A DNA stretch of 64,000 nt from Thermoanaerobaculia bacterium (GCA_018057705.1 JAGPDF010000004.1:12140-76139), one strand, 5' to 3'. Shown: positions 1 through 64,000, numbered from the stretch's first letter. Numbers and translations are program-made. Notes: generated by a model not told the origin, from the sequence alone.

Positions 1-12
1 GGGATTCTCGCA

Positions 13-1670
13 GTGGGACTCGTCGTCCCCACCCATCGCGGCATCCACGGCGCGCTCGAGCGGCTGCAGTACGGCCGCGCCTTCGGCCGTCGCCGGGGCC
101 TCGCGCGGGTGGCGCAGGATCTCCTCCAGGAGCGCGACCTCGACCGGCTCTGCCAGGCACTGCTCTCCGAGGCCGAGCAGGCGCTCGACCTCGAGCGCAC
201 GAATCTCCTCCTCCTCCAGGGACCGGCGCTGGTGCCGGTGCGACCCCACCCCGGATTGCCACGCGCCATCGCTTTAGCAACGCTGCGCGACGGCCTCTGG
301 GAGGGCGATTTCGAGACGCTTCAGCCGATCGGCCTGCCCGGCGAGTCGGCGACCGTCGAGCAGCAGCTCTACGTCGCCGGCTACCGCTACGTTTTCCCGC
401 TGCTCGTCCGCGGCCATCAGATCGGCCTGGCTCTCACCTCGCTGCGCCGCGACCGGCTGCCGCTCTCCACCGAGGATGTCGAGATCGTCCGCACCCTGCT
501 CGACCAGGCGGCGCTCGCCATCGAGAACGCCCAGCTCCTCGACCAGGTGCACCGGCAGCTCGCGCGGGTGACCTCGCTGCAGCGCCACAACGAGGAGATC
601 CTCGAGTCGTCGCCGGCGGGCATCGTGGTGCTCGACACCGAGGGCCGGGTGACCTCCGCCAACCTCGCTTTCGCGGCGATCGCCGGGCGCACACGCGGCG
701 AGCTCCTGGGCGCGAAAATCCTGGAGATCTTCCCGCTCGACGCTCTGCCGGAGCCCGGATCGGGCATCCGCCAGCTTTCGTTCGAGGACGCGAGCGGCGG
801 CCTGCGTCATCTGCAACTGACCGCCGCTCCACTCCCCGACCTCGCAGAGGCCGCTGCGGGTCCGCGCGCCGATCGTGTGCTGGTCGTCCAGGACGTCTCC
901 GAACGGGTGGCGATGGAACGCGCGATGCGCGAGCAGGATCGCCTCGCCTCCCTGGGAGTCCTCGCCGCCGGCGTGGCGCACGAAGTGAACACGCCGCTCA
1001 CCGGCATCTCGAGCTATGCCCAGATGCTGCTCGCGGATACCGACGCCTCCGATCCGCGACGGGAGCTCCTGCAGAAGGTCGAACGCCAGACCTTCCGCGC
1101 CTCGCGTATCGTCAACGGCCTGCTCGAGTTCGCGCGCAAGCGCGACCACGAGAGCGGCCCGGTGGCGCTCTCGGCGCTCCTGCAGGAGACCGCCGATCTG
1201 CTGCGCGAACGCCTCCAGGCGCGCGGGGTCGTCATCGAGTGGCAGTTGCCCGAGGCGGCGCCGGTGGTCTCGGGCTCGGAGGGCGAGCTGCAGCAGGTGT
1301 TCACCAACCTGTTGCTCAACGCCCTCGACGCCGCCCCCGAACAGGGCGGCAGGATCGTCATCGCGATCGACGCCGAGCCGGCACGCCCCGGTGCAACCCC
1401 TGGCGTCCAGGTGCGTATCGAAGACAACGGCTCGGGGATCGAAGCGCAGCACCTGGCCAAGGTCTTCGAACCGTTCTACACCACGAAGACGGGCAAGGGG
1501 GGCACGGGATTGGGTCTCGCCATCAGCCGGAGCATCATCGAACAGCACGGCGGGCGCATCCGGGTCGAGAGCTCCGGGAAGGACCTGGGCTGCCGCTTCG
1601 TGGTGGAGCTTCCCGGCCCCGGCAAGGCCTTTGCGGCGCCGTCCCCGTCCGACACCGCGCGAGAGCCGGC

Positions 1671-1674
<4 letters not shown>
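13..1674 (+). CDS. Two-component sensor histidine kinase (GAF/PAS - HisKA - HATPase_c); 5' end probably truncated by the window edge
   Basis: HisKA H-box 'AHEVNTPLTGISSYAQML'; HATPase G2 box 'GTGLGLAISRSIIEQHGGRIRVES'; N-terminal sensor region with a GAF/PAS-like PAGIVVLDTEG segment. The ORF starts at the first in-window ATG and ends in an ATGA overlap with the downstream response regulator. Confidence 0.8.
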
Positions 1675-3062
<1,388 letters not shown>

Positions 3063-3136
3063 CCCTCCGAGGGCGGCTCATGCTTCGCCGGAGGGTCTCG
3101 CAAGTGACTCTATTCAATGGGTTTGCAGTGTACCCT

Positions 3137-3165
3137 TTGCGCCTGCTGGCGCCCTCGGGTAGAAT
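3137..3165 (+). promoter_or_regulatory. Putative sigma-70 promoter for rpmE (TTGCGC - 17 nt - TAGAAT)
   Basis: -35 ttgcgc at 3137-3142, 17-nt spacer, -10 tagaat at 3160-3165, about 55 nt upstream of the rpmE ATG; RBS aggaagg at 3207-3213. Confidence 0.35.
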
Positions 3166-3219
3166 TTGCGGTCCGCGCGCGATGTTCGCGTGCGTCGGTC
3201 CAAGTCAGGAAGGCGTCGC

Positions 3220-3423
3220 ATGAAGACTGACATCCATCCGGTACTTCACATGGTCACCGCGGTCTGTGCCTGCGGAAACACGTTCGAAACGCATTCGACG
3301 AAGAAAGAGCTGCGCCTCGAGATCTGCAGCGCCTGCCATCCGTTCTTCACCGGCAAGCAGAAGCTGATCGATACCGCCGGCCGCGTCGAGCGCTTCAACC
3401 GCCGCTACACGAAGTCCGCCTAG
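3220..3423 (+). CDS. rpmE: 50S ribosomal protein L31
   Basis: Translation '[48 protein letters not shown]...' matches L31 over its full length, including the zinc-binding Cys pairs. Confidence 0.9.
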
Positions 3424-3455
3424 CCATTCCGCGCGCAGATCCCGCCCCGGGTCGC

Positions 3456-3510
3456 CACCGTTTTCCGCGGTCGGCGCCCGGGGTTTTGATTTGGCGCCCG
3501 GTTTCGCCCC
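3456..3510 (+). terminator. Possible rpmE terminator region (imperfect hairpin followed by a T-rich run)
   Basis: gccaccgttttccgcggtcggcg (imperfect stem) followed by gggttttgatttgg, 30-80 nt after the rpmE stop. Confidence 0.25.
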
Positions 3511-3546
3511 TTCGCAGCTTGCCAGGATCGCGATGATCGCCACCTC

Positions 3547-4641
3547 ATGATCGACCGTCTGCTGGCCCTCGAGGCTTCGCACGCCGAGCTCACCGCGCGG
3601 CTCGCTCTGCCGGAGGTCCATTCGGACCCCAAGGCGGTGCGCGAGATCAGCAAGGCGCTCGCCGAGATCGACCCGATCGTCACTCTTTTCCGGCGCCTGC
3701 GCGACGTCGAAAAGGAGCTCGCCGAGGCGCTGGAGATGGTGGCCTCGGCCGAGGCCACCGCGGACGCCGACCTGCACGCCATGGCCGAAACCGAGGCTGG
3801 AAGCCTCGCCCTGCAGCGCGACGCGCTCGACCGGGAGATCAGACAGGCGCTCGTGCCGAAGGACCCGAACGACAGCCGGAACGTCGTCCTCGAGATCCGC
3901 GCCGGCACCGGCGGCGACGAGGCCTCGCTCTTCGCCGCCGAGCTCTTCCGCATGTACAGCCGCTACGCCGAGCGCCGCGGCTGGCGAGTCGAGGTCATCG
4001 ACCTGTCGGAGTCCGAGGCCGGCGGCATCAAGGAGGTCTCGGCGATCATCGAGGGCCAAGGCGCCTACAGCAAGCTGAAGCACGAGGGGGGCACCCACCG
4101 CGTGCAGCGGGTGCCACAGACGGAAGCCTCCGGCCGGATTCACACCTCCGCCGCCACCGTCGCCATCCTGCCCGAGGCCGACGACGTCGAGGTCGAGGTG
4201 CACGAGAAGGACTTGCGCGTCGACCGCTTCTGCGCCTCCGGTCCGGGCGGCCAGGGGGTCAACACGACCTACTCCGCCGTCCGCCTCACCCATCTGCCGA
4301 CCGGCCTCGTGGTCTCCTGCCAGGACGAGCGCAGCCAGATCAAGAACCGCGAGAAGGCGATGCGGGTGCTGAAGGCGCGCCTCTACGACCTCGAGCGCGA
4401 GAAAGCCGATTCGGCGATGTCGGCCGAACGCCGCAAGATGGTCGGCTCGGGCGACCGCTCGGAGAAGATCCGCACCTACAACTTCCCGCAGAACCGGATC
4501 ACCGACCACCGCATCGGGCTCACCCTGCACCAGCTGCCGGCGGTGCTCGGGGGCGAACTCGACGCCCTTCTCCATCCGCTCGTCGAGTACTTCCAGGCGC
4601 AGAAGATGGACGAAGCCGCGCGCAGCAGCACGACCGCCTGA
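3547..4641 (+). CDS. prfA: Peptide chain release factor 1
   Basis: GGQ motif '[33 protein letters not shown]'; RF1-type stop-codon recognition region '[23 protein letters not shown]'; about 364 aa. Confidence 0.95.
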
Positions 4642-4675
4642 GCGCCGGCGCCGCCGGCTCGACCTCCGCCGGGCC

Positions 4676-5605
4676 TCAGGTCGCCGCGACCTCGCGTTTC
4701 GGCTCGTCGTAGAGGATCGCCGCGAGCGCCGCGAGAATGAGCGCCCCGGCGACGACCACCCGCCCGGAGACCGGCTCGTCGACGATCCACCAACCCAGAA
4801 GCACCGCGACGATCGGATTGACGAAGGCGTAGGTCGAGACCACCGTCGGCCGCGCGTTGCGCAGCAGGTAGGCGTACGCGGTGAAGGCGACGATCGAACC
4901 GAAGATCACCAGATAGGCGAATGCCCAGAGCGCCGACGCCGTCACCTGCGAAGGATCGAAGGCGGTCCACTCGCCGCTGCCGCCGCCGAGCAGCAGGAGC
5001 ATCGCGCCGCCGGCCAGCATCTGGCTGCCGGTCGAGATCCAGGGCGAATCGGGGAGCTTCGCCCGGGTCGAATAGAGCGAGCCCAACGCCCAGAAGAAGG
5101 AGGCCAGGACGACCGCGAGGGCGCCGGCGATGTCGATTCCACTTTCGCCCATGCCGCCGACTCCGCCGACGAGCACGAAGACGCCCGCGAGTCCGATGGC
5201 GATGCCGGCGTAGGTGCGCAGCCCGGGCCGCCGGCCGCCGGTGACGATCGGCACGAGGACCGCGATCCAGAACGGCTCGGTGGCGATGAGGAGTGCCGCG
5301 ATTCCCGAGGGGATGTGATGCTCGGCCCAGACCACCAGTCCGTTGCCGCCGACGAGGAGCAGGGCGCCGATGACCGCGATCGGCAGCAGCGTCTTCGCCT
5401 CCGGGCGCTTGCCGCCGCGCAGGCGCCCCCAGCCGTAGAGCAGCGCGCCCGCGATCAGGTAGCGCACCCCCGCCATGGAGAACGTCGGCAGCGACTCGAT
5501 CGCCAGCCGGATCGCGAGGTAGGTCGAGCCCCAGACGAGGTAGACCGCGAGGAGCGCCGCGAGCGTCTTGCCCCGGAAAAGGCTGCGGCCGTCGAAAGTG
5601 GTCAT
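4676..5605 (-). CDS. EamA/DMT-family transporter (10-TM drug/metabolite exporter)
   Basis: Starts 'MTTFDGRSLF...'; two EamA-like hydrophobic halves, C-terminal 'YAFVNPIVAVLLGWWIVDEPVSG'. Start ATG 5605 overlaps the lrp stop (ATGA). Confidence 0.8.
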   Translation of the reverse strand: MTTFDGRSLFRGKTLAALLAVYLVWGSTYLAIRLAIESLPTFSMAGVRYLIAGALLYGWGRLRGGKRPEAKTLLPIAVIGALLLVGGNGLVVWAEHHIPSGIAALLIATEPFWIAVLVPIVTGGRRPGLRTYAGIAIGLAGVFVLVGGVGGMGESGIDIAGALAVVLASFFWALGSLYSTRAKLPDSPWISTGSQMLAGGAMLLLLGGGSGEWTAFDPSQVTASALWAFAYLVIFGSIVAFTAYAYLLRNARPTVVSTYAFVNPIVAVLLGWWIVDEPVSGRVVVAGALILAALAAILYDEPKREVAAT

Positions 5606-6099
5606 CTTGTCTCCCGCGCTTCGACCTCTTCCGCCGGCGGCGCCGGGGGCGAAGGAATCGGCAGATCGAGACCTTCCTTGACGGTCCCGAGGGCAATGGT
5701 GGTGCGCGTCCGGCGAATCGCCGGAAAGGTGCCGAGCGACTCCTGCAGAAAGCGCCCGAGATCGCCGGTCGAGGCGCAGCGGACTTTGAGGAGGTAGCAG
5801 TCTTCGCCGGCGATGTGGTGCACCTCCTGCACCTCGGGCAGACGCGCGAGCTGCTCGCCGGTCGTGCCCTCGGTGAGGCGGTCGTCGACCTGAACGGAGA
5901 TGAACGCCAGGAGCCCGCGGCCGAGCGCTTCGGGGTCGAGGCGGGCGTGAAAGCCGCGCACGACGCCGCGCTGCTCGAGCTTGCGGATCCGTTCGTGGAC
6001 GGCCGAGGCCGCCAGTCCGACCCGGCGGGAGATCTCCGCGTTGCCGATGCGCGCGTCGGCCTGCAGGAGCGACAGAATTTGAAGGTCTTTTTCGTCCAT
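5602..6099 (-). CDS. Lrp/AsnC-family transcriptional regulator
   Basis: Typical Lrp N-terminus 'MDEKDLQILSLLQADARIGNAEISRRVGLAASAVHERIRKLEQRGVV' (HTH) followed by an RAM/ACT-like domain. The longer ORF to 6294 is unlikely. Confidence 0.85.
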   Translation of the reverse strand: MDEKDLQILSLLQADARIGNAEISRRVGLAASAVHERIRKLEQRGVVRGFHARLDPEALGRGLLAFISVQVDDRLTEGTTGEQLARLPEVQEVHHIAGEDCYLLKVRCASTGDLGRFLQESLGTFPAIRRTRTTIALGTVKEGLDLPIPSPPAPPAEEVEARETR

Positions 6100-6227
6100 A
6101 ACGCGGTGATTGTATAACTTTGCCGATGATTCGTCTACATTGCTTGATATTCCCAGTCGAATCAACTTTCCAGTCAATAGCTGAAGTCCGTCGGACGGTT
6201 TCGCCCCCGCGACCATAAGATCCCGGC
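6100..6227. promoter_or_regulatory. AT-rich divergent intergenic region between lrp (-) and prmC (+); probable shared promoter/operator region
   Basis: Locally AT-rich stretch (tgtataactttgccgatgattcgtctacattgcttgatattcc...) inside a roughly 70% GC genome, flanked by divergent start codons; Lrp-type regulators bind AT-rich operators. Confidence 0.35.
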
Positions 6228-7082
6228 GTGACGAGCCTTCGCCAACTGGTGACCCGCGGCCGGCAGACGCTCGCCGCTGCCGGCATCGCAGCACCCGGCC
6301 GCGAGGCGGCCCTCCTTCTGGGCTCGCTCCTCGGTCTCTCGGAGGTGCAGATTCGCTCGCGCGACGACGAGTCCGCCGGCCCCGCGCTCGCCGCCCGTTT
6401 CTCGGGCCTTCTCGAACGCCGCGCGAGCGGCGAGCCCGCCGCCTACCTGCTCGGCCGGCGGGAGTTCTACGGCCGCACGTTCGGGGTCGACGAGCGCGTG
6501 CTCATTCCCCGGCCGGAGACGGAGTTGCTGGTCGAGATCGCCCTGGGCCTCGACGCAGCGCTGCCCGACGAGGCCCTCGTGCTCGACATCGGCACCGGCT
6601 CGGGTTGTATCGCCCTCACGCTCGCCGCCGAGCGTCCGCGATGGCAGGTGCTGGCGACCGACCTCTCGCCCGGCGCCCTCGCCTGCGCGCAGGAGAACGC
6701 CCGGCGGCTCGCCCTCGAGCACCGCGTCCGCTTCCTCGCCGCCGATCTCGCCGGACCGATCGCTCTCGAAAGGCTCGACCTGGTGGTCTCGAACCCGCCC
6801 TACGTGGACCCCGGCGAGCCGGCCCTCGTGGCCCTCGACGTGCGCACCCACGAGCCGCATCTGGCGCTCTTCGCGGCCGACCAGGGCCTCGCGATCCTGG
6901 CGCGCCTTTTCGACCTGGCGAAAGGCTTGCACGGCGGAGCTGTGCTCGCCTGCGAGATCGGCTTCGGCCAACTCGCTGCCGTTCTGGCTCTGGCGGGCGA
7001 CCGGCGGTGGCTCGAGCTCCTCGAGATCCGCACCGACCTCGCGGGTATCGCGCGGGATGTGGTATTCAGAAGGGCATCGTAG
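6228..7082 (+). CDS. prmC: Release factor glutamine N5-methyltransferase (HemK/PrmC)
   Basis: SAM motif 'VLDIGTGSGCIAL'; catalytic 'NPPY' ('VVSNPPYVD'); GTG start; lies downstream of prfA. Confidence 0.85.
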   Translation: MTSLRQLVTRGRQTLAAAGIAAPGREAALLLGSLLGLSEVQIRSRDDESAGPALAARFSGLLERRASGEPAAYLLGRREFYGRTFGVDERVLIPRPETELLVEIALGLDAALPDEALVLDIGTGSGCIALTLAAERPRWQVLATDLSPGALACAQENARRLALEHRVRFLAADLAGPIALERLDLVVSNPPYVDPGEPALVALDVRTHEPHLALFAADQGLAILARLFDLAKGLHGGAVLACEIGFGQLAAVLALAGDRRWLELLEIRTDLAGIARDVVFRRAS

Positions 7083-7109
7083 TTTCTGTCGAAGAAAGGG
7101 CGTTCCCCC

Positions 7110-8432
7110 GTGGATCAATTTCGCATCGTCGGACCGACCCGACTCGCCGGCAGAGTCAGCGCCGGCGGAGCCAAGAACGCCGCCCTCCCTGAGCTCGCGG
7201 CGACGCTGCTCACCGACGAACCGGTGCGCCTCGATGGCGTGCCGCGGGTCCGCGACCTCGAGACCATGCGCAAGCTTTTGGCCCACCTGGGCCAAGGCAG
7301 CCAGACGACCTCGGGCGGCCTCCTTCTCGCGCCGAGCGGCGCGCCGTCCGACGACGACGCCCCCTACGAACTGGTGAAGACGATGCGCGCCAGCATCCTG
7401 GTCCTCGGACCGCTGGTGGCGCGGCGCGGCCACGCCCGCGTGTCGCTGCCTGGCGGCTGTGCCATCGGCGTGCGGCCGATCGATCAGCATCTGGCCGGGC
7501 TCGCCGCGCTGGGCGCCACAGTGAACCTGGCGCACGGCTATGTCGACGTTCACGCGCCGCATCTGGTCGGCGGCCGTTTTCGTTTTGCGATGCCGACCGT
7601 CACCGGCACCGAGAACCTCCTCATGGCGGCGGTACTCGCCCGGGGAGAGACGGTGCTCGACAACTGCGCCTGCGAGCCCGAGGTGGTCGACCTCGCCCGG
7701 TTGTTGGTCGCGATGGGCGCCGAGATCGAAGGCGCCGGCACCGAGACGATCCGGCTGCGCGGCGTCCCCGCCCTGCACGGCGCCTCGCATCGCGTCATTC
7801 CCGACCGGATCGAGGCGGGAACCTACCTGATCGCGGGCGCCATCACCGGCGGTGAGGTCACGCTCGAAGGTGGCAGTGCCGACGACCTGGCGCCCCTCCT
7901 CGACCTGCTGCGCGGCTGCGGCGTCACGGTCGAAGTCGCGGCCAGCGGCGAGATCACGGTCGCCCGCGACGGCGCGCTCAAGCCGCGGGACGTCGTCACC
8001 GCCCCGTTCCCCGGCTTTCCGACCGACCTGCAGGCGCAGTGCATGGCTCTCGCGACGCAGGCGCAGGGGATGACGACGATCTGCGAGACGGTATTCGAGA
8101 ACCGCTTCCAGCACGCCGCCGAGCTGGCGCGAATGGGCGCCGACATCCGGCTCGACGGGCGTTACGCCCGCGTGCACGGCAGGACCGCGCTCTCGGGCGC
8201 GACCGTCATGGCGACCGACCTGCGCGCCTCGGCCTGCCTCGTGCTCGCCGGGCTGGTGGCGGAGGGCGAGACGATCGTCGATCGCATCTACCATCTCGAT
8301 CGCGGTTACGAGGCGATGGAGGCGAAGTTGAACGCCCTCGGCGCCCAGGTCTCGCGGATCGGCGGCACCGGTCTCGGCGCCGCCGACAGAGCCGACGTCG
8401 CGGGCACGCCTGCCACACCCGTGAACCGTTGA
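7110..8432 (+). CDS. murA: UDP-N-acetylglucosamine 1-carboxyvinyltransferase
   Basis: Full-length EPSP-synthase-fold protein: N-terminus 'MDQFRIVGPTRLAGRVSAGGAKNAALPELAATLL', active-site Cys 'PGGCAIGVRPID', C-terminus '...IVDRIYHLDRGYEAMEAKLNALGA'. GTG start with RBS gaaaggg. Confidence 0.9.
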   Translation: MDQFRIVGPTRLAGRVSAGGAKNAALPELAATLLTDEPVRLDGVPRVRDLETMRKLLAHLGQGSQTTSGGLLLAPSGAPSDDDAPYELVKTMRASILVLGPLVARRGHARVSLPGGCAIGVRPIDQHLAGLAALGATVNLAHGYVDVHAPHLVGGRFRFAMPTVTGTENLLMAAVLARGETVLDNCACEPEVVDLARLLVAMGAEIEGAGTETIRLRGVPALHGASHRVIPDRIEAGTYLIAGAITGGEVTLEGGSADDLAPLLDLLRGCGVTVEVAASGEITVARDGALKPRDVVTAPFPGFPTDLQAQCMALATQAQGMTTICETVFENRFQHAAELARMGADIRLDGRYARVHGRTALSGATVMATDLRASACLVLAGLVAEGETIVDRIYHLDRGYEAMEAKLNALGAQVSRIGGTGLGAADRADVAGTPATPVNR

Positions 8433-8464
8433 CGCGGCTTGCGGACGAACGGGAGAAAACGGTC

Positions 8465-8812
8465 ATGGACAACGGATGCCTCTTCTGTCGCATCGTCGCC
8501 GGCGAGATTCCTGTCCGGCGGCTGTTCGAGGACGACGAGCTCATCGCCTTCGCGGACATCGCTCCGCAGGCCCCCGTGCACCTGCTGATCGTGCCGAAAC
8601 GCCATGTGCCGCATCTGTTCGCCTCCGGCGTGGACGACGCGCCGCTTCTCGGCCGGATGGTCACCACAGCCACCGATCTGGCGCGCCAGGCCGGGCTCGA
8701 AAGCGGCGGATTTCGTCTGGTCATGAACTGCCTCGCCGGCGCCGGGCAGTCGGTCTTCCATCTCCATCTCCACCTGCTCGGCGGCCGCCCGCTCGTCTGG
8801 CCTCCGGGATGA
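8465..8812 (+). CDS. HIT-family (histidine triad) nucleotide hydrolase
   Basis: 'MDNGCLFCRIVAGEIP...' and HxHxHxx motif 'SVFHLHLHLLGG'. Confidence 0.85.
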   Translation: MDNGCLFCRIVAGEIPVRRLFEDDELIAFADIAPQAPVHLLIVPKRHVPHLFASGVDDAPLLGRMVTTATDLARQAGLESGGFRLVMNCLAGAGQSVFHLHLHLLGGRPLVWPPG

Positions 8813-8819
8813 TCCGTCG

Positions 8820-11120
8820 ATGATCCTGCGGCTCGCTTCGATGCTGCTCGCGGCCACGATCGATCCGCGCATCGGCCTCGTCGAGCTGCAGGGAGCCGGA
8901 GAGAACGAGAGGGCGCTCGAGGAGGCGAAGTGTCTCGCCGACGCCGAGCCCGGCCGCGCCCGCGCCATCGGGCTCGACTTCCTGCGCGGCCATCTGCTGG
9001 AGCGGCTCGGCCGGCTGAGCGAAGGGACCGAGGCTTTCGCGCTGGCGATCGGCGCCACTCCCGATCTCGCGCCGTGGGCGCGCTACCGGCTGGCGGCGGT
9101 GCAAGAGCAGCTGGGGCACCCGGAGGTCGCCGCCGGCATCAGCGCCACCCTCCTCGCCCAGGGCGCTCCCAAGAGGCTGATCCCGCCGGCGGCGACGCTC
9201 CTCTTCCGCACCGTGCGGCGCGGCGGCGATTGCCGGCTGCTGCGCGGCGTGCCGATCGCCACCCTCCCGCCGGGGACGGCGCGCGATTTCCGGCTGGTGG
9301 TCGCGGAGTGCCACCTGCGGCACGACCGCACGGCCGAGGCGAGACAAGAGCTCGAGCATCTCCTGGCCTCGGGCGCGAGCGACCTCGCCGCCTTCCGCGC
9401 CGCCGAGCTCTGGCTGGCGCTCTGGCCGCAGCCCGCCGATCGCGAGCTCGCCCGCGCGCTCGGCACGGCGCTCGCCCGACAACGCGATTTCACCGCCGCG
9501 ATTCCTCTTCTCGAACGCGCTCTCGTGGGTTCGACCGACTCCGGCTCCGGGCGGGACGCCGAGACCCTCTACCTTCTCGCGCGCGCCGAATTCTGGTCGG
9601 GCCGCTACCCGGAGGCGGCGCGGCATTTCGATCGCCTGGCGGCCGCCGCGAAGAGCCCCACGATGCGCGCCGACGCCCGGTACCAGCAGGCCCGCAGCCT
9701 CGAGCTCGTCGGCGACTGGCCGCGCGCCCTGGTCCTCTTCGACCAGGCCTACACCGCCGAGCCGCTCGGTGAATGGTCGGGCGCCGCCTTGCTCGCGAGC
9801 TTCCGGCTGCGCTGGCTCTCCGGTGACGAGGCCGGCGCCGCGAGACTCCTGGACCACCTCGCCACCCAACGCAGCTGGCGCCCGTCTCTCGCCCGCGGCG
9901 CCATCTTCGCGGCGGTCTCCGAGATCGTGCGCGGCGACTCGAGCGAGCGTCCGGCCCACCGGCTGCGGACGGCGGAGCGCACCGGCGCGGCGGCCGGCGA
10001 GGAGCTCGCCTACTGGCGGGGCCGGCTGGCCGAGCTGCGCAGCGACCCGGAGGCGGCCGTCGGCCACTACCTGGAAGTGCTGCGCGAACGGCCGTTCCAT
10101 CCCCTCGCCACGGCGGCTCGCGGGCGCCTGGAGCGGCCGGAGCTCGCGCCGGCCGCCGAGCGGATCGGCCGGCGTCGGTCCGCCGGCAGGAGCCTCGAGG
10201 ATGCCTGGGCCGCCTGGACGCTGCTCGGCGAGAGCGACAGCGCGGGCCTTCTGGCCCGCCAGCGCGGCAGCGCCCTGCTCCGGGCGCAGCCGGCGCTCGC
10301 CCTGTGGATCGATTGGCAGCCGGTTCCGGTCGCCAGCTGGCCGATCTGGACCGCCGTGCTCCTCCAGCCGGAAGAGCGGCTCCTGGCGCTCGGCCTGTGG
10401 TCCGAGGGCAGCCCGGCGCAGGCGCGCCACTTCCCGAGTCAGCAGCGCCAACTCGCCTTCACCCTGGCGCATCAGCTCGACGCCGCCGGCGCGAGCGACC
10501 GCGCCATCGAGGTCGCGGAGCGCCTGTTCCAGGGGCGTCCCCAGCCGCTCCCCGCCGAGTGGGTTGCGGTCGACCTGCGCCGGCTCCTCTACCCGCTTCC
10601 CTACCGTGCCGAGCTCGGAAAACGGGTCGGATCCAACCCCGTCGACCTCTTCCTCCTGGCCGCCGTGATGCGCGAAGAGAGCCGCTTTCAGACGGAGGCC
10701 GTTTCGCCCGCTGCGGCCCGCGGCCTGGCGCAGCTCGTCCTGCCGACCGCCCGGCGGCTGGCGCGAAAACTCGGCTGGGGCGAGGTCCGCGCCGAGGAGC
10801 TGCACCAGCCGGCGATCTCCATCGCCCTGGGCGCCGCCTACCTCGCGGAGCTCAAGCTGCGCTTCGGCGAGGGGCCGAGCGCGGCGGCCGCCGCGCCCAT
10901 GTCGCCCCTGACGATCGCCGCCTACAACGCGGGTGAGGATCAGGCGACCCTCTGGCGGCGCTACTGCCAGACGGCAGAGCCCGAGGAGTACCTCGCCAAG
11001 GTCGGCTTCCGCGAGACCCGCTCCTATCTGGTTCGGGTTCTCGAGAGCCAGGCCCAGTATGCGGCGCTCTATGCGGATCCGGTCGCAGGCCGGCCGAACC
11101 GGGCAGGCCCGGCGAGATAA
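8820..11120 (+). CDS. Soluble lytic murein transglycosylase (Slt family; superhelical N-domain plus C-terminal SLT domain)
   Basis: SLT catalytic region 'LAAVMREESRFQTEAVSPAAARGLAQL...AYNAGEDQ' (ES catalytic pair, AYNAG motif); long helical-repeat N-terminus. Confidence 0.8.
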   Translation: MILRLASMLLAATIDPRIGLVELQGAGENERALEEAKCLADAEPGRARAIGLDFLRGHLLERLGRLSEGTEAFALAIGATPDLAPWARYRLAAVQEQLGHPEVAAGISATLLAQGAPKRLIPPAATLLFRTVRRGGDCRLLRGVPIATLPPGTARDFRLVVAECHLRHDRTAEARQELEHLLASGASDLAAFRAAELWLALWPQPADRELARALGTALARQRDFTAAIPLLERALVGSTDSGSGRDAETLYLLARAEFWSGRYPEAARHFDRLAAAAKSPTMRADARYQQARSLELVGDWPRALVLFDQAYTAEPLGEWSGAALLASFRLRWLSGDEAGAARLLDHLATQRSWRPSLARGAIFAAVSEIVRGDSSERPAHRLRTAERTGAAAGEELAYWRGRLAELRSDPEAAVGHYLEVLRERPFHPLATAARGRLERPELAPAAERIGRRRSAGRSLEDAWAAWTLLGESDSAGLLARQRGSALLRAQPALALWIDWQPVPVASWPIWTAVLLQPEERLLALGLWSEGSPAQARHFPSQQRQLAFTLAHQLDAAGASDRAIEVAERLFQGRPQPLPAEWVAVDLRRLLYPLPYRAELGKRVGSNPVDLFLLAAVMREESRFQTEAVSPAAARGLAQLVLPTARRLARKLGWGEVRAEELHQPAISIALGAAYLAELKLRFGEGPSAAAAAPMSPLTIAAYNAGEDQATLWRRYCQTAEPEEYLAKVGFRETRSYLVRVLESQAQYAALYADPVAGRPNRAGPAR

Positions 11121-11219
11121 GCCCGGCGCCCCCGGCCTCCCGATCCGGGAGCTGCCGCCAGCCTCGCCACCTCCCCCGGGGAGACCCGGCGAAAGGGGCC
11201 CTTGCCTCCCGATGGCAGC

Positions 11220-11795
11220 ATGGTAACCTTCCGGCCGATGCCCAGCGAGCAGGTCGAGGCCAAGGAGGCCCCCTCTCTTCCGGTGCCTGTCGAGCCGGTG
11301 CGGGTGCTCGTCCCGTCACAGATCGGCATCCTGGGAGTGGAGTTCTACGGCCTCGCCATCGGTCGTATCCACGTCGCCCCAGCGGGGCCCACGGCGCGCC
11401 TCTTCCATCCCCTTTCTGCCTTCGAAGAGTCGGAGTTCCTGGACGAGGTTTTCGGCCGCCTCTCCGAGTACTTCGCCGGCGCGCGCCGGGCCCTGGAGCT
11501 CGAGTTCGATCTTGCCCCGTCGGGTGTCGATTCGTTCTCACGCCGGGTCCTCAAGGAGGCCCTGCGCACGCCCTACGGCAAGACGCGGACCTACAAGGAG
11601 ATCGCCGACGCCTCCGGACGCCCCGAGGCCTACCGCCAGGTCCTGTCGATTCTCCTCGACAATCCGATCCCGTTGCTCATCCCCTGCCACCGGATCATCC
11701 CGACGAAAGAGGGCATTGGCGGCTGGGTGGGTGGCGCGTCGCGCAAGCGCTGGCTGCTGCGGATGGAGCGCGAAAGCCCCGCGCAGACGGTCTAG
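11220..11795 (+). CDS. ogt: Methylated-DNA--protein-cysteine S-methyltransferase
   Basis: Active-site 'IPCHRII' (PCHR motif); 'YKEIADASGRPEAYRQVLSIL' DNA-binding helix. The first ATG is taken as the start; an upstream TTG at 11202 is possible. Confidence 0.8.
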   Translation: MVTFRPMPSEQVEAKEAPSLPVPVEPVRVLVPSQIGILGVEFYGLAIGRIHVAPAGPTARLFHPLSAFEESEFLDEVFGRLSEYFAGARRALELEFDLAPSGVDSFSRRVLKEALRTPYGKTRTYKEIADASGRPEAYRQVLSILLDNPIPLLIPCHRIIPTKEGIGGWVGGASRKRWLLRMERESPAQTV

Positions 11796-11823
11796 CCCGG
11801 CTCCGCCCCAGGGCGCTGCGACT

Positions 11824-13203
11824 TCAGCCGATTCGGGCGCGCCAGGACGCCGGGCGCAGCAGGTGCGCGACGCTCCGGACAACGAGCCCGGCCCGGCTCC
11901 ACGCCGTGCGGTGCGCGGCGAAGAGCGCTGCCGCCGCGGCCTCGGCGTCGGCATCGAGCGGCGCCGCCGCACGCAGTGCCTCGAGTTGGGCCAGACCGAA
12001 AGCGCCCGGCGGCACTTCGAGCCAGCGCACCCGGAGCGCCGGCTCGAGCTGCGCAGCCCGGGCGGGCGACAGCGGCGGGTTGCCGATCAGTGCGATGCGC
12101 CCGGCGGCGGCGTCGAGCAGCCAGGCCAGCCGGCGCAAGATGAGCCGCGGGGTGTTGAACTCGCTGGCTTCGACCAGCACCGGCTCCGGCTCGCCGCGGA
12201 CCGACAACCGGACATGCCCGCCGAAGACCGGTCCGAAGCTCCGCCGGGGCGGCGCCGCTGCGAGCCACGCCACGGCCAGCCAGGGGGCGAGCACGCAGGC
12301 GAGCGCCGTCGCGGCAAAGCGCTCCGCGGCCCGGCGCAATCGCCCGCCGAGTGCCGGCCGGTCGAGGTCGGCAAGCAGCAGATCGTCGTCGATCGCGGCA
12401 ACGGCCCCGCTCGCGACGTCGAGCACGAGTTGGCCGTCGAGAATGAGCCCCTTGCCAGCGAGCAGCCGCCCGACGTAGGTGCGCGGCAGGACGACGCACC
12501 GCTCGAGCGTGCAGTCGTCGTCGATGAGACATCGCGGCCCGATGGCGACCGCCGGTCCGAGGCGCGCGCGATCGGAAACTCGCGCCTGCGCGCCGATCAA
12601 CACTGGCGGCTTTTCGACGGCAGCGAGCGAGAAGCGGCTGCCGCGGGAGATGCGGACCCCCGGGACGACCTCGAAGCCCGGCAGCACGAAACCATCCGCC
12701 TGCTCGAGGAGCGCGAGTTGCAGCTCGAGGTAGCGGGCCGGGCTGCGCAAGCGACGCCGGGGGACAGCTCGCGCCAACCGCCCGCTCGCCCCCTCCAGAC
12801 GCAGCACCCAGCCGTCGTCGTCTTCCCAGTCCTCGTCCGGGGCGCTGCGGCTGCCACGTTCGCCTGCCACCGGCGCGACCAGAGCATCCGGAGCCAACAG
12901 GTAGAAAGGGCCAGCGGCCGCATCGAGACGCGCCAGCTGGCCAGCGAGCGGCAGATCCCGCGGCAGCGCCACCACCTCCGCCTCGACGCCCCACGCCTGG
13001 CCACCACGCAGGAAGTCGCGCACCCGTTCGGGCCGGTCGTCGGCGAGCACGATCACCCGACGCATGCCGATGGAGTTGGCGAGCTCGAGCTGATACTCGA
13101 CGAGCGCCTTGCCCAGAATTGGCAGCAGAGGCATGGGCCGTCGCCGCAGAAGCGGCTCGAGTGCCACCTCGGCGTGGGCGGCGGGGACGACGAGCGTGGT
13201 CAT
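11824..13203 (-). CDS. Nucleotidyltransferase-like protein (NTP_transferase fold with degenerate G-rich loop, left-handed beta-helix, plus a ~200-aa C-terminal extension)
   Basis: '[40 protein letters not shown]...' aligns with sugar-1-P nucleotidyltransferases, but the GGxGxRL loop is replaced by PAAHAEVAL. Hexapeptide repeats 'VLIGAQARVSDRARLGPAVAIGPRCLIDDDCTLERCVVLP'. Start ATG 13203 overlaps the upstream stop. Confidence 0.6.
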   Translation of the reverse strand: MTTLVVPAAHAEVALEPLLRRRPMPLLPILGKALVEYQLELANSIGMRRVIVLADDRPERVRDFLRGGQAWGVEAEVVALPRDLPLAGQLARLDAAAGPFYLLAPDALVAPVAGERGSRSAPDEDWEDDDGWVLRLEGASGRLARAVPRRRLRSPARYLELQLALLEQADGFVLPGFEVVPGVRISRGSRFSLAAVEKPPVLIGAQARVSDRARLGPAVAIGPRCLIDDDCTLERCVVLPRTYVGRLLAGKGLILDGQLVLDVASGAVAAIDDDLLLADLDRPALGGRLRRAAERFAATALACVLAPWLAVAWLAAAPPRRSFGPVFGGHVRLSVRGEPEPVLVEASEFNTPRLILRRLAWLLDAAAGRIALIGNPPLSPARAAQLEPALRVRWLEVPPGAFGLAQLEALRAAAPLDADAEAAAAALFAAHRTAWSRAGLVVRSVAHLLRPASWRARIG

Positions 13204-14030
13204 GTTGCCGCCCCGCTCGGCGGGCGACCGAGCCCGCGATGGAGTCTCCGGATCCGCAGCAGGTCGCGGAACATCCGGTAGGAGTCGCGCACCGGCTTCA
13301 CTTTGGTGCCCGGCGCATCGACCCAGCGCACACCGACTTCCACCACCTTCCAGCCGAGGCGGCGGGCGAGGTAGAGATGCTCGACGTCGAACGAGAATCC
13401 CGGCAACTTCTGGAGCTCGGCGATCCGGTGCGCCACCTCGCGGCGATAGCACTTGAAACCGCACTGGCTGTCGCGCACTCCGGGGACGGCGAGCAGCCGG
13501 ACGAGGGTCGAGAAGACCCCACCCATCAGCCGCCGATGCAGCGGCTGCGGCTCGACCTCGCTCGTCTTTAGGCGGCGGGAGCCGATGGCCACGTCGGCGC
13601 CGGCGGCGAGAGCCGCGAGGAGCTTCTCCACCTCCTCGATCGGGGTCGACAGATCGGCGTCACTGAACAGAACGAAGCGGCCCCGGGCGAGCGCGAAGCC
13701 GCGCCGCACCGCCTCCCCCTTGCCGTGGTTCGAGATATCGGTGGCGATGCGCGTCGTCACCTGCTCCTTCATCAGGGATCCGTAGATGTCGATCGTCTTG
13801 ACGACCTCGAGAGTCAGGTCGCGGGACCCGTCATCGACGAGGATGAGCTCGCTCGGCTTCCCCCAGTGCTGCAGGAAGTCCTTGACCCGGATGAGCGTGT
13901 CGGCGATCCGCGCCTGCTCGTTGTAAGCCGGAATCACGACCGAGAGCTCCGGCTCGGCGAATCCGGGTGCGTCGCTCAATACGCTCCGCGGCCCAGAAGC
14001 ACCGCCGGTACCGTCTTGACCAGAATCCAT
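13200..14030 (-). CDS. GT2 glycosyltransferase (DPM1 / polyprenyl-phosphate glycosyltransferase-like)
   Basis: '[18 protein letters not shown]...[10 protein letters not shown]...[11 protein letters not shown]...[14 protein letters not shown]'. The ATG at 14030 would overlap the upstream sugar transferase by 55 nt; an alternative TTG at 13979 gives a TTGA stop/start overlap. Confidence 0.75.
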
Positions 14031-14737
14031 GCGTCCCTCCAGAAGGTGCGCGTCTCGATGTACTGGACATCCAGGCGCACCTGTCCCTCGAACGGAATGT
14101 TGCTGCGGCCAGAGACCTGCCAGATGCAGGTCAACCCGGGCTCGGCGTCGAGCCGCCGGCGCTCCGCCGGCGTGTACTGCACCACTTCGGCGGGCACTGG
14201 GGGCCGCGGGCCGACAATCGACATCTCGCCGCGCAGCACGTTGAGCAGCTGCGGCAGCTCGTCGAGTGAAGTGCGACGCAGGAGCCGTCCAACGCGGGTC
14301 ACCCGCGGGTCCCACTTCATCTTGAAGATCACGCCACCGGCCTCGTTGTGCTGCTCGAGCTCGGCTTTGCGGCGCTCGGCGTCGACGTACATGGTGCGGA
14401 ACTTGTAGAGCCTGAAGAGCCTGCCGCGGCGGCCGACGCGCGTCTGGGTGAAGAAGACCGGTCCGGGCGAATCGAGCCGGATCGCGGTGGCGAGTCCCAT
14501 CCAGATCGGCGCCGAAAGCAGCAGCATGGCTGCTCCGGTCACCAGGTCGAAAAGGCGCTTGAGCAGCCGCGAACCCCCGACCACCGCCTCCCAGGAGCGG
14601 TACTTGAGCGTCAGGCGGAGGCGCGCGAAACCGCGCTCGGAGCCGAGCATCGACTGCCAGCGCCGGATGAGGTCGTCGTCGGCCGCGCTGGCCGGACGCG
14701 CGGGACGGTGGGAGGATGCGGGGTCGCCGAGAGTCAT
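13976..14737 (-). CDS. Polyprenyl-phosphate glycosyl-1-phosphate transferase (bacterial sugar transferase, WbaP/WcaJ C-domain type); priming enzyme
   Basis: Full PF02397-type motifs: '[34 protein letters not shown]', '[23 protein letters not shown]', '[12 protein letters not shown]'. Confidence 0.85.
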
Positions 14738-14748
14738 CGCGATCCGAT

Positions 14749-15810
14749 CTAGAGCGTTCGCCCGAGCTGGAGCGCCAGCAGGGAGGGCAGAATTTCGTTG
14801 AGGAACTGGGCGAAACTGGCGAGCCGCCGGCGCGGCACGTAGACGATGTCGCCGACCGCGAGCTCGGGATCGGGCACTGTGCCGTCGAGCACCGCCCGCA
14901 CGTCCACCGAAAGCAGGCGCTGCTCGCCGTCCACTTCGCGCAGGATGACGACGTCGCCGAGCCGCGCCGTCGGTTTGAAGCCTCCCGATTCGGCGACCGC
15001 CTGCAGCAGGGTCACCCGGCCGCGGAAGCCGTAGGCACGCGGCTTGAAGACCTCACCCAGAATGTGAACCTCCTGGGCGAGCGACGACGGCAGATAGAGA
15101 TAGTCGCCGTCCTCGAGCGCCACGTCTTCGCGGGTGTCGCCGCGCCGTACGAGAGCTTCGAAGTCCACCGGGACCACCTTGCCGCGCCGCACCAGGTAAG
15201 CGTTCTTGAGATCGGCGACCTCGATCGTCGAACCTTCGTACTGGCCGGACGCGAGCCCCTGGGCGAGAGCGAGGGCGGTGATGATCGTGGTGTGGGAGTC
15301 GATCGGATACATGCCGGGACTCACCACCTTGCCGAGGATGGCGAACTGCGCCGCGCGCGCCTTCTTCACGAGCACGGTCACCTGCGGAAAGCGCAGGAAG
15401 CGAGTGAGCTCTTTCTCGAGCCCGGCGCGGAACTCCTCCGTCGTGAGACCCGCAACCACGAGATCGCCGACGTAGGTGAAGCTGATCTTCCCGTCCGGCC
15501 GCACGGGCAGCTCCCGGCGGAGGTCCTCGTGGCCGACGACGAGAATGTCGATGACATCTCCCGGACCGAGGCGATAGTCGGCAAGGCCGGCGCCACGCGC
15601 TTCCTCGACCGACTCCCAGACGGGAAGCGCCGGGCCGGTGAGTCGGGGCGGGACGACAGCCGGTGCGGCCGCGAGAGCGGCCCCGCCCGCCGGCGGCTCC
15701 GCGGGAGTCTGCGCAGGAGGATTCGCCGCGCAGCCGCTCCAGCCCAGCCCGGCGGCGACCGCCGTGCCGAGGAGCGCGTGGCGCAGAGACGAGCTTCGCT
15801 GTGGCGTCAT
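14749..15810 (-). CDS. Outer-membrane polysaccharide export protein (Wza-like; Poly_export plus SLBB domains), lipoprotein
   Basis: Lipobox-like 'AAGLGWSGC'; 'YRLGPGDVIDILVVGHEDLRRELPVRPDGKISFTYVGDLVVAGLTTEEF' (Poly_export); two SLBB-like repeats. Confidence 0.85.
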   Translation of the reverse strand: MTPQRSSSLRHALLGTAVAAGLGWSGCAANPPAQTPAEPPAGGAALAAAPAVVPPRLTGPALPVWESVEEARGAGLADYRLGPGDVIDILVVGHEDLRRELPVRPDGKISFTYVGDLVVAGLTTEEFRAGLEKELTRFLRFPQVTVLVKKARAAQFAILGKVVSPGMYPIDSHTTIITALALAQGLASGQYEGSTIEVADLKNAYLVRRGKVVPVDFEALVRRGDTREDVALEDGDYLYLPSSLAQEVHILGEVFKPRAYGFRGRVTLLQAVAESGGFKPTARLGDVVILREVDGEQRLLSVDVRAVLDGTVPDPELAVGDIVYVPRRRLASFAQFLNEILPSLLALQLGRTL

Positions 15811-17900
15811 TGCGCCTGCCGTTTCTGGCCAGCCGACTTGCGGGCGAAGAACGGGTCCACATAGTCGGCCGGAACCCTGTTGAGAATGGCGCCGAGCACC
15901 GGCACCCGCGCGCCGGCGAGCCGCGAGATCGCCTCGCGGAGGATGCCGCGCGGCTCCTCGAACGCCGCAGCGACCAGCACCACCGCGTCCGCCACCTGCG
16001 CGAGGAGCAGCGCATCGCTTCCGACGAGCACCGGCGGTCCATCGACGAGCACCAGGTCGAAGGCGGCGGCGAGCTCTGTCAACGCGCGACTCATCGCCGG
16101 GCCGGCCAGCGCTTCGGCAGTGAGGTGGCGACCGGACTGGAGGTAGCTCGGCCCGGAGGAGTCAGGACGTCGCAGCACCGCCTCCAGGGTCGCTGTGCCG
16201 GCGAGGAACTGCGCCAGACCGGGCGCCCCCGCGATGAGCCCGAGCCGCGGGGCGAGTCCGTCCAGACTCGGCTTGCGCGGCTGACCATCGACGACGCACA
16301 CGGCGAGACCGCGCGAGGCTGCGACTCGCGCCAGATTGAGCGCCACGGTCGTCCGGCCCTCGAGATGAGCCGCGCTCGCCAGCAGGAGCTTCCAGCCACC
16401 GTTCGCGGTGCGCAGGAGCAGAAGGCGAGTGAGCAACTGGCGGAAGGCCTCGAGCGCCGGATCGGCATCGCCGACCAGCGGCGCGCGCTCCCCCGAGAGC
16501 AGAGGCACCTCGCCCAGGGCCGGCACACCGAGCGCGCGTTCGACCTCGCGCACACCCTTGAGACGGGTATCCGCGAGCTCGCGCACCAGCGCGACGCCGA
16601 CGCCGGCCGCGACGCCGCCGACGAGTCCCAGCAGGACGATCCACTTCGCCGGCGACGGCAGCGGATAGTCGGGGATCCGCGCCTCCTGCATGATCGAGAA
16701 GTTGGCCGCGGTCGAGTCGCGGATGATCCGCACCTCTTCGACCCGCGAAGCGAGGGTCCTCTCGACCTCGTCCAGGGTATCGAACTCCTGCTGCAGTCGC
16801 GCGAGCTCCGACTCGACCTCGGGCAGGGTCTGGAGCTCCGCGCGGTAGCGGTCGCGCACCGCGGCGTAACCGCGCGCTCGCGCCTCGCGCGAGGTGGACT
16901 CCACGGTCTTCTCGACCAGCGACTGCTCGAGTACCGACAGGACGGGGTTGCGCGAGACGGTGCTCTCGTAGAGCTGTTCCTCCAGCCCCTGTCGCGCCAG
17001 CTCCTCCATGCGGGCGATCTCGTTGCGCGCCTCTTTCACCTGGGCGCTCTCCTCGGTGTAGACCGAAAGCAGGTCCGCGAGCAGGGTCTGCAGCTCGAGC
17101 AGGCGTGCCTGCACCGGCTTCTTGACGAAGACCGACGACACCACCGTTCCGTCCTGGCGCGCCAGCTCACGCCGGGTGACCCCGAGAGCGTCGGCCGCCA
17201 TGCCGGCGTCGAGGCGCTCCTTCTCCGCGAGCGCGTCGAACTCGGAGAGCTTCTCGATCAGCTTCCCGGCCTGGTCGGAGAGCTTGATGACGCCGTGCTC
17301 TTCCTTGAACGCCACCAGCCGCGCCGCGATCGCGCGGTCGCGCTCGCGCGTCTCGACGAGCTGCTGCGAGAGATAGTCGTAGGCCTGGATCGCCTCGAGC
17401 TTCTGCAACCGGTCGACGTTGACCACGAACGCCCGCGCCAGAGCGTTGGCGACGGCGACTGCCACCTGGGGATCGTCCCAGGTGACCAGGATCTCGACCA
17501 GGTCCGTGTCCTTCGGGTTCTCCACCCGCACCCGCTGCGACAGCGTCGCAGCGTCGACGTCGAGCTTGAGCTCATCGATGACCGATCTCAGGTTCTCGTT
17601 CACCTTGACCAGCCGCATCACCGTCGGCATGGCGTAGACCTGGAGCTTCACGATCGGAGTGTTCGAGGTGACGAGAAACTCCCTCTGCTCGCGCTTGCGC
17701 AGAATCGTCACCCAGACCTCCCATTCGCGGGAACGCGCGAACAGAGCAGCGACCAGCGCGAGCACGAAGATCGCACCCGCGACGAGCAGAATCTGCTTGC
17801 GCCGGCGGCGCATTCCCAGCAGCAGCAGCCCCAGATCGAACGGCAGGCCGGCGGAAGCCTCCTCGCGTTCGCCCGCGGCTTCGACGATGAACTGCGGCAT
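15807..17900 (-). CDS. Polysaccharide co-polymerase / chain-length determinant (PCP-2a, Wzc-like) with a degenerate C-terminal BY-kinase domain
   Basis: Two TM segments flanking a long coiled-coil periplasmic domain; C-terminal P-loop NTPase-like domain where the Walker A region reads 'SAAHLEGRTT' (canonical 'SxxPGEGKST'); no C-terminal Tyr cluster. A GTG at 18038 (GTGA overlap with the ATPase stop) is an alternative start. Confidence 0.8.
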   Translation of the reverse strand: MPQFIVEAAGEREEASAGLPFDLGLLLLGMRRRRKQILLVAGAIFVLALVAALFARSREWEVWVTILRKREQREFLVTSNTPIVKLQVYAMPTVMRLVKVNENLRSVIDELKLDVDAATLSQRVRVENPKDTDLVEILVTWDDPQVAVAVANALARAFVVNVDRLQKLEAIQAYDYLSQQLVETRERDRAIAARLVAFKEEHGVIKLSDQAGKLIEKLSEFDALAEKERLDAGMAADALGVTRRELARQDGTVVSSVFVKKPVQARLLELQTLLADLLSVYTEESAQVKEARNEIARMEELARQGLEEQLYESTVSRNPVLSVLEQSLVEKTVESTSREARARGYAAVRDRYRAELQTLPEVESELARLQQEFDTLDEVERTLASRVEEVRIIRDSTAANFSIMQEARIPDYPLPSPAKWIVLLGLVGGVAAGVGVALVRELADTRLKGVREVERALGVPALGEVPLLSGERAPLVGDADPALEAFRQLLTRLLLLRTANGGWKLLLASAAHLEGRTTVALNLARVAASRGLAVCVVDGQPRKPSLDGLAPRLGLIAGAPGLAQFLAGTATLEAVLRRPDSSGPSYLQSGRHLTAEALAGPAMSRALTELAAAFDLVLVDGPPVLVGSDALLLAQVADAVVLVAAAFEEPRGILREAISRLAGARVPVLGAILNRVPADYVDPFFARKSAGQKRQAQ

Positions 17901-18034
17901 CGCCGGGGCGCCGGGCTCCGGTGTTCCGGCTGGCGCCACCGGCACGGCCGGCGTCGTGGGCAACGTCTTCGGCAAGAGTGCCGGCGGAGCGTCCGGCAGC
18001 AGGTCGCGCACCCGCAGATCGTCGCCGGGTCCGC

Positions 18035-18871
18035 TCACGCCTCGCTCCCTCCCCGCTGCCGCTCGAGGTCGAGCAGCACGGTGCGGATCTCGCCCGGGCC
18101 GACGGCCACGGCGCCATGGGAGGCGGCGACCGCCAGGGCGAGGCGCGCGACGCGGTTGATCTCGCGCGGCACACCGCGCGTGCCCGAGGCCAGGACCGTG
18201 ACGGCCTCGGGGGAGAACAGCTGGCCGGTCGGGTGCCCCGCCGCGCGCAGGCGGCATTCGAGATAGGCGGATGTCTGCGCGGGATCGAGCGGCCGCAGGT
18301 GAAAGCGCAGGCCGGCCCGCTGATCGAGCTGCGGCAGCTCGAGCAGGCGGCGGCGAAGCTCGGGCTGGCCGACGAGCACGAGCTTCATCTCGAGGCGGCC
18401 GTCGGCCAGATTGATGAGTGCGCGCATTCCCACCAGCGCTTCGAGCGTCAGCTCCTGTGCCTCGTCGAACAGCAGCACGATCGGCACCGCGCGTGCCTCG
18501 GCGATTCTCTGCAGGCGGGCGACGAGCTCGCGCTCGCCCGCCGTGGAGGAGAAGTCGGCGGCCCCGAGCTGCCCCAGCGCCTCGCGCAACAGTTCGACCC
18601 ACGGATAGTGACTGGAAGTGAGCTGGGCCACCAGCCGGAAGGGCGCGCTCGCCGCCGCGAACAGCGCACGCACCAGACTCTTGCCGCAGCCGATCTCCCC
18701 AGTCAGCAGGCCGAGCTGCGCCCCGCGCTCGCGCGCCAGATACTCGAGTCGGGCCAGGGCCTCGGCGTGGCCCTCGGAGGGAAAGAAGAAGTCCGGATCG
18801 GCCGCCCCTTCGAACGGAGCGCGCTCGAGTCCCCAGGCCACGAGCCCCGCAGGCGCCGGCGGGCGATTCAT
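18035..18871 (-). CDS. ExeA/GspA-like AAA ATPase (secretion-ATPase family found in exopolysaccharide/PEP-CTERM-type loci)
   Basis: Walker A 'GEIGCGKSLV', Walker B 'VLLFDEAQEL', C-terminal 'LASGTRGVPREINRVARLAL' characteristic of the GspA/ExeA family. Confidence 0.8.
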   Translation of the reverse strand: MNRPPAPAGLVAWGLERAPFEGAADPDFFFPSEGHAEALARLEYLARERGAQLGLLTGEIGCGKSLVRALFAAASAPFRLVAQLTSSHYPWVELLREALGQLGAADFSSTAGERELVARLQRIAEARAVPIVLLFDEAQELTLEALVGMRALINLADGRLEMKLVLVGQPELRRRLLELPQLDQRAGLRFHLRPLDPAQTSAYLECRLRAAGHPTGQLFSPEAVTVLASGTRGVPREINRVARLALAVAASHGAVAVGPGEIRTVLLDLERQRGGSEA

Positions 18872-20550
18872 GGTTGCACCTCCGGCGTGGCGCGGACGAA
18901 GAGGCGGATCGGCAGCGGCTGCCCCGCCGCGGCGACGATCTCGGCGGTGCGTTCGGCCGTATGAGCGGCCAGCCAGTCGATGACCTCCTGGGGAGTCGCG
19001 CCGCCATAGAGATCGCCGCGGGTCGTGGTGAGGAAAGCGACGAAGCGCGGATCCGCCACCCGTGTCAGCAGCTCAGCTGCGTTCCGTGGTTCATAGGCGC
19101 TCGACCAATAGCGGCCGGTACGGAAGAGGTAGTACTGGAGTGCCGGAACCTCCGGAGAAAGAAACGCCGGCTCGCGGATGTCACGCCCGGCGAGGAGCGG
19201 CGCGACGAGCCGCGCCGCTTCGCGATAACCGGTGCGGTGCCCCAGGCATTCGCGCTGCACCGTCATCGCCGACCCGGCGACCGCCGCGACCCCGGCTGCG
19301 CCGACCAACGCGAGCGTGCCGAGGGACCAGCGCGAGCCGGCGAAAGCCAGCGAGGCAGCGCTCGCGGCGAGGAAGAGCGCCACCCCGGCCGCCATCGCCG
19401 GAGAAGGGAAGAGCGGGCTCGCGCCGCTTTGCCAGAGCGCCAGGCCAGCGAGAGGAAGCACGACCAGCGCGGCGGCGAGCGCCGGCCGCAGGCGCTCGCG
19501 ATGCCGGAGCAACACGGCCACGCCGATGCCGGCGAGCGCCGCCAGGCTGGGCAGCAACGGGAAGGAGTACTGGCGGAGCTTCACGCCCATGAAGGAGATC
19601 AGGAGCAGCTCGGCGGCGAGCGCCAGCCAGAGTGGACGCTGCGGCAGCGAGGTCTCGCGGCCCGGCGCAGGCACGTCGCGCGCCGTGAGCGCGGCGGCGA
19701 CCAGCGGCAGCGCCATGAAGCAGCTCTGCAGCGTCCCCCGCAGGTAGAAGCTCCACGGCTGGTGCCAGTAGCCGGCGAACTCCTGGCCGCCGGCCCGCCC
19801 GAAAAGCGAGAAGATGAAGTACTGCTCGAACCAGTGCGGAATCGTCGCCGGCGAGAACCACGCCACGAGCGCGAGGTGGCTGCCTCCCACCGTGATGAAG
19901 GCCACGCCGGCGAGCGCCATGCGGCCCCAGGAGCCCGCCTCGCGGCGGCGGCGAGCGTCGGCGAGGAGCGCCACCGCGACCGGCGCGATGAACAGGCCGA
20001 CCAGCCACAGCTTGACGAGAAAGCCGCAGCCCCAGAACAGGCCAGCGAGGAGCGCCGGCGCATTGCGCCGCTCCTCGAGCGCGCGCACAGCCGCCCAGAC
20101 ACCAGCCAGGCCGAACGCCGCCAACAGACCTTCGCCCATGACCACGCGCGAGGAATAGACCAGCGGCGGCAGGAGCAGCGTCGCGATGCCAGCCGCCCAG
20201 GCGGCGAAGCCACCGTAGCGACGCGCGACCAGCAGCCCCACCAGCCACGCACACGCCAAGCCGGCGAGCGCCGGCACCAGGCGCACCGCGAGCTCGGTCG
20301 GCCCCAGCAGGGCGACCGGTCCGGCGAGCAGCAAAGGAAAGAGGAACGGCTTGTTGTCCGGCGCCGAAAGCGGGTCACGACCGAGGTTGAGCAACTGGTC
20401 GAAGCCGCCCTCGATGAGGTTACGGGCGTAGGTCCCGTAGTAGCCCTCGTCACCACCCACGAGGTCCGGTTCGCCGAGCTCGACGAACCGCAGAGCGAGC
20501 CCGGCGAGCAGCAGGCCGGCCAGCACGTAGGCACCTCGGCGTCCGATCAC
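18868..20550 (-). CDS. GT-C fold membrane glycosyltransferase (PMT/ArnT-like, GT39/GT83 family)
   Basis: Polytopic; first-loop motif 'GGDEGYYGTYARNLIEGG' resembles the ArnT/PMT DE motif; many TM segments; large C-terminal soluble domain. GTG start gives a GTGA overlap with the upstream gene. Confidence 0.7.
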   Translation of the reverse strand: MIGRRGAYVLAGLLLAGLALRFVELGEPDLVGGDEGYYGTYARNLIEGGFDQLLNLGRDPLSAPDNKPFLFPLLLAGPVALLGPTELAVRLVPALAGLACAWLVGLLVARRYGGFAAWAAGIATLLLPPLVYSSRVVMGEGLLAAFGLAGVWAAVRALEERRNAPALLAGLFWGCGFLVKLWLVGLFIAPVAVALLADARRRREAGSWGRMALAGVAFITVGGSHLALVAWFSPATIPHWFEQYFIFSLFGRAGGQEFAGYWHQPWSFYLRGTLQSCFMALPLVAAALTARDVPAPGRETSLPQRPLWLALAAELLLISFMGVKLRQYSFPLLPSLAALAGIGVAVLLRHRERLRPALAAALVVLPLAGLALWQSGASPLFPSPAMAAGVALFLAASAASLAFAGSRWSLGTLALVGAAGVAAVAGSAMTVQRECLGHRTGYREAARLVAPLLAGRDIREPAFLSPEVPALQYYLFRTGRYWSSAYEPRNAAELLTRVADPRFVAFLTTTRGDLYGGATPQEVIDWLAAHTAERTAEIVAAAGQPLPIRLFVRATPEVQP

Positions 20551-21974
20551 GGTCGGGTCACCGGCGGCTGGTAGAGGAAGAGATTCCGGCCCAGCACGCT
20601 CGTGAGCTCGTAGTGGCGAACGACCGCCGCGCGCACCGCCGGCGACCAGTTCGAGTAGACCGGATCGGACTCGCCGAGATCGCTGTCGGCGAGCACCACG
20701 GCGATCGCGCCGCGTTCGAGGTCGGCGACCAGTCGGCTTTCGTCGAACCGTCCGGCGGCCGTGAGACAGGCGAAGATCGACGGATCGTTGAGGTACGGCA
20801 CCGCCCCGGCACGCAGCGCGCTGGTGATCTCCATGGTCAGCACCGAGCGCCCCGAGAGCACCGGCCGCAGCGTCGACTCGGCGGTCGCGCGCTCGGCGCG
20901 ACCGCGAAACTCCAACGCGACTCGCGGCAGCGCGACGACGAGACTCGCCGCGGTCAGGGCGAGGGCGAGGCTGAGGCCACGCACGGTCCCGTGGACCCGC
21001 TTCCAGGCGAGCGCCAGGACAGGCGCCGCGGCGAGGCCGGGCTCGACGAAGTAGTTGACGTTCGCGCCCACCTTGCCCACCGTCGCGAGCGCCAGGACGA
21101 GCGCGACCAGGGAGTAGAGCGCGACCAGCCGTTCCTCGGGCTCCCCTTCGACGAGCCCGGCGATCGCCAGCCCGGCCGCCACCACGAGCAGCGGCTGGCC
21201 GAGCGCCATCTGGACCGCCTTGAACAGACCCCCGATCGAGAACGGGTTGGCGCCGTTGAAGCCGAAGACCGCGGTGACGAAGCCTCCGCCGGTCGTGAGC
21301 TGCATCGCCGCGAGCCCCGCCAATCCGAGGACGATGGCGGCGCCGGCGAGGATCCCGGCGTCGCGCACGCGCCGCCGCCAGAGGCAGGCGAGGAAGAGCG
21401 CCACCGGCGCGGCGAGAGCCGTCGGTTTGGTGAACAGGGCGAGGACGAACAGCAGGGCGGCAAGCGCCGGAGCGACACGACCGCCGCGCATCGCGACCGC
21501 GAGGCCGGCGAGAGCCAGGCCGGCGGCGAGCGTGTCGACGCGATTCTGCGGCGCAAAAATGAGCACTGGCAGGAAGGAGAGCGGAGCGAGCACGCCGACC
21601 AGGCTGGCACCGCTGCCCGGGCCGGCGATCCGGCGCCCGATCGAGAAGGCGGAGCCCAGAGCGAGCGCCAGCCCGGCGAGCGAGAGGAGGCGTCCCGGAA
21701 CGAGCGTGGGCGTCGCTCCGACCCGTCCCAGAAGCCCCCCGCCGAGCTCGTAGAAGACCGGTCCGTAGAGGTGAATGCGGTACGGCGGCTCGGCCCAGCC
21801 ACGGGGGTCGAACGGCGACCGGCCCTGCGCCGCGTCGAGCTGGGCGGAGAGCACGACCCCCTCGACGTAGTCGCCGGGCAGGTCGCGGCGCACCTGGTCG
21901 GCGGCGTGCAAAGTGAAGAGCACCGCGCCCGCGGCGAGTCCCGAAAGAACCGCGAGGTGCAGGAGGCGTTTCAT
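20547..21974 (-). CDS. Polytopic membrane protein, possible second GT-C-type glycosyltransferase
   Basis: 'MKRLLHLAVLSGLAAGAVLF...' then at least 9 predicted TM helices and a C-terminal soluble domain. No diagnostic motif recognised; the operon context suggests a glycosyltransferase or polymerase role. Confidence 0.5.
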   Translation of the reverse strand: MKRLLHLAVLSGLAAGAVLFTLHAADQVRRDLPGDYVEGVVLSAQLDAAQGRSPFDPRGWAEPPYRIHLYGPVFYELGGGLLGRVGATPTLVPGRLLSLAGLALALGSAFSIGRRIAGPGSGASLVGVLAPLSFLPVLIFAPQNRVDTLAAGLALAGLAVAMRGGRVAPALAALLFVLALFTKPTALAAPVALFLACLWRRRVRDAGILAGAAIVLGLAGLAAMQLTTGGGFVTAVFGFNGANPFSIGGLFKAVQMALGQPLLVVAAGLAIAGLVEGEPEERLVALYSLVALVLALATVGKVGANVNYFVEPGLAAAPVLALAWKRVHGTVRGLSLALALTAASLVVALPRVALEFRGRAERATAESTLRPVLSGRSVLTMEITSALRAGAVPYLNDPSIFACLTAAGRFDESRLVADLERGAIAVVLADSDLGESDPVYSNWSPAVRAAVVRHYELTSVLGRNLFLYQPPVTRP

Positions 21975-23203
21975 CCGCGCCGTCCCGGGACGCCGGAGAT
22001 CTCGTGGTACAGCACCTCGAGCCGGGCGCCGATCGCGCTCCACGCATAGTGCTCCGTGACCTCCGAGTGACCGGCTTCGGCGAGCTCCCGCCGCCGCGCC
22101 GGGTCACGCAGGAGCTTGCCCACCGCGAGCGCGAGCTCCGCCGGCGCTCCCGGCGTCACGAGGAGACCGGTGCGCTCGGAAGCCACGAGCTCGGCGAGAC
22201 CTCCCACCCTCGAGGCGACAACCGCGAGACCGCAGGCCCAGGCTTCGAGCACGACGATGCCGAACGGTTCGTGGCGCGACGGCAGCACGAAGAGGTCCGC
22301 TGCGCGGTAGAGATCGGCGAGCTCGGCGCTCTCCGGGGCGATCGGTCCGAGCAGGTGCAGCCGATCGGCGACGCCGAGCAGGTGAGCGCGGGCGACCACC
22401 GCGGCGTCGTACCCAGGGACGGTGACCGGGCCGGCGAGCGCGGCATGGACTCCGGGCAGCGCTGCCAGGACGTCGACGATGGCCAACTGGTCCTTCTGCG
22501 GATCGAGCCGCGCCACCGTGAGCAACAGCGGTGCGTCCCCGGCGAGACCGAGGCGCTGCCGGCCGCGTGCCCGGTCTCCGCCGGCGAGGCGCGTCGCGTC
22601 GACGCCGTTGGGCAGACGCTCGACACGGGTGCCCGGCAGCGCCGTCACGGCGCGGACGCGTTCCGCCTCCGACAGCACGAGGACGAGATTGGCATCGCGC
22701 AGGAAGCCCCGGCTACCGAGCATCGCCGCCGGGAGTTTCCCCCAGTCGAGCGTCCGCCGAGTGGGGGCGGTCATCTCGCGCACCTCCGCTTCCGGCACGT
22801 CGAAGGCGCCACCGTGGAGCTGCACGACATAGGGCACACCGAGCCGCCGCGCCGCGAAGCGCACGTGACCGGCGAGACGCTGCATCGTATGGCAGTGCAG
22901 AACGTCGGGCCGGGGCGCCGCGAGGAGCGCCCGCAGCAGTCCGGGAGAGAGCGGATTTCCCCCCTTCGCGTCGAGCGCTCTCCGCCCGGCCCGCGACAGC
23001 GGGAAACGGCCATAGGTGTAGCCGAAACGCCGCACCGGAACACCAAGCACCTCGTCGCGTCCGGGGCGGGAGAACGCTGAGGTCGCGAGAAGCTCGGCGT
23101 CGTGGCCGCTGGCGCGCTGGGCTCGCGCGAGCGCCGCGACGACCGCTTCGGTGCCGCCCCACGCCGTGGCGGTGAAACGGCGGGCGATGTGGAGGATTCT
23201 CAT
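21971..23203 (-). CDS. GT4 (group 1) glycosyltransferase
   Basis: 'MRILHIARRF...' N-domain; C-domain 'LLTVARLDPQKDQ...LFVLPSRHEPFGIVVLEAWACGLAVVASRVGG' (EX7E-type motif). Confidence 0.85.
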   Translation of the reverse strand: MRILHIARRFTATAWGGTEAVVAALARAQRASGHDAELLATSAFSRPGRDEVLGVPVRRFGYTYGRFPLSRAGRRALDAKGGNPLSPGLLRALLAAPRPDVLHCHTMQRLAGHVRFAARRLGVPYVVQLHGGAFDVPEAEVREMTAPTRRTLDWGKLPAAMLGSRGFLRDANLVLVLSEAERVRAVTALPGTRVERLPNGVDATRLAGGDRARGRQRLGLAGDAPLLLTVARLDPQKDQLAIVDVLAALPGVHAALAGPVTVPGYDAAVVARAHLLGVADRLHLLGPIAPESAELADLYRAADLFVLPSRHEPFGIVVLEAWACGLAVVASRVGGLAELVASERTGLLVTPGAPAELALAVGKLLRDPARRRELAEAGHSEVTEHYAWSAIGARLEVLYHEISGVPGRRG

Positions 23204-24675
23204 CGCTCCACACCCAGCAGGAGGAGCGCCCACCGTCGTCCCGGGAAGTTCGTCGTGCGCAGGCGGTAGCGTTCCTCGGTGCCCAGCACGCCGGAGATCC
23301 GCACGCCCAGGAGCATGAGCGGCAGCGCCGCGCCCAGGCCGATCACGAGGCCCCATCCGCCATTGAGCCATGGGCGGGCTAGGGCTGGCAGCAGGCCGAG
23401 GCCGAGCCCGGCGGCGAGGCGCAGGATCCAGCGCCAGGGAAACTCGAGCGGGCCTGTCTGGCGCAAGGCGTAGCGCAGGGTGAGCGGGGTCACCAGGAGG
23501 AAGGACAGGACCACCGCTGCGACCGCGCCGGCGACCTTGAAACGCGGAATGAGGAGGAAGTCGAGGGCCAGAGTGACGCCGATCTGCGCCACGCCGAAGC
23601 GCAGCGTCCGGTGCGAACGTTCCAGGACGTTCAGCGCCGCGCCGACCGGAAGAGAGACGAAAGGCAGCAGGTGCACGATCGCGAAAACCTGCGCGAGATC
23701 TCCCGCCGGCGCCATCTCCGCGCCGTAGAGCAACACGACAGCGCGGTCGGCCCAGGCTGCGCCGAGGAAGGCTACCGGCAGGGTGACCACCGCGAGCAGC
23801 TTGTAGTACCAGCCGACGAGCGAGGCCAGCCGGCTGGGGTCGCGGTGCACCGTCGAGGTCATCGCGGCGAGCACGACCGCGTAGAGCGAGAGCGGCACGA
23901 GCTCGAGTCCGAGCTGCGGCAACGAGTAGGCGAGGTCGTAGAAGCCCACCACCGCGGGCGAGGTCACAGCGGCGAGGAAGTAGATCTCCGACTGCCGCTG
24001 CACGACCAGATTGACCAGACTCGAACCGAGCTGCGAGCCGGCATAGGCGGCGAGGCGCCGCGGCGCGATCGCGGCGTCGCTGCGCTGCGGAATCGCCGCG
24101 AGCTCGCGCCGCAGCGACGGCAGGAGAATCGCGACCGCCGCGAGCAGCGCCACCGCTTGCGCCGCGAGGACCGCCCCGGCGCCGCCGCCGGCACGCAGCC
24201 AGAGGGCGGTGATGCCGAGCCAACCCAGCCCGGTGACCGTCGTCGCCATGGCCAGAATGCGCGCGCGCGCGAGCGCGAAGTGAATCTGATAAAGGGTCTC
24301 CTTGAAGGCGAACGCGGCGGCGAAGAGACAGACCATCGGCAGGAGCGGCAGCAACGCTGGCGTGAAGAGACGCTCGAAAAGCGGGGCGAGGAGCAGGAGC
24401 AGCGCGCTTGCCGCCGCCCAGAGCGCGCACTGCAGCAGCAGAACCGTGCGCACCAGGCGTCGCGCGCCGCCGCGCGCCCCCTGCGCTTCGAGCTCCGGCA
24501 CGAAGCGCAGCAGCGCGCGGTCGAGGCCGGCCGAAACCAGCAACACGCCGAGGGCGCCGAGATTGCGCGCCAGCGACCAGACGCCGAAAGTGTCCTTGCC
24601 CAGCAGGCGCGCCGCGAGCACCGAGACGCCGAGGGTACCCGCGAGTGTCGCGACCTTGGCGAGGATCGACCACAT
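23200..24675 (-). CDS. Polysaccharide biosynthesis flippase (Wzx-like, MOP superfamily)
   Basis: Starts 'MWSILAKVATLAGTLGVSVLAARLLGKDTFGVWSLARNLGAL' (typical Polysacc_synt N-terminus); about 12-14 TM helices. Confidence 0.8.
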   Translation of the reverse strand: MWSILAKVATLAGTLGVSVLAARLLGKDTFGVWSLARNLGALGVLLVSAGLDRALLRFVPELEAQGARGGARRLVRTVLLLQCALWAAASALLLLLAPLFERLFTPALLPLLPMVCLFAAAFAFKETLYQIHFALARARILAMATTVTGLGWLGITALWLRAGGGAGAVLAAQAVALLAAVAILLPSLRRELAAIPQRSDAAIAPRRLAAYAGSQLGSSLVNLVVQRQSEIYFLAAVTSPAVVGFYDLAYSLPQLGLELVPLSLYAVVLAAMTSTVHRDPSRLASLVGWYYKLLAVVTLPVAFLGAAWADRAVVLLYGAEMAPAGDLAQVFAIVHLLPFVSLPVGAALNVLERSHRTLRFGVAQIGVTLALDFLLIPRFKVAGAVAAVVLSFLLVTPLTLRYALRQTGPLEFPWRWILRLAAGLGLGLLPALARPWLNGGWGLVIGLGAALPLMLLGVRISGVLGTEERYRLRTTNFPGRRWALLLLGVER

Positions 24676-24743
24676 CGCCTGGCCCGCGACGCGCTGCGAG
24701 GCCGACGGAACGGCACCCGGTGCGGCGAACGCGGTCCTGCCGT

Positions 24744-25896
24744 CTAAGGCGCCGTCGCCCACGCCGCCATCTCGCGCATCAGACCGTGAAAGTCGAGAAT
24801 CGAGCGCGTCTCGGTCGCGGGCTCGAACGACGCGAGGAGTGTGGCGTCGGCGTCGGGATGCTCCGGCCGATAGCCGTGCATGCCGGCGGGGGCCACCCGC
24901 CCCATGTGCGACGGATTGAGCAGGACGCCGGGTTCGAGGGCGTAGATCCCCTGCCCGAACTTGCCGTCCGGCCAGAAGGTGCCGTAGGCCTCGAGCTCCT
25001 CCCGCCGCACCCAGCGCGCCTGCGGACCGTCCGGGAGCGCGGCGCGGATCGCGGCTTCGGCACCGGCGGAGAAGAACCAGAAGCGCATCATGGTCGAGTC
25101 GTGAACGGCGGCATAGTCCACGCCGAAAGCGAGCCCGAGAGCTTCGATCCGCGGCATCCAGTCGACCACCGTGTGGATGGTCGTCATACCGTGATCGGAG
25201 ATCAGGGCGAAGCGCACTTCGTCGTACTTCGCCCGCGCGGCGGCGAGGAGTTTCGCGACCTCGGCCTGATACCAGCGGAGCTTCTCGTCGACACGAGGAG
25301 AGTCCTTGGTCGTCTCGTGCATAAGGCCATCGAGATCGGCGCTGTAGAGAAAGGCGAAGCGCGGCCGGCCGGTGGCAACCGCGGCCGTGAGCGCGGCCAG
25401 GTTCTCGCTCTCCGAGCGTCGCCAGTTCGAGACGTGGTGCGGCACGCCGCGGCTCGCGAGCTCGTCGAAGATCGAACCGCCGCGGTTGATGCCGCCCGGC
25501 CGGAAGATGTCCTTCTTCTCGGCGTAGTCGTAGAGCGGCAGCGCCTCGAACGGCAGGTTGTAGATCTGGAAGTAGCCGTCGAAGCCGTAAGCGGCGGCGA
25601 TGCCCTTCGACAGGTAGCGCCGCACCCGGCCGCGATCGAACAGCGAGCGCGGCAGGAAGCGCAGCAGTCGCAGTATCTTGAACGGACTCGTCGCTGGCGA
25701 GTAGAAGAAGCTCGACCAATGGTCGTTCTGGTCGGGAGGCCGGCCGGTGAGGATCGCCGGCACGCAGGCCGAGGAGAAGCCGAAGATCGACGGCACGCGG
25801 CGCCGGCAGGTCAGGGAGTCGAGGAACCAAGGTCGAGAACGCAAGACTTCCCAGCCGCAGGCATCCACGAACATCACGATGGCCATCCGGCTCGGC
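24744..25896 (-). CDS. Alkaline-phosphatase-superfamily enzyme (type I phosphodiesterase / nucleotide pyrophosphatase-like)
   Basis: Metal-site N-terminus 'MAIVMFVDACGWEVL'; 'LISDHGMT' (DHGM motif of the AlkP superfamily). Confidence 0.65.
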
Positions 25897-26009
25897 ACGG
25901 CTCTCCCCTCCCCGACCTTCGCGGCAGTATTGCGCTTTCGCTCCCTTCGCGATAGGGCCAGACGGGTGGGTACCGCATGGGGGGGGTGGCCTATACTGCC
26001 GGCTGCCCG
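25897..26009. promoter_or_regulatory. Divergent intergenic region separating the minus-strand polysaccharide locus from the plus-strand GT operon
   Basis: 113-nt non-coding gap between the divergent starts at 25896 (-) and 26010 (+). Confidence 0.3.
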
Positions 26010-27239
26010 ATGAGAGTCCTCTTCGTCAACGAGAAGGGCTGGTACTTCGGCGGCGTCGAGCAACTCGTCGACGACACCGCTGCGGGGCTCGCCGCACGCG
26101 GGCACGAGCCTCACCTCCTGTCGAGCGAGCCTATGGCGATCGGCCGATCGGGACTCGCCGCCGCTTTCACCTCGCGTCACCTCCTCGAGCTGGGCGGCGC
26201 CTCAAGCACGTGGATGCGGCAGCTCGCCCGCGCCCTCGAAGTCGCCGACCCCGAGGTCGTCTACCTGCATCGCTGGAGTCACGCCGCGAGCTTCGACCGC
26301 CTGCTCGCCGGGCGACGCGTGCTGCGCTACGTTCACGATCACGATCTCTATTGCCCGCGGCGACACAAGTACTTTCCGCTGAGCACACGGATCTGCAATC
26401 ACCCCCTGGGCTGGCAATGTGCCGTTCACGGTTGCCTCGTCTCGCCCGAAGGGCCGGTGCCGGGCCTCCCCGGGTGGATCGAGCTCGGCGCCAAGGCCGC
26501 CGAGCTCGCGCGCCAGCGCACCTTGCCGGCGCTCGCGGCCGGTTCGCGGTGGATGGTCGACATGCTGGTGCGCAATGGCTTCGACGCCGCGCGCGTCGCT
26601 CACCTTCCTCCGGTGCCTGCCGGGCTCGAACGCGAGCCGCTGCCGCCGTCGGACGAACCGATCGTGCTCTACGTCGGCCAGGTCATCCGCGGCAAGGGCG
26701 TCGACCTCCTGCTGCGCGCGCTCGCTGAAGTGCGGTCGGATTTCCGCGCCCTGATCGTCGGCACAGGCAATCACCTCCAGGAGTGCATCGCCCTGACGCG
26801 CGAGCTCGGCCTCGGCGGGAGGGTGCACTTCGTCGGCTGGGTGCCTCACGAGGTTCTTCCCGCCTACTATGCCCGCGCGCGCGTCGTGGCGGTGCCGTCA
26901 CGCTGGCCCGAGCCGTTCGGCATGGTGGGGCTCGAGGCGATGTGGTCCTGCCGCGCCGTGGTCGGCTTCGCCGTCGGCGGCATTCCCGACTGGCTGGCCG
27001 ACGGCGAGACCGGAATCGCTGCGCCGGAGGCCGACTGGCGGGCCCTCGGGCACGCTCTCGAGGAGTTGCTCGCCGACCCCGGCCTCGCCGAGCGCATGGG
27101 CCGTGCCGGATACGCCCGCGCGCGCGACGACTTCCGTTTCGACGACTACCTCGAGCGCACGGCGGAGCTCCTCGCGGGTGCCGGTGCGATGCCTGCCGAC
27201 CCGGTAGGCGCCGCTGGAGGCCCCCGTGCCGCGAGCTGA
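26010..27239 (+). CDS. GT4 glycosyltransferase
   Basis: 'MRVLFVNEKGWYFGGVEQLV...' N-domain; 'RVVAVPSRWPEPFGMVGLEAMWSCRAVVGFAVGGIPDWL' C-domain motif. Confidence 0.8.
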   Translation: MRVLFVNEKGWYFGGVEQLVDDTAAGLAARGHEPHLLSSEPMAIGRSGLAAAFTSRHLLELGGASSTWMRQLARALEVADPEVVYLHRWSHAASFDRLLAGRRVLRYVHDHDLYCPRRHKYFPLSTRICNHPLGWQCAVHGCLVSPEGPVPGLPGWIELGAKAAELARQRTLPALAAGSRWMVDMLVRNGFDAARVAHLPPVPAGLEREPLPPSDEPIVLYVGQVIRGKGVDLLLRALAEVRSDFRALIVGTGNHLQECIALTRELGLGGRVHFVGWVPHEVLPAYYARARVVAVPSRWPEPFGMVGLEAMWSCRAVVGFAVGGIPDWLADGETGIAAPEADWRALGHALEELLADPGLAERMGRAGYARARDDFRFDDYLERTAELLAGAGAMPADPVGAAGGPRAAS

Positions 27240-28425
27240 CTGCGCCGTCGCGGTCTCGCTGTTCGCGAACGATCGCGGCAACTCCGGCATCGGGCGCTAT
27301 CTCAAGTCGGTCGTGCCGCGCCTCGTGGACGCCATGCCCGAGGCGACCTTTCACCTCTTCGCCGCGCGCGCCGACCAGTCCGTCTTCGCGGGATGCTTCG
27401 AGCGCTTCGACGCGCGGGTGCGCTGGCATCTGACCAGCGATTTCTGGAACCGGCCGCCGCCTTCGCTCGTCTGGCACGCCGCCTGGTGGGACCACGCCGC
27501 ACGGCGGGCGGGCGCCGACGCGCTCTACTTGCCAGCTGGGAACCGGAGACTCGCGCCCTTCGCCCGCCTGCCATCGGTCGCGGTCGTGCACGACCTGTCG
27601 TGGCTGCACATGAAGGGCAAGTACGATCCCCTGCGCGAGCTCTACCTGCGCCGCCTGCTACCGTGGATGATTCGCCGCTCCACCCGCATCATCGCCATCT
27701 CACGCTCGACCGAGAGCGACCTCGTCCAACTCGCCGGCTGTCCGCCGGGCAGGATCACCCGCATCGCCAACGGCTTCGACGCCACGCAGTTCCATCCCCG
27801 CGATGCCGCAGCGAGCCGCGCGCAGCTGCAGCAAGCCGGCGTCGAGCTGCCGGAGCGCTTCCTCCTCTATGTCTCGCGCCTCGAGCACCCGGGCAAGAAC
27901 CATGTGACGCTTCTCGCCGCCTACCGCCGCCTGCTCGACCAGCGCCCCGACCTCGCCGAACGGCTGGTCTTCGCAGGGGGCCGGTGGAACGGCGCCGAGG
28001 CCGTGGACGCCGCAATCGCCGACCTCGGTCTCGAAGACCGCGTGCGGCGTCTGGGTTTCGTCGCCGACGCCCATCTGCCCCTCCTCTACGCTACGGCGAC
28101 GGCGCTCGTTTTTCCCTCCCTGTTCGAGGGCTTCGGGCTGCCGGTGATCGAAGCCCAGGCCTGCGGGCTTCCCGTGGCCGGCGCCGACGCCTCCTCGATT
28201 CCGGAAGTGATGGGAGGGGCCGGCCTGCTCTTCGATCCTCTCGACCCACAAGCGATCGCGACCGCGATCACCACCCTGATCGATCAGCCGGCCCTGCGGG
28301 CGGAGCTCGCGCGACGCGGGCTGGAGAACGCGCGCAGCTATACCTGGGAGGCCACCGCCACGGCGACCGCCCGCCTTCTGCGCCAGGTCATCGATGAGCG
28401 ACGGGCCGAATCGCACCGCGCTTGA
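27226..28425 (+). CDS. GT4 glycosyltransferase
   Basis: GTG start overlapping the previous gene; 'LVFPSLFEGFGLPVIEAQACGLPVAGADASSIPEV'. Confidence 0.8.
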   Translation: MPRADCAVAVSLFANDRGNSGIGRYLKSVVPRLVDAMPEATFHLFAARADQSVFAGCFERFDARVRWHLTSDFWNRPPPSLVWHAAWWDHAARRAGADALYLPAGNRRLAPFARLPSVAVVHDLSWLHMKGKYDPLRELYLRRLLPWMIRRSTRIIAISRSTESDLVQLAGCPPGRITRIANGFDATQFHPRDAAASRAQLQQAGVELPERFLLYVSRLEHPGKNHVTLLAAYRRLLDQRPDLAERLVFAGGRWNGAEAVDAAIADLGLEDRVRRLGFVADAHLPLLYATATALVFPSLFEGFGLPVIEAQACGLPVAGADASSIPEVMGGAGLLFDPLDPQAIATAITTLIDQPALRAELARRGLENARSYTWEATATATARLLRQVIDERRAESHRA

Positions 28426-29716
28426 CCGGCTGGGCCGGGCGCCGCGCCTGCGGCGCGCGCGGCTGCAGATCTCGCTCACCGCGGTCGCCTTTGCCACCGC
28501 GGCAGTGCGTCGGACCATCGACCTTGCGGTCGCTTCGACGCTCTCCCTGCTCACCGCGCCGCTCGCCCTCGCCTTCGCCCTCGGCGCGCGGCTTCGCCGA
28601 CGGCCGGCGCTCGCGCGCGAAACCTATCTCGGACGCTGGCAACAGCCGATCGATCTTGCCTGCCTCGTGTCCGGGGGTCCGCTCGCTCGCCTCCCCTGGC
28701 TGTGGGCGGTGGTACGCGGCGATCTTGCCCTGGTGGGACCGGCACCACTGCTCGAATCGCAGCGCGACGAGCTCGGCCCGGCCGACCTCCAGCGCTTCGC
28801 CGTGCGCCCCGGTCTCGCCAATCTCTTCGCGGTGCGGCGCTCGGCCAACATTGCCTTCGAGGGTCGCACCCGCGCCGACCTCGAGCAGGTCCATGCCGTC
28901 GGCCCAGCGGGCGAGATCGGCCTCCTCCTGCGCTCGGTGCCGGCCGCTCTCATCGGCGGCGGTCCGCTCGCCGCGCCGCGCGAGCTCACGGTGCTCGGGG
29001 TCCGGATCGACAATTGGACGATGCCCGAGGCCGTGGATTGGTTGCTCGCGCCTCGCGAAGGCGGAACGCGCCAGCTCGCCTTCGTCAATCCGGACTGCCT
29101 CAACAAGGCCTTCGAGCACGAGAGCTACCGCCGCGTGCTCGCGAGCTGCGACGTCGTGCTTCCGGACGGCATCGGCCTGCACTACGCCCTGCGGATGCGC
29201 GGCCTGGCCCTCGCCGCCAACGTCAACGGCACCGACCTGTTTCCCCGCCTCTGCGACGCCGCCTCCGGAGCCCGCGCTTCCATCTACTTCCTCGGCGCGC
29301 GACCGGGAGTGGTCGATGATCTGGCCGCGAAGGTCCGCGAGCGCTGGCCGGCCTTGCGCATCGCCGGCACGCGCCACGGGTTCTTCGCCCGCGACAGCGC
29401 GGAAGAGCGCGAAGTCATCGGCGCCATTCGCGCCGCGGCGCCCGATCTCCTCCTCGTCGCCTTCGGCGCACCGGCGCAGGAGGAGTGGCTCGCAGCTCAC
29501 CGGGCCGAGCTCGGTGTGGGAGCCATGCTCGGCGTCGGCGGACTGTTCGATTTCTATTCCGGACGCATCCGGCGAGCCCCCGCCTGGCTGCGCGAGCTCG
29601 GACTCGAGTGGACCTGGCGCCTCTTGCAGGAGCCGGGCCGGATGTGGCGGCGCTACGTGATCGGCAACCCTCTCTTCCTCTGGCGCGCCTTCCGGGAGAG
29701 CAGAGGAGTATCCTGA
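28394..29716 (+). CDS. Fusion protein: N-terminal degenerate sugar-transferase (PF02397) remnant plus C-terminal WecG/TagA/CpsF (GT26) glycosyltransferase
   Basis: N-terminus keeps the PF02397 ends ('RRTIDLAVASTLSLLTAPLALAFAL' ... 'LARLPWLWAVVRGDLALVGPAP') but the catalytic middle is missing. C-terminus 'LTVLGVRIDNWTMPEAVDWLL...FVNPDCLNKA...VLPDGIGL...IYFLGARPGV...LLLVAFGAPAQEEWL' is GT26. Confidence 0.75.
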   Translation: MSDGPNRTALDRLGRAPRLRRARLQISLTAVAFATAAVRRTIDLAVASTLSLLTAPLALAFALGARLRRRPALARETYLGRWQQPIDLACLVSGGPLARLPWLWAVVRGDLALVGPAPLLESQRDELGPADLQRFAVRPGLANLFAVRRSANIAFEGRTRADLEQVHAVGPAGEIGLLLRSVPAALIGGGPLAAPRELTVLGVRIDNWTMPEAVDWLLAPREGGTRQLAFVNPDCLNKAFEHESYRRVLASCDVVLPDGIGLHYALRMRGLALAANVNGTDLFPRLCDAASGARASIYFLGARPGVVDDLAAKVRERWPALRIAGTRHGFFARDSAEEREVIGAIRAAAPDLLLVAFGAPAQEEWLAAHRAELGVGAMLGVGGLFDFYSGRIRRAPAWLRELGLEWTWRLLQEPGRMWRRYVIGNPLFLWRAFRESRGVS

Positions 29717-29751
29717 ACCGCGGCTGTCCTTCACCGCCGCAGGGAGAGACC

Positions 29752-30081
29752 ATGTTTGAGACGACCGTCATCGGCAACGTCACCACGCTCGTAGCGCCGA
29801 GTGAGCTCGACGCGCGCAACTCGACCGCTGCCCGCGATCACCTGAAGCGCCTCGTCGAAGGAGGCGCCAACCGCCTGGTCATCGACCTGTCGGGCGTTTC
29901 GTTCATCGACTCCTCGGCGCTCGGAGCGCTGCTCACCGTGCTCAAGGCGGCGCGAGCCGCCGGTGGCGACGTCAAGCTCTGCGGCATGACACCGCCAGTC
30001 AAGACGATCTTCGAGCTGACGCGGCTGTTCCGGGTGTTCGACGTCTTCCCGTCAGCGGAAGCCGCGGCGGCGAGCTTCTGA
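29752..30081 (+). CDS. STAS-domain anti-sigma-factor antagonist (SpoIIAA/RsbV-like)
   Basis: 'LVIDLSGVSFIDSSALGALLTVLKAARAAGGDVKLCGMTPPVKTIFELTRL'; conserved phosphorylatable Ser in 'FIDSSALG'; RBS agggagag before the ATG. Confidence 0.8.
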   Translation: MFETTVIGNVTTLVAPSELDARNSTAARDHLKRLVEGGANRLVIDLSGVSFIDSSALGALLTVLKAARAAGGDVKLCGMTPPVKTIFELTRLFRVFDVFPSAEAAAASF

Positions 30082-30109
30082 TTCCGGATCCACGCCACAG
30101 CGCCGCCCC

Positions 30110-31456
30110 ATGAACAAGCTGGTCGTCGCGAGCACGCTGCTCGCGGCCGGCGCTCTCACGCTGGCCGCTGCCGCCGCTGCGTGGCCCGCGATGCGGCGCT
30201 ATCTCCTGTGCGCCTACTTCGTCGGTTCCGCGAACCTGTTCGACGTCAACTTCGTCTCTCACGAGCAGTACCGCGGCTGGGTTCGGGGCTTCGAGATCGG
30301 CAGCCAGGACGTGCTCGTATTCGCCCTGCTGGTGAGCGTCCTCGCGGGCGCAGCGCGCCATCCCCTGCGACTGCTGCCGGCGCTCGCGCTGCCCATCCTC
30401 GCCTGGCTGGCTCTGGCGCTGCTCTCCGCAGTCACCGCCGAAGTCCCGCTCTATGCCGCATTTGGTCTGCTCAAGTTGGCGCGCTACACGATCGCCTTCT
30501 GGGTGATCGCCAACGCCGTGCGCGACGAGGGCGACCTGCGGTGGCTGCTCTGGACTTTCGTCGCCTGCGCCGGCTGGGAGAGCTTCGACGCGGTGAAGGA
30601 CTACTTCAAGGGCACGTACCGCGTGCGCGGGTCGTTCGATCACCCCAACACTCTGGGCATGTATCTGAACATGCTGGTGCCCTTCGTCCTCGCGGCGCTG
30701 CTCAATCTGCGCACCCGCTGGACGGCGCTGCTGTTCGGCGTCTTCGGCCTCGCGGCCGGCGCAATCGTCCTGACGCTGTCGCGCGGTTCCTGGGTTTCGC
30801 TCGGGCTCGCGATCGCGCTCGTCCTGCCGATCTCGCTGGTACTCCGGCTCCGTCCGCGCAAGCTGGGGCTCCTGGCGCTGATGTTCCTCCTCGCGCTACC
30901 GCCCGGTATCTTCGCCGCGCAGAAGATGGCGCGCCGCATCCGCGAAGCGCCGGCTTCCTCGGGCGAGGCGCGGGTCGAGTTCAACCAGGTGGCGCGACAG
31001 ATGGCGCACGACCGCGCCTTCGGCATCGGACTGAACAACTTCTCCTTCGGTACCGATGGTCCCTACTCCGAGCCGTTCGAAGGGGGACTCGACCGCGGCG
31101 GTCTCTGCCACAACCTGTACTTCCTCTCCGCGGGCGAGCTCGGGTGGGGAGGTCTGGGGGCGCTGCTCCTCGTCTTCGCGACCGCGTTCGGGCGCAGCGC
31201 GCGATTTCTCGCCCGCAACCTCGGCGAAGACCTGCGCAGCGTCATGATGCTCGCTCTGCTCGCCAGCCTCGCGACCGTGGCTCTGCAGTCCACCCTGGAG
31301 TGGGCGCTGCTGCAGACCGGTCTCGCCACCACGTTCTTCGGCCTGCTCGCGCTCGTCCCGGCGATCGAGCGCCTGCGCGCCGGTTCGCGAGTCACCCGAT
31401 ACCGGGTGTCGATCAGAACACCCGCCGCGGCAGGAGCCTTCGCGCATGGAGCCTGA
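30110..31456 (+). CDS. O-antigen ligase / Wzy-type polymerase family membrane protein
   Basis: About 11 TM helices; Wzy_C-type loop 'GSFDHPNTLGMYLNMLVPF' and 'CHNLYFLSAGELGWGGL'. Confidence 0.75.
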   Translation: MNKLVVASTLLAAGALTLAAAAAAWPAMRRYLLCAYFVGSANLFDVNFVSHEQYRGWVRGFEIGSQDVLVFALLVSVLAGAARHPLRLLPALALPILAWLALALLSAVTAEVPLYAAFGLLKLARYTIAFWVIANAVRDEGDLRWLLWTFVACAGWESFDAVKDYFKGTYRVRGSFDHPNTLGMYLNMLVPFVLAALLNLRTRWTALLFGVFGLAAGAIVLTLSRGSWVSLGLAIALVLPISLVLRLRPRKLGLLALMFLLALPPGIFAAQKMARRIREAPASSGEARVEFNQVARQMAHDRAFGIGLNNFSFGTDGPYSEPFEGGLDRGGLCHNLYFLSAGELGWGGLGALLLVFATAFGRSARFLARNLGEDLRSVMMLALLASLATVALQSTLEWALLQTGLATTFFGLLALVPAIERLRAGSRVTRYRVSIRTPAAAGAFAHGA

Positions 31457-32300
31457 AGTCCTGGTCGTGATGCGCTGCCTGAACGACGCCTGGATCGTCG
31501 GTAGAACCCTGGACGCCGTCTTCGACCAGCGTGGAGTCCGGCCTCGGGTCGTCGCCATCGATTCGGGATCGCGCGACGGCTCGATCGAGATCCTGAAGGG
31601 TCATCCCCTGACGCTGATCGAGATCCCGCCGGGAACCTACATTCCCGGACGCGTGCTCAACCTCGGAATGCGTCAAGGTCCCCAACCGATCGTGGCCTTC
31701 CTCAACTCGGACTGCACGCCGCAGCACGATCGATGGCTCGAGCGGCTGGTGGCTCCGTTTTCCGATGGCCGGGTCGCCGCGACCTACGGCCGCCAGGTCG
31801 CGCGGCCGGACGCCCACCCCCTGGTGGTGCTCGACTACGAGCGCGCCTTCGGCGACGGAAGCCAGGCCGCGACGTGGCGTCACTTCTTTTCGATGGCCTC
31901 CTCCGCGGTACGGCGCAGCGTCTGGGAGGCGAGCCCATTCGACGAAGCGATCCGCTATTCTGAGGACGTGCACTGGAGCTGGCACCGCCGGCAGGAGGGC
32001 TGGCGGATCGCCTATGCCGGCGACTCGATCGCCATGCACTCGCACAACTACACCCTGGCCGAGATGCGCAAGCGCTACGCTGGTGAGGGGCGCGCTGACT
32101 CCGCCATATTTCCGCGGGACACGCACGCTACGGGCCTCCTGAGCGGACTGCTGCGCCCCTGGGCCGCAGCCGTCGTCCGCGATGTCGCAGCCTGCCTTCG
32201 CGCCGGCGAGGCCGCCGCCGCCTTCGCCTCGCCGCTGCACCGCTGGGTGCAGCGGGCGAGCTACCGGAGTGGACTTCGCGAAGGACTTGCGGATGAGTGA
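31446..32300 (+). CDS. GT2 glycosyltransferase
   Basis: 'VLVVMRCLNDAWIVGRTLDAV...RVVAIDSGSRDGS...FLNSDCTP' (DxD-type motif). Confidence 0.8.
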   Translation: MEPEVLVVMRCLNDAWIVGRTLDAVFDQRGVRPRVVAIDSGSRDGSIEILKGHPLTLIEIPPGTYIPGRVLNLGMRQGPQPIVAFLNSDCTPQHDRWLERLVAPFSDGRVAATYGRQVARPDAHPLVVLDYERAFGDGSQAATWRHFFSMASSAVRRSVWEASPFDEAIRYSEDVHWSWHRRQEGWRIAYAGDSIAMHSHNYTLAEMRKRYAGEGRADSAIFPRDTHATGLLSGLLRPWAAAVVRDVAACLRAGEAAAAFASPLHRWVQRASYRSGLREGLADE

Positions 32301-33390
32301 CTTGCGTCCATTCAGCGCTCTCGCCGAGCCGGAGCTCGAGCGACGCGTCGCGCGGGATCTCGAACTGCTGCGCTGCGCCGTTGCAGCCGAGCTCGGATCC
32401 GACTGTAGCGCCCTGCTCCTCGGCGGCGGATATGGCCGCGGTGAAGGTGGTGGCGAGCGCGACGCCACAGGGGCCTGGCAGCCGCTCAACGATTACGATC
32501 TCGTCGCTCTGGTGCAAGGCGTCCCGCGATTCCGGCTCGCTGCGCTGCGCCGCCGCCTCGATGCGCTCGCCAGGGACTGGGAGCGCGAACTGGCAATCGA
32601 GGTCGAGCTCTCGCCGCTACGCAGCGAAGAGCTCCCCCACCTGCCGTTCACGATGATGTGGTGCGAGATGTTGGCCGAGCCGCGCCTGCTCCATGGCAGA
32701 AAGGAGGCTCTCGCGCGCGCCAGGCCGCTGCCGCCCGCTCAACTGCCCGCCATCGAAGGGTTGCGCTACCTGGCCAATCGCGCGGCTCTCCTGCTCTGGG
32801 CCAGGCTCGAGCCGCTGCCGCCCACCCGAGTCTGGAAGTTCGTCGGCAAGGCTTGGCTTGCCTGCGGCGCCGCGACGCTCATCGCTCGCCACCGGTTCGC
32901 GGTCGGCTACACAGCCCGGCAGAGCCTGCTCGACGGACTGGACGCCTCCGATCTGCCGCCAGTGCCGACACTCGTCGCCAGACACAGGCGCGCGCTCGAG
33001 GAGAGGCTGCGGCCGACTCCGCCTCCCGCGGACCTCGAAAGTGAGGTCGACTGCGCCATCGACGCCGTCCTCGGCTGCTGGCGCTGGGCCGAGACTCTCC
33101 GCCTGGAGTGGGCAGCGCCCTCCTGGGAGACTTATGCCGGGCGGCCCGGGCTCTTCCGCGAGGCCAACTACCGCCGGCCGGAGCTCGTTCTGCGCCATCT
33201 CCGCTGGCTCGGGCGGCGCGGGCTCTCGCCGTGGGCGGCCACCGGCGAGCATCCGCGGGCACGCCTCCTGCGCGCGCTTCCTGCTGCTCTCGCCCGCGAG
33301 GTCTCACCCGCCGCGGAGAGGCTGGTCGGAGGCCCTGCGTCGCGGCTGGCAGAGCGCTGCCTCGAGCTGTGGCGGCAGGTGCAGGCGTGA
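32293..33390 (+). CDS. Uncharacterised Pol-beta-superfamily nucleotidyltransferase-fold protein with a ~250-aa helical C-terminal domain
   Basis: Minimal NTase signature 'LLLGGGYGRGEGGGERDATGAWQPLNDYDLVALV' (hG[GS]x..GE..x..D[IY]DL), third acidic residue candidate in 'ELAIEVEL'. No recognisable family for the C-terminal domain. Confidence 0.55.
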   Translation: MSDLRPFSALAEPELERRVARDLELLRCAVAAELGSDCSALLLGGGYGRGEGGGERDATGAWQPLNDYDLVALVQGVPRFRLAALRRRLDALARDWERELAIEVELSPLRSEELPHLPFTMMWCEMLAEPRLLHGRKEALARARPLPPAQLPAIEGLRYLANRAALLLWARLEPLPPTRVWKFVGKAWLACGAATLIARHRFAVGYTARQSLLDGLDASDLPPVPTLVARHRRALEERLRPTPPPADLESEVDCAIDAVLGCWRWAETLRLEWAAPSWETYAGRPGLFREANYRRPELVLRHLRWLGRRGLSPWAATGEHPRARLLRALPAALAREVSPAAERLVGGPASRLAERCLELWRQVQA

Positions 33391-33403
33391 GGAGGGATGG
33401 ATC

Positions 33404-35098
33404 GTGAACCCGAAGCGCCCGACGAGAATCCTCCTCGCCGAGGATCAGCGCCTGCAGGCGCGCATGATTCTCGCAGTCATCGAAGCCCTCGGCCTCGAAC
33501 CCGTGCTCGCCGGCGACGGCGAAACGGCCTGGAGAATCCTCTCCAGCGACGACCCGCCACCGGTGGCCCTGCTCGACTGGATGATGCCGGAGCTCTCTGG
33601 AGTCGAAGTCTGCCGGCGACTCCTCGACCATCCCCGGCGCAGCTCGATCTACCTGATCCTGCTCACCGCGCGCGATACGACCGAGGACATCGTGGCGGGG
33701 CTCGAGGCCGGCGCCAACGACTTCGTCACCAAGCCGTTCGAACCGCGCGAGCTGCTGGCGCGAATCCAGGTCGGGCTGCGGGTCGTAGCGCTCGAGCGCG
33801 AGCTGGCAGATCGCATGGGGGAGCTCGAACGCGCTCTGGAGGAGCGCGCCGCTGCCGAGAAGCGTCTGCGCGAGGCGCGCGCGCGCGAGGTCGAGGTTGC
33901 CGATCGCATTCAGCAGACTCTCCTGCTCGGCGCTCCGCCGGAGTTCCCGGGCCTTGAGACCGCCGCTCTGTCGGCTGCCTCCGAGGGCGTCGACGGCGAC
34001 TTCTACGACTTCATCTCGCATGGCGACGACTTGCTCGATGTGGTCGTCGGAGACGTCATGGGCAAAGGTCTTCCTGCCGCGCTGGTCGCGGCCGCGATCA
34101 AGGCCGAGATACTGCGTGTCCTCGCTCGCCGCGGCTCGACCAGCAGCGAGACCGCCGCTCTGCCCTCGCCCGCGGCACTCCTCGACGCCGTGGCGCGCGC
34201 GCTGGCACCCCGGCTCTCCGACCTCGAACGCTTCGCGACACTGGTGCTCGCGCGCTTCGACCTCGGCGCCGGTCGCCTGACGCTCGTCGACGCCGGCCAC
34301 ACCGCGACGATCCTCGTACGCGCCGCCGCCACGGAGCCCGAGGAGCTGCCGGGCCTCGATCCCCCCCTCGGCATCTCGGACGACCCTCGATTCCGTGAGG
34401 TTTCCACGACGATCGCGAACGGGGACCTGGTCGTCTTCTATTCCGACGGACTGACCGAAGCCCGCAATCCGCAGGGCGAGCTCTTCGGCGTCGCGCGGTT
34501 GCGCACCCTGGTGGGCGAGGAACGTGCCGCCAGCCCGAGGAGGATCGTCGACGCCATGCACGCCGCCGTCCGCACATTCGTCGGTAGCGCTCCGATCAGC
34601 GACGATCTGACCTGTGTCGCGGTGCGGATCCACGGCCGGGCAAGATCCGGATCGCACGCCACCGCGCTCGACCTGACCGCCAATCTCGACGAGCTGCCGC
34701 GCCTTCGCGCCATGATCACCAGCGCCGCGGCTGGCCCGCCGGCAAGCCTCGACGAAACCCGCTTGCGCGCCCTCGTCCTCGCTGTCAACGAGGCTTTCGT
34801 CAACATCGTCCGTCACGCAGTCCCGGGACGGACGGACGCACGCATTCGGCTCGAGACCATCGTCGATTCAGAGCGCGTCGAGGTCAGCCTGGTCCACGAT
34901 GGTATCGCCTTCGACCCGGCGACAGCCCCGACGCCCGACTTCGAGGGCGGCCGCGCCAGCGGCTTCGGCGTCTACCTGATCGCCTCGAGCGTCGACGAGG
35001 TGCGCTATGAGAACGACCCTGGTAGCAGAAGAGTGCGACTGACGACGTTCGTACGGCGAGCGGCACCGATCTCAGAAACCGAGGGTGGCGATGGGTGA
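33404..35098 (+). CDS. Three-domain signalling protein: receiver (REC) - PP2C/SpoIIE phosphatase - GHKL anti-sigma-factor kinase (RsbW-like) domain
   Basis: REC 'TRILLAEDQRLQARMIL...ALLDWMMPELSGVEV...LILLTARDT'; PP2C 'GDFYDFISHGDDLLDVVVGDVMGKGLPAALVAAA...VFYSDGLTEAR'; C-terminal 'NEAFVNIVRHAVPG...GFGVYLIASSVDEVRY' (HATPase_c N-box). GTG start with RBS ggaggg. Confidence 0.8.
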   Translation: MNPKRPTRILLAEDQRLQARMILAVIEALGLEPVLAGDGETAWRILSSDDPPPVALLDWMMPELSGVEVCRRLLDHPRRSSIYLILLTARDTTEDIVAGLEAGANDFVTKPFEPRELLARIQVGLRVVALERELADRMGELERALEERAAAEKRLREARAREVEVADRIQQTLLLGAPPEFPGLETAALSAASEGVDGDFYDFISHGDDLLDVVVGDVMGKGLPAALVAAAIKAEILRVLARRGSTSSETAALPSPAALLDAVARALAPRLSDLERFATLVLARFDLGAGRLTLVDAGHTATILVRAAATEPEELPGLDPPLGISDDPRFREVSTTIANGDLVVFYSDGLTEARNPQGELFGVARLRTLVGEERAASPRRIVDAMHAAVRTFVGSAPISDDLTCVAVRIHGRARSGSHATALDLTANLDELPRLRAMITSAAAGPPASLDETRLRALVLAVNEAFVNIVRHAVPGRTDARIRLETIVDSERVEVSLVHDGIAFDPATAPTPDFEGGRASGFGVYLIASSVDEVRYENDPGSRRVRLTTFVRRAAPISETEGGDG

Positions 35099-37505
35099 TT
35101 TCAAGGGCTTCCAGGGCGACGTCCTGCGGCACGCCAGAAGCTCGCTCGGCCAGGAGCCGAGCGAGCTCTCGAACGGCGAGTGGTTTCGCGCCGTTGCGCT
35201 CGCCGCTCGTGACCGCCTGCTCGAAGGCCGCCTCCAGACCGAGAAGCGCTACCGGGCAACTCGACGCAAGCGCGTCTACTACCTCTCCATGGAGTTCCTG
35301 GTCGGCCGGCTCCTCGAAGAGTCGCTGATCAACCTCGGCCTGCTCGACGACGCTCGCAGGGCGCTCGACCCGCTGGGGGTGGACTTCGACGCGATCCTGC
35401 GCGCCGAGCCCGACGCTGCGCTGGGCAACGGCGGTCTCGGCCGCTTGGCGGCCTGCTTTCTCGAGTCGATGGCCACCTTGGGCATTGCCGGATTCGGCTA
35501 CGGCATCCTCTACGAGTTCGGTATCTTCCGTCAGGCGATCGTCGATGGCGCTCAGCGCGAGCGCCCCGATCAGTGGCTCCGCTTCGGCTCACCTTGGCTG
35601 GTCGAGCGGCCGGACGAATCCTGCCTGGTGCCACTCTATGGCCGGGTCGAGGGCGGCAGCGACTCGCGCGGCGCCTACAATCCGCTCTGGCTCGACTGGC
35701 GCCTGCTCGTCGGAGTGCCTCACGATCTGCCGGTGGCGGGCTTCGGCGGCGAGACGGTGAACAGCCTCCGCCTGTTCTCCGCCCGTGCCTCTGACCAGTT
35801 CGATATGGACGTCTTCAACGAGGGCGACTACCTCCGGGCCGTCGAGGGCAAGATCGCGGCCGAGACCGTCTCCAAGGTGCTCTATCCCTCCGACAGCTTC
35901 GAGGCCGGGCGGGAGCTGCGCCTCGTGCAGGAGATCTTCCTCGTCTGCTGCGCGCTGCGCGACGCGCTGCGACGCGACCTGGCCAGCGGCGGTGCGCCGG
36001 CGAGTCTCGCCGATCGCGTCGCGATCCAGCTCAACGACACCCATCCGGCATTCGCGGTCGTCGAGTTGATGCGCCTGCTCGTCGACGAGCGCGAAGAGCC
36101 CTGGGAGCGGGCTTGGGCGACCACCCAGGCGGTACTCGCCTATACCAATCACACGTTGATGGCCGAAGCTCTGGAGCGATGGCCGGTCGCGCTCGTGGAA
36201 CGGGTCGCGCCGCGGCATCTCGAGATCCTCTACGAGATCAATCGCCGCTTTCTCGAGGACGTCGCAGCCCGCTGGCCGGGGGATGTCGGCCGCCTCGCGC
36301 GGATGTCGATCGTCGAAGAGCAGCCTGTCCGTCAGGTACGAATGGCGAATCTCGCGATCGTCGGCAGCCATTCGGTCAACGGCGTCGCGCGGTTGCACTC
36401 GCAGCTCGTCCGAGACGAGCTGGTGCCCGACTTCGTCGCGCTTTGGCCCGAGCGGTTCAACAACAAGACCAACGGAGTGAGCTTCCGCCGCTGGCTGCTG
36501 GTCGCCAACCCCGCCCTCTCGGCGCTCATCTGCGAGGCAATCGGCGAAGCCTGGATCAAGGATGGTTCTGAGCTCCGGCGGCTGGCTCCATTCGCGGACG
36601 AGGACGCCTTCCTCGAGCGGACACAGCTCGTCAAGGCAGGCAACAAGCGCCGCCTTTCCGCTCAACTCGCGACCCTGCCCGGTCCCCGCCTCGACCCCGA
36701 GCGACTGCTCGACGTCCAGGTCAAGCGGATCCACGAGTACAAGCGGCAACTACTCAACGTACTCTGTGTGCTCGACGAGTATCTGACGCTGATCGAGGAC
36801 GGGGTCCCGCCGCCGGCGCCGCGCTCGATTCTGATCGCCGGCAAGGCCGCCCCGGGCTACGCTCTCGCCAAGCAGATCATCCGCCTGGCGCACGCCGTGG
36901 CCGCCCTGCTGGCGGGCGATCCGCGCGCACGACCTTGGCTGGAGCTCGTCTTCGTCCCCGACTATCGGGTGACGCTCGCCGAGACGATCATTCCGGCCGG
37001 GGAGCTCTCGGAACAGATCTCGACGGCGGGAACCGAGGCCTCGGGCACCAGCAACATGAAGTTCGCCCTCAACGGAGCTCTCACCATCGGCACGCTCGAC
37101 GGCGCCACCGTCGAGATGAGCGAGGCGATCGGCGCCGAGAATCTCTTTCTCTTCGGACTGCGCTCCGAGGAGATCGCAGCACATCGCCGCATCGGCAGCT
37201 ACCGTCCACGCGAGCTCTACCGAAAGGACCCGGGCATTCGTCGGACTCTCGACACACTCGCCAGCCCGGCGATCGCCGGTGGCGAATTCGCCTGGCTGCG
37301 TGACCGTCTGCTCGATGACGACGCCTACTTCCTTCTCGCCGATTGGGCCGCCTACCGTGACGCACGGCGCAGCGCGGGCCTCGCATGGCTGGATCGTCGC
37401 GCTTGGACTCGCAAGGCGGTTCTCGGCATCGCCAGCATGGGCTACTTCTCGAGTGATCGCGCGATCGCCGAGTACGCCGCGGGGATCTGGGGTGTCGATC
37501 CGTGA
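35091..37505 (+). CDS. glgP: Glycogen/alpha-glucan phosphorylase
   Basis: 'YYLSMEFLVGRLLEESL', 'NGGLGRLAACFLESMATLG', PLP-lysine region 'EASGTSNMKFALNGALTIGTLDGATVEM'. The start overlaps the upstream stop (ATGGGTGA). Confidence 0.9.
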   Translation: MGDFKGFQGDVLRHARSSLGQEPSELSNGEWFRAVALAARDRLLEGRLQTEKRYRATRRKRVYYLSMEFLVGRLLEESLINLGLLDDARRALDPLGVDFDAILRAEPDAALGNGGLGRLAACFLESMATLGIAGFGYGILYEFGIFRQAIVDGAQRERPDQWLRFGSPWLVERPDESCLVPLYGRVEGGSDSRGAYNPLWLDWRLLVGVPHDLPVAGFGGETVNSLRLFSARASDQFDMDVFNEGDYLRAVEGKIAAETVSKVLYPSDSFEAGRELRLVQEIFLVCCALRDALRRDLASGGAPASLADRVAIQLNDTHPAFAVVELMRLLVDEREEPWERAWATTQAVLAYTNHTLMAEALERWPVALVERVAPRHLEILYEINRRFLEDVAARWPGDVGRLARMSIVEEQPVRQVRMANLAIVGSHSVNGVARLHSQLVRDELVPDFVALWPERFNNKTNGVSFRRWLLVANPALSALICEAIGEAWIKDGSELRRLAPFADEDAFLERTQLVKAGNKRRLSAQLATLPGPRLDPERLLDVQVKRIHEYKRQLLNVLCVLDEYLTLIEDGVPPPAPRSILIAGKAAPGYALAKQIIRLAHAVAALLAGDPRARPWLELVFVPDYRVTLAETIIPAGELSEQISTAGTEASGTSNMKFALNGALTIGTLDGATVEMSEAIGAENLFLFGLRSEEIAAHRRIGSYRPRELYRKDPGIRRTLDTLASPAIAGGEFAWLRDRLLDDDAYFLLADWAAYRDARRSAGLAWLDRRAWTRKAVLGIASMGYFSSDRAIAEYAAGIWGVDP

Positions 37506-40375
37506 GCAACGGACATCTCCACAGCTGGTCCTACGAATCGCTCTACGCCCTCCTCGAGGTGGCGAGCGAACGGCTCGCCCCCGAAGACGTCGCCTCGCGT
37601 TTCGTCACCGAGTTGGGAGAGCGGCTGTCGCTCGCCGGCGCGAGCGTCTGGCTGCAGCGCGAGGACGGTCTCGGGCATCCGCGCCAGATAGCAAGCTGGA
37701 CGGCCAGAGGGGCGGCCGCACCGCCGCGGGACCTCACCAAGCTGACCGCGGTCCCCGCAGCGTCGCAGGTCTGGACTTCGAGCGACGGCAGAGAGGGCCT
37801 CTTCGCTCTGGCTGCAGAGGGATATCTCTGGCTCGCTGGCCGGACGGTCGGTTCGATCCGCGAGATTGGCGAATACAGCCGGCTGAGGCTGGTCTTTCGC
37901 CGCTTCGCCGATACGCTCGAGTGGGCGCGAGTGCATGCGCGGTCGGTGCGTCGGCTCGACGATGTCGCGGCTTCCGAGCGCCGCGCCGTGGACCAGGCCG
38001 GGCGCCTGGCGGCGCTGGTCGGCAGTCTCGAGGGTGCCGTGCTGGTCGAGACAGCGGACCGCCGGATCGCCCTCGCCAACGCGTCCTTCTGCAAGCTGTT
38101 CGGCGTTCCGGCGCCACCCGAAGCGATGATCGGAGCCGACTGCTCGCACGCAGCGGAGGGCAGCAAAAACCTCTTCCAGTCCCCCGACCTGTTCATCGCC
38201 GGCGTCGAGCGCGCGCTCGAGAACCGCCAACCGGTCGCCAATGAAGTCCTCGAGATGGCCGACGGCAGGATCGTCGAGCGCGACTTCGTTCCGATCAGCC
38301 TCGATGGCCGGCCGGCCGGGCACGCCTGGCACTACCGCGAAGTCACCGCGCGCGTGCGCGCCGAGCGCGAGGTCGCGCGGCTCAAGAACTTCTACGAGCA
38401 GGTCCTGGGCTCGATGCCAGTGCAGCTCGCGGTGTTCGACCGCGAGCTGCGGTACCTCCACGTCACGCCGAGCGCGATTGGCGATCCGGCCACGCGGCAG
38501 TGGATCATCGGGCGCACGGACCGCGAGTTCTGCGAGCGGCGGGGCCTCGCGCCAGAGATCGCGGAGGCGAGGGTAGCGGTGATCCGCGAAGCGCTCGACA
38601 CCGGGCGATCGAGCACCTTCGAGGAGTCGTTCACCGACCGGACCGGCGAGCTGCGCCACTTCGTACGCTTCGTGCACCCGGTGGTCGATGACACCGGTCA
38701 GGTCGTCGCCGCGCTCGGCTACGGCCTCGACATCACCGACCGCAAACGCTTCGAAGAGCAGCTGACGGCGGCCAATCGCGCCATCGAGGAGTCGGCCCGG
38801 GCGCGCGAGCGTTTCCTCGCCAGCATCAGCCACGAGATCCGCACACCTTTGAACGCCGTGATCGGAATGACCTTCCTGCTCGACGAGACGGCTCTCGGCG
38901 CCGAGCAGGAGAGCTACCTCGCCGCCATCCGGTTCTCGGCCGACACGCTGCTCTCCCTGATCAACGACGTCCTGGACATCTCCAAGCTCGAGGCCGGCGG
39001 GGTCGAGCTCGAGTCGATCCCCTTCCGGCTCGACAGCCTGCTGCGCGAGCTCGCCAGCGCCACCCGCTTCGACGCCGAGCGCAAGGGCCTGGCGCTGCAT
39101 CTCCAGGTCGATCCCGAGCTCGAATTGCCGCTCCTCGGAGATCCGACGCGGCTGCGCCAGGTGCTCATCAATCTGGTCTCGAACGCGGTCAAGTTCACCG
39201 ACCAGGGCGACATCGAGATCGCCGCCCGGACCCTCGCGCCGGTCGAGGGCCGGACTCCGGTGCAGATCTCGGTCGGCGATTCCGGGATCGGCATCGCGCC
39301 CGAGAAGCGCGCGCTGATCTTCGAGCCGTTCGCGCAGGAGCGCGCCGATACGGCCAGGCGATTCGGCGGCACGGGGCTCGGACTCGCGATCGTGCACCAG
39401 ATCGTCGAGCACATGGGCGGGTCGGTGACGGTCGGCGACCGGCCCGGTGGCGGCACCATCTTCACCGTCGAGGTGGCGCTGGCCACGGCTCCGCCAGCGG
39501 CCCTGCCGGCGCACGCCGCTGTCACTTCGAATCCCGAGCTCGAGCTCGCGGGTGCGCGCCTGCTGCTGGTCGAGGACAATCGCGTCAATCAGGTGGTCGC
39601 CTCGCGCATTCTGCGCCGGTTCGGCGCGACGGTCGAGATCGTGAGCAGCGGCGAGGAGGCGTTGCAGCGCCTCGCCGGGGAAGAGTTCGAGCTCGTGCTG
39701 ATGGACGTCCAGATGCCCGGTCTCGACGGCTACGAGACGACGCGGCGCATCCGGTCGGACCTCGGGCTCGCCGCCGCGCAGTTGCCGGTGCTGGCGCTCA
39801 CGGCATCCGTGCTGCCTGAGGAGCGCCGGCGCGCCGCAGCCGCCGGCATGAACGACTTCATCGCCAAGCCGTTCGATCCGCAGCGCATCCGCCAGGTGAT
39901 CGCGGACCACCTCGCCGCCCGCGGCTGGCATCCGCGAGCGGTCTCTGGCCCGCCGCAGGTCGCGACGAACGATGCCGCCGCCGAGGCCATCAACTGGAGT
40001 CGCCTCGAGGCCAGCGCGATGGGGGAGCCAGCGCTGGTCGTCGAGCTTCTCGATCTGTTCATCGAGGACGCTCCGGACGGCGCGACAGCGATCCGGGCGG
40101 CCGGCGCGGCCGCCGATGCGCGCCGGCTCGCCGCCGCCGCGCACGCGCTCAAGGCGAGCGCAGGAGCGGTCGGCGCGGCCGGCCTTCAAGCCGCCCTCGC
40201 GAGCCTCGAGAGCCTCGCTCCGACCCTCGAGGCCGAGGCGATGGCGGTCGCTGCTGAGGCAGCGGCGAGGCGCTGTCTGCGGGTTGTCGCCGCGCTGCGC
40301 GAGGCGCGGCCGCGCTACGCCGCGCGCCTCGGCGAGGCCCAAGGGCCCCGTGACCCTAAAGGAAATGGAGGCTGA
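37502..40375 (+). CDS. Hybrid sensor histidine kinase (GAF/PAS x2-3 - HisKA - HATPase_c - REC - Hpt)
   Basis: H-box 'ISHEIRTPLNAVIGMTFLL'; 'GTGLGLAIVHQIVEHMGGSVTV'; receiver 'ARLLLVEDNRVNQVVASRIL...LVLMDVQMPGLDGYETTRRIR'; C-terminal Hpt 'AAAAHALKASAGAVGAAGL'. GTG start overlaps the glgP stop. Confidence 0.85.
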   Translation: MSNGHLHSWSYESLYALLEVASERLAPEDVASRFVTELGERLSLAGASVWLQREDGLGHPRQIASWTARGAAAPPRDLTKLTAVPAASQVWTSSDGREGLFALAAEGYLWLAGRTVGSIREIGEYSRLRLVFRRFADTLEWARVHARSVRRLDDVAASERRAVDQAGRLAALVGSLEGAVLVETADRRIALANASFCKLFGVPAPPEAMIGADCSHAAEGSKNLFQSPDLFIAGVERALENRQPVANEVLEMADGRIVERDFVPISLDGRPAGHAWHYREVTARVRAEREVARLKNFYEQVLGSMPVQLAVFDRELRYLHVTPSAIGDPATRQWIIGRTDREFCERRGLAPEIAEARVAVIREALDTGRSSTFEESFTDRTGELRHFVRFVHPVVDDTGQVVAALGYGLDITDRKRFEEQLTAANRAIEESARARERFLASISHEIRTPLNAVIGMTFLLDETALGAEQESYLAAIRFSADTLLSLINDVLDISKLEAGGVELESIPFRLDSLLRELASATRFDAERKGLALHLQVDPELELPLLGDPTRLRQVLINLVSNAVKFTDQGDIEIAARTLAPVEGRTPVQISVGDSGIGIAPEKRALIFEPFAQERADTARRFGGTGLGLAIVHQIVEHMGGSVTVGDRPGGGTIFTVEVALATAPPAALPAHAAVTSNPELELAGARLLLVEDNRVNQVVASRILRRFGATVEIVSSGEEALQRLAGEEFELVLMDVQMPGLDGYETTRRIRSDLGLAAAQLPVLALTASVLPEERRRAAAAGMNDFIAKPFDPQRIRQVIADHLAARGWHPRAVSGPPQVATNDAAAEAINWSRLEASAMGEPALVVELLDLFIEDAPDGATAIRAAGAAADARRLAAAAHALKASAGAVGAAGLQAALASLESLAPTLEAEAMAVAAEAAARRCLRVVAALREARPRYAARLGEAQGPRDPKGNGG

Positions 40376-41123
40376 TGCCGCGCTCGCGCAGGACTCGGCG
40401 CAGGCGCCGGCGGTCGCGCAGGTAACCCGCCAGGTGCCAGGTCCACGGGCTTCCGAATGCGGAGGTGGTGCCCGCCGCGATGGCGCGCCGCAAGTCTCCG
40501 GCCGTGGATCCGGCGAAGCGCGTCCCGGTCCGGCCGACCACCGAAAGGAAGTGGGCATCGGAGCCCCCGACTTCCGGCAGGCGGCGACCGAGGTGGCGAT
40601 TGAACAGCTTGGTGTAGGTGTTGCCGCCGATCTCGGTCGGATTCGAGTTGCAGACTTCGACGGCGTCGAACGGGACGCTCGCGATCGCTCGTCCGACTCC
40701 TTTCAGCCCGAGCAGGCGCAGCGCGAACGTGAACGGATGCGCCGCGATGGCCACACCTCCCTGATCGTGGATGGCGGCCACGGTTTCGCTGGCGCTCATT
40801 CCAGGGGGAATGTCGCGCTCGACCCAGAGGCCGAGGATGTGGCCCTCCTGGCTCGACACCTCGACCCCAGAAATCAGCTCGAGCCGCTCGCCGAGCTCCG
40901 GGAAGCGCTCCAGGTGGTCGCGCGCCATCCAGTTGCCCGCCAGGGTGTCGTGGTCGGTGATCGCGATCACCCGCAGCCGGCCCTCGGCCGCGACGGCGTT
41001 GACGAGCATCTCCGGCGAGCACATGCCGTCGGAGTAGACGGTGTGGAGGTGAAGGTCGCCGAGGCTCCAGGAAGGCGCACCCGCCACCGGATCCGGCGCG
41101 CGCACGACTTCCTGGAGTGACAT
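40356..41123 (-). CDS. PHP-domain metal-dependent phosphoesterase
   Basis: 'LGDLHLHTVYSDGMCSPEML...VIAITDHDTLAG...AAHP' (PHP His/Asp motifs). Convergent with the hybrid kinase and overlaps it by 20 nt. Confidence 0.75.
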   Translation of the reverse strand: MSLQEVVRAPDPVAGAPSWSLGDLHLHTVYSDGMCSPEMLVNAVAAEGRLRVIAITDHDTLAGNWMARDHLERFPELGERLELISGVEVSSQEGHILGLWVERDIPPGMSASETVAAIHDQGGVAIAAHPFTFALRLLGLKGVGRAIASVPFDAVEVCNSNPTEIGGNTYTKLFNRHLGRRLPEVGGSDAHFLSVVGRTGTRFAGSTAGDLRRAIAAGTTSAFGSPWTWHLAGYLRDRRRLRRVLRERGISLHFL

Positions 41124-41147
41124 TCTCGTCAGGGTACCATCCGGCCC

Positions 41148-42197
41148 CTATTCTTCGTCGAGCTCGATGTCGAGGCGGACTTCCTCGCCGGCACGCACCG
41201 AGAAGGTCTGTTCTTCGGACTCCCGGCCCGGTCGCACGACTTCGATCCGGTGTTCGCCGGGATCGACGATCAGGCCTGCCCGCAACCGCGCCAGCTCGCG
41301 CCCCGTGCCGAGGAAGCGGCCGTCGAGGTAGACCGAGGCGTCGTCCGGTTCGATCTCGAGCCGGAGGCTCCCCGGCTCGCCGCGCGCGTCGAGGCTGTCC
41401 GGCCCCGCCGCCACCCTCTCGTCGCCTTCCGGCGCACCCGTTCCGGACGACTCGTAGCGCCCGGCCTGGGCCTCCTCATAGGCACGCGCCTGCGCTTCGT
41501 TCTCACGGTCACGGCGCAGACGCTCCTCCCGGTTCGCGGTCGATTTCGAGACCAGGTCCTGGGGCAGCGTCTCCTGCCCGGGAACCATCGAGTCGTTGAC
41601 GTCGATGACCAGGCCACCGTAGACCGAGTACTGACGGGAGACGGTCTGGAAACCGGGGGCGAAGATCACCACGTCGTAGGTCCCCTTCTCCAGCCAGAGG
41701 AAGTCCGGGAAGCCGTCGAAATCGTCCGCGGTTCCGACCAGGTCGCCGTTGACGTAGACCTGGGCGCTCTCCGGGCTGACGTCGAGGTCGAGCGCACCGT
41801 GGGTCGCTCCGACGGCCGGGTAGACCGAGGTGTATCCCCAACCGCCGTAGGCGTAGGGCGCCCCGTACCAGCCGAGCCCGTAACCAGGGTAGCCGTAATA
41901 GCCGTAGCCGCCGTAGCCGCCGTAGTAGCCACGGTAGCCACCATAGTAGCCACGATAGCCGCCGTAGTAGCCACGATGGCCCCCGGAGTGGCCGCGATAG
42001 CCGTTGTAGTGACCGCCGGAGGAGCCGCCATGGCCGCGATAACCGCCCTGGCTCCCATGGCTCCCGGAGCCACCGCGGTTTCCGCCACCGCTCCCGCCCT
42101 GCCCCCCACCCGACTGTGCCACCAGCGCGGTCGCGGGCAACGTCAACGCCGCCGCGAGCGCCAACCTCAGGAAGATGCGTCCAGTTCGATTCCTCAT
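41148..42197 (-). CDS. Secreted Gly/Tyr/Arg/His-rich low-complexity protein with two PEGA domains
   Basis: Signal peptide 'MRNRTGRIFLRLALAAALTLPATALVAQ'; about 120-aa region 'GGYRGHGGSSGGHYNGYRGHSGGHRGYYGGYRGYYGGYRGYYGGYGGYGYYGYPGYG'; PEGA-like 'AQVYVNGDLVGT...GTYDVVIFAPGFQTVSRQYSV' and 'ASVYLDGRFLGT...GEHRIEVVRPGRESEEQTFSV'. Start ATG overlaps the upstream GT2 stop. Confidence 0.7.
   Translation of the reverse strand: MRNRTGRIFLRLALAAALTLPATALVAQSGGGQGGSGGGNRGGSGSHGSQGGYRGHGGSSGGHYNGYRGHSGGHRGYYGGYRGYYGGYRGYYGGYGGYGYYGYPGYGLGWYGAPYAYGGWGYTSVYPAVGATHGALDLDVSPESAQVYVNGDLVGTADDFDGFPDFLWLEKGTYDVVIFAPGFQTVSRQYSVYGGLVIDVNDSMVPGQETLPQDLVSKSTANREERLRRDRENEAQARAYEEAQAGRYESSGTGAPEGDERVAAGPDSLDARGEPGSLRLEIEPDDASVYLDGRFLGTGRELARLRAGLIVDPGEHRIEVVRPGRESEEQTFSVRAGEEVRLDIELDEE
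41922..41984 (-). repeat. In-frame 21-bp tandem repeat (x3) encoding YYGGYRG heptads inside the Gly/Tyr-rich gene
   Basis: Plus-strand units gtagtagccacg-gtagccacc / atagtagccacg-atagccgcc / gtagtagccacg-atggccccc at 41922, 41943 and 41964 (21-nt period). Confidence 0.7.
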
Positions 42198-43165
42198 GAC
42201 CCTACCCTTTCCATTGCGAACGGCCCCTCGCGCCAAGCTCGATGCAGTCCCCGGAGGTAGTGAACGCGAAGGGCCTCCTCCCACATTCCGGGCAGACTCA
42301 CGGGAAGGAACTGCAAAGCCCGGACCAGGCACTCCCTGCGGAACCGGTGCAGGCGCGAGGGGAGCGGACCGGGACCTTCCGGACCGAGCCCGAGAAAGCC
42401 CGCGAGCTCCGGATGTTTGCGCGCGAAGATCACGGCGCTGTAGCCGGCGCGCTCCTGGCGTGCGCAGAAACGCCGGAAATCGGTCGGATGATCGTGCAGG
42501 ACCCGCGCCCGCGGCTCGTAGACCAGCCGCAGCCCGCGCCGGAAGAGGCGGAAAGCGGCCTCGATGTCCTCCCACGCCGGATCGGGAAAACTCTCGTCGA
42601 ACGGCTCTTCCAGCAGGAGGTCGCGCGGCAACGACAGGTTCGAAGTGTAGAAGAAGTTGAACGGGACGTTTCGGGAATCGCCGATCAGGGCGTAGCCGAA
42701 CTGCGGCCCCTGCTCGTTGATGAACTCGAGGAACGGCGTGCGCCGCAGACGTGGGTGCCAGGCGGTGTAACCGATGACCGCCAGCCGGGCCGCGCCCGGA
42801 CTCGCCTGGTGTTCCGCCCAGTGCGCCGCGAGCCAGCCCGGCTCCGGCACCGTGTCGTCGCCGAGAAAGGCGACGATCGCGCCGGCTGCCGCGGCGACGC
42901 CGCGATTGCGCGCCGCGGCCGGACCCCTGTTCTGCTGCCGCAGCCGGCGCACCGGGTGCGCCGTCGCGCGCTCCCCCAGCCAGTCGAAGGTGCCGTCGGT
43001 CGAGCCGTCGTCCACGACCACGATCTCGAACGGCGGCGCTCCCTGCTGGTCGTCGAGCGCCTGCAGCACTTCGCCGAGAATGCGCCGCCGGTTGAAGGTC
43101 GGAATGACCACCGAGACATCGCAGGCCGGGCAGGCGGCGCTGGCCCGGCCGGCCCCGCCGGTCAC
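42194..43165 (-). CDS. GT2 glycosyltransferase
   Basis: 'VSVVIPTFNRRRILGEVLQAL...EIVVVDDGSTDGT...AAARNRGVAAA...FLGDDTVPEPGWL'. Confidence 0.8.
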   Translation of the reverse strand: MTGGAGRASAACPACDVSVVIPTFNRRRILGEVLQALDDQQGAPPFEIVVVDDGSTDGTFDWLGERATAHPVRRLRQQNRGPAAARNRGVAAAAGAIVAFLGDDTVPEPGWLAAHWAEHQASPGAARLAVIGYTAWHPRLRRTPFLEFINEQGPQFGYALIGDSRNVPFNFFYTSNLSLPRDLLLEEPFDESFPDPAWEDIEAAFRLFRRGLRLVYEPRARVLHDHPTDFRRFCARQERAGYSAVIFARKHPELAGFLGLGPEGPGPLPSRLHRFRRECLVRALQFLPVSLPGMWEEALRVHYLRGLHRAWREGPFAMERVGS

Positions 43166-44481
43166 CGCGCGTCCTCCCCGGGCAGCTCCATCACCTCGGA
43201 GAGGGTGGCGCGCGCCAGCACCGGGCTCGCCGGCAGGAGACTCGAGAATCCTGAGCTCGCAAACAGCGCCTCGTCGCCGAGATAGGTCGGAACCAGGTAG
43301 AGCGGGAAGCGCTCGCAGAGCTCGCGGTCGGAGCGCCGGCGTCGCTGCCGCGCGACCTCGCGTACTGCCGCGGCGTCGTCGAGCACGGCGAGAAAGAGGC
43401 TCATGGCGCGCAGGTGCGAGAGCGCCTGCGGATGCGAGAGCTCGAAGCCGCCGCCGGCGACGACGCGACGCAGCCGACGCGAGATCCGCCCCCAGACACG
43501 ACGGGTGAACTCGGCCGGCCCGAGCCGCCGGAGCTTGCCGAGCCAGGACGGATCCAGACCCCCGGCCGCGGCGCCCGCCGCGTCACGGCTCGTCACCGCG
43601 CCGGTGAACGGATCGCGCCGCAGAAGCTCCGCCGCCCCGGAGTTCCCCGCCACGACGATCGACTCGAGGCGCGCCAGGAAGGTCAGCAGGATCGCCGGCA
43701 TGAGCTGCGGCCAGAGCTCGTCGTCGAGGTTCTTGTAGGCGTTGAGCAGGGCGTTGCGCTCGAACAGCGAGCCACGCACGAACGGCCCGACACGATCGCT
43801 CGTGGCGGCCGAGCGGTGACGGACGACGGCTTCGCCACAGGCTTCGATGCGCTCGCCGCCGGCCCAGAGCCGCCAGCCGAGATCGACGTCCTCGAGATAG
43901 GCGAAGTACGCGGGGTCGAAACCGCCAGCCGCCAGAAAGGAGCGCCGCCGCACGAGCATGTTCGCGCCGCAGGCGAAGGCGAGCTCCTCGCCGCTCGCCG
44001 GCATCCTCGCTGTCGCGAAGGAGCGGCGAAAGTCGAGCTGAAAGGCGTGGCCGTCGAACGTCCGCAAGCCGTAGCCGAAGTCGAGCCGCTCGCCCTCCCA
44101 GTCGACGAGCCGCCCGCCGATGGCCGCGACATCCGGGGCGGCAGCGGCCGCCGCGTCGGCGAGCGCCGCGAGCCAATCGGGCGCGGGGTGGGTGTCGTTG
44201 TTGAGCAGGATCAGGAAGTCGCCTTCGGCGAGGTCGGCGAGCCGGTTGTTGGCGGCGGCGAAGCCGAGGTTCGTCGGACTCTCGACCAGCCGCACCCAGG
44301 GGTGGTGCACGCGCACCCAGTCCGCGGTGCCGTCGCGCGAGCCGTTGTCGAGCAGCAACAGTTCCCATTCGCAACCCGGATCGCGCTGCGCGGCGACCGC
44401 CGGCAGGCAGATCTCGAGGTGCCTCCGGCCGTTCCAGCTCGCGACGAGGATCGAGAGCCTGCGCTGGCTGGCGGACATCAC
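43162..44481 (-). CDS. GT2 glycosyltransferase (rhamnosyltransferase-like, with C-terminal extension)
   Basis: 'LSILVASWNGRRHLEICLPAV...LLLLDNGSRDGT...GFAAANNRLADLA...LILLNNDTHPAPDWL'. Confidence 0.8.
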   Translation of the reverse strand: MMSASQRRLSILVASWNGRRHLEICLPAVAAQRDPGCEWELLLLDNGSRDGTADWVRVHHPWVRLVESPTNLGFAAANNRLADLAEGDFLILLNNDTHPAPDWLAALADAAAAAAPDVAAIGGRLVDWEGERLDFGYGLRTFDGHAFQLDFRRSFATARMPASGEELAFACGANMLVRRRSFLAAGGFDPAYFAYLEDVDLGWRLWAGGERIEACGEAVVRHRSAATSDRVGPFVRGSLFERNALLNAYKNLDDELWPQLMPAILLTFLARLESIVVAGNSGAAELLRRDPFTGAVTSRDAAGAAAGGLDPSWLGKLRRLGPAEFTRRVWGRISRRLRRVVAGGGFELSHPQALSHLRAMSLFLAVLDDAAAVREVARQRRRRSDRELCERFPLYLVPTYLGDEALFASSGFSSLLPASPVLARATLSEVMELPGEDAR

Positions 44482-45384
44482 TCAGCCCGGCCCCTGCCCG
44501 CTGGCGCCGCCGCGAAGTCTCTCGACCCAGCGATGCAGCCGCCAGGCGCGCGTCCCTTCCATCTCGCGGATCAGGGCGTTCAGGCGGGTGATCTCGGCGC
44601 GGGCCCGCTGCAGATCGAGGGCGAGCTCCGGCACGCTCCCGCCCACCTCCGCGACCAGGGAGGCGAGGTCGCGCCCACGGAAATCTCCGGCCGCGAGGCA
44701 GCGATAGCCCTCGGCCAGCTTCACTTCCGGTGTGAGGGTGTGGGTGCGAAACTGACGCAGCCCCATTCCGGCCCGCAGATACGGGTGGCGCTCCTCCTGC
44801 GAGGCGTAGATCGCCATCGCCCGCTCGAGCTTCTCTTGACAGTCGCTGACGTCGACGAGCCGGTCGGGATATCCGGGATGGTTCACCTCGTAGAGCCAGA
44901 CTTCGAGCCCGCGCGCCGCCGCCGCGAGCGCGGCGTCTTCGCCAGCGGTGGAGAGAACATCGAAGAGCGCGGCGAAGGCGGCACGGTGATCCTCGGAGAC
45001 CTCGAGCGGCGACGGCACGAGGACGAGGCCGGGGCGCTCCGCGAGGAGGCGCTCGCGGATCGCCGCAGCAGCCTCGGCGCGTCCCGCGGCGAGCGCACCG
45101 TCGCGGATTCCGAGCACCGCCATGCCGGCGCAGCCGAAGAGACGGATCACCTCTTCCGCCTCTCGCCGGCGGCGTGCTGCGTAGGCCAGGCGATCGTCGA
45201 TCTCCTCGATTCCGCCGGAGCCGTCGGTGAGGAAGAGCACCTGCACCGGCGCGCCGGCCGCGGCCAATGCGAGGAGGAGACCGCCGCAGCCCAGCACTTC
45301 GTCGTCGAAGTGGGGCGCCAGGACGAGCGTCCGGACCGCGGCCGCGGCGCTCGTCCTGCCGGGGGGCTGCGGCGGGCGGATCAA
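44482..45384 (-). CDS. PIG-L/LmbE-family N-acetylglucosaminyl deacetylase
   Basis: 'TLVLAPHFDDEVLGCGGLLLAL...VLFLTDGS' (PHxDDE zinc motif). No in-frame ATG without a massive overlap; a TTG at 45384 forming a TTGA overlap with the upstream stop is proposed, so the start is uncertain. Confidence 0.65.
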   Translation of the reverse strand: MIRPPQPPGRTSAAAAVRTLVLAPHFDDEVLGCGGLLLALAAAGAPVQVLFLTDGSGGIEEIDDRLAYAARRRREAEEVIRLFGCAGMAVLGIRDGALAAGRAEAAAAIRERLLAERPGLVLVPSPLEVSEDHRAAFAALFDVLSTAGEDAALAAAARGLEVWLYEVNHPGYPDRLVDVSDCQEKLERAMAIYASQEERHPYLRAGMGLRQFRTHTLTPEVKLAEGYRCLAAGDFRGRDLASLVAEVGGSVPELALDLQRARAEITRLNALIREMEGTRAWRLHRWVERLRGGASGQGPG

Positions 45385-46112
45385 GGGGTCCGCAGGGGGC
45401 CGTTCGGCTCGCCACGATGGCGCCAACGGATCTTCAGAACGTCGGCCAGCATCCGCGCCGAGTCGCGCAGGGCGTGAACACTGGAAGCCGGAGAGTCGTG
45501 CCAGGCGACGCCGACCTCCCGGACGACGGCGCCGCGCCGCCGGGCGAGCCAGACGAGCTCGACGTCGAAGGCGAAGCGGTCGATCTGCATGTCGGCGAAC
45601 AGGGAGCGCGCGAGATCGCCGCGCAGCAGCTTGAAGCCGCACTGGGTGTCACGGATGCCGCCCACGGCGACGACCCGCACGACGACGTTGAACAACCGCC
45701 CCATGAGCTCGCGATAGGCCGGCTGCCGCCGGGTGATCTTCGAGTCGGCCACGCCGCGACTTCCCAGCACCAGACCCGCATCCGAGAGATGCGGACGCAG
45801 GCGCTCATACTCTTCGATCGGCGTGGAGAGGTCGGCGTCGCAGAGCAGGACTTCGGCGCCGGTGCTGGCGAGGACGCCGGCCCGCAGCGCTGCACCCTTG
45901 CCCTGGTTCTCCGCGAGCCGCAGCCAGCGGATCTCGCGGTACGCAGGCTCCAGTGCAAGCCTGCCGGTGCCGTCCGTGCTGCCGTCGTCGACCACCAGGA
46001 TCTCCGCGCCGCCCGGCAGGCTTCGGGCGTAGGCCAGGAGCCGATCGAGGGTCGGACCGATGCGTGCCGCCTCGTTGTAGGCGGGGACGACGATGGAGAG
46101 CTGCGGGTCCAT
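45381..46112 (-). CDS. GT2 polyprenyl-phosphate glycosyltransferase (DPM1/ArnC/GtrB-like)
   Basis: 'LSIVVPAYNEAARIGPTLDRLL...EILVVDDGSTDGT...[12 protein letters not shown]...RDTQCGFKLLRGDLA'; about 243 aa and soluble, typical of lipid-carrier sugar synthases. Confidence 0.85.
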   Translation of the reverse strand: MDPQLSIVVPAYNEAARIGPTLDRLLAYARSLPGGAEILVVDDGSTDGTGRLALEPAYREIRWLRLAENQGKGAALRAGVLASTGAEVLLCDADLSTPIEEYERLRPHLSDAGLVLGSRGVADSKITRRQPAYRELMGRLFNVVVRVVAVGGIRDTQCGFKLLRGDLARSLFADMQIDRFAFDVELVWLARRRGAVVREVGVAWHDSPASSVHALRDSARMLADVLKIRWRHRGEPNGPLRTP

Positions 46113-46174
46113 CGCTGGATTCTACGGCCTGCAGCACCTGGCGTGCAGGCTTCAGGCCCGCGGCGCAAAACGGT

Positions 46175-47152
46175 TCAGAAGTGATCCGAGTCGCCCATGG
46201 TCAGATAGAAACTCCCGAGCACCTGGGGCACGGTCACCCGCCGGTCGAAGGCGATGGCGCTCAGCCGGAGGACCGGCTCTGGAACCTGGGCGAAGCCCTC
46301 GCTGAGGAGCACGCTCGCCGCCTCGCCGTCGCCGCGCAGCCAGAGGTCGACGGCGGTTGCGCCCCGATCGCGGGCGCGCTCCGACACGGCGGCGACCAGG
46401 TCGGCGAGATCGGCCGGGCGCTCGCCGTCCCAGACGAGGTCGACCCAGTGCGCGACCTCGCCTCCGGAAGCGAGCACGGCCCAGGCCCGGGTCTCGCCAG
46501 CGCGACGCACCCCGATCTGAACGTAGCGCCCTCCCGGGCGGCGTTCGTAGCGCCAGCGGAACCAGGCGGCATCGCGCACCGTCGCGCACGGGTAGCGATC
46601 GCGGCTGCGGCGCCAGAGCCGGTCGGCGGCGTGGGCGTCGAAGCCTTCCGAGATCCAGCTCCGCGCCGGGAACCGGCTGCGGCCGGGCGCGCTCGCGCGC
46701 TGCAGGCGAACGAGCGCCGCCGGCTCGAAGTAGTGGCCGGTAACGGCGCCGGCACGTTGGTGGCGCTCACCGGGGAAGCCGTAGACGAAGCCGACCGGGG
46801 CAGCGCCATCGGCACCGGCGCATTCGGCGAGAAATCGCTCCATGGTGCTCTGGAACGGACCGCCGCGCGGGCCGAGCGCCCGCCGGCGGCGCGAGAAGAC
46901 GTCGACGATCTGCGCCGCCGGCATCGGCTCACCCCCCCAGACGGCGTCCACCGTGATGGCCGCATACTGGCAGGCGAGCTCACCGTCGCCGTCGAACGCC
47001 AGCAGGATGCGCGAGCCGCGCGGCGGCTCGAGAAACTTCCAGCGCCACTCGGCGAGGGAACGCTCGCTTCGAAAGACCTCCGCGAAAGCCCGCTGGATCG
47101 CGGACTCGTCCCCGGGGGCATAGGCACGCAGGCTGAAACCGTGGTCGCTCAT
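46175..47152 (-). CDS. GNAT-superfamily N-acetyltransferase (tandem/FemAB-like architecture)
   Basis: 'MSDHGFSLRAYAPGDESAIQRAFAEVF...' N-terminal GNAT-like start; a second acyl-CoA-binding-like half 'YVQIGVRRAGETRAWAVLASGGEVAHWVDLVWDG'. Assignment is by weak similarity only. Confidence 0.5.
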   Translation of the reverse strand: MSDHGFSLRAYAPGDESAIQRAFAEVFRSERSLAEWRWKFLEPPRGSRILLAFDGDGELACQYAAITVDAVWGGEPMPAAQIVDVFSRRRRALGPRGGPFQSTMERFLAECAGADGAAPVGFVYGFPGERHQRAGAVTGHYFEPAALVRLQRASAPGRSRFPARSWISEGFDAHAADRLWRRSRDRYPCATVRDAAWFRWRYERRPGGRYVQIGVRRAGETRAWAVLASGGEVAHWVDLVWDGERPADLADLVAAVSERARDRGATAVDLWLRGDGEAASVLLSEGFAQVPEPVLRLSAIAFDRRVTVPQVLGSFYLTMGDSDHF

Positions 47153-48270
47153 CGCGCCTGTGCGGTGTCGTCGCGGACGAGGTGCACCGGCGCCGACTCC
47201 CGGCCGCGGGCGTCGACGGCGCGAATCCAGAGCTCTCCTGGCGGAAGCCGGCGCCAGATCTCCTCCGGCATCTGCCAGTCGGGGGTGGGTCGCGCGAGCC
47301 GTTCGCCCGCCGCCGGAAACCCTCCGGCCGCGAGCGCCATCTCGACCCACGCGGTGTCGCCGGCCGCGAAAAGCCCGGGCAGTGCGAGCGCCGCCGAGGC
47401 GGCAGGCACCGCATCCGGCGCGCGACCGGCCGCACGACGAGGTGGCCTCGGAGCTGCGGCGAGCGCCTCGAGCAGCTGCGCGACGCCGGCGCCGAAGTGC
47501 CGGCGGCGGAAGATCTTCTCCGCTTCCGCGAACCAGGCGGTGGCGCTGGGCTCCCGCACGCTGCTCTGGGCGTAGAGATGCACCGCGTGCGCCGCGGGAA
47601 CGAAACGGGAGGCGAGGCCCGCGGCACGCAGACGAAGCAGCCAGTCGGTCTCCTCGAAGTAGAGGCGGAAGGCCTCGTCGAAAGGTCCCACCTTCGCCCA
47701 GGCGTCGCGCCGAAAGGCGATCAGGGCGCCCGAGAGAGACGACGAAACGAACGGCTCCGTCGCCTGCCAGTGGCGGCGGGCATGCCGGCGCCACGCCTTC
47801 CGCGCCGCGCCCGAGAGCAGGGGCGCCGCGGGAAAGCGGCGCGCCAGGGCGGCGCGCAGCTCCGCAGGGACAGATCTCGCCTCGGTCGGCGGCAGGAAGA
47901 CCCGCTGGTCGTGGTCCCAGTAGAACTGCGGCCCTGCCGCCGCGGTACCGCGTTCGAGCTCGGCGTGGAGGCTCGCGAGACATCCGGGGGCGACCAGGAC
48001 ATCTGGATTCATCGCGATGATGCGCGCGGCGGAGGTGCCTTCGACCCCGCAGCGCACGCCGCCGGCGTAGCCCAGGTTCGCTCCCGGATCGATCCGCCGC
48101 AACGGCAGCTCGTCCCAGGCCGAGCGGTCCGCCGGCTCGCTGCCATTGTCCACGACCACGATCTCGGCGCGCAGCCCGGAGATCTCGAGGTCCCTGCGCA
48201 GGGCCCGCACGGCCTCGGTGAGGAGCTCCGGGGTGCGGTAGTGCACCAGGATGATCGCGAGGTCGCTCAC
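47149..48270 (-). CDS. GT2 glycosyltransferase
   Basis: GTG start (GTGA overlap); 'LAIILVHYRTPELLTEAVRAL...EIVVVDNGSEP...GANLGYAGGVRCGV'. Confidence 0.75.
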   Translation of the reverse strand: MSDLAIILVHYRTPELLTEAVRALRRDLEISGLRAEIVVVDNGSEPADRSAWDELPLRRIDPGANLGYAGGVRCGVEGTSAARIIAMNPDVLVAPGCLASLHAELERGTAAAGPQFYWDHDQRVFLPPTEARSVPAELRAALARRFPAAPLLSGAARKAWRRHARRHWQATEPFVSSSLSGALIAFRRDAWAKVGPFDEAFRLYFEETDWLLRLRAAGLASRFVPAAHAVHLYAQSSVREPSATAWFAEAEKIFRRRHFGAGVAQLLEALAAAPRPPRRAAGRAPDAVPAASAALALPGLFAAGDTAWVEMALAAGGFPAAGERLARPTPDWQMPEEIWRRLPPGELWIRAVDARGRESAPVHLVRDDTAQAR

Positions 48271-49298
48271 GCGGAGGCCCGTTCTGCGCCTGCCGCCCAG
48301 GCGAGGGCCCGCTCGACCTCCACCGCGACACCCGCGGGTGAGAATCGCCGCGCCGCTGCGATGCCCTTGCGCCGTTGTGCGCGCCAGGCGGCCGGCGAGT
48401 CGAGGAGCGACTGCGCTCCCGCCGCGAAGGCACCGGCGTCGCCGGGCTCGACGAGCACCGCGCCGCCTTGCGCGGTCAGGAACTCGACGCCCGCAAGACG
48501 CGACGCCACGACCGGAACGCCGAGCTGCATCGCTTCGAGGAGCGGCAGACCGAGACCCTCGCCGGGGAGCGACGTGAAGAGCAGCAGGTCGCAGCCGGCC
48601 AGAGCTCGCAGGGCTTCGCCCGGGGCGACGGCCGTGAGATAGCGATCCGCCTGACCGAGCTCGCGCTCGGCTTCCGAACAGGGCAGGGCGGAGATCCGCA
48701 AGAGCCGCGCGGAGCGACCGGCGAGCCCGCCGAACGCTTCGAGGCCGGTGCGAATCCCCTTCACTTCCGCCTCGAAGATGCCGCAGAGTGCAACCCAGGG
48801 GAGGCGGCGCGGACCGAAGCGCAACGGGCGGCGCACTGTGAGATCGGCCGGCGCCGGCGCCAGCCGGGACTCGCGCCCGAACTGTTCCGCGAGCCGCCGG
48901 CCGAGGTGCGGCGCCACCACCAACGCGGGGAGCGGCCGGCGGTAGGCTTCGCGGATCGCCTCGCGCTGTGGCGCGAGGTGGACCAGGTCCTCCTCGAACC
49001 CCTGGCAGAAGTGCGCGACCGGTCCGGCCTGAAGCGCATCGGCCCGCGCCAGGGTCGTCCAAAAGGTGGCGACGATCAGATCCTGCGACGGCAGTCGCGC
49101 CTCTGGCTGCGAGAGGTCGAGGTAGCGCAGGGCTGGCCGGCTCCGGGAAGCGAACCAGGGGGCGAGCCAGGCCGGCCGCGGACCCTCCGCCGCGACCGTC
49201 AGCTGGTGGCCGCGATCGGCGAGGAGCCTGGCCTGCTGGGCGACGACCTTGGTCCCTCCGCCGAGCTCGGGCCGGTCCAGTAGATAGGTCACCCGCAT
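48267..49298 (-). CDS. GT4 glycosyltransferase
   Basis: 'MRVTYLLDRPELGGGTKVVAQQARLLADRGHQLTV...' N-domain; 'LLLFTSLPGEGLGLPLLEAMQLGVPVVASRLAGV'. Confidence 0.8.
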   Translation of the reverse strand: MRVTYLLDRPELGGGTKVVAQQARLLADRGHQLTVAAEGPRPAWLAPWFASRSRPALRYLDLSQPEARLPSQDLIVATFWTTLARADALQAGPVAHFCQGFEEDLVHLAPQREAIREAYRRPLPALVVAPHLGRRLAEQFGRESRLAPAPADLTVRRPLRFGPRRLPWVALCGIFEAEVKGIRTGLEAFGGLAGRSARLLRISALPCSEAERELGQADRYLTAVAPGEALRALAGCDLLLFTSLPGEGLGLPLLEAMQLGVPVVASRLAGVEFLTAQGGAVLVEPGDAGAFAAGAQSLLDSPAAWRAQRRKGIAAARRFSPAGVAVEVERALAWAAGAERASA

Positions 49299-49321
49299 CG
49301 GATCGCTTCCGGGGCGGCGAG

Positions 49322-50089
49322 CTAGAGCTCGTCCGCGAACGCCGGCCGCAGCCGGCGGAAGAGCGCCCAGCCCGTCCCGAGCACGGCGAGCGCGATCCCG
49401 ACGAGGGCAAAGGCGGCGCTCGCCTCCGGTGGCGCGCTGCCGAGGAGCACCGTCCGAAAGGCCTGGACGGTGGTCGCCATCGGATTGAGCGCAATCCAGG
49501 GGCGCAGGCTCTCCGGCACGAGGGTGAAGGGATAGACGATCGGGGTGAGATAGAACCAGGCCTGCATGCCGATGCCGATCGCCTGCGAGACGTCGCGGAA
49601 GAAGACCTGCAGGGCGGCCGCGGCCCAACCGAGCCCCAGCGCGAGGCAGATCTGCGCCGCGAGGCCGAAGAGCAGCCAGGGCAGGCGCCCCCAGGCGGGC
49701 TCCCCGGCGACCGCCTGCCAGACGGCGAAGATGGCGAGCGCGACGAACTGATGCACCAGCGCCGAAATCACGTTCGACACCACCAGCAGCTCGCTCGGGA
49801 AGCGCAGCTTCCGTACCAGGCCGGAATGGTCCACGACGGCGGTCGAGGCCCGCTGGACGGCCTCGGCGAAGCCCAGCCAGGGAACCAGGCCGGAGAAGAG
49901 AAAGACCGGGAAACTGGCCGTCCGCTCGCCGACGATCGGGACCTTCAGAATGACCGAAAAGACCACCCAGAGGAGGGCCAGCTGCCAGAGCGGGTGGACG
50001 AAAGCCCACAAAAAGCCGAACAACGAGCCGCGGTAACGGCTCTGCAGGTCGCGGCGGACCAGCTCTTTGAGGAGGAAACCGTGATGCAT
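49322..50089 (-). CDS. ABC-2 type polysaccharide/O-antigen export permease (Wzm/TagG-like)
   Basis: 'LLKELVRRDLQSRYRGSLFGFLWAFVHPLWQLALLWVVF' (ABC-2 permease signature), 6 TM helices. No adjacent ATP-binding partner gene. Confidence 0.75.
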   Translation of the reverse strand: MHHGFLLKELVRRDLQSRYRGSLFGFLWAFVHPLWQLALLWVVFSVILKVPIVGERTASFPVFLFSGLVPWLGFAEAVQRASTAVVDHSGLVRKLRFPSELLVVSNVISALVHQFVALAIFAVWQAVAGEPAWGRLPWLLFGLAAQICLALGLGWAAAALQVFFRDVSQAIGIGMQAWFYLTPIVYPFTLVPESLRPWIALNPMATTVQAFRTVLLGSAPPEASAAFALVGIALAVLGTGWALFRRLRPAFADEL

Positions 50090-50129
50090 TCGGGTCCCGG
50101 CGCCCTGGCGGGCAGCGGCTCATGGCATC

Positions 50130-50159
50130 TTGACATGGAACCTCGCCCCTGCCTACTAT
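50130..50159 (+). promoter_or_regulatory. Near-consensus sigma-70 promoter (TTGACA - 18 nt - TACTAT) for the XRE regulator gene
   Basis: -35 ttgaca at 50130-50135, -10 tactat at 50154-50159; predicted TSS about 50166; RBS agga at 50169-50172; ATG at 50182. Confidence 0.55.
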
Positions 50160-50181
50160 GCGTAAGTCTAGGACACCGACT

Positions 50182-50556
50182 ATGGGACAACTACCAGAGA
50201 TCCGCCAGGTCCAGCTCGTCGGGATGAAGATCCGTCAGCTCCGCAAGGAGCGGCATCTCACCCAGACGGAGCTCTCCGCGAAGCTGGGAATTCAGCAGTC
50301 CGACCTCTCGCGCATGGAAAAAGGCGAGTATCGGGTGAGTCTGGATACCCTCTTCAAGGTGCTCGCCGAGTTCCGCATCGGCGTCGGCGAGTTCTTCGAA
50401 GATGTCTCGCGGGAAACCGTCTCGCCGCGCGATCTGCGCCTGCTGAACGATTTCCACGCTCTCGATCCCACCGCGCAGGAGGAGATCGAAGGCTACATCC
50501 ACGAGCGCAAGCGGCCGGTTCGCAGCGCTCGCCGCGAACCGGTGCTCCTGAGCTAG
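50182..50556 (+). CDS. XRE-family (Cro/C1-type HTH) transcriptional regulator
   Basis: 'VGMKIRQLRKERHLTQTELSAKLGIQQSDLSRMEKGEYRVSLDTLFKVLAEF'. The ATG at 50182 is chosen because the ATG at 50158 lies inside the predicted -10 element; the longer ORF (50158) is an alternative. Confidence 0.7.
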   Translation: MGQLPEIRQVQLVGMKIRQLRKERHLTQTELSAKLGIQQSDLSRMEKGEYRVSLDTLFKVLAEFRIGVGEFFEDVSRETVSPRDLRLLNDFHALDPTAQEEIEGYIHERKRPVRSARREPVLLS

Positions 50557-50567
50557 GGACGCCGGGC

Positions 50568-51461
50568 GTGATCCGAAACGCAGCAGAGTTCCAGGCGGCC
50601 CGCGGCCGCTGGACGGAGGCCGTCGAAGCCGGGCGCCTGGACGAAGCGCTGGCGCTCGTCGAAGAGGCCTTGGCGTGGGCCGAGGTCGATGGCGACGAGC
50701 TGCTCCTCGACCGCGCGGTCTGCAACCGGGCGGCAATCGCCCTCGAGCTCGGCAGCGGGGCGGTGCACATCGCGTCGCTGCGCGCCCTGCTGATGCGCGC
50801 CGCGGACCCCGAAAACAGCTACCTCGCCGCCTACACCATCGCGCGTCACCACGAGCTTCAGAAGGAGCATCAGAAGGGTCTCTTCTACGCCCGGCTGGCG
50901 CGCGACCGCGCCGCCGCGCTCGACGAGAACCGGCAGGCTGCGAGCCTCAACTACATCGCGAACTTCCTCGTTGCCGAGAGCCGGTTCGAAGAGGCGATCG
51001 CCGCCTACGATGAGGCTCTCGCCCTGCTGCCGTCGATCGACTCGCTGCGCGGGGCGGTGATCGGCTACAACCTCGGCTACTGCAACGTGCTCACCGGCCG
51101 CAGCCGTGAGGGGCTGACGCTGCTCTACGCGAGCCTGCGTTCCCTGCTGCGCCGCGGCGCGCACGGTCACGCCATGAAAGCTCGACTCGATCTGGCCTTC
51201 GCCCTGCTCGAGACCGCGCACGCCCGCCCCGCCGGCCGCCATGCGGCACGCGCCCTGGCACTCGCCGAGAGCTTCGGGGACGCCGACGCGAAGAAGAACG
51301 CGCTCTACCTGCTCGGCGCGGCCGCGGTCGCGACCGGCGACCGGGTCGGCGCGCGCCGCCACTTCGAACGCCTGCAGCAGGGCTTCTACCCGGAAGCCGA
51401 CTACCTTCCCGAGCTCCTGCTGCACGTCGACGTGCGCGAACTGGTCAACCTCAAGGCCTGA
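50568..51461 (+). CDS. TPR-like all-helical repeat protein (hypothetical)
   Basis: Repeated helical A-x-x-x-A/L-rich units (e.g. 'AASLNYIANFLVAESRFEEAIAAYDEALALLP'); GTG start 12 nt after the XRE stop. Confidence 0.55.
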   Translation: MIRNAAEFQAARGRWTEAVEAGRLDEALALVEEALAWAEVDGDELLLDRAVCNRAAIALELGSGAVHIASLRALLMRAADPENSYLAAYTIARHHELQKEHQKGLFYARLARDRAAALDENRQAASLNYIANFLVAESRFEEAIAAYDEALALLPSIDSLRGAVIGYNLGYCNVLTGRSREGLTLLYASLRSLLRRGAHGHAMKARLDLAFALLETAHARPAGRHAARALALAESFGDADAKKNALYLLGAAAVATGDRVGARRHFERLQQGFYPEADYLPELLLHVDVRELVNLKA

Positions 51462-51472
51462 TCCTGCGACCG

Positions 51473-52864
51473 ATGAAGAACCTCCTCCGCGCCTTCGCTC
51501 TCTCGGCCCTCGTCGTCGCGACGCCGTCCTTCGCGACCGCGACGTCGACGCCGGTCGAGCTCGGCAGCGACGGCACGATCTACCGCCTCTGGACGGGGAC
51601 CTTCGGCGAGCTTTTCGGCCCTGACAACGCTGCCGTCCCCGGCGATCGGCCGATTCTCGCCCTGGATATCGTCCCGTCCGGGCAGCCTCTCGTTCGTCAT
51701 CTCGTCCCCGGCACCGAGGGCGCGGAGTCCGAAAGCTCTGCCGCGCTGCTTTTCGATCGCGCCTCCTCCTCGGTCCATATCGTCTGGAATTCGCGCACGG
51801 TCGCGAACCTGACGGTCTCGCGCCTTCACCTGCGCTCGCTCGCCTCCGAGGGCTGGACGGAGCTGATCGAGCTCTCCGGCGGCTCGCTGACCGACAAGTC
51901 GGCGCTGCGCCTGGCGCTCACCTCGGACGACTACGCAAAGCGCACCGACGGTGTCGAGACGCGTGTCGCGCGCCGGGTTCTGCATCTGGTCTGGGTCGAG
52001 ACGGTGGCGGACGTCCCGCACGCCTACTACTCTCCCGTCGTCTTCGCCGACGGCAGATATCTCGGCTGGAACCCGGTCGTCGCGCTGGACGATCTCGCGA
52101 CCCCGGACCCCAGCCTCGCGCCCGCGCCGCAGGTCTCGGTCGCGCTCCGCGCGGCGCCGACCCTCACCGCGACGCCCACCGGCAAAGTCTCGGCTTCGTT
52201 CGTCCACTCGCTGTCGCGGCATCTGGTCGCGGTGGACGTGCAGGCGCTCCCCGGCGAGCTCGGCGAGTTGGCGGAGTCCGCTCGCGGGCACATCGTCGAG
52301 CTGGCGGCGGTTCTCGGCAACGAAGACCGTACCGAGCTCGCCACCCTGGCGCGCGGCCACATCGTCGAACTGGCAGGCGACTTCCATCCCGCCGCCGCGG
52401 CCTACATCGGCGATCGGACCGGCGAGCTGCTGGCTTCGGCGGAAGCCTCGATCGACAGCACGGTACTCGGCGAGATGGCCCGCGGGCACATCGTCGAGCT
52501 CGGGCGGGAGATTCTCGCCAGCGGGCTGGCGAACCGCTGCGCCGAGGAGGAGCTCCTGCTCGAGATCCCGGCGCTCGACGCCACCGGTGGCGGAGCTCCT
52601 GGAGACCACGTCTTCAGCCACTTCTTCGCGATGCGTCGGGTGGCGCGCTGGGAGATCCCGTCCGACCTCGTCGCTCCGGATGCGCGGATCCTGGTCTCTC
52701 CCGATGGCATTCGCGCCACGATCGCCTGGACAGGCGAGGGGCACCTCTTCTATCGCGAAGTCGAGGCGGATGGCGAGTGGAGCCCGGTGCGGGACCTCGA
52801 CTTCTCGCAGATCGCCGCCGCCGATGCCTGGGAAGCCGTAGCGCGTCGCGCTTCGGGCCTCTGA
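51473..52864 (+). CDS. Secreted hypothetical protein with a triplicated E-[LM]-A-x-x-A-R-G-H-I-V-E-L motif
   Basis: Signal peptide 'MKNLLRAFALSALVVATPSFATA'; repeats 'LAESARGHIVELAA', 'LATLARGHIVELAG', 'LGEMARGHIVELGR'. No family recognised. Confidence 0.6.
   Translation: MKNLLRAFALSALVVATPSFATATSTPVELGSDGTIYRLWTGTFGELFGPDNAAVPGDRPILALDIVPSGQPLVRHLVPGTEGAESESSAALLFDRASSSVHIVWNSRTVANLTVSRLHLRSLASEGWTELIELSGGSLTDKSALRLALTSDDYAKRTDGVETRVARRVLHLVWVETVADVPHAYYSPVVFADGRYLGWNPVVALDDLATPDPSLAPAPQVSVALRAAPTLTATPTGKVSASFVHSLSRHLVAVDVQALPGELGELAESARGHIVELAAVLGNEDRTELATLARGHIVELAGDFHPAAAAYIGDRTGELLASAEASIDSTVLGEMARGHIVELGREILASGLANRCAEEELLLEIPALDATGGGAPGDHVFSHFFAMRRVARWEIPSDLVAPDARILVSPDGIRATIAWTGEGHLFYREVEADGEWSPVRDLDFSQIAAADAWEAVARRASGL
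52280..52504 (+). repeat. Three dispersed ~25-bp near-identical DNA repeats (cgcgggcacatcgtcgagctgg) encoding the ARGHIVEL motif
   Basis: Copies at about 52280-52305, 52348-52374 and 52478-52504. Confidence 0.6.
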
Positions 52865-52903
52865 TTCACCTGCCTCTTCGAATCTCCTGAGTCTCAGCTG
52901 TAG

Positions 52904-52923
52904 GGGCGAGGCATGCCTCGCCC
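52904..52923. terminator. Perfect 20-nt GC-rich palindrome (GGGCGAGGCATGCCTCGCCC) between convergent genes; putative bidirectional terminator hairpin (no T-tract)
   Basis: Located in the 77-nt gap between the plus-strand gene ending at 52864 and the minus-strand gene ending at 52942. Confidence 0.35.
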
Positions 52924-52941
52924 GCTCAGGTTCGGCGAGTG

Positions 52942-53931
52942 CTAGATCTCGTCGAGCTCGAGCTGCCGCGCCGTCGGACGGGCGGGCAGGATCTGCGTTC
53001 CCTGCTCGTGCCAGGACGCCGCAATCGCCGCGCGACACTCCGGCGGAGCGATCACCAGCACCGAGCCGCCGCCGCCGGCGCCGCAGGCCTTGCCTCCCCA
53101 GGCGCCCAACTCCCGCGCCGTCTCGAGGAGCCGTGCGATCGCCGGCGTGGAGATCTCGGTGGAGAGCTGCCGACGCGCGGCCCACTCTTCGCCTACCAGT
53201 TCGCCCACCTTCGCCCAGTCCGCGGACAGCAGCGCTGCCGGCAGGCGACTGGCGACGCCGGCGATGTCGCCCAAGAGCCCGACGATGACCGGATCGGCTT
53301 CGAGCCGCCGGCGGACCACGAGCCAGTTGGCCCCCGCGGAGAAGTGACTCTGGCCGGTGAATCCGATGAGGAGATGCTCGCCGAGTCCGGCGAGGTCGGC
53401 CGCCAGCGAGGTGACCTGCTCCCCGCCCGGCTCGTGACCGATCTCGAGCAGGCCGCCGAGCTGCGCCGGATAGTGATCCTGAAGTCCGGTGGGCAGCCCC
53501 ATCAGCCGCGCCTCGAGGTCCCTCGCCACCGCGGCACGTTCGGCCGGCGTCCGGGTGAGGGCTCCGTGGAGAGCCACCTCCGCGGCGGCGAGCAAGGCGA
53601 CAGTCAGAGCGGAGCTCGCCCCCAGTCCCCCGCCGCGCGGCGACGCGCTGGCGATTTCGACTCCGAACGACGGTAGCTTCTCGGCTCGAGCCACCGCACC
53701 GACCAGCGCGCCACCCGGCGAAGCCGCGAGCTCAGCGAGCGTCGCCCGCTCGAGAACCTCGCCGTCCTGCCGCACCACGAAGCCGCCGGTCCGCAGCTCG
53801 AGCCGGACTTCGACCCCGAGGTCGAGCGCGACGTTCACGGTGCGTGCGCCGGGATGCAGCAGGCCGAGGGGCCAGATGTCGAGGGTCCCGCCAGCGAGAT
53901 CCGCGCGGCACCAGGTCTTGACCCGTATCAA
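52942..53931 (-). CDS. GHMP-family sugar kinase
   Basis: GHMP ATP-binding motif 'PRGGGLGASSALTVALLAA'; N-terminal 'LAGGTLDIWP' substrate-binding region; 'GAGGGGSVLVIAP' C-terminal motif. Confidence 0.75.
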   Translation of the reverse strand: MIRVKTWCRADLAGGTLDIWPLGLLHPGARTVNVALDLGVEVRLELRTGGFVVRQDGEVLERATLAELAASPGGALVGAVARAEKLPSFGVEIASASPRGGGLGASSALTVALLAAAEVALHGALTRTPAERAAVARDLEARLMGLPTGLQDHYPAQLGGLLEIGHEPGGEQVTSLAADLAGLGEHLLIGFTGQSHFSAGANWLVVRRRLEADPVIVGLLGDIAGVASRLPAALLSADWAKVGELVGEEWAARRQLSTEISTPAIARLLETARELGAWGGKACGAGGGGSVLVIAPPECRAAIAASWHEQGTQILPARPTARQLELDEI

Positions 53932-53944
53932 AGTCCAGAGCCTT

Positions 53945-55429
53945 CTACTTCCGGGTCGTCGAGTCCGTTGCGCGGGCTGTTCGAGGCTTGTCGCCGTCCC
54001 GTGCGTCGCGCGCGCCGGAGCTCTGCCCGGGCGCGCCGGCGCGCGCCGCGGCGAGCAGGAACGCGTCGGCGCCGGCGGCTGGAGGCTCGGCGGTGCCGGC
54101 GAGCATCGGGCGCATCACATCGCGGACGACGCGGAAATCGGCCAACTGCAGGGTATCGAGCGCCGGACCAGGGACGCTCTTCAGCGACTGCGGATCGATC
54201 CAGGTGCCGTTTCTCTGCACGCGATAGTCGAGGTGCGGGCCGCTCGCCAGACCGGTCGCTCCGACGTAGCCGATCAGCTCGCCCTGCCGCACCCGGGATC
54301 CGGCCCGGACTCCGGCGGCGAAGCCGGAGAGGTGAAGGTAGCAGGTGACGAAGCCGTTCGGATGCCGCACCTTGACCGTTTTGCCGCCGCCGCCCTCCCA
54401 GCCAGCGTGCAGTACCGTGCCGGCGGCCGTGACGCGAACCGGCGTGCCCACCGGGGCGCCGTAGTCGACGCCGTAGTGCGGCCGGTGGATCTTCAACACC
54501 GGGTGGAAGCGCCGGGTCGAGAACTTCGACGTGACGCGCGAATAGGGCAGCGGTGCACGCAGGAACATCTTTTCGCTGGGCCGGCCTTCGGCGTCGTAGA
54601 ACGCTCCGGCGCTGCCGAACCGGAAGACCTCCAGCTTGCGGTTCGCCTGGGCATAGGAGAGCGCGAGCACGCGCTCGACTCCGAAGTAGCTACCTTCGAG
54701 ATGAACCTCTTCGAACAGAACATCGAAGCGGTCGCCGGGCTGGAGATCGCGGTTGAAATCGAGATCCCATTGCAGTACGTCCGCCATTGCGTACGCGAGG
54801 TCGGAGTGGGCGCCGGCGGCGGCGACCGAGCTCTCGAGCGAGCCCGAGAGCGTCCCATGCACGGCCCGGGTGCGGAGCTCGCGGCGATAGGGGCGCCAGG
54901 ACGGCAACCACTCTTCGCCTCCGCGCTCGACCGAGAGGTGGCCCCGGCCGGCCACCGCGAGCTCGAAACGAGTCGGTTGGGCGGTTTGGGAGGCATAGGA
55001 AGAACCGGAGGTCGTGGCGGCCCGGGGGGCGGAAGAGCCATCGCCGCCACTGAAGCTGGAAACGAAGGCCGCGATGCGCATGCCGGGTCTGAGCTGCTTT
55101 GGGTTCACGTAGACACTGGCGGCGTTCGCGGCGCGCTCGGCTTCGTCGCCGGCGAGGCCGAGAGCGCGTAGCGCCCTTCCCAACGTGTCACCGGCGCGCA
55201 GCGTGTGGACCCGGTCCGGTTCGACCGTCGCCGCGACTCCCCCCGCGGCGGGCGCAGCCGCCACCGGGGTCACGGGCGGAGAGGACGCCGCATCCTGCGG
55301 CGGAGCGGTTCCAGGTGCGGAGGATTCGACCCAGGAGGTCAGGGCGAGCGGCGCGACGACGAGCGCGGCCGATACAGGAAGGGCGCGTTTCAGAAACCGC
55401 AGCACCCTTTCCCTGCTCCATGCACTCAT
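53945..55429 (-). CDS. M23-family metallopeptidase (peptidoglycan endopeptidase) with N-terminal TM/secretion segment
   Basis: 'HYGVDYGAPVGTPVRVTAAGTVLHAGWEGGGGKTVKVRHPNGFVTCYLHLS' (HxxxD and HxH zinc motifs of LytM/M23). Confidence 0.8.
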   Translation of the reverse strand: MSAWSRERVLRFLKRALPVSAALVVAPLALTSWVESSAPGTAPPQDAASSPPVTPVAAAPAAGGVAATVEPDRVHTLRAGDTLGRALRALGLAGDEAERAANAASVYVNPKQLRPGMRIAAFVSSFSGGDGSSAPRAATTSGSSYASQTAQPTRFELAVAGRGHLSVERGGEEWLPSWRPYRRELRTRAVHGTLSGSLESSVAAAGAHSDLAYAMADVLQWDLDFNRDLQPGDRFDVLFEEVHLEGSYFGVERVLALSYAQANRKLEVFRFGSAGAFYDAEGRPSEKMFLRAPLPYSRVTSKFSTRRFHPVLKIHRPHYGVDYGAPVGTPVRVTAAGTVLHAGWEGGGGKTVKVRHPNGFVTCYLHLSGFAAGVRAGSRVRQGELIGYVGATGLASGPHLDYRVQRNGTWIDPQSLKSVPGPALDTLQLADFRVVRDVMRPMLAGTAEPPAAGADAFLLAAARAGAPGQSSGARDARDGDKPRTARATDSTTRK

Positions 55430-55546
55430 CCAGTGAGCCCTCGCCGGCTGCGATTTGTCGATGGGCCGGGAGGTCCCCGGGAGCCGGGATCATAACATCC
55501 GGCCGGTCCGGCGCTGTGCAATCGGCTGCAGGGGGAGCTTTGAGGG

Positions 55547-56056
55547 TTAGCGCAGAAGCCCCAGGATCTGCTCTTCGGCCTCTGCGGCGAGGCGGCCCTG
55601 GAAGAGGACCTCGCCCTTGCGAACGACGACGAGTCCGGGCAACGCCGTGACCGCGTGACCTTTGGAGAACTCACCGTCGCGGTCGAGGTAGATCGGGGCG
55701 TGGAGCGGATGTTCACGCACGAATTCGCCGATCGCCGCCGCCTCCTCCTGGAAGTTCACGGTGACGACCCGCCCCTGGCCGGAGAGCTTCTGCACCAGGT
55801 CGTTCACTCGCGGCGAGATGTCGCGGCAGCGCGGCGACCAGGAGGCCCAGACTACGATGATGTGCGTGCCCTGCGCGAGGTCGGCGGACGACAACTGTCC
55901 GCCTCCCAGTCCCGGCAGGCTCGCCCCCTGCGCCCCGGCCGGAGTGGCGGCGAGGGCCGAGTAGACCAGCAGCAGCAGACCGAAAAGAGCGAGCCCGGCC
56001 GCGCCAGACCATCGTTTCGGGGCGGACAGGCCCCGTGGGATTCGACCGGATCGCAT
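55547..56056 (-). CDS. Thioredoxin-fold (TlpA/redoxin-like) protein with an SxxC variant of the CxxC motif; N-terminal signal/TM
   Basis: 'HIIVVWASWSPRCRDISPRVNDL' aligns with the TlpA/ResA 'WASWCxPCR' active site, with the first Cys replaced by Ser; hydrophobic N-terminus 'AAGLALFGLLLLVYSALAA'. The ATG at 56056 is chosen; the ORF could start further upstream (56251). Confidence 0.55.
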   Translation of the reverse strand: MRSGRIPRGLSAPKRWSGAAGLALFGLLLLVYSALAATPAGAQGASLPGLGGGQLSSADLAQGTHIIVVWASWSPRCRDISPRVNDLVQKLSGQGRVVTVNFQEEAAAIGEFVREHPLHAPIYLDRDGEFSKGHAVTALPGLVVVRKGEVLFQGRLAAEAEEQILGLLR

Positions 56057-56061
56057 TCGGA

Positions 56062-56286
56062 TCACTCCAGTCCGAGCAGCGCCCGGATCCTCTGCTGCAG
56101 TTCGGTCGGGGCGGGCCGCCGGGCGCATCGGGTGCGCACCATCACGACGACCTGCTCGATACGCATGGCGTGCTCGCGGCAGTTCGGACAATCTTCGAGA
56201 TGCCGCTCCATGGGTTCGCGCGGCAGCTGTTCGCGGTCGCGATCCACCCAAAGAAAGACCGCCCTCTGGACTCGCTTACACCCCAT
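56062..56286 (-). CDS. Zinc-finger (ZAS, HxxxCxxC) anti-sigma factor, 74 aa
   Basis: 'AVFLWVDRDREQLPREPMERHLEDCPNCREH' matches the zf-HC2/RsrA-ChrR N-terminal anti-sigma fold; lies immediately downstream of the ECF sigma gene. Confidence 0.55.
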   Translation of the reverse strand: MGCKRVQRAVFLWVDRDREQLPREPMERHLEDCPNCREHAMRIEQVVVMVRTRCARRPAPTELQQRIRALLGLE

Positions 56287-56465
56287 CTGCTGGTCCCTCT
56301 GGACGCCGACCCGTGTCCCGGCAGTCCGTCCGCACCCTGGTCAAAACGCTTTGCCTAACGTCGAAATTCCACGCCGGGATCCGAGCGGTCGCGGTCATCG
56401 AAGCCGTCGCGGCCATCGCAGACAGAGCAGCCATCGCGTTCGCCGGGGTCGCTGAAGCCACGGAT

Positions 56466-57140
56466 TCAGTGTCCGGACGCCGCAGCGTCCGGCGCCGCAT
56501 CGGTGCCGCGCCGGCGCGCCGGTTCCGAACCGGCGCGCAGATAGCCGTGCTCGCGGGCGTAGCGCAGCATCGCCTCTTCGAGCAGCTTCCTGCCACGGTA
56601 AAGCCGGCTCATGACCGTGCCGACCGGAATCTCGAGGATCTCGGCGATCTCGCGATAGGAGAAGCCTTCGATGTCCGCCAGGAGCACCGCCATGCGGTAG
56701 TCCTGGGGCAGGAGGTCCAGCGCCCGCTGGACGTCCTCGTCGAAGACGTTTGCGAGCGCCTCTTCTTCCGGATTCTTCATCTGTCCAGCAGCTTCCGGCG
56801 CGAGTTGGCTCTCGAACGCATCCTCGATCTCGGCGAAATCGCTCTTCCTGGGCGCCGCCTGCTTGCGCCGGTACTCGTTGATGAAGGTGTTCTTGAGGAT
56901 CTTGAAGAGCCAGGCCTTGAGGTTCGTTCCGGGCGTGAACTGCGCGTAGCTGCGATAGCCCTTGAGGAAGGTCTCCTGCACCAGGTCCTCGGCATCCTCG
57001 GCGTTGCGCGACAGGCGGTAGGCGGTGTTGTAGAGCGAGTCGAGGAACGGCATCGCCGCCGCTTCGAAAGCAGCACGATCGTCGGCCAGCTGGGTTGCGC
57101 TCGTCGTTGGCATTTCCGCCTGCATCTCTAACTGCCGATT
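56466..57140 (-). CDS. ECF (group IV) RNA polymerase sigma factor
   Basis: Region 2 '[34 protein letters not shown]'; region 4 '[44 protein letters not shown]'. Alternative in-frame starts at 57115 and 57103. Confidence 0.8.
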
Positions 57141-57225
57141 ATCCACCATCTTCCCGCGGAGGATCGAACGCACGAACGGTGCCAGCCGGCTCGCGGCCCC
57201 CCGCCCGTGGCCGGAAGGTGAGAGA

Positions 57226-58317
57226 ATGCCCGCCGACCGATCCATGCGCCCTCCCGACTTCGCACCTGTTCCGGCCCCAATTCCGGCGCCTATTCCGGAA
57301 GACCGCCTGCACGCTCTCGTCGAGGCGATGCGCGGCCAGCCGGTTCTGATGCTCGTGGACCTGGTCGTCGACCGCTTCCTCTCCGGTACGCCCAAGCGGA
57401 TCTCGCGCGAGGCGCCGGTGCTCATCCTGCGCTACGCCGGCGAGAGCCTGGCCCCGGGCGGCGGCGCCAATGCCGTCGCGAACGTCATGGCGCTCGGCGG
57501 CCTTCCTCGCCCTTTCGGACTCGTCGGCGAGGACGCGAGCGGTCGCGAGCTCCTCGCCGCGTTCGCCGAGCGGGGAATACCGACCGGCGCGATCCTCGTG
57601 CGGCCGGGTTACGGAACCCCCACCAAGACGCGCATCCTCGCCGGCTTTCCGACCGGCATCAAGCAGCAGGTCGTGCGGCTGGATCGCGAGCAGGAGGTCG
57701 TGCTCCGCGGCGAAGAGGTCGAGGCGCTGCGGCGCGCCATCGCAGAGGCCGGCGGCGCGCGGGCGGCCATTCTCTCCGACTACGGTTACGGCTCCGTCGT
57801 GCCGGCTCTGCTGCCCGAGATTCGCAAGGCCGTCGGGCAGGACGGTGCGATTCTCGTCGACAGCCGCTTCCGGCTCGGGGACTTCGCCGGGCTCGACGGC
57901 GCGACGCCCAATGAAGAGGAAGCCGAAACCCTGCTCGGGCGCCCGTTGGACGATCTCCAGGGCAGCGACGTCGGCGCCGGGCGCGAGCTGCGCGAGCGCC
58001 TGCGCGCGCGTTTCCTGCTCGTCACCCGCGGCAGCCGCGGCATGTCGCTCTTCACGCCCGACGGCGCCGCCCACGTTCCGGTCCACGGCACCGACCAGGT
58101 GGCCGATGTCACCGGCGCCGGCGATACGGTCATCGCGACGTTCGCCCTGGCGCTCGCCGCCGGCGGCTCGCCGCGGGAGGCGATGCTCCTCGCCAATTAC
58201 GCAGGCGGCGTCGTGGTGATGAAGATGGGCACCTCGACGGTCTCCCGCGAGGAGCTCCACGCCGCGATCACCACCGATCCCCGGCCACGACTGGAGATGA
58301 CATGGGTCGAGTTCTGA
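57226..58317 (+). CDS. hldA: D-glycero-beta-D-manno-heptose-7-phosphate kinase (RfaE domain I, PfkB family), monofunctional
   Basis: '[53 protein letters not shown]'; PfkB C-terminal '[20 protein letters not shown]'. The true start may be an internal ATG (about 57328). Confidence 0.8.
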
Positions 58318-58805
58318 CCGTCGCCGAGCTCGCCATCGAGACCCGGCGCCTGCAGACGGAAGGCCGCACCCTCGCCTTCGCGAACGGCCACTTCGACCTC
58401 CTGCACGTCGGCCATCTGCGCTACCTGCAGGCGGCCCGCGCCGAGGCCGATCTGCTCATCGTGGCCGTCAACGACGACGCCTCGGTGCGCAGCCTCAAGG
58501 GCCCGGGCCGCCCGGTCGTTCCGGCGGTCGAGCGCGCCGAATTGCTCGCGGCGCTCTCTCCGGTCGACTTCGTCGTCGTCTTCGAGGGCGACAGCCCGGC
58601 GCCACTTCTGGCCGCGATTCGCCCCGACGTTCACTGCAAGGGGACCGACTACGGCTCCCCGGATCGGGTGCCCGAGTTCGCGGTCGTCGCCGCATACGGC
58701 GGCCGCACGGCGCTGGTCGGAGATCCGAAGGACCACGCCACCAGCGACCTCATCGAAAAGGTGCGCGGCCTCCCCGGCCGCGCCGGGTCGCCGGCTCTCG
58801 ATTGA
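58302..58805 (+). CDS. hldC: D-glycero-beta-D-manno-heptose-1-phosphate adenylyltransferase (RfaE domain II, cytidylyltransferase fold)
   Basis: 'LAFANGHFDLLHVGHLRYLQAARAEADLLIVAVNDDASVRSLKGPGRPVVPAVERAELLAALSPVDFVVVF' (HxGH nucleotidyltransferase motif); overlaps hldA by 16 nt. Confidence 0.85.
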   Translation: MGRVLTVAELAIETRRLQTEGRTLAFANGHFDLLHVGHLRYLQAARAEADLLIVAVNDDASVRSLKGPGRPVVPAVERAELLAALSPVDFVVVFEGDSPAPLLAAIRPDVHCKGTDYGSPDRVPEFAVVAAYGGRTALVGDPKDHATSDLIEKVRGLPGRAGSPALD

Positions 58806-58831
58806 CCCATTTTTCTCACCGCTGCTACACT
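58802..58831 (+). promoter_or_regulatory. Putative sigma-70 promoter (TTGACC - 18 nt - TACACT) upstream of the pilB-like gene
   Basis: -35 at 58802-58807, -10 at 58826-58831, about 85 nt upstream of the ATG at 58918. Confidence 0.3.
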
Positions 58832-58917
58832 GGACTCGAGTCCCGTCGGCCACCGCTCTGCTCGCACGGCGCCGCACGGGGGAGTTTCGTCATGAACCAG
58901 GAAAGGCCCTTCGAGAG

Positions 58918-60636
58918 ATGAGTAATCGTCTGGGAGACGCTCTTCTCAAGTCCGGCAAGGTCAGCCCGGAGCAGCTGAAGGAGGGGCTTGCCCTGCAGAA
59001 GGAGAAGGGTGGCCGCATCGGCTCCGCGCTGGTGAAGATCGGCGCCATGACGGAGAAGGACCTCGTCGAGTTCCTTTCGAAGCATTTCGGGGTCCCGGCA
59101 ATCGACCTGCAGCGCGTCGAGATCGACGAATCGGTCATCAAAGTGATTCCGGCCGACGTCGCGCGCAAGTACACCATCCTGCCGATCGCCAAGGTCGGCG
59201 CCAAAGTCACTCTGGCGATGATCGACCCGACCAACGTCTTCGCCATGGACGACATCAAGTTCATGACGGGGTACAACGTCGACCCCGTGGTCGCGTCGGA
59301 ATCCGCGCTGCGCATCTCGATCGACAAGTACTACGGCTCGACGCATGCCATCGAGCTCAAGAAGGTGATGGAGGATCTCACCGACACCTCGGCGGATTCC
59401 TCGCTCGAAGTGCTCGACGAGGACCAGGATCTCGACCTCGAGATGCTGGAGAAGGAGTCCGAGGAAGCCCCGGTCGTCCGCCTCGTCAACATCATCCTCA
59501 CCGACGCGATCAAGAAGGGTGCCTCGGACATTCACATCGAGCCGTACGAGAAGGACTACCGGGTCCGCTACCGGATCGACGGCATCCTCTACGAGATGAT
59601 GCACCCGCCGTTGCGGCTGCGCGAGGCGATCACCAGCCGCATCAAGATCCTGGCCAAGCTCGACATCGCCGAGAAGCGCCTCCCCCAGGACGGCCGGATC
59701 AAGATCAAGACCAAGATCCAGGACCGCGTCAAGGATCTCGACTTCCGCGTCTCGGTGCTGCCGACGATCTATGGCGAGAAGATCGTCATGCGACTCCTCG
59801 ACAAAGACAACCTGATGCTCGACATGACCAGGTTGGGCTTCGAGACCGAGTCGCTGCGCAAGTTCGAGCAGGCGATCCTCAAGCCCTACGGGATGGTGCT
59901 CGTCACCGGACCGACCGGCTCCGGCAAGACGAATACCCTCTACTCGGCTCTGCAGCGGATCAACACCGCCGAGGTGAACATCATCACCGCCGAGGATCCG
60001 GTCGAGTTCAACCTCCCGGGCATCAACCAGGTGCAGATGAAGGAGCAGATCGGGCTCAACTTCGCGGCCGCCCTGCGCTCGTTCCTGCGCCAGGATCCGA
60101 ACATCATTCTGGTGGGCGAGATCCGCGACTTCGAGACCGCCGAAGTGGCCATCAAGGCCGCGATGACCGGCCACCTCGTGCTCTCGACCCTCCACACGAA
60201 CGACGCGCCTTCGTCGATCAACCGCTTGATGAACATGGGCATCGAGCCGTTCCTCGTCGCCACTTCGGTGCACATGATCGTCGCGCAGCGGCTCGTTCGC
60301 CGCGTCTGCAGCTCGTGCAAGGAGGCGACGGAGGCTCCGCTCGGCGCCCTCATGAACGCCGGCTTCTCCGAGAAGGACGCCAAGACCGTCCGCCTCTTCA
60401 AGGGGCGGGGCTGCGATCGCTGCTCGAACACCGGTTACAAGGGCCGCGTCGGCCTCTACGAGGTCATGGAGATCGGCGACGAGATCCGCGAGCTGATCCT
60501 TTCGGGGGCGAGCTCGGTCGAGCTGCGCAACAAGGCGATCGAAACCGGCATGCTCTCGCTGCGCGGCTCGGGCCTTCAGAAGATCCGGGAAGGCGTGACG
60601 ACCGTCGAGGAAGTCGTCCGCGAGACCGTTCAGTAG
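58918..60636 (+). CDS. pilB: Type IV pilus / type II secretion assembly ATPase (GspE/PilB family) with MshEN-like N-terminal domain
   Basis: Walker A 'VTGPTGSGKTNTLYSAL'; Asp box, Walker B and His box 'LVGEIRDFETAEVAIKAAMTGHLVLSTLHTNDA'; tetracysteine 'CSSCKE...CDRCSNTG'; N-terminus 'RLGDALLKSGKVSPEQLKEGLALQ...GSALVKIGAMTEKDLVEFLSKHFG' resembles the MshEN c-di-GMP-binding motif. Confidence 0.85.
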   Translation: MSNRLGDALLKSGKVSPEQLKEGLALQKEKGGRIGSALVKIGAMTEKDLVEFLSKHFGVPAIDLQRVEIDESVIKVIPADVARKYTILPIAKVGAKVTLAMIDPTNVFAMDDIKFMTGYNVDPVVASESALRISIDKYYGSTHAIELKKVMEDLTDTSADSSLEVLDEDQDLDLEMLEKESEEAPVVRLVNIILTDAIKKGASDIHIEPYEKDYRVRYRIDGILYEMMHPPLRLREAITSRIKILAKLDIAEKRLPQDGRIKIKTKIQDRVKDLDFRVSVLPTIYGEKIVMRLLDKDNLMLDMTRLGFETESLRKFEQAILKPYGMVLVTGPTGSGKTNTLYSALQRINTAEVNIITAEDPVEFNLPGINQVQMKEQIGLNFAAALRSFLRQDPNIILVGEIRDFETAEVAIKAAMTGHLVLSTLHTNDAPSSINRLMNMGIEPFLVATSVHMIVAQRLVRRVCSSCKEATEAPLGALMNAGFSEKDAKTVRLFKGRGCDRCSNTGYKGRVGLYEVMEIGDEIRELILSGASSVELRNKAIETGMLSLRGSGLQKIREGVTTVEEVVRETVQ

Positions 60637-60661
60637 ACGCTCCGCCCTCGACGAGCCCGCC

Positions 60662-61351
60662 GTGCGCAAGTATCTGGTCTTCCTCGTCCTCGGTGTGGCC
60701 TGGCTGATCTCCAAAGCCTTCTGGACACGAGAGATGAAGTGGGTCGGCGGTACCCCGAAGGGGGATCCCTGGCGCGGCATCCGGGTGCTCTGCTTCCTCA
60801 ATCACACCAGCCTCTTCGAGTGGCTCTTCATCGCCATGGCGCCGCCGCGGTTCCTCTGGCGGGTCGCCAACCACGGCGTCGTGCCGGCGGCGGAGAAGAC
60901 CACCAGCCGACCCATCGTGGGCCAGTTCTTCAAGCTCGTCGGCGCCCATGTCGTGTCGATCTCGCGCGAGCGCGATCACACCTGGCGCGAGGTGCTTTCG
61001 CGTATCGACCCGGACTCGATGGTCGTCATCCTGCCGGAGGGCAGGATGAAACGCCCCGGTGGTCTCGATTCGAAAGGTCAGCCGATGTCCGTGCGCGGAG
61101 GGATCGCCGATATTCTCGAGGTCATCCAGGAAGGCCCCATGCTGATCGCCTACAGCGGCGGCCTGCACCACGTTCAGGCTCCCGGCGAGCGCCTGCCGCG
61201 GATGTTCCGCAAGATCCGCATGAACTTCGAGCTGGTCGACATCGCAGCGTATCGCGCAGAGCGGATGCGCGACGCCGATGGTCCGATCGGCTTCAAACGC
61301 GCGGTGGTCGATGACCTCGAACGGCGGCGCGACCGCAACTGCCCGACCTGA
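60662..61351 (+). CDS. Lysophospholipid/1-acyl-glycerol-3-phosphate acyltransferase-family protein (PlsC-like)
   Basis: N-terminal TM; 'VLCFLNHTSLFEW' (NHxxxxD/E-type acyltransferase motif I), 'VVILPEGRM' (motif III). GTG start. Confidence 0.65.
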   Translation: MRKYLVFLVLGVAWLISKAFWTREMKWVGGTPKGDPWRGIRVLCFLNHTSLFEWLFIAMAPPRFLWRVANHGVVPAAEKTTSRPIVGQFFKLVGAHVVSISRERDHTWREVLSRIDPDSMVVILPEGRMKRPGGLDSKGQPMSVRGGIADILEVIQEGPMLIAYSGGLHHVQAPGERLPRMFRKIRMNFELVDIAAYRAERMRDADGPIGFKRAVVDDLERRRDRNCPT

Positions 61352-61405
61352 GCCAGCCCGCCGGGTCCGGCGCCGCGCCGGCGCTGCGGGGCGATCGGAT
61401 CGCCG

Positions 61406-61969
61406 TCAGGCGCGGGAGTTCCACAGCCGGTCCGGGTCTCCACTGAGGAGGTTCGCGGCGCGCGCGAGCACGAAGAGCACGTCGGAGAGCCGGTTGAGGT
61501 AGGGCAACGTCCACCGGCCGACCGGCTCCTCCCGCGCCAGGGTGACCAGCAATCTCTCTGCCCGCCGACAGACGGTGCGCGCTACGTGCAGATGAGCTGC
61601 GGCGGCGCACCCCCCGGGAAGAATGAAGTTCTCGAGCGGCGCGAGCTGCTCGTTCCAGGCGTCGATCTGCGCTTCGAGCCAGTCGACGTGGCGCTCCTCG
61701 ATTCGCGGCAGCGGGCGCACCGCCTTGTCGGCCTCGGTGACGCAGAGGTCGGCCCCGAGGTGAAACAGGTCGTTCTGGATCCGTGAAACCGGCGCCGCGA
61801 GGCTCTCTGGCAGGCGCCCCGAGAGCGCCACCCCGAGCTGCGAGTTGAGCTCGTCGACGGTGCCATAGCAGTCGACCCGCAGGTTGTCCTTGGAGATCCG
61901 CGTCCCGGAACCGAGCGCCGTGCTGCCGTCGTCGCCGGTGCGGGTGTAGATTCGAGTCAGTCTCGGCAT
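61406..61969 (-). CDS. ATP:cob(I)alamin adenosyltransferase (PduO/MMAB type)
   Basis: '[46 protein letters not shown]' is the canonical PduO-type N-terminus. Confidence 0.85.
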
Positions 61970-62044
61970 GGGGTCATTCTAGAACGCGCCGCTCGGCCCG
62001 GGGCTGGCGAGTCCGGTGCGAAAGTCGGGCTAGGATAGCCAGTC

Positions 62045-63139
62045 ATGATCACGGACCAGGAGATCTACCGCCGCCGCTTCCTCCTCCTCCTGGCGGTCGC
62101 CGTGTCGGCGCTCTTTCTCTTCATGATCAAGGGCTTCCTGATCGCCCTGGTGCTGGGAGCGATCTTCAGCGGCCTGGCTCATCCGCTCTACTCCTGGCTG
62201 CTCGGCAAGATGCCGGGCAAGCGCTCGCTCGCGTCCGCCCTCACGCTGGTCATTCTCCTGCTCGCGGTCGGATTGCCCCTCGCGGCCTTCCTCGGCCTGG
62301 TGGCCGCCAACGCCCTCGACATCGGGCAGGTCGCCGTCCCGTGGATCAAGCAGAACGCCGCGCAACCGTCGGTGCTGGAGCAGCGCCTGATGGAGCGCCT
62401 GCCGATCCTCTCCTACATCGAACCCTACCGGGAGTCGATCGTCTCGTCGCTCGGCAAGGTCGTGGAGAGGACCGGCGGGTTCCTCTTCAAGAGCCTGTCC
62501 TCGCTGACCGGCGGCACTTTCCACGTCATGCTGAACTTCTTCGTCCTGCTCTACGCCATGTTCTTCTTCCTCAAGGGCGGCCGCGGATTGCTGGACGACC
62601 TCCTCGCCTACCTCCCGCTTCCCGACGAGGACAAGCGCCGACTCGCCGACCGGTTCGTGGCGGTGTCCCGGGCGACCATCAAGGGCACGCTGGTAGTCGG
62701 CTTCGTCCAGGCCGCACTCGGCGGAGCGTCGTTCTGGGTGGTCGGCATCCAGGGGGTCGCTTTCTGGTCGGTGCTGATGTTCATCCTGTCGGTCCTGCCG
62801 GGGATCGGCGCCGCGCTGGTCTGGGTGCCGGCGGTGGCCTATCTGCTGATCATCGACCGCACCGGCGCGGCGATCGGGCTGGCGATCTGGAGTGCGGCGG
62901 TCGTCGGCACGGTCGACAACCTCCTTCGCCCCGCCCTGGTGGGCAAAGACACGCAGATCCCGGATCTCCTCATCCTGATCGGAACGCTCGGCGGATTGAC
63001 GCTCTTCGGCGCTGCCGGCCTGATCCTCGGCCCGATCGTGGTGGCGCTCTTCATCACGATCTGGGAGATCTACAGCGGCGTCTTCCGCGACGTTCTGCGC
63101 TCGCCGCGCTCGCCGGCGCCTACCGAACCCGGACCTTGA
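62045..63139 (+). CDS. AI-2E family transporter (PerM/UPF0118)
   Basis: 8-TM protein with 'KGTLVVGFVQAALGGASFWVVGIQGVAFWSVLMFILSVLPGIGAALVWVPAVAYL' typical of AI-2E family. Confidence 0.85.
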   Translation: MITDQEIYRRRFLLLLAVAVSALFLFMIKGFLIALVLGAIFSGLAHPLYSWLLGKMPGKRSLASALTLVILLLAVGLPLAAFLGLVAANALDIGQVAVPWIKQNAAQPSVLEQRLMERLPILSYIEPYRESIVSSLGKVVERTGGFLFKSLSSLTGGTFHVMLNFFVLLYAMFFFLKGGRGLLDDLLAYLPLPDEDKRRLADRFVAVSRATIKGTLVVGFVQAALGGASFWVVGIQGVAFWSVLMFILSVLPGIGAALVWVPAVAYLLIIDRTGAAIGLAIWSAAVVGTVDNLLRPALVGKDTQIPDLLILIGTLGGLTLFGAAGLILGPIVVALFITIWEIYSGVFRDVLRSPRSPAPTEPGP

Positions 63140-64000
63140 GCGTCCGCCCGATCCAGTTCATGAGCTCGCAGAGCTCGTCGTAGTCGGGGTGGCGCAATCG
63201 GAACCAGGCGTTCGCCAGGTAGCCCTTCTCGATCGCCACGGTCTCCCGTCCCGCCGCCGGAACCTCCTTGGCAAAGACCCAGGGCCGGATACGTTTCAGC
63301 ACCTCATCGAGGTTCTCGTAGCCCGAGATCCGCCCGTCCCGCTCCGGCCGCACCTGCACCGAGCCGGTCGCCATGCGGCGGCTCGGCACGGCGTCGACGC
63401 GACCCCAGACGACGGCCTTCGCCCACGCGGCATAGAGGTCCAGGTCGTTGCCGACACAATAGAGGTCCCAGATCCGTTCTCCCGGCGGGCGCGCCCCGAT
63501 CTCGGAGATCTTGAGCCCCTTGGGACCGAAGAACCACTCCATGTGGGTGGCCGAGGTGCCGATACCCAGCGTCCGGATGACCTTTCGCCCGAGCTCGCGC
63601 AGCTCCTCGTAGCTCGCCACGTCGACACGGTTCGTGGCCGCGATCTGCGGCGCGATGGCGCGATTCGACAGCGCCTCGAGAACGCTCGGATAGTAGTGGG
63701 AGATGAACTCGAGGCGCGGCTCGCCAGCGATCGAAATCGTGTCGTAGAAACCCTCGTGCCCGGCGACGAACTCCTCCACCGCCGCCGCCTCGCCCTGATG
63801 CACGCCGAGAGAGCGCGCGGCGCGCTCGAGCTCCGCCACGCTGTCGACGCGGAAGGTCTTCTGCGATCCCAGCCCCGCGATCGGCTTGAGGATCAGCGGC
63901 AGGCCGTGGCGTTCGGCAAACTCGCGCAAGGCCGCGAGGGAAGTGACCGCAGCGGACTCCGCGCAAGGGATCTTCGCCTCGCGCAGCGCCTGCTTCATCG
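63120..64000 (-). CDS. ATP-grasp domain protein (N-terminus beyond the window end)
   Basis: The in-window part begins in the ATP-grasp central domain: 'AKIPCAESAAVTSLAALREFAERHGLPLILKPIAGLGSQKTFRV'. Partial at its 5' end; convergent 20-nt overlap with the AI-2E transporter. Confidence 0.6.
   Translation of the reverse strand, partial: MKQALREAKIPCAESAAVTSLAALREFAERHGLPLILKPIAGLGSQKTFRVDSVAELERAARSLGVHQGEAAAVEEFVAGHEGFYDTISIAGEPRLEFISHYYPSVLEALSNRAIAPQIAATNRVDVASYEELRELGRKVIRTLGIGTSATHMEWFFGPKGLKISEIGARPPGERIWDLYCVGNDLDLYAAWAKAVVWGRVDAVPSRRMATGSVQVRPERDGRISGYENLDEVLKRIRPWVFAKEVPAAGRETVAIEKGYLANAWFRLRHPDYDELCELMNWIGRTLKVRVR

Follow-up and report, generated by a model that had tools for sequence, protein, structure and literature searches.

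Outside the setting considered here, enzymes of the PIG-L family are known for their action on GlcNAc-PI and on soluble GlcNAc-conjugates, and the GlcNAc deacetylase of the glycopeptide pathway (teicoplanin/A40926) also belongs to the PIG-L/LmbE family. In the Arn, Flm, and Lgm systems, by contrast with PIG-L, the deacylases belong to the CE4 (ArnD) or YdjC (NaxD) families. In the GT-A/flippase/GT-C systems, represented by CsbB/GtcA/YfhO in Bacillus, Listeria, and Staphylococcus, as well as by GacI/J/K/L of the group A carbohydrate, the GT-A enzyme loads undecaprenyl phosphate with a sugar that a YfhO- or PMT_2-type GT-C then uses outside the membrane (PMC8035078).

The locus described here lies in a 64-kb stretch of DNA (the window) of an uncultured acidobacterium and includes, side by side, the genes of a small soluble GT2, a PIG-L-family deacetylase, and a tandem GNAT, placed within an operon of an ordinary-looking cell-surface sugar-polymer type. 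An earlier note on this DNA had read the three genes as a unit that edits a lipid-linked donor sugar. We tentatively prefer, at somewhat less than an even chance, to see them as a stretch of a surface-glycan operon in which each gene has a separate job.

Organization of the operon

The features of the window are collected in Table 1. The three domain assignments made earlier (GT2, PIG-L, GNAT) are borne out by Pfam profile matches, with open reading frames located exactly where the earlier note had placed them. All three frames are co-directional and show coding-type GC3 values of 0.86–0.87. The order of the operon, namely Wzm, GT4, GT2, GNAT, small GT2, PIG-L, GT2, GT2, and PEGA protein, is conserved in Thermoanaerobaculia, and overlapping stops and starts join its genes (Wzm, GT4, the three conventional GT2s, and the PEGA protein). 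The stop of GT2a overlaps the start of the GNAT gene as ATGA (47149–47152), and 62 bp separate the latter from the small GT2.

Table 1. Features of the operon and of the strain-specific island in the window.
Feature	Position	Strand	Assignment
Wzm-type ABC-2 permease, operon gene 1	49322-50089	minus	Pfam ABC2_membrane; NCBIfam Wzm/KpsM-like, below cut-off
GT4a glycosyltransferase, 343 aa	48267-49298	minus	Pfam Glyco_trans_1_4 + Glycos_transf_1; orthologues in L008, L010
GT2a, 373 aa, conventional GT-A transferase	47149-48270	minus	Pfam GT2; conserved partner of GNAT
Tandem GNAT, 325 aa	46175-47152	minus	Pfam Acetyltransf_9; Eis/NMT/GlcN-N-acetyltransferase-like
Small soluble GT2, 243 aa	45381-46112	minus	Pfam Glycos_transf_2; putative polyprenyl-phosphate glycosyltransferase of DPMS/GtrB/ArnC/ALG5 type
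PIG-L/LmbE-family de-N-acetylase (predicted), 300 aa	44482-45384	minus	Pfam PIG-L; C-terminal helical tail; apparent PIG-L::GT2 fusion remnant
GT2b, 439 aa, operon-core glycosyltransferase	43162-44481	minus	Pfam GT2 families
GT2c, 323 aa, EpsD-like, operon core	42194-43165	minus	Pfam GT2; NCBIfam EpsD 174.6 bits, below cut-off
Secreted PEGA-domain protein, Gly/Tyr-rich region, conserved last operon gene	41148-42197	minus	Pfam PEGA, two stretches
PMT_2-type GT-C, 552 aa	18868-20526	minus	Pfam PMT_2, E 7.9e-15; part of the island's Wzx/Wzy EPS cluster
Second DPM1-like small GT2, 259 aa	13200-13979	minus	Pfam GT2; inside the strain-specific island

Among relatives, the locus L007 has the same gene order as the window, and L008 and L010 carry an expanded version that includes Wzt (ABC_tran + Wzt_C), an ATPase present in relatives' versions of the operon and not found within the 64-kb window. 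Orthologues of GT2b, 55–61% identical, are present in L008, L010, L011, and L012, and GT2b also occurs in L025 and L030, both of which are without PIG-L and GNAT. Orthologues of GT2c were found in relatives' loci as well, and a PEGA gene stands at the end of the operon in L007, L008, L010, L015, L024, L025, L030, and L093. Neither a flippase (GtrA- or Wzx-type) nor a GT-C was found in the operon of the window, which leaves the ArnC/ArnD/ArnT-like set of polyprenyl-phosphate GT2, deacylase, flippase, and GT-C incomplete there; since Wzt is missing too, the pathway cannot be closed from 64 kb. All versions of the operon examined were devoid of an initiating phosphoglycosyl transferase. No NCBIfam equivalog model scored above its cut-off, so that none of them assigns a substrate.

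The sole GT-C in the window, which the earlier note had proposed as the acceptor transferase, is located in a 29.3-kb insertion (11800–41147). Six further assemblies of the species (L001–L006), as well as distant relatives, lack this insertion at the locus. This island carries its own DPM1-like GT2, 43% identical to the small GT2 of the operon over 242 aa and matching PfDPMS with an E value of 2.6e-21 (residues 8–224 covered), which is the likely donor synthase for the island GT-C. The proposed pairing of that GT-C with the small GT2 of the operon is therefore not supported.

Small soluble GT2

The small GT2 matches Pfam Glycos_transf_2 (E 3e-25) and has a GT-A fold with the DXD metal/nucleotide motif. 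No TM segment was found in it, with the maximum 19-residue hydropathy of 1.4 remaining below the TM threshold, and the window operon includes no small membrane partner protein. A TM anchor is not universal in the family: human DPM1 is also devoid of TM helices, and a TM-less truncation of PfDPMS is still targeted to the membrane (PMC5526996). These features point to a soluble, DPM1/DPMS-like protein, as had been proposed, and not to a membrane-integral processive synthase.

The arginine that binds the acceptor phosphate is R122 in GtrB, R117 in PfDPMS, and R147 in human DPM1 (PMC4728340, PMC5526996). In the small GT2, the nearly invariant R119 (in 'GSR') aligns with R117 of PfDPMS (chain numbering offset 22), and the invariant R134 aligns with R131 of PfDPMS, a ligand of the Dol-P phosphate. 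The position of PfDPMS Ser135 is taken by the invariant Gly138; GtrB is likewise without clear counterparts. Two amphipathic interface helices are predicted beside the GT-A core. The A-loop arginine (R200 in GtrB, R202 in PfDPMS) seems, judged by eye, to have no counterpart where it would be expected in the segment E199-V-G-V-A-W-H-D-S-P, with the sequence alignments ending at residue 170. The best matches in sequence and fold include ArnC, and public annotation describes the protein as ALG5-like.

The gene immediately after the small GT2 encodes a YfhO-family protein in L019, L021, L023, L027, L029, L032, and L040, and PMT_2 or TMEM260-like proteins adjoin its homologues in other phyla. GT-C neighbours of these homologues are present in at least 15 of the 80 loci, and reading frames with eight or more predicted TM segments, found in 30 of the 80, are about three times as frequent within 3 kb of the small GT2 (0.76 vs 0.26 per 10 kb). 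This family-wide adjacency agrees with the known GT-A/flippase/GT-C systems (PMC8035078) and supports a role in supplying polyprenyl-phosphate sugar donors, so that the lipid-carrier part of the earlier proposal gains in weight.

PIG-L deacetylase

The PIG-L protein scores 79.6 bits against Pfam PF02585 (E 3.8e-22, gathering score 28.2), and its relatives in the PDB are TT1542, diacetylchitobiose deacetylases (Dac), and BshB1. Translation starts at a TTG (45384) that overlaps the stop of the small GT2 as CCCC-TTGA-TCC; the only other in-frame start upstream of the conserved PPG...APHFDDE N terminus is a TTG located 14 codons further up, and homologues begin at the same position as the former. 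Thus, the overlapping TTG start suggested previously holds, but the expectation that gene callers might miss it does not, since public gene calls already use it and record the 300-aa product on 22 contigs.

The His/Asp/His metal ligands (H25, D28, and H133) and the general-base Asp (D27) are kept, align with the AHPDD/DH motifs of TT1542, and are at least 90% conserved among 38 homologues; D132 is conserved as well. Neither a loss of these ligands nor a membrane-integral GT2, the two findings that the earlier note named as refuting its proposal, is seen. At the start of the HxDH motif, Ser130 (S-E-D-H) stands in place of the His, a residue of the MshB His144 type. This position is Ser or Thr throughout the Thermoanaerobaculia clade and His in distant homologues, TT1542, and Dac, so that full deacetylase activity is assumed.

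In relatives (L008, L010–L012, L014–L016, L024, L027, and L040), PIG-L and a conventional GT2 form one fused protein of 577–914 aa, whose C-terminal tail matches that of the window PIG-L. The latter appears to descend from such a PIG-L::GT2 fusion by deletion of the conventional GT2 domain in the window lineage. In sister loci, a membrane enzyme of the sulfatase/alkaline-phosphatase superfamily adjoins the fusion gene.

Tandem GNAT

Two GNAT folds are present in one chain. The profile search returned Acetyltransf_9 (30.4 bits vs a cut-off of 25, E 4.5e-7) in place of the Acetyltransf_6 named in the earlier note. Eis and two GlcN N-acetyltransferases are among the structural neighbours, although the third domain of Eis is absent. 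The C terminus is strictly conserved: in all 53 family members, the chain runs exactly two residues beyond the invariant D323 (T-M-G-D-x-D-x-hydrophobic). In Eis, the mechanism involves the C-terminal carboxylate of Phe402 (PMC8556138), and the terminus of the tandem GNAT would fit a similar active-site carboxylate. Residues 88–98, R-R-R-R-A-L-G-P-R-G-G (family consensus RRRxxLxRxG), follow a β-strand formed by residues 75–87 and are a candidate for the loop that binds the acyl-CoA pyrophosphate in the active domain (pattern R/Q-x-x-G-x-G/A). GT2a is found directly upstream of GNAT in the window and in L007, L008, L010, L009, L093, L094, and L095.

Possible functions of the three genes

In the reading that we favour, a surface glycan would be assembled at the cytoplasmic face of the membrane and exported by an ABC-2 (Wzm/Wzt-type) route; the folds, catalytic residues, gene order, and co-occurrence patterns behind it are direct observations. 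The small GT2, as a polyprenyl-phosphate sugar synthase, would load one sugar on a lipid carrier for use outside the membrane by a GT-C, of the YfhO type in sister lineages; in the window organism, this partner would be encoded outside the operon and would not be the PMT_2 protein of the island. PIG-L, derived from a bifunctional PIG-L::GT2 enzyme, would act as a metal-dependent de-N-acetylase on a lipid-linked intermediate, freeing the amine of the GlcNAc-type residue at its end. The tandem GNAT may N-acylate amino sugars with acyl-CoA as the donor, through an active site like that of Eis/NMT (C-terminal carboxylate), working with GT2a and probably re-acylating the amine freed by PIG-L. In favour of a link between these two enzymes, PIG-L and GNAT occur together in 11 scanned loci, and no PIG-L of the window type was found without GNAT among the relatives scanned. 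We infer what each enzyme acts on, how the steps follow one another, which acyl group is added, and which polymer is the acceptor.

The main alternative is the scheme of the earlier note, in which polyprenyl-P-HexNAc formed by the small GT2 is de-N-acetylated by PIG-L while on the carrier, GNAT re-acylates the amine with another acyl group, and a GT-C transfers the product after it has been flipped. We regard this as unlikely. Fold and residues mark the small GT2 as a polyprenyl-phosphate transferase, and in sister lineages bearing PIG-L and GNAT (L021, L027, L029, and L040) its orthologues pair with a GT-C of the YfhO type. The canonical substrate of PIG-L, GlcNAc-PI, is itself a lipid-phospho-linked GlcNAc, and AglK, an ALG5-like archaeal enzyme, makes Dol-P-GlcNAc, both of which speak for the scheme. 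Against it, GNAT is constantly linked to the upstream GT2a, even where PIG-L and the small GT2 are both absent (L009, L094, and L095); one locus (L093) has GT2a-GNAT-PIG-L-PEGA with the small GT2 missing; and L025, L030, and all other phyla sampled (about 60 loci) have the small GT2 but neither PIG-L nor GNAT. Furthermore, PIG-L was ancestrally fused to a conventional GT2, with YfhO and a sulfatase-family gene separating it from the small GT2 in full-length loci, the only GT-C named for the scheme belongs to the island, a flippase is absent from the window operon, and sources name the small GT2 a glucosyltransferase. To our knowledge, the characterized deacylases of Und-P-aminosugars come from the CE4 and YdjC families and not from PIG-L. 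Across relatives, the three genes thus do not behave as one unit, and this split distribution leaves them not tied into a single three-step pathway. The earlier proposal finds partial support: its domain calls and a role at the lipid carrier stand, whereas the editing of a donor sugar in three steps and the choice of GT-C are not supported.

Several observations run against our favoured reading. Wherever GNAT and the small GT2 are both present, the distance between them is, with few exceptions, no more than about 100 bp, and in the window lineage the PIG-L domain has been kept intact, overlapping the stop of the small GT2, while its fused GT2 domain was lost; these two facts fit editing on the carrier equally well. 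The lack of a phosphoglycosyl transferase in all versions of the operon leaves room for the small GT2 as a primer.

A novel form of carrier-level editing is likewise a doubtful, though not negligible, prospect. A TM-less ALG5/DPMS-like synthase would make polyprenyl-P-HexNAc, PIG-L would de-N-acetylate it, and an Eis/NMT-like GNAT would add a different, possibly long, acyl group, with the product either handed to a GT-C of the YfhO type or built up into a glycan linked to polyprenyl monophosphate. If true, this would yield a lipid-linked N-acyl-aminosugar, and the extension option would amount to a bacterial GPI-like or archaeal-like route.

Less probable still is an archaeal AglK/AglJ-like, GPI-like scheme, in which the small GT2 would use polyprenyl monophosphate as the foundation of the glycan, PIG-L and the GT2 ancestrally fused to it would deacetylate the first GlcNAc and add the next sugar, and other GT2 and GT4 enzymes would extend the chain; Wzm/Wzt would export the polyprenyl-P-oligosaccharide, and a GT-C would transfer it, possibly to the PEGA protein. 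The small GT2 is present in every core version of the operon (Wzm, small GT2, GT4, GT2b, GT2c, and PEGA), which would be consistent with priming where a phosphoglycosyl transferase is missing, but ABC-transporter pathways usually encode the initiating WecA-type enzyme elsewhere, so that its absence says little. NCBIfam similarities of the small GT2 to AglJ, as well as of GT2b and GT2c to the glucosyl-dolichyl-phosphate glucuronosyltransferase AglG, are weak and fall far below the cut-offs. The PIG-L::GT2 fusion would channel deacetylated lipid-linked GlcN to the next transferase, and in GPI synthesis de-N-acetylation indeed precedes mannosylation, yet the frequent adjacency of the small-GT2 family to GT-C is a signature of monosaccharide donor synthases, and we know of no bacterial precedent for oligosaccharides primed on polyprenyl monophosphate.

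Finally, a mycothiol/bacillithiol-like small-molecule pathway, in which a glycosyltransferase makes a GlcNAc-aglycone, PIG-L deacetylates it, and the tandem GNAT finishes it as MshD would, is very improbable: BshB1 is the best NCBIfam match of PIG-L and the C terminus of GT4a weakly resembles BshA and MshA, but the scores are far below the cut-offs (64 bits vs 182.5 for BshB1), the ligase MshC or BshC is absent, and the genes are embedded in a Wzm/Wzt glycan operon that also encodes a secreted protein and has five glycosyltransferases.

Comparison with known systems

The small GT2 resembles PfDPMS, human DPM1, and ALG5/AglK in the DXD motif, the equivalent of Arg117, a candidate equivalent of Arg131, and the two predicted interface helices, and is TM-less like human DPM1. 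It differs from PfDPMS in the invariant Gly in place of Ser135, and from these enzymes in general in being bacterial and encoded in a polysaccharide operon, with no DPM2/3-like partner identified.

The ArnC/ArnD/ArnT (L-Ara4N on lipid A), Francisella FlmF2/NaxD/FlmK, and Bordetella LgmABC systems share with the locus the logic of a polyprenyl-phosphate GT2 that forms an Und-P-(N-acyl)aminosugar, a deacylase at the cytoplasmic face, and transfer by a GT-C. However, none of them includes a re-acylation step, ArnC has TM helices whereas the small GT2 has none, and their operons include the GT-C and flippase genes that the window operon lacks. The sole Lgm/Flm-like arrangement seen, PMT_2-YdjC-GT2, is in L085, where PIG-L is a separate PEMT-fused protein.

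In the NodC/NodB/NodA and teicoplanin/A40926 pathways, GlcNAc is installed and deacetylated and the amine receives a different acyl group, which recalls the pairing of PIG-L with GNAT. Their substrates are soluble secondary-metabolite scaffolds or chito-oligosaccharides rather than lipid-linked envelope glycans; in addition, NodB is a CE4 enzyme and NodA is not a GNAT.

Sister loci in which YfhO directly follows the small GT2, accompanied by the sulfatase-family membrane enzyme, are similar to the CsbB/GtcA/YfhO and Gac systems; that enzyme recalls GacH of the streptococcal cluster. The streptococcal clusters also provide an example of decoration within an ABC-transporter-dependent polysaccharide operon. 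The window locus differs in the lack of TM helices in its GT2 and of a small membrane partner, in having no GtrA-/Wzx-type flippase or GT-C in its operon, in the presence of the PIG-L deacetylase and tandem GNAT, found in none of these systems, and in its acidobacterial, not Gram-positive, host.

In the early steps of GPI synthesis (PIG-A, PIG-L, and the later EtN-P transferases), a PIG-L-family enzyme also acts at the cytoplasmic face on lipid-phospho-linked GlcNAc before further glycosylation, and the sulfatase/alkaline-phosphatase-superfamily enzyme beside PIG-L::GT2 in sister loci extends the likeness. The carrier, though, would be polyprenyl phosphate instead of phosphatidylinositol, the first transferase is a GT2 in the window and a GT4 (PIG-A) in GPI synthesis, and there is no transamidase; the resemblance between the two is one of logic only.

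Operon organization and gene models

The G+C content of the window is ~70% and many of its long ORFs are spurious; the coding frame of each region was chosen by third-position G+C. The minus-strand operon, spanning 50089 to 41148, comprises nine genes, the junctions of which are mostly four-base overlaps or direct abutments. The PIG-L gene indeed starts, as the earlier note had suggested, with a TTG codon at 45384 that forms a TTGA overlap with the stop of the small GT2 gene, and its homologues start at the same position. The concern that gene callers may miss this start proved unnecessary, since an identical 300-aa product is encoded on 22 contigs, including those of Thermoanaerobaculia assembly GCA_964269585.1 and of wastewater metagenomes, and the start is already present in public calls. 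All NCBIfam matches of the nine operon proteins are far under the equivalog cut-offs, making transfer of function to them impossible.

Features of the operon, its upstream flank, and the island
Feature	Position	Strand	Length
Wzm-type ABC-2 permease	49322-50089	-	255 aa
GT4a	48267-49298	-	343 aa
GT2a	47149-48270	-	373 aa
Tandem GNAT	46175-47152	-	325 aa
Small GT2	45381-46112	-	243 aa
PIG-L	44482-45384	-	300 aa
GT2b	43162-44481	-	439 aa
GT2c	42194-43165	-	323 aa
Secreted PEGA-domain protein	41148-42197	-	349 aa
Divergent HTH/TPR/463-aa trio	50182-52864	+	
Island	11800-41147		29.3 kb
Island DPM1-like small GT2	13200-13979	-	
Island PMT_2 GT-C	18868-20526	-	
Island Bac_transf (partial)-WecG/TagA protein	28394-29716	+	440 aa

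No Wzt ATPase was found in the 64-kb window or in the closest relatives (L001-L007, of which L001-L006 are conspecific assemblies), and Wzt is present in the operon of L008, L010, L014, L015, L024, L029, and L093. In the window lineage, the gene for the ATPase serving Wzm lies elsewhere, or else export is impaired. In all relatives the operon ends with the conserved PEGA gene, the product of which, with a signal-peptide-like N terminus and an extended repeat region rich in Gly, Tyr, and Arg (GGYRGYYGG…), could be a glycosylation target or an envelope scaffold. The divergent trio upstream of the operon is conserved and encodes an XRE-type HTH protein, a TPR protein, and a protein of 463 aa that matches no Pfam family; it is retained even in distant loci with only GT2a and GNAT (L009, L094, and L095) and may be a dedicated regulator set. 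In GCA_964269585.1 (L001), the DNA of which is 99.7% identical to that of the window, the frames of GNAT (134 aa, 8234-9210) and GT2c (218 aa, 12534-13190) are both truncated, which reflects indels in the assembly or, alternatively, pseudogenes of that strain.

Architecture of the operon in relatives

The gene order of the window operon is shared by L007, a relative with 61% identity in GNAT. A larger version of the operon is found in L008 and L010, more distant Thermoanaerobaculia, in the order Wzm, FG-GAP protein, Wzt, GT4a, GT2a, GNAT, small GT2, PIG-L::GT2, GT4, GT2b, GT2c, and PEGA, with a PIG-L::GT2 fusion of 577-584 aa. Among the variations seen in other loci (L011, L012, L014-L017, L021, L027, L029, and L040) are a lengthened GNAT that adjoins the small GT2, in many cases from the opposite strand, and a sulfatase-family membrane enzyme. 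Six Pfam-annotated contexts had pointed to the absence of any GT-C near the module, a view overturned when the 80 scanned loci proved to include seven related ones in which the small GT2 is immediately followed by a YfhO-family GT-C.

In L011, L012, L017, L018, L021, and L040, a sulfatase-family protein of 737-1028 aa (LtaS/EptA-like superfamily) is flanked by PIG-L::GT2 on one side and by the small GT2 or YfhO on the other. In database protein P0291, PIG-L and sulfatase domains are part of one chain.

Small GT2, PIG-L, and tandem GNAT

The closest solved relatives of the small GT2 by sequence are ArnC, the archaeal Dol-P-Man synthase, and GtrB. Its D92-A-D94 and E14 align with the DXD motif and Glu12 of PfDPMS, and R119 and R134 with the Dol-P phosphate ligands Arg117 and Arg131, whereas the position of Ser135 is taken by an invariant Gly. 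The two interface helices have their counterparts in helices 132-148 and 214-231. No TM segment was found in the small GT2, as is also the case for human DPM1. These equivalent residues and interface helices mark the small GT2, at the level of sequence, as a polyprenyl-phosphate glycosyltransferase by every tested feature other than a membrane anchor. Its name at JGI and NCBI is ALG5-like Dol-P-glucosyltransferase; it reaches no NCBIfam equivalog cut-off.

The active site of PIG-L retains H25, D27, D28, D132, and H133, and the loss of His/Asp ligands that would have spoken against the proposal of the earlier note is thus not seen. The first His of the H-x-D-H motif is replaced by Ser130 in the window PIG-L, and by Ser or Thr across the Thermoanaerobaculia clade, whereas distant homologues and solved structures keep it. 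The tail of the window protein (…RLNALIREMEGTRAWR…) is that of the PIG-L::GT2 fusion proteins, which indicates that the window lineage deleted the internal GT2 domain of the fusion together with the GT4 that follows. Simple fission of the fusion into PIG-L and GT2b was ruled out, since orthology shows GT2b to be a different gene.

Comparison of GNAT with the PDB by sequence yielded chance matches only, so that a fold search was needed; the predicted fold consists of two GNAT domains (pLDDT 93). The C terminus has the form T-M-G-D-x-D-x-(hydrophobic), and all 53 of 53 aligned members end exactly two residues past the invariant Asp. Such a fixed terminus suggests that the C-terminal carboxylate is catalytic, in the manner of Eis and NMT, the mechanism being described for Eis (PMC8556138). 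The family is rare, with ~80 sequences in 5.8 billion.

Co-occurrence across genomes

When the small-GT2 alignment was used to scan 185,579 species genomes, 80 loci from many phyla, including archaea, were obtained. Simple ORF calling missed real genes in high-GC loci and was set aside, and neighboring genes were scored by HMM searches of six-frame stop-to-stop translations; strict all-against-all clustering of the neighboring ORFs gave small clusters only. PIG-L is present in 12 of the 80 loci, GNAT in 15, and both in 11, and all loci with either one, except L085, belong to the closest Thermoanaerobaculia and Holophagales relatives. No case of this type of PIG-L without GNAT was found among the relatives scanned.

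Three patterns separate the genes. L025 and L030 contain Wzm, small GT2, GT4, GT2b, GT2c, and PEGA and lack GT4a, GT2a, GNAT, and PIG-L; L009, L094, and L095 carry the GT2a-GNAT pair with neither small GT2 nor PIG-L; and L093 has the arrangement GT2a-GNAT-PIG-L-PEGA with no small GT2. As judged from gene content, the small GT2 is thus a core gene, working independently of PIG-L and GNAT, GT2a-GNAT is the tightest pair, and PIG-L accompanies GNAT as well as a conventional GT2 domain.

Across phyla, ORFs with at least eight predicted TM segments are enriched near the small GT2 (0.76 vs 0.26 per 10 kb), where they are found within 3 kb in 30 of the 80 loci. Those tested are mostly GT-Cs of the PMT_2, TMEM260-like, or YfhO type, although not all of them are, since a lactate permease, a P-type ATPase, and a K+ transporter were also among them, and several had no Pfam match. 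By analogy, the adjacency of the small-GT2 family to GT-Cs corresponds to the known signature of GT-A/flippase/GT-C glycosylation systems (PMC8035078).

In region 4781-13878 of L085, an unclassified bacterium, a small-GT2 homologue is convergent to an operon of PMT_2 GT-C, YdjC deacetylase, and GT2 that is Lgm/Flm-like. A 661-aa protein encoded nearby has a PEMT/ICMT-type membrane methyltransferase domain fused to a PIG-L domain.

The island and its GT-C

In six further assemblies of this species, the match to the window runs from 55384 down to 41148 and resumes at 11799, and in distant relatives the PEGA gene directly adjoins the MGMT and SLT genes; the intervening 29.3 kb are thus, by genome comparison, an insertion. 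It is placed exactly between the stops of the PEGA and MGMT genes, and brief inspection of its borders revealed neither repeats nor an integrase. Within the island is a complete EPS cluster of the Wzx/Wzy/Wza/Wzc type (Bac_transf, GT2, three GT4, AAA_22 ATPase, PMT_2 GT-C, and Wzy_C), together with regulators of the STAS and SpoIIE/response-regulator types, a hybrid histidine kinase, a glycogen phosphorylase, and a PHP protein. In one further island protein, a complete WecG/TagA-type glycosyltransferase domain is joined to a partial Bac_transf region.

The island also encodes another DPM1-like small GT2, which shares 43% identity with the operon enzyme, matches PfDPMS with E 2.6e-21, and probably forms with the PMT_2 GT-C a complete pair of donor synthase and GT-C. 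The GT-C at 18868-20526, proposed earlier as the acceptor transferase, thus probably has a donor synthase of its own and would not be the natural partner of the operon GT2.

Discussion

The best-supported reading, which we advance tentatively, is a division of labor within one ABC-transporter-dependent surface-glycan operon. The small GT2 would make a polyprenyl-P-sugar, which a GT-C encoded elsewhere, of the YfhO type in relatives, would use for decoration on the extracytoplasmic side, and PIG-L and GNAT would edit the N-acyl group on a hexosamine added by the conventional transferases.

The single pathway of the earlier note, in which the sugar is edited on the carrier lipid, seems rather unlikely. 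GNAT nearly always adjoins the small GT2, and the PIG-L domain, overlapping the stop of that gene, was retained after the loss of its own GT2 domain, as such a pathway would have it; L093, L025, L030, and the loci with only GT2a and GNAT nevertheless argue against an obligatory link. Searches of the available literature returned nothing relevant on any PIG-L acting on polyprenyl-linked sugars, nor on the mycobacterial deacetylase invoked in support. Less probable still is the building of the glycan on polyprenyl monophosphate as a primer, in the archaeal or GPI manner, which would account for the absence of any phosphoglycosyl transferase and for which we know of no bacterial precedent. A small-molecule pathway of the mycothiol/bacillithiol type is scarcely credible; its context and the scores both led to its rejection.

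Thermoanaerobaculia, a class of uncultured Acidobacteriota, are abundant in wastewater, soils, and sediments; we know of no information on their envelope glycans. Since the operon is conserved across the class, beside housekeeping genes, its product is probably a major surface structure. From the combination of a carrier-lipid sugar synthase, PIG-L, and the rare tandem GNAT, we predict a glycan with an unusual N-acylated or free-amine hexosamine. If PIG-L and GNAT act on the carrier-linked sugar, the operon would represent a new version of the Arn/Flm/Lgm logic in which a PIG-L enzyme is used and re-acylation is added; if they act on the chain, it would be an ordinary tailoring module. The practical yield is a corrected gene model, a corrected GT-C pairing, and a set of loci separating the three functions.

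Each enzyme is a new member of an established family, and the novelty lies in their combination: a polyprenyl-phosphate GT2, a PIG-L for which fusion to a GT2 is frequent, and the rare tandem GNAT have not been described together in a glycan operon of the ABC type from an uncultured class. The combination is a variant of known systems of glycan tailoring and carrier-lipid glycosylation, to which relatives add YfhO and a sulfatase-family enzyme.
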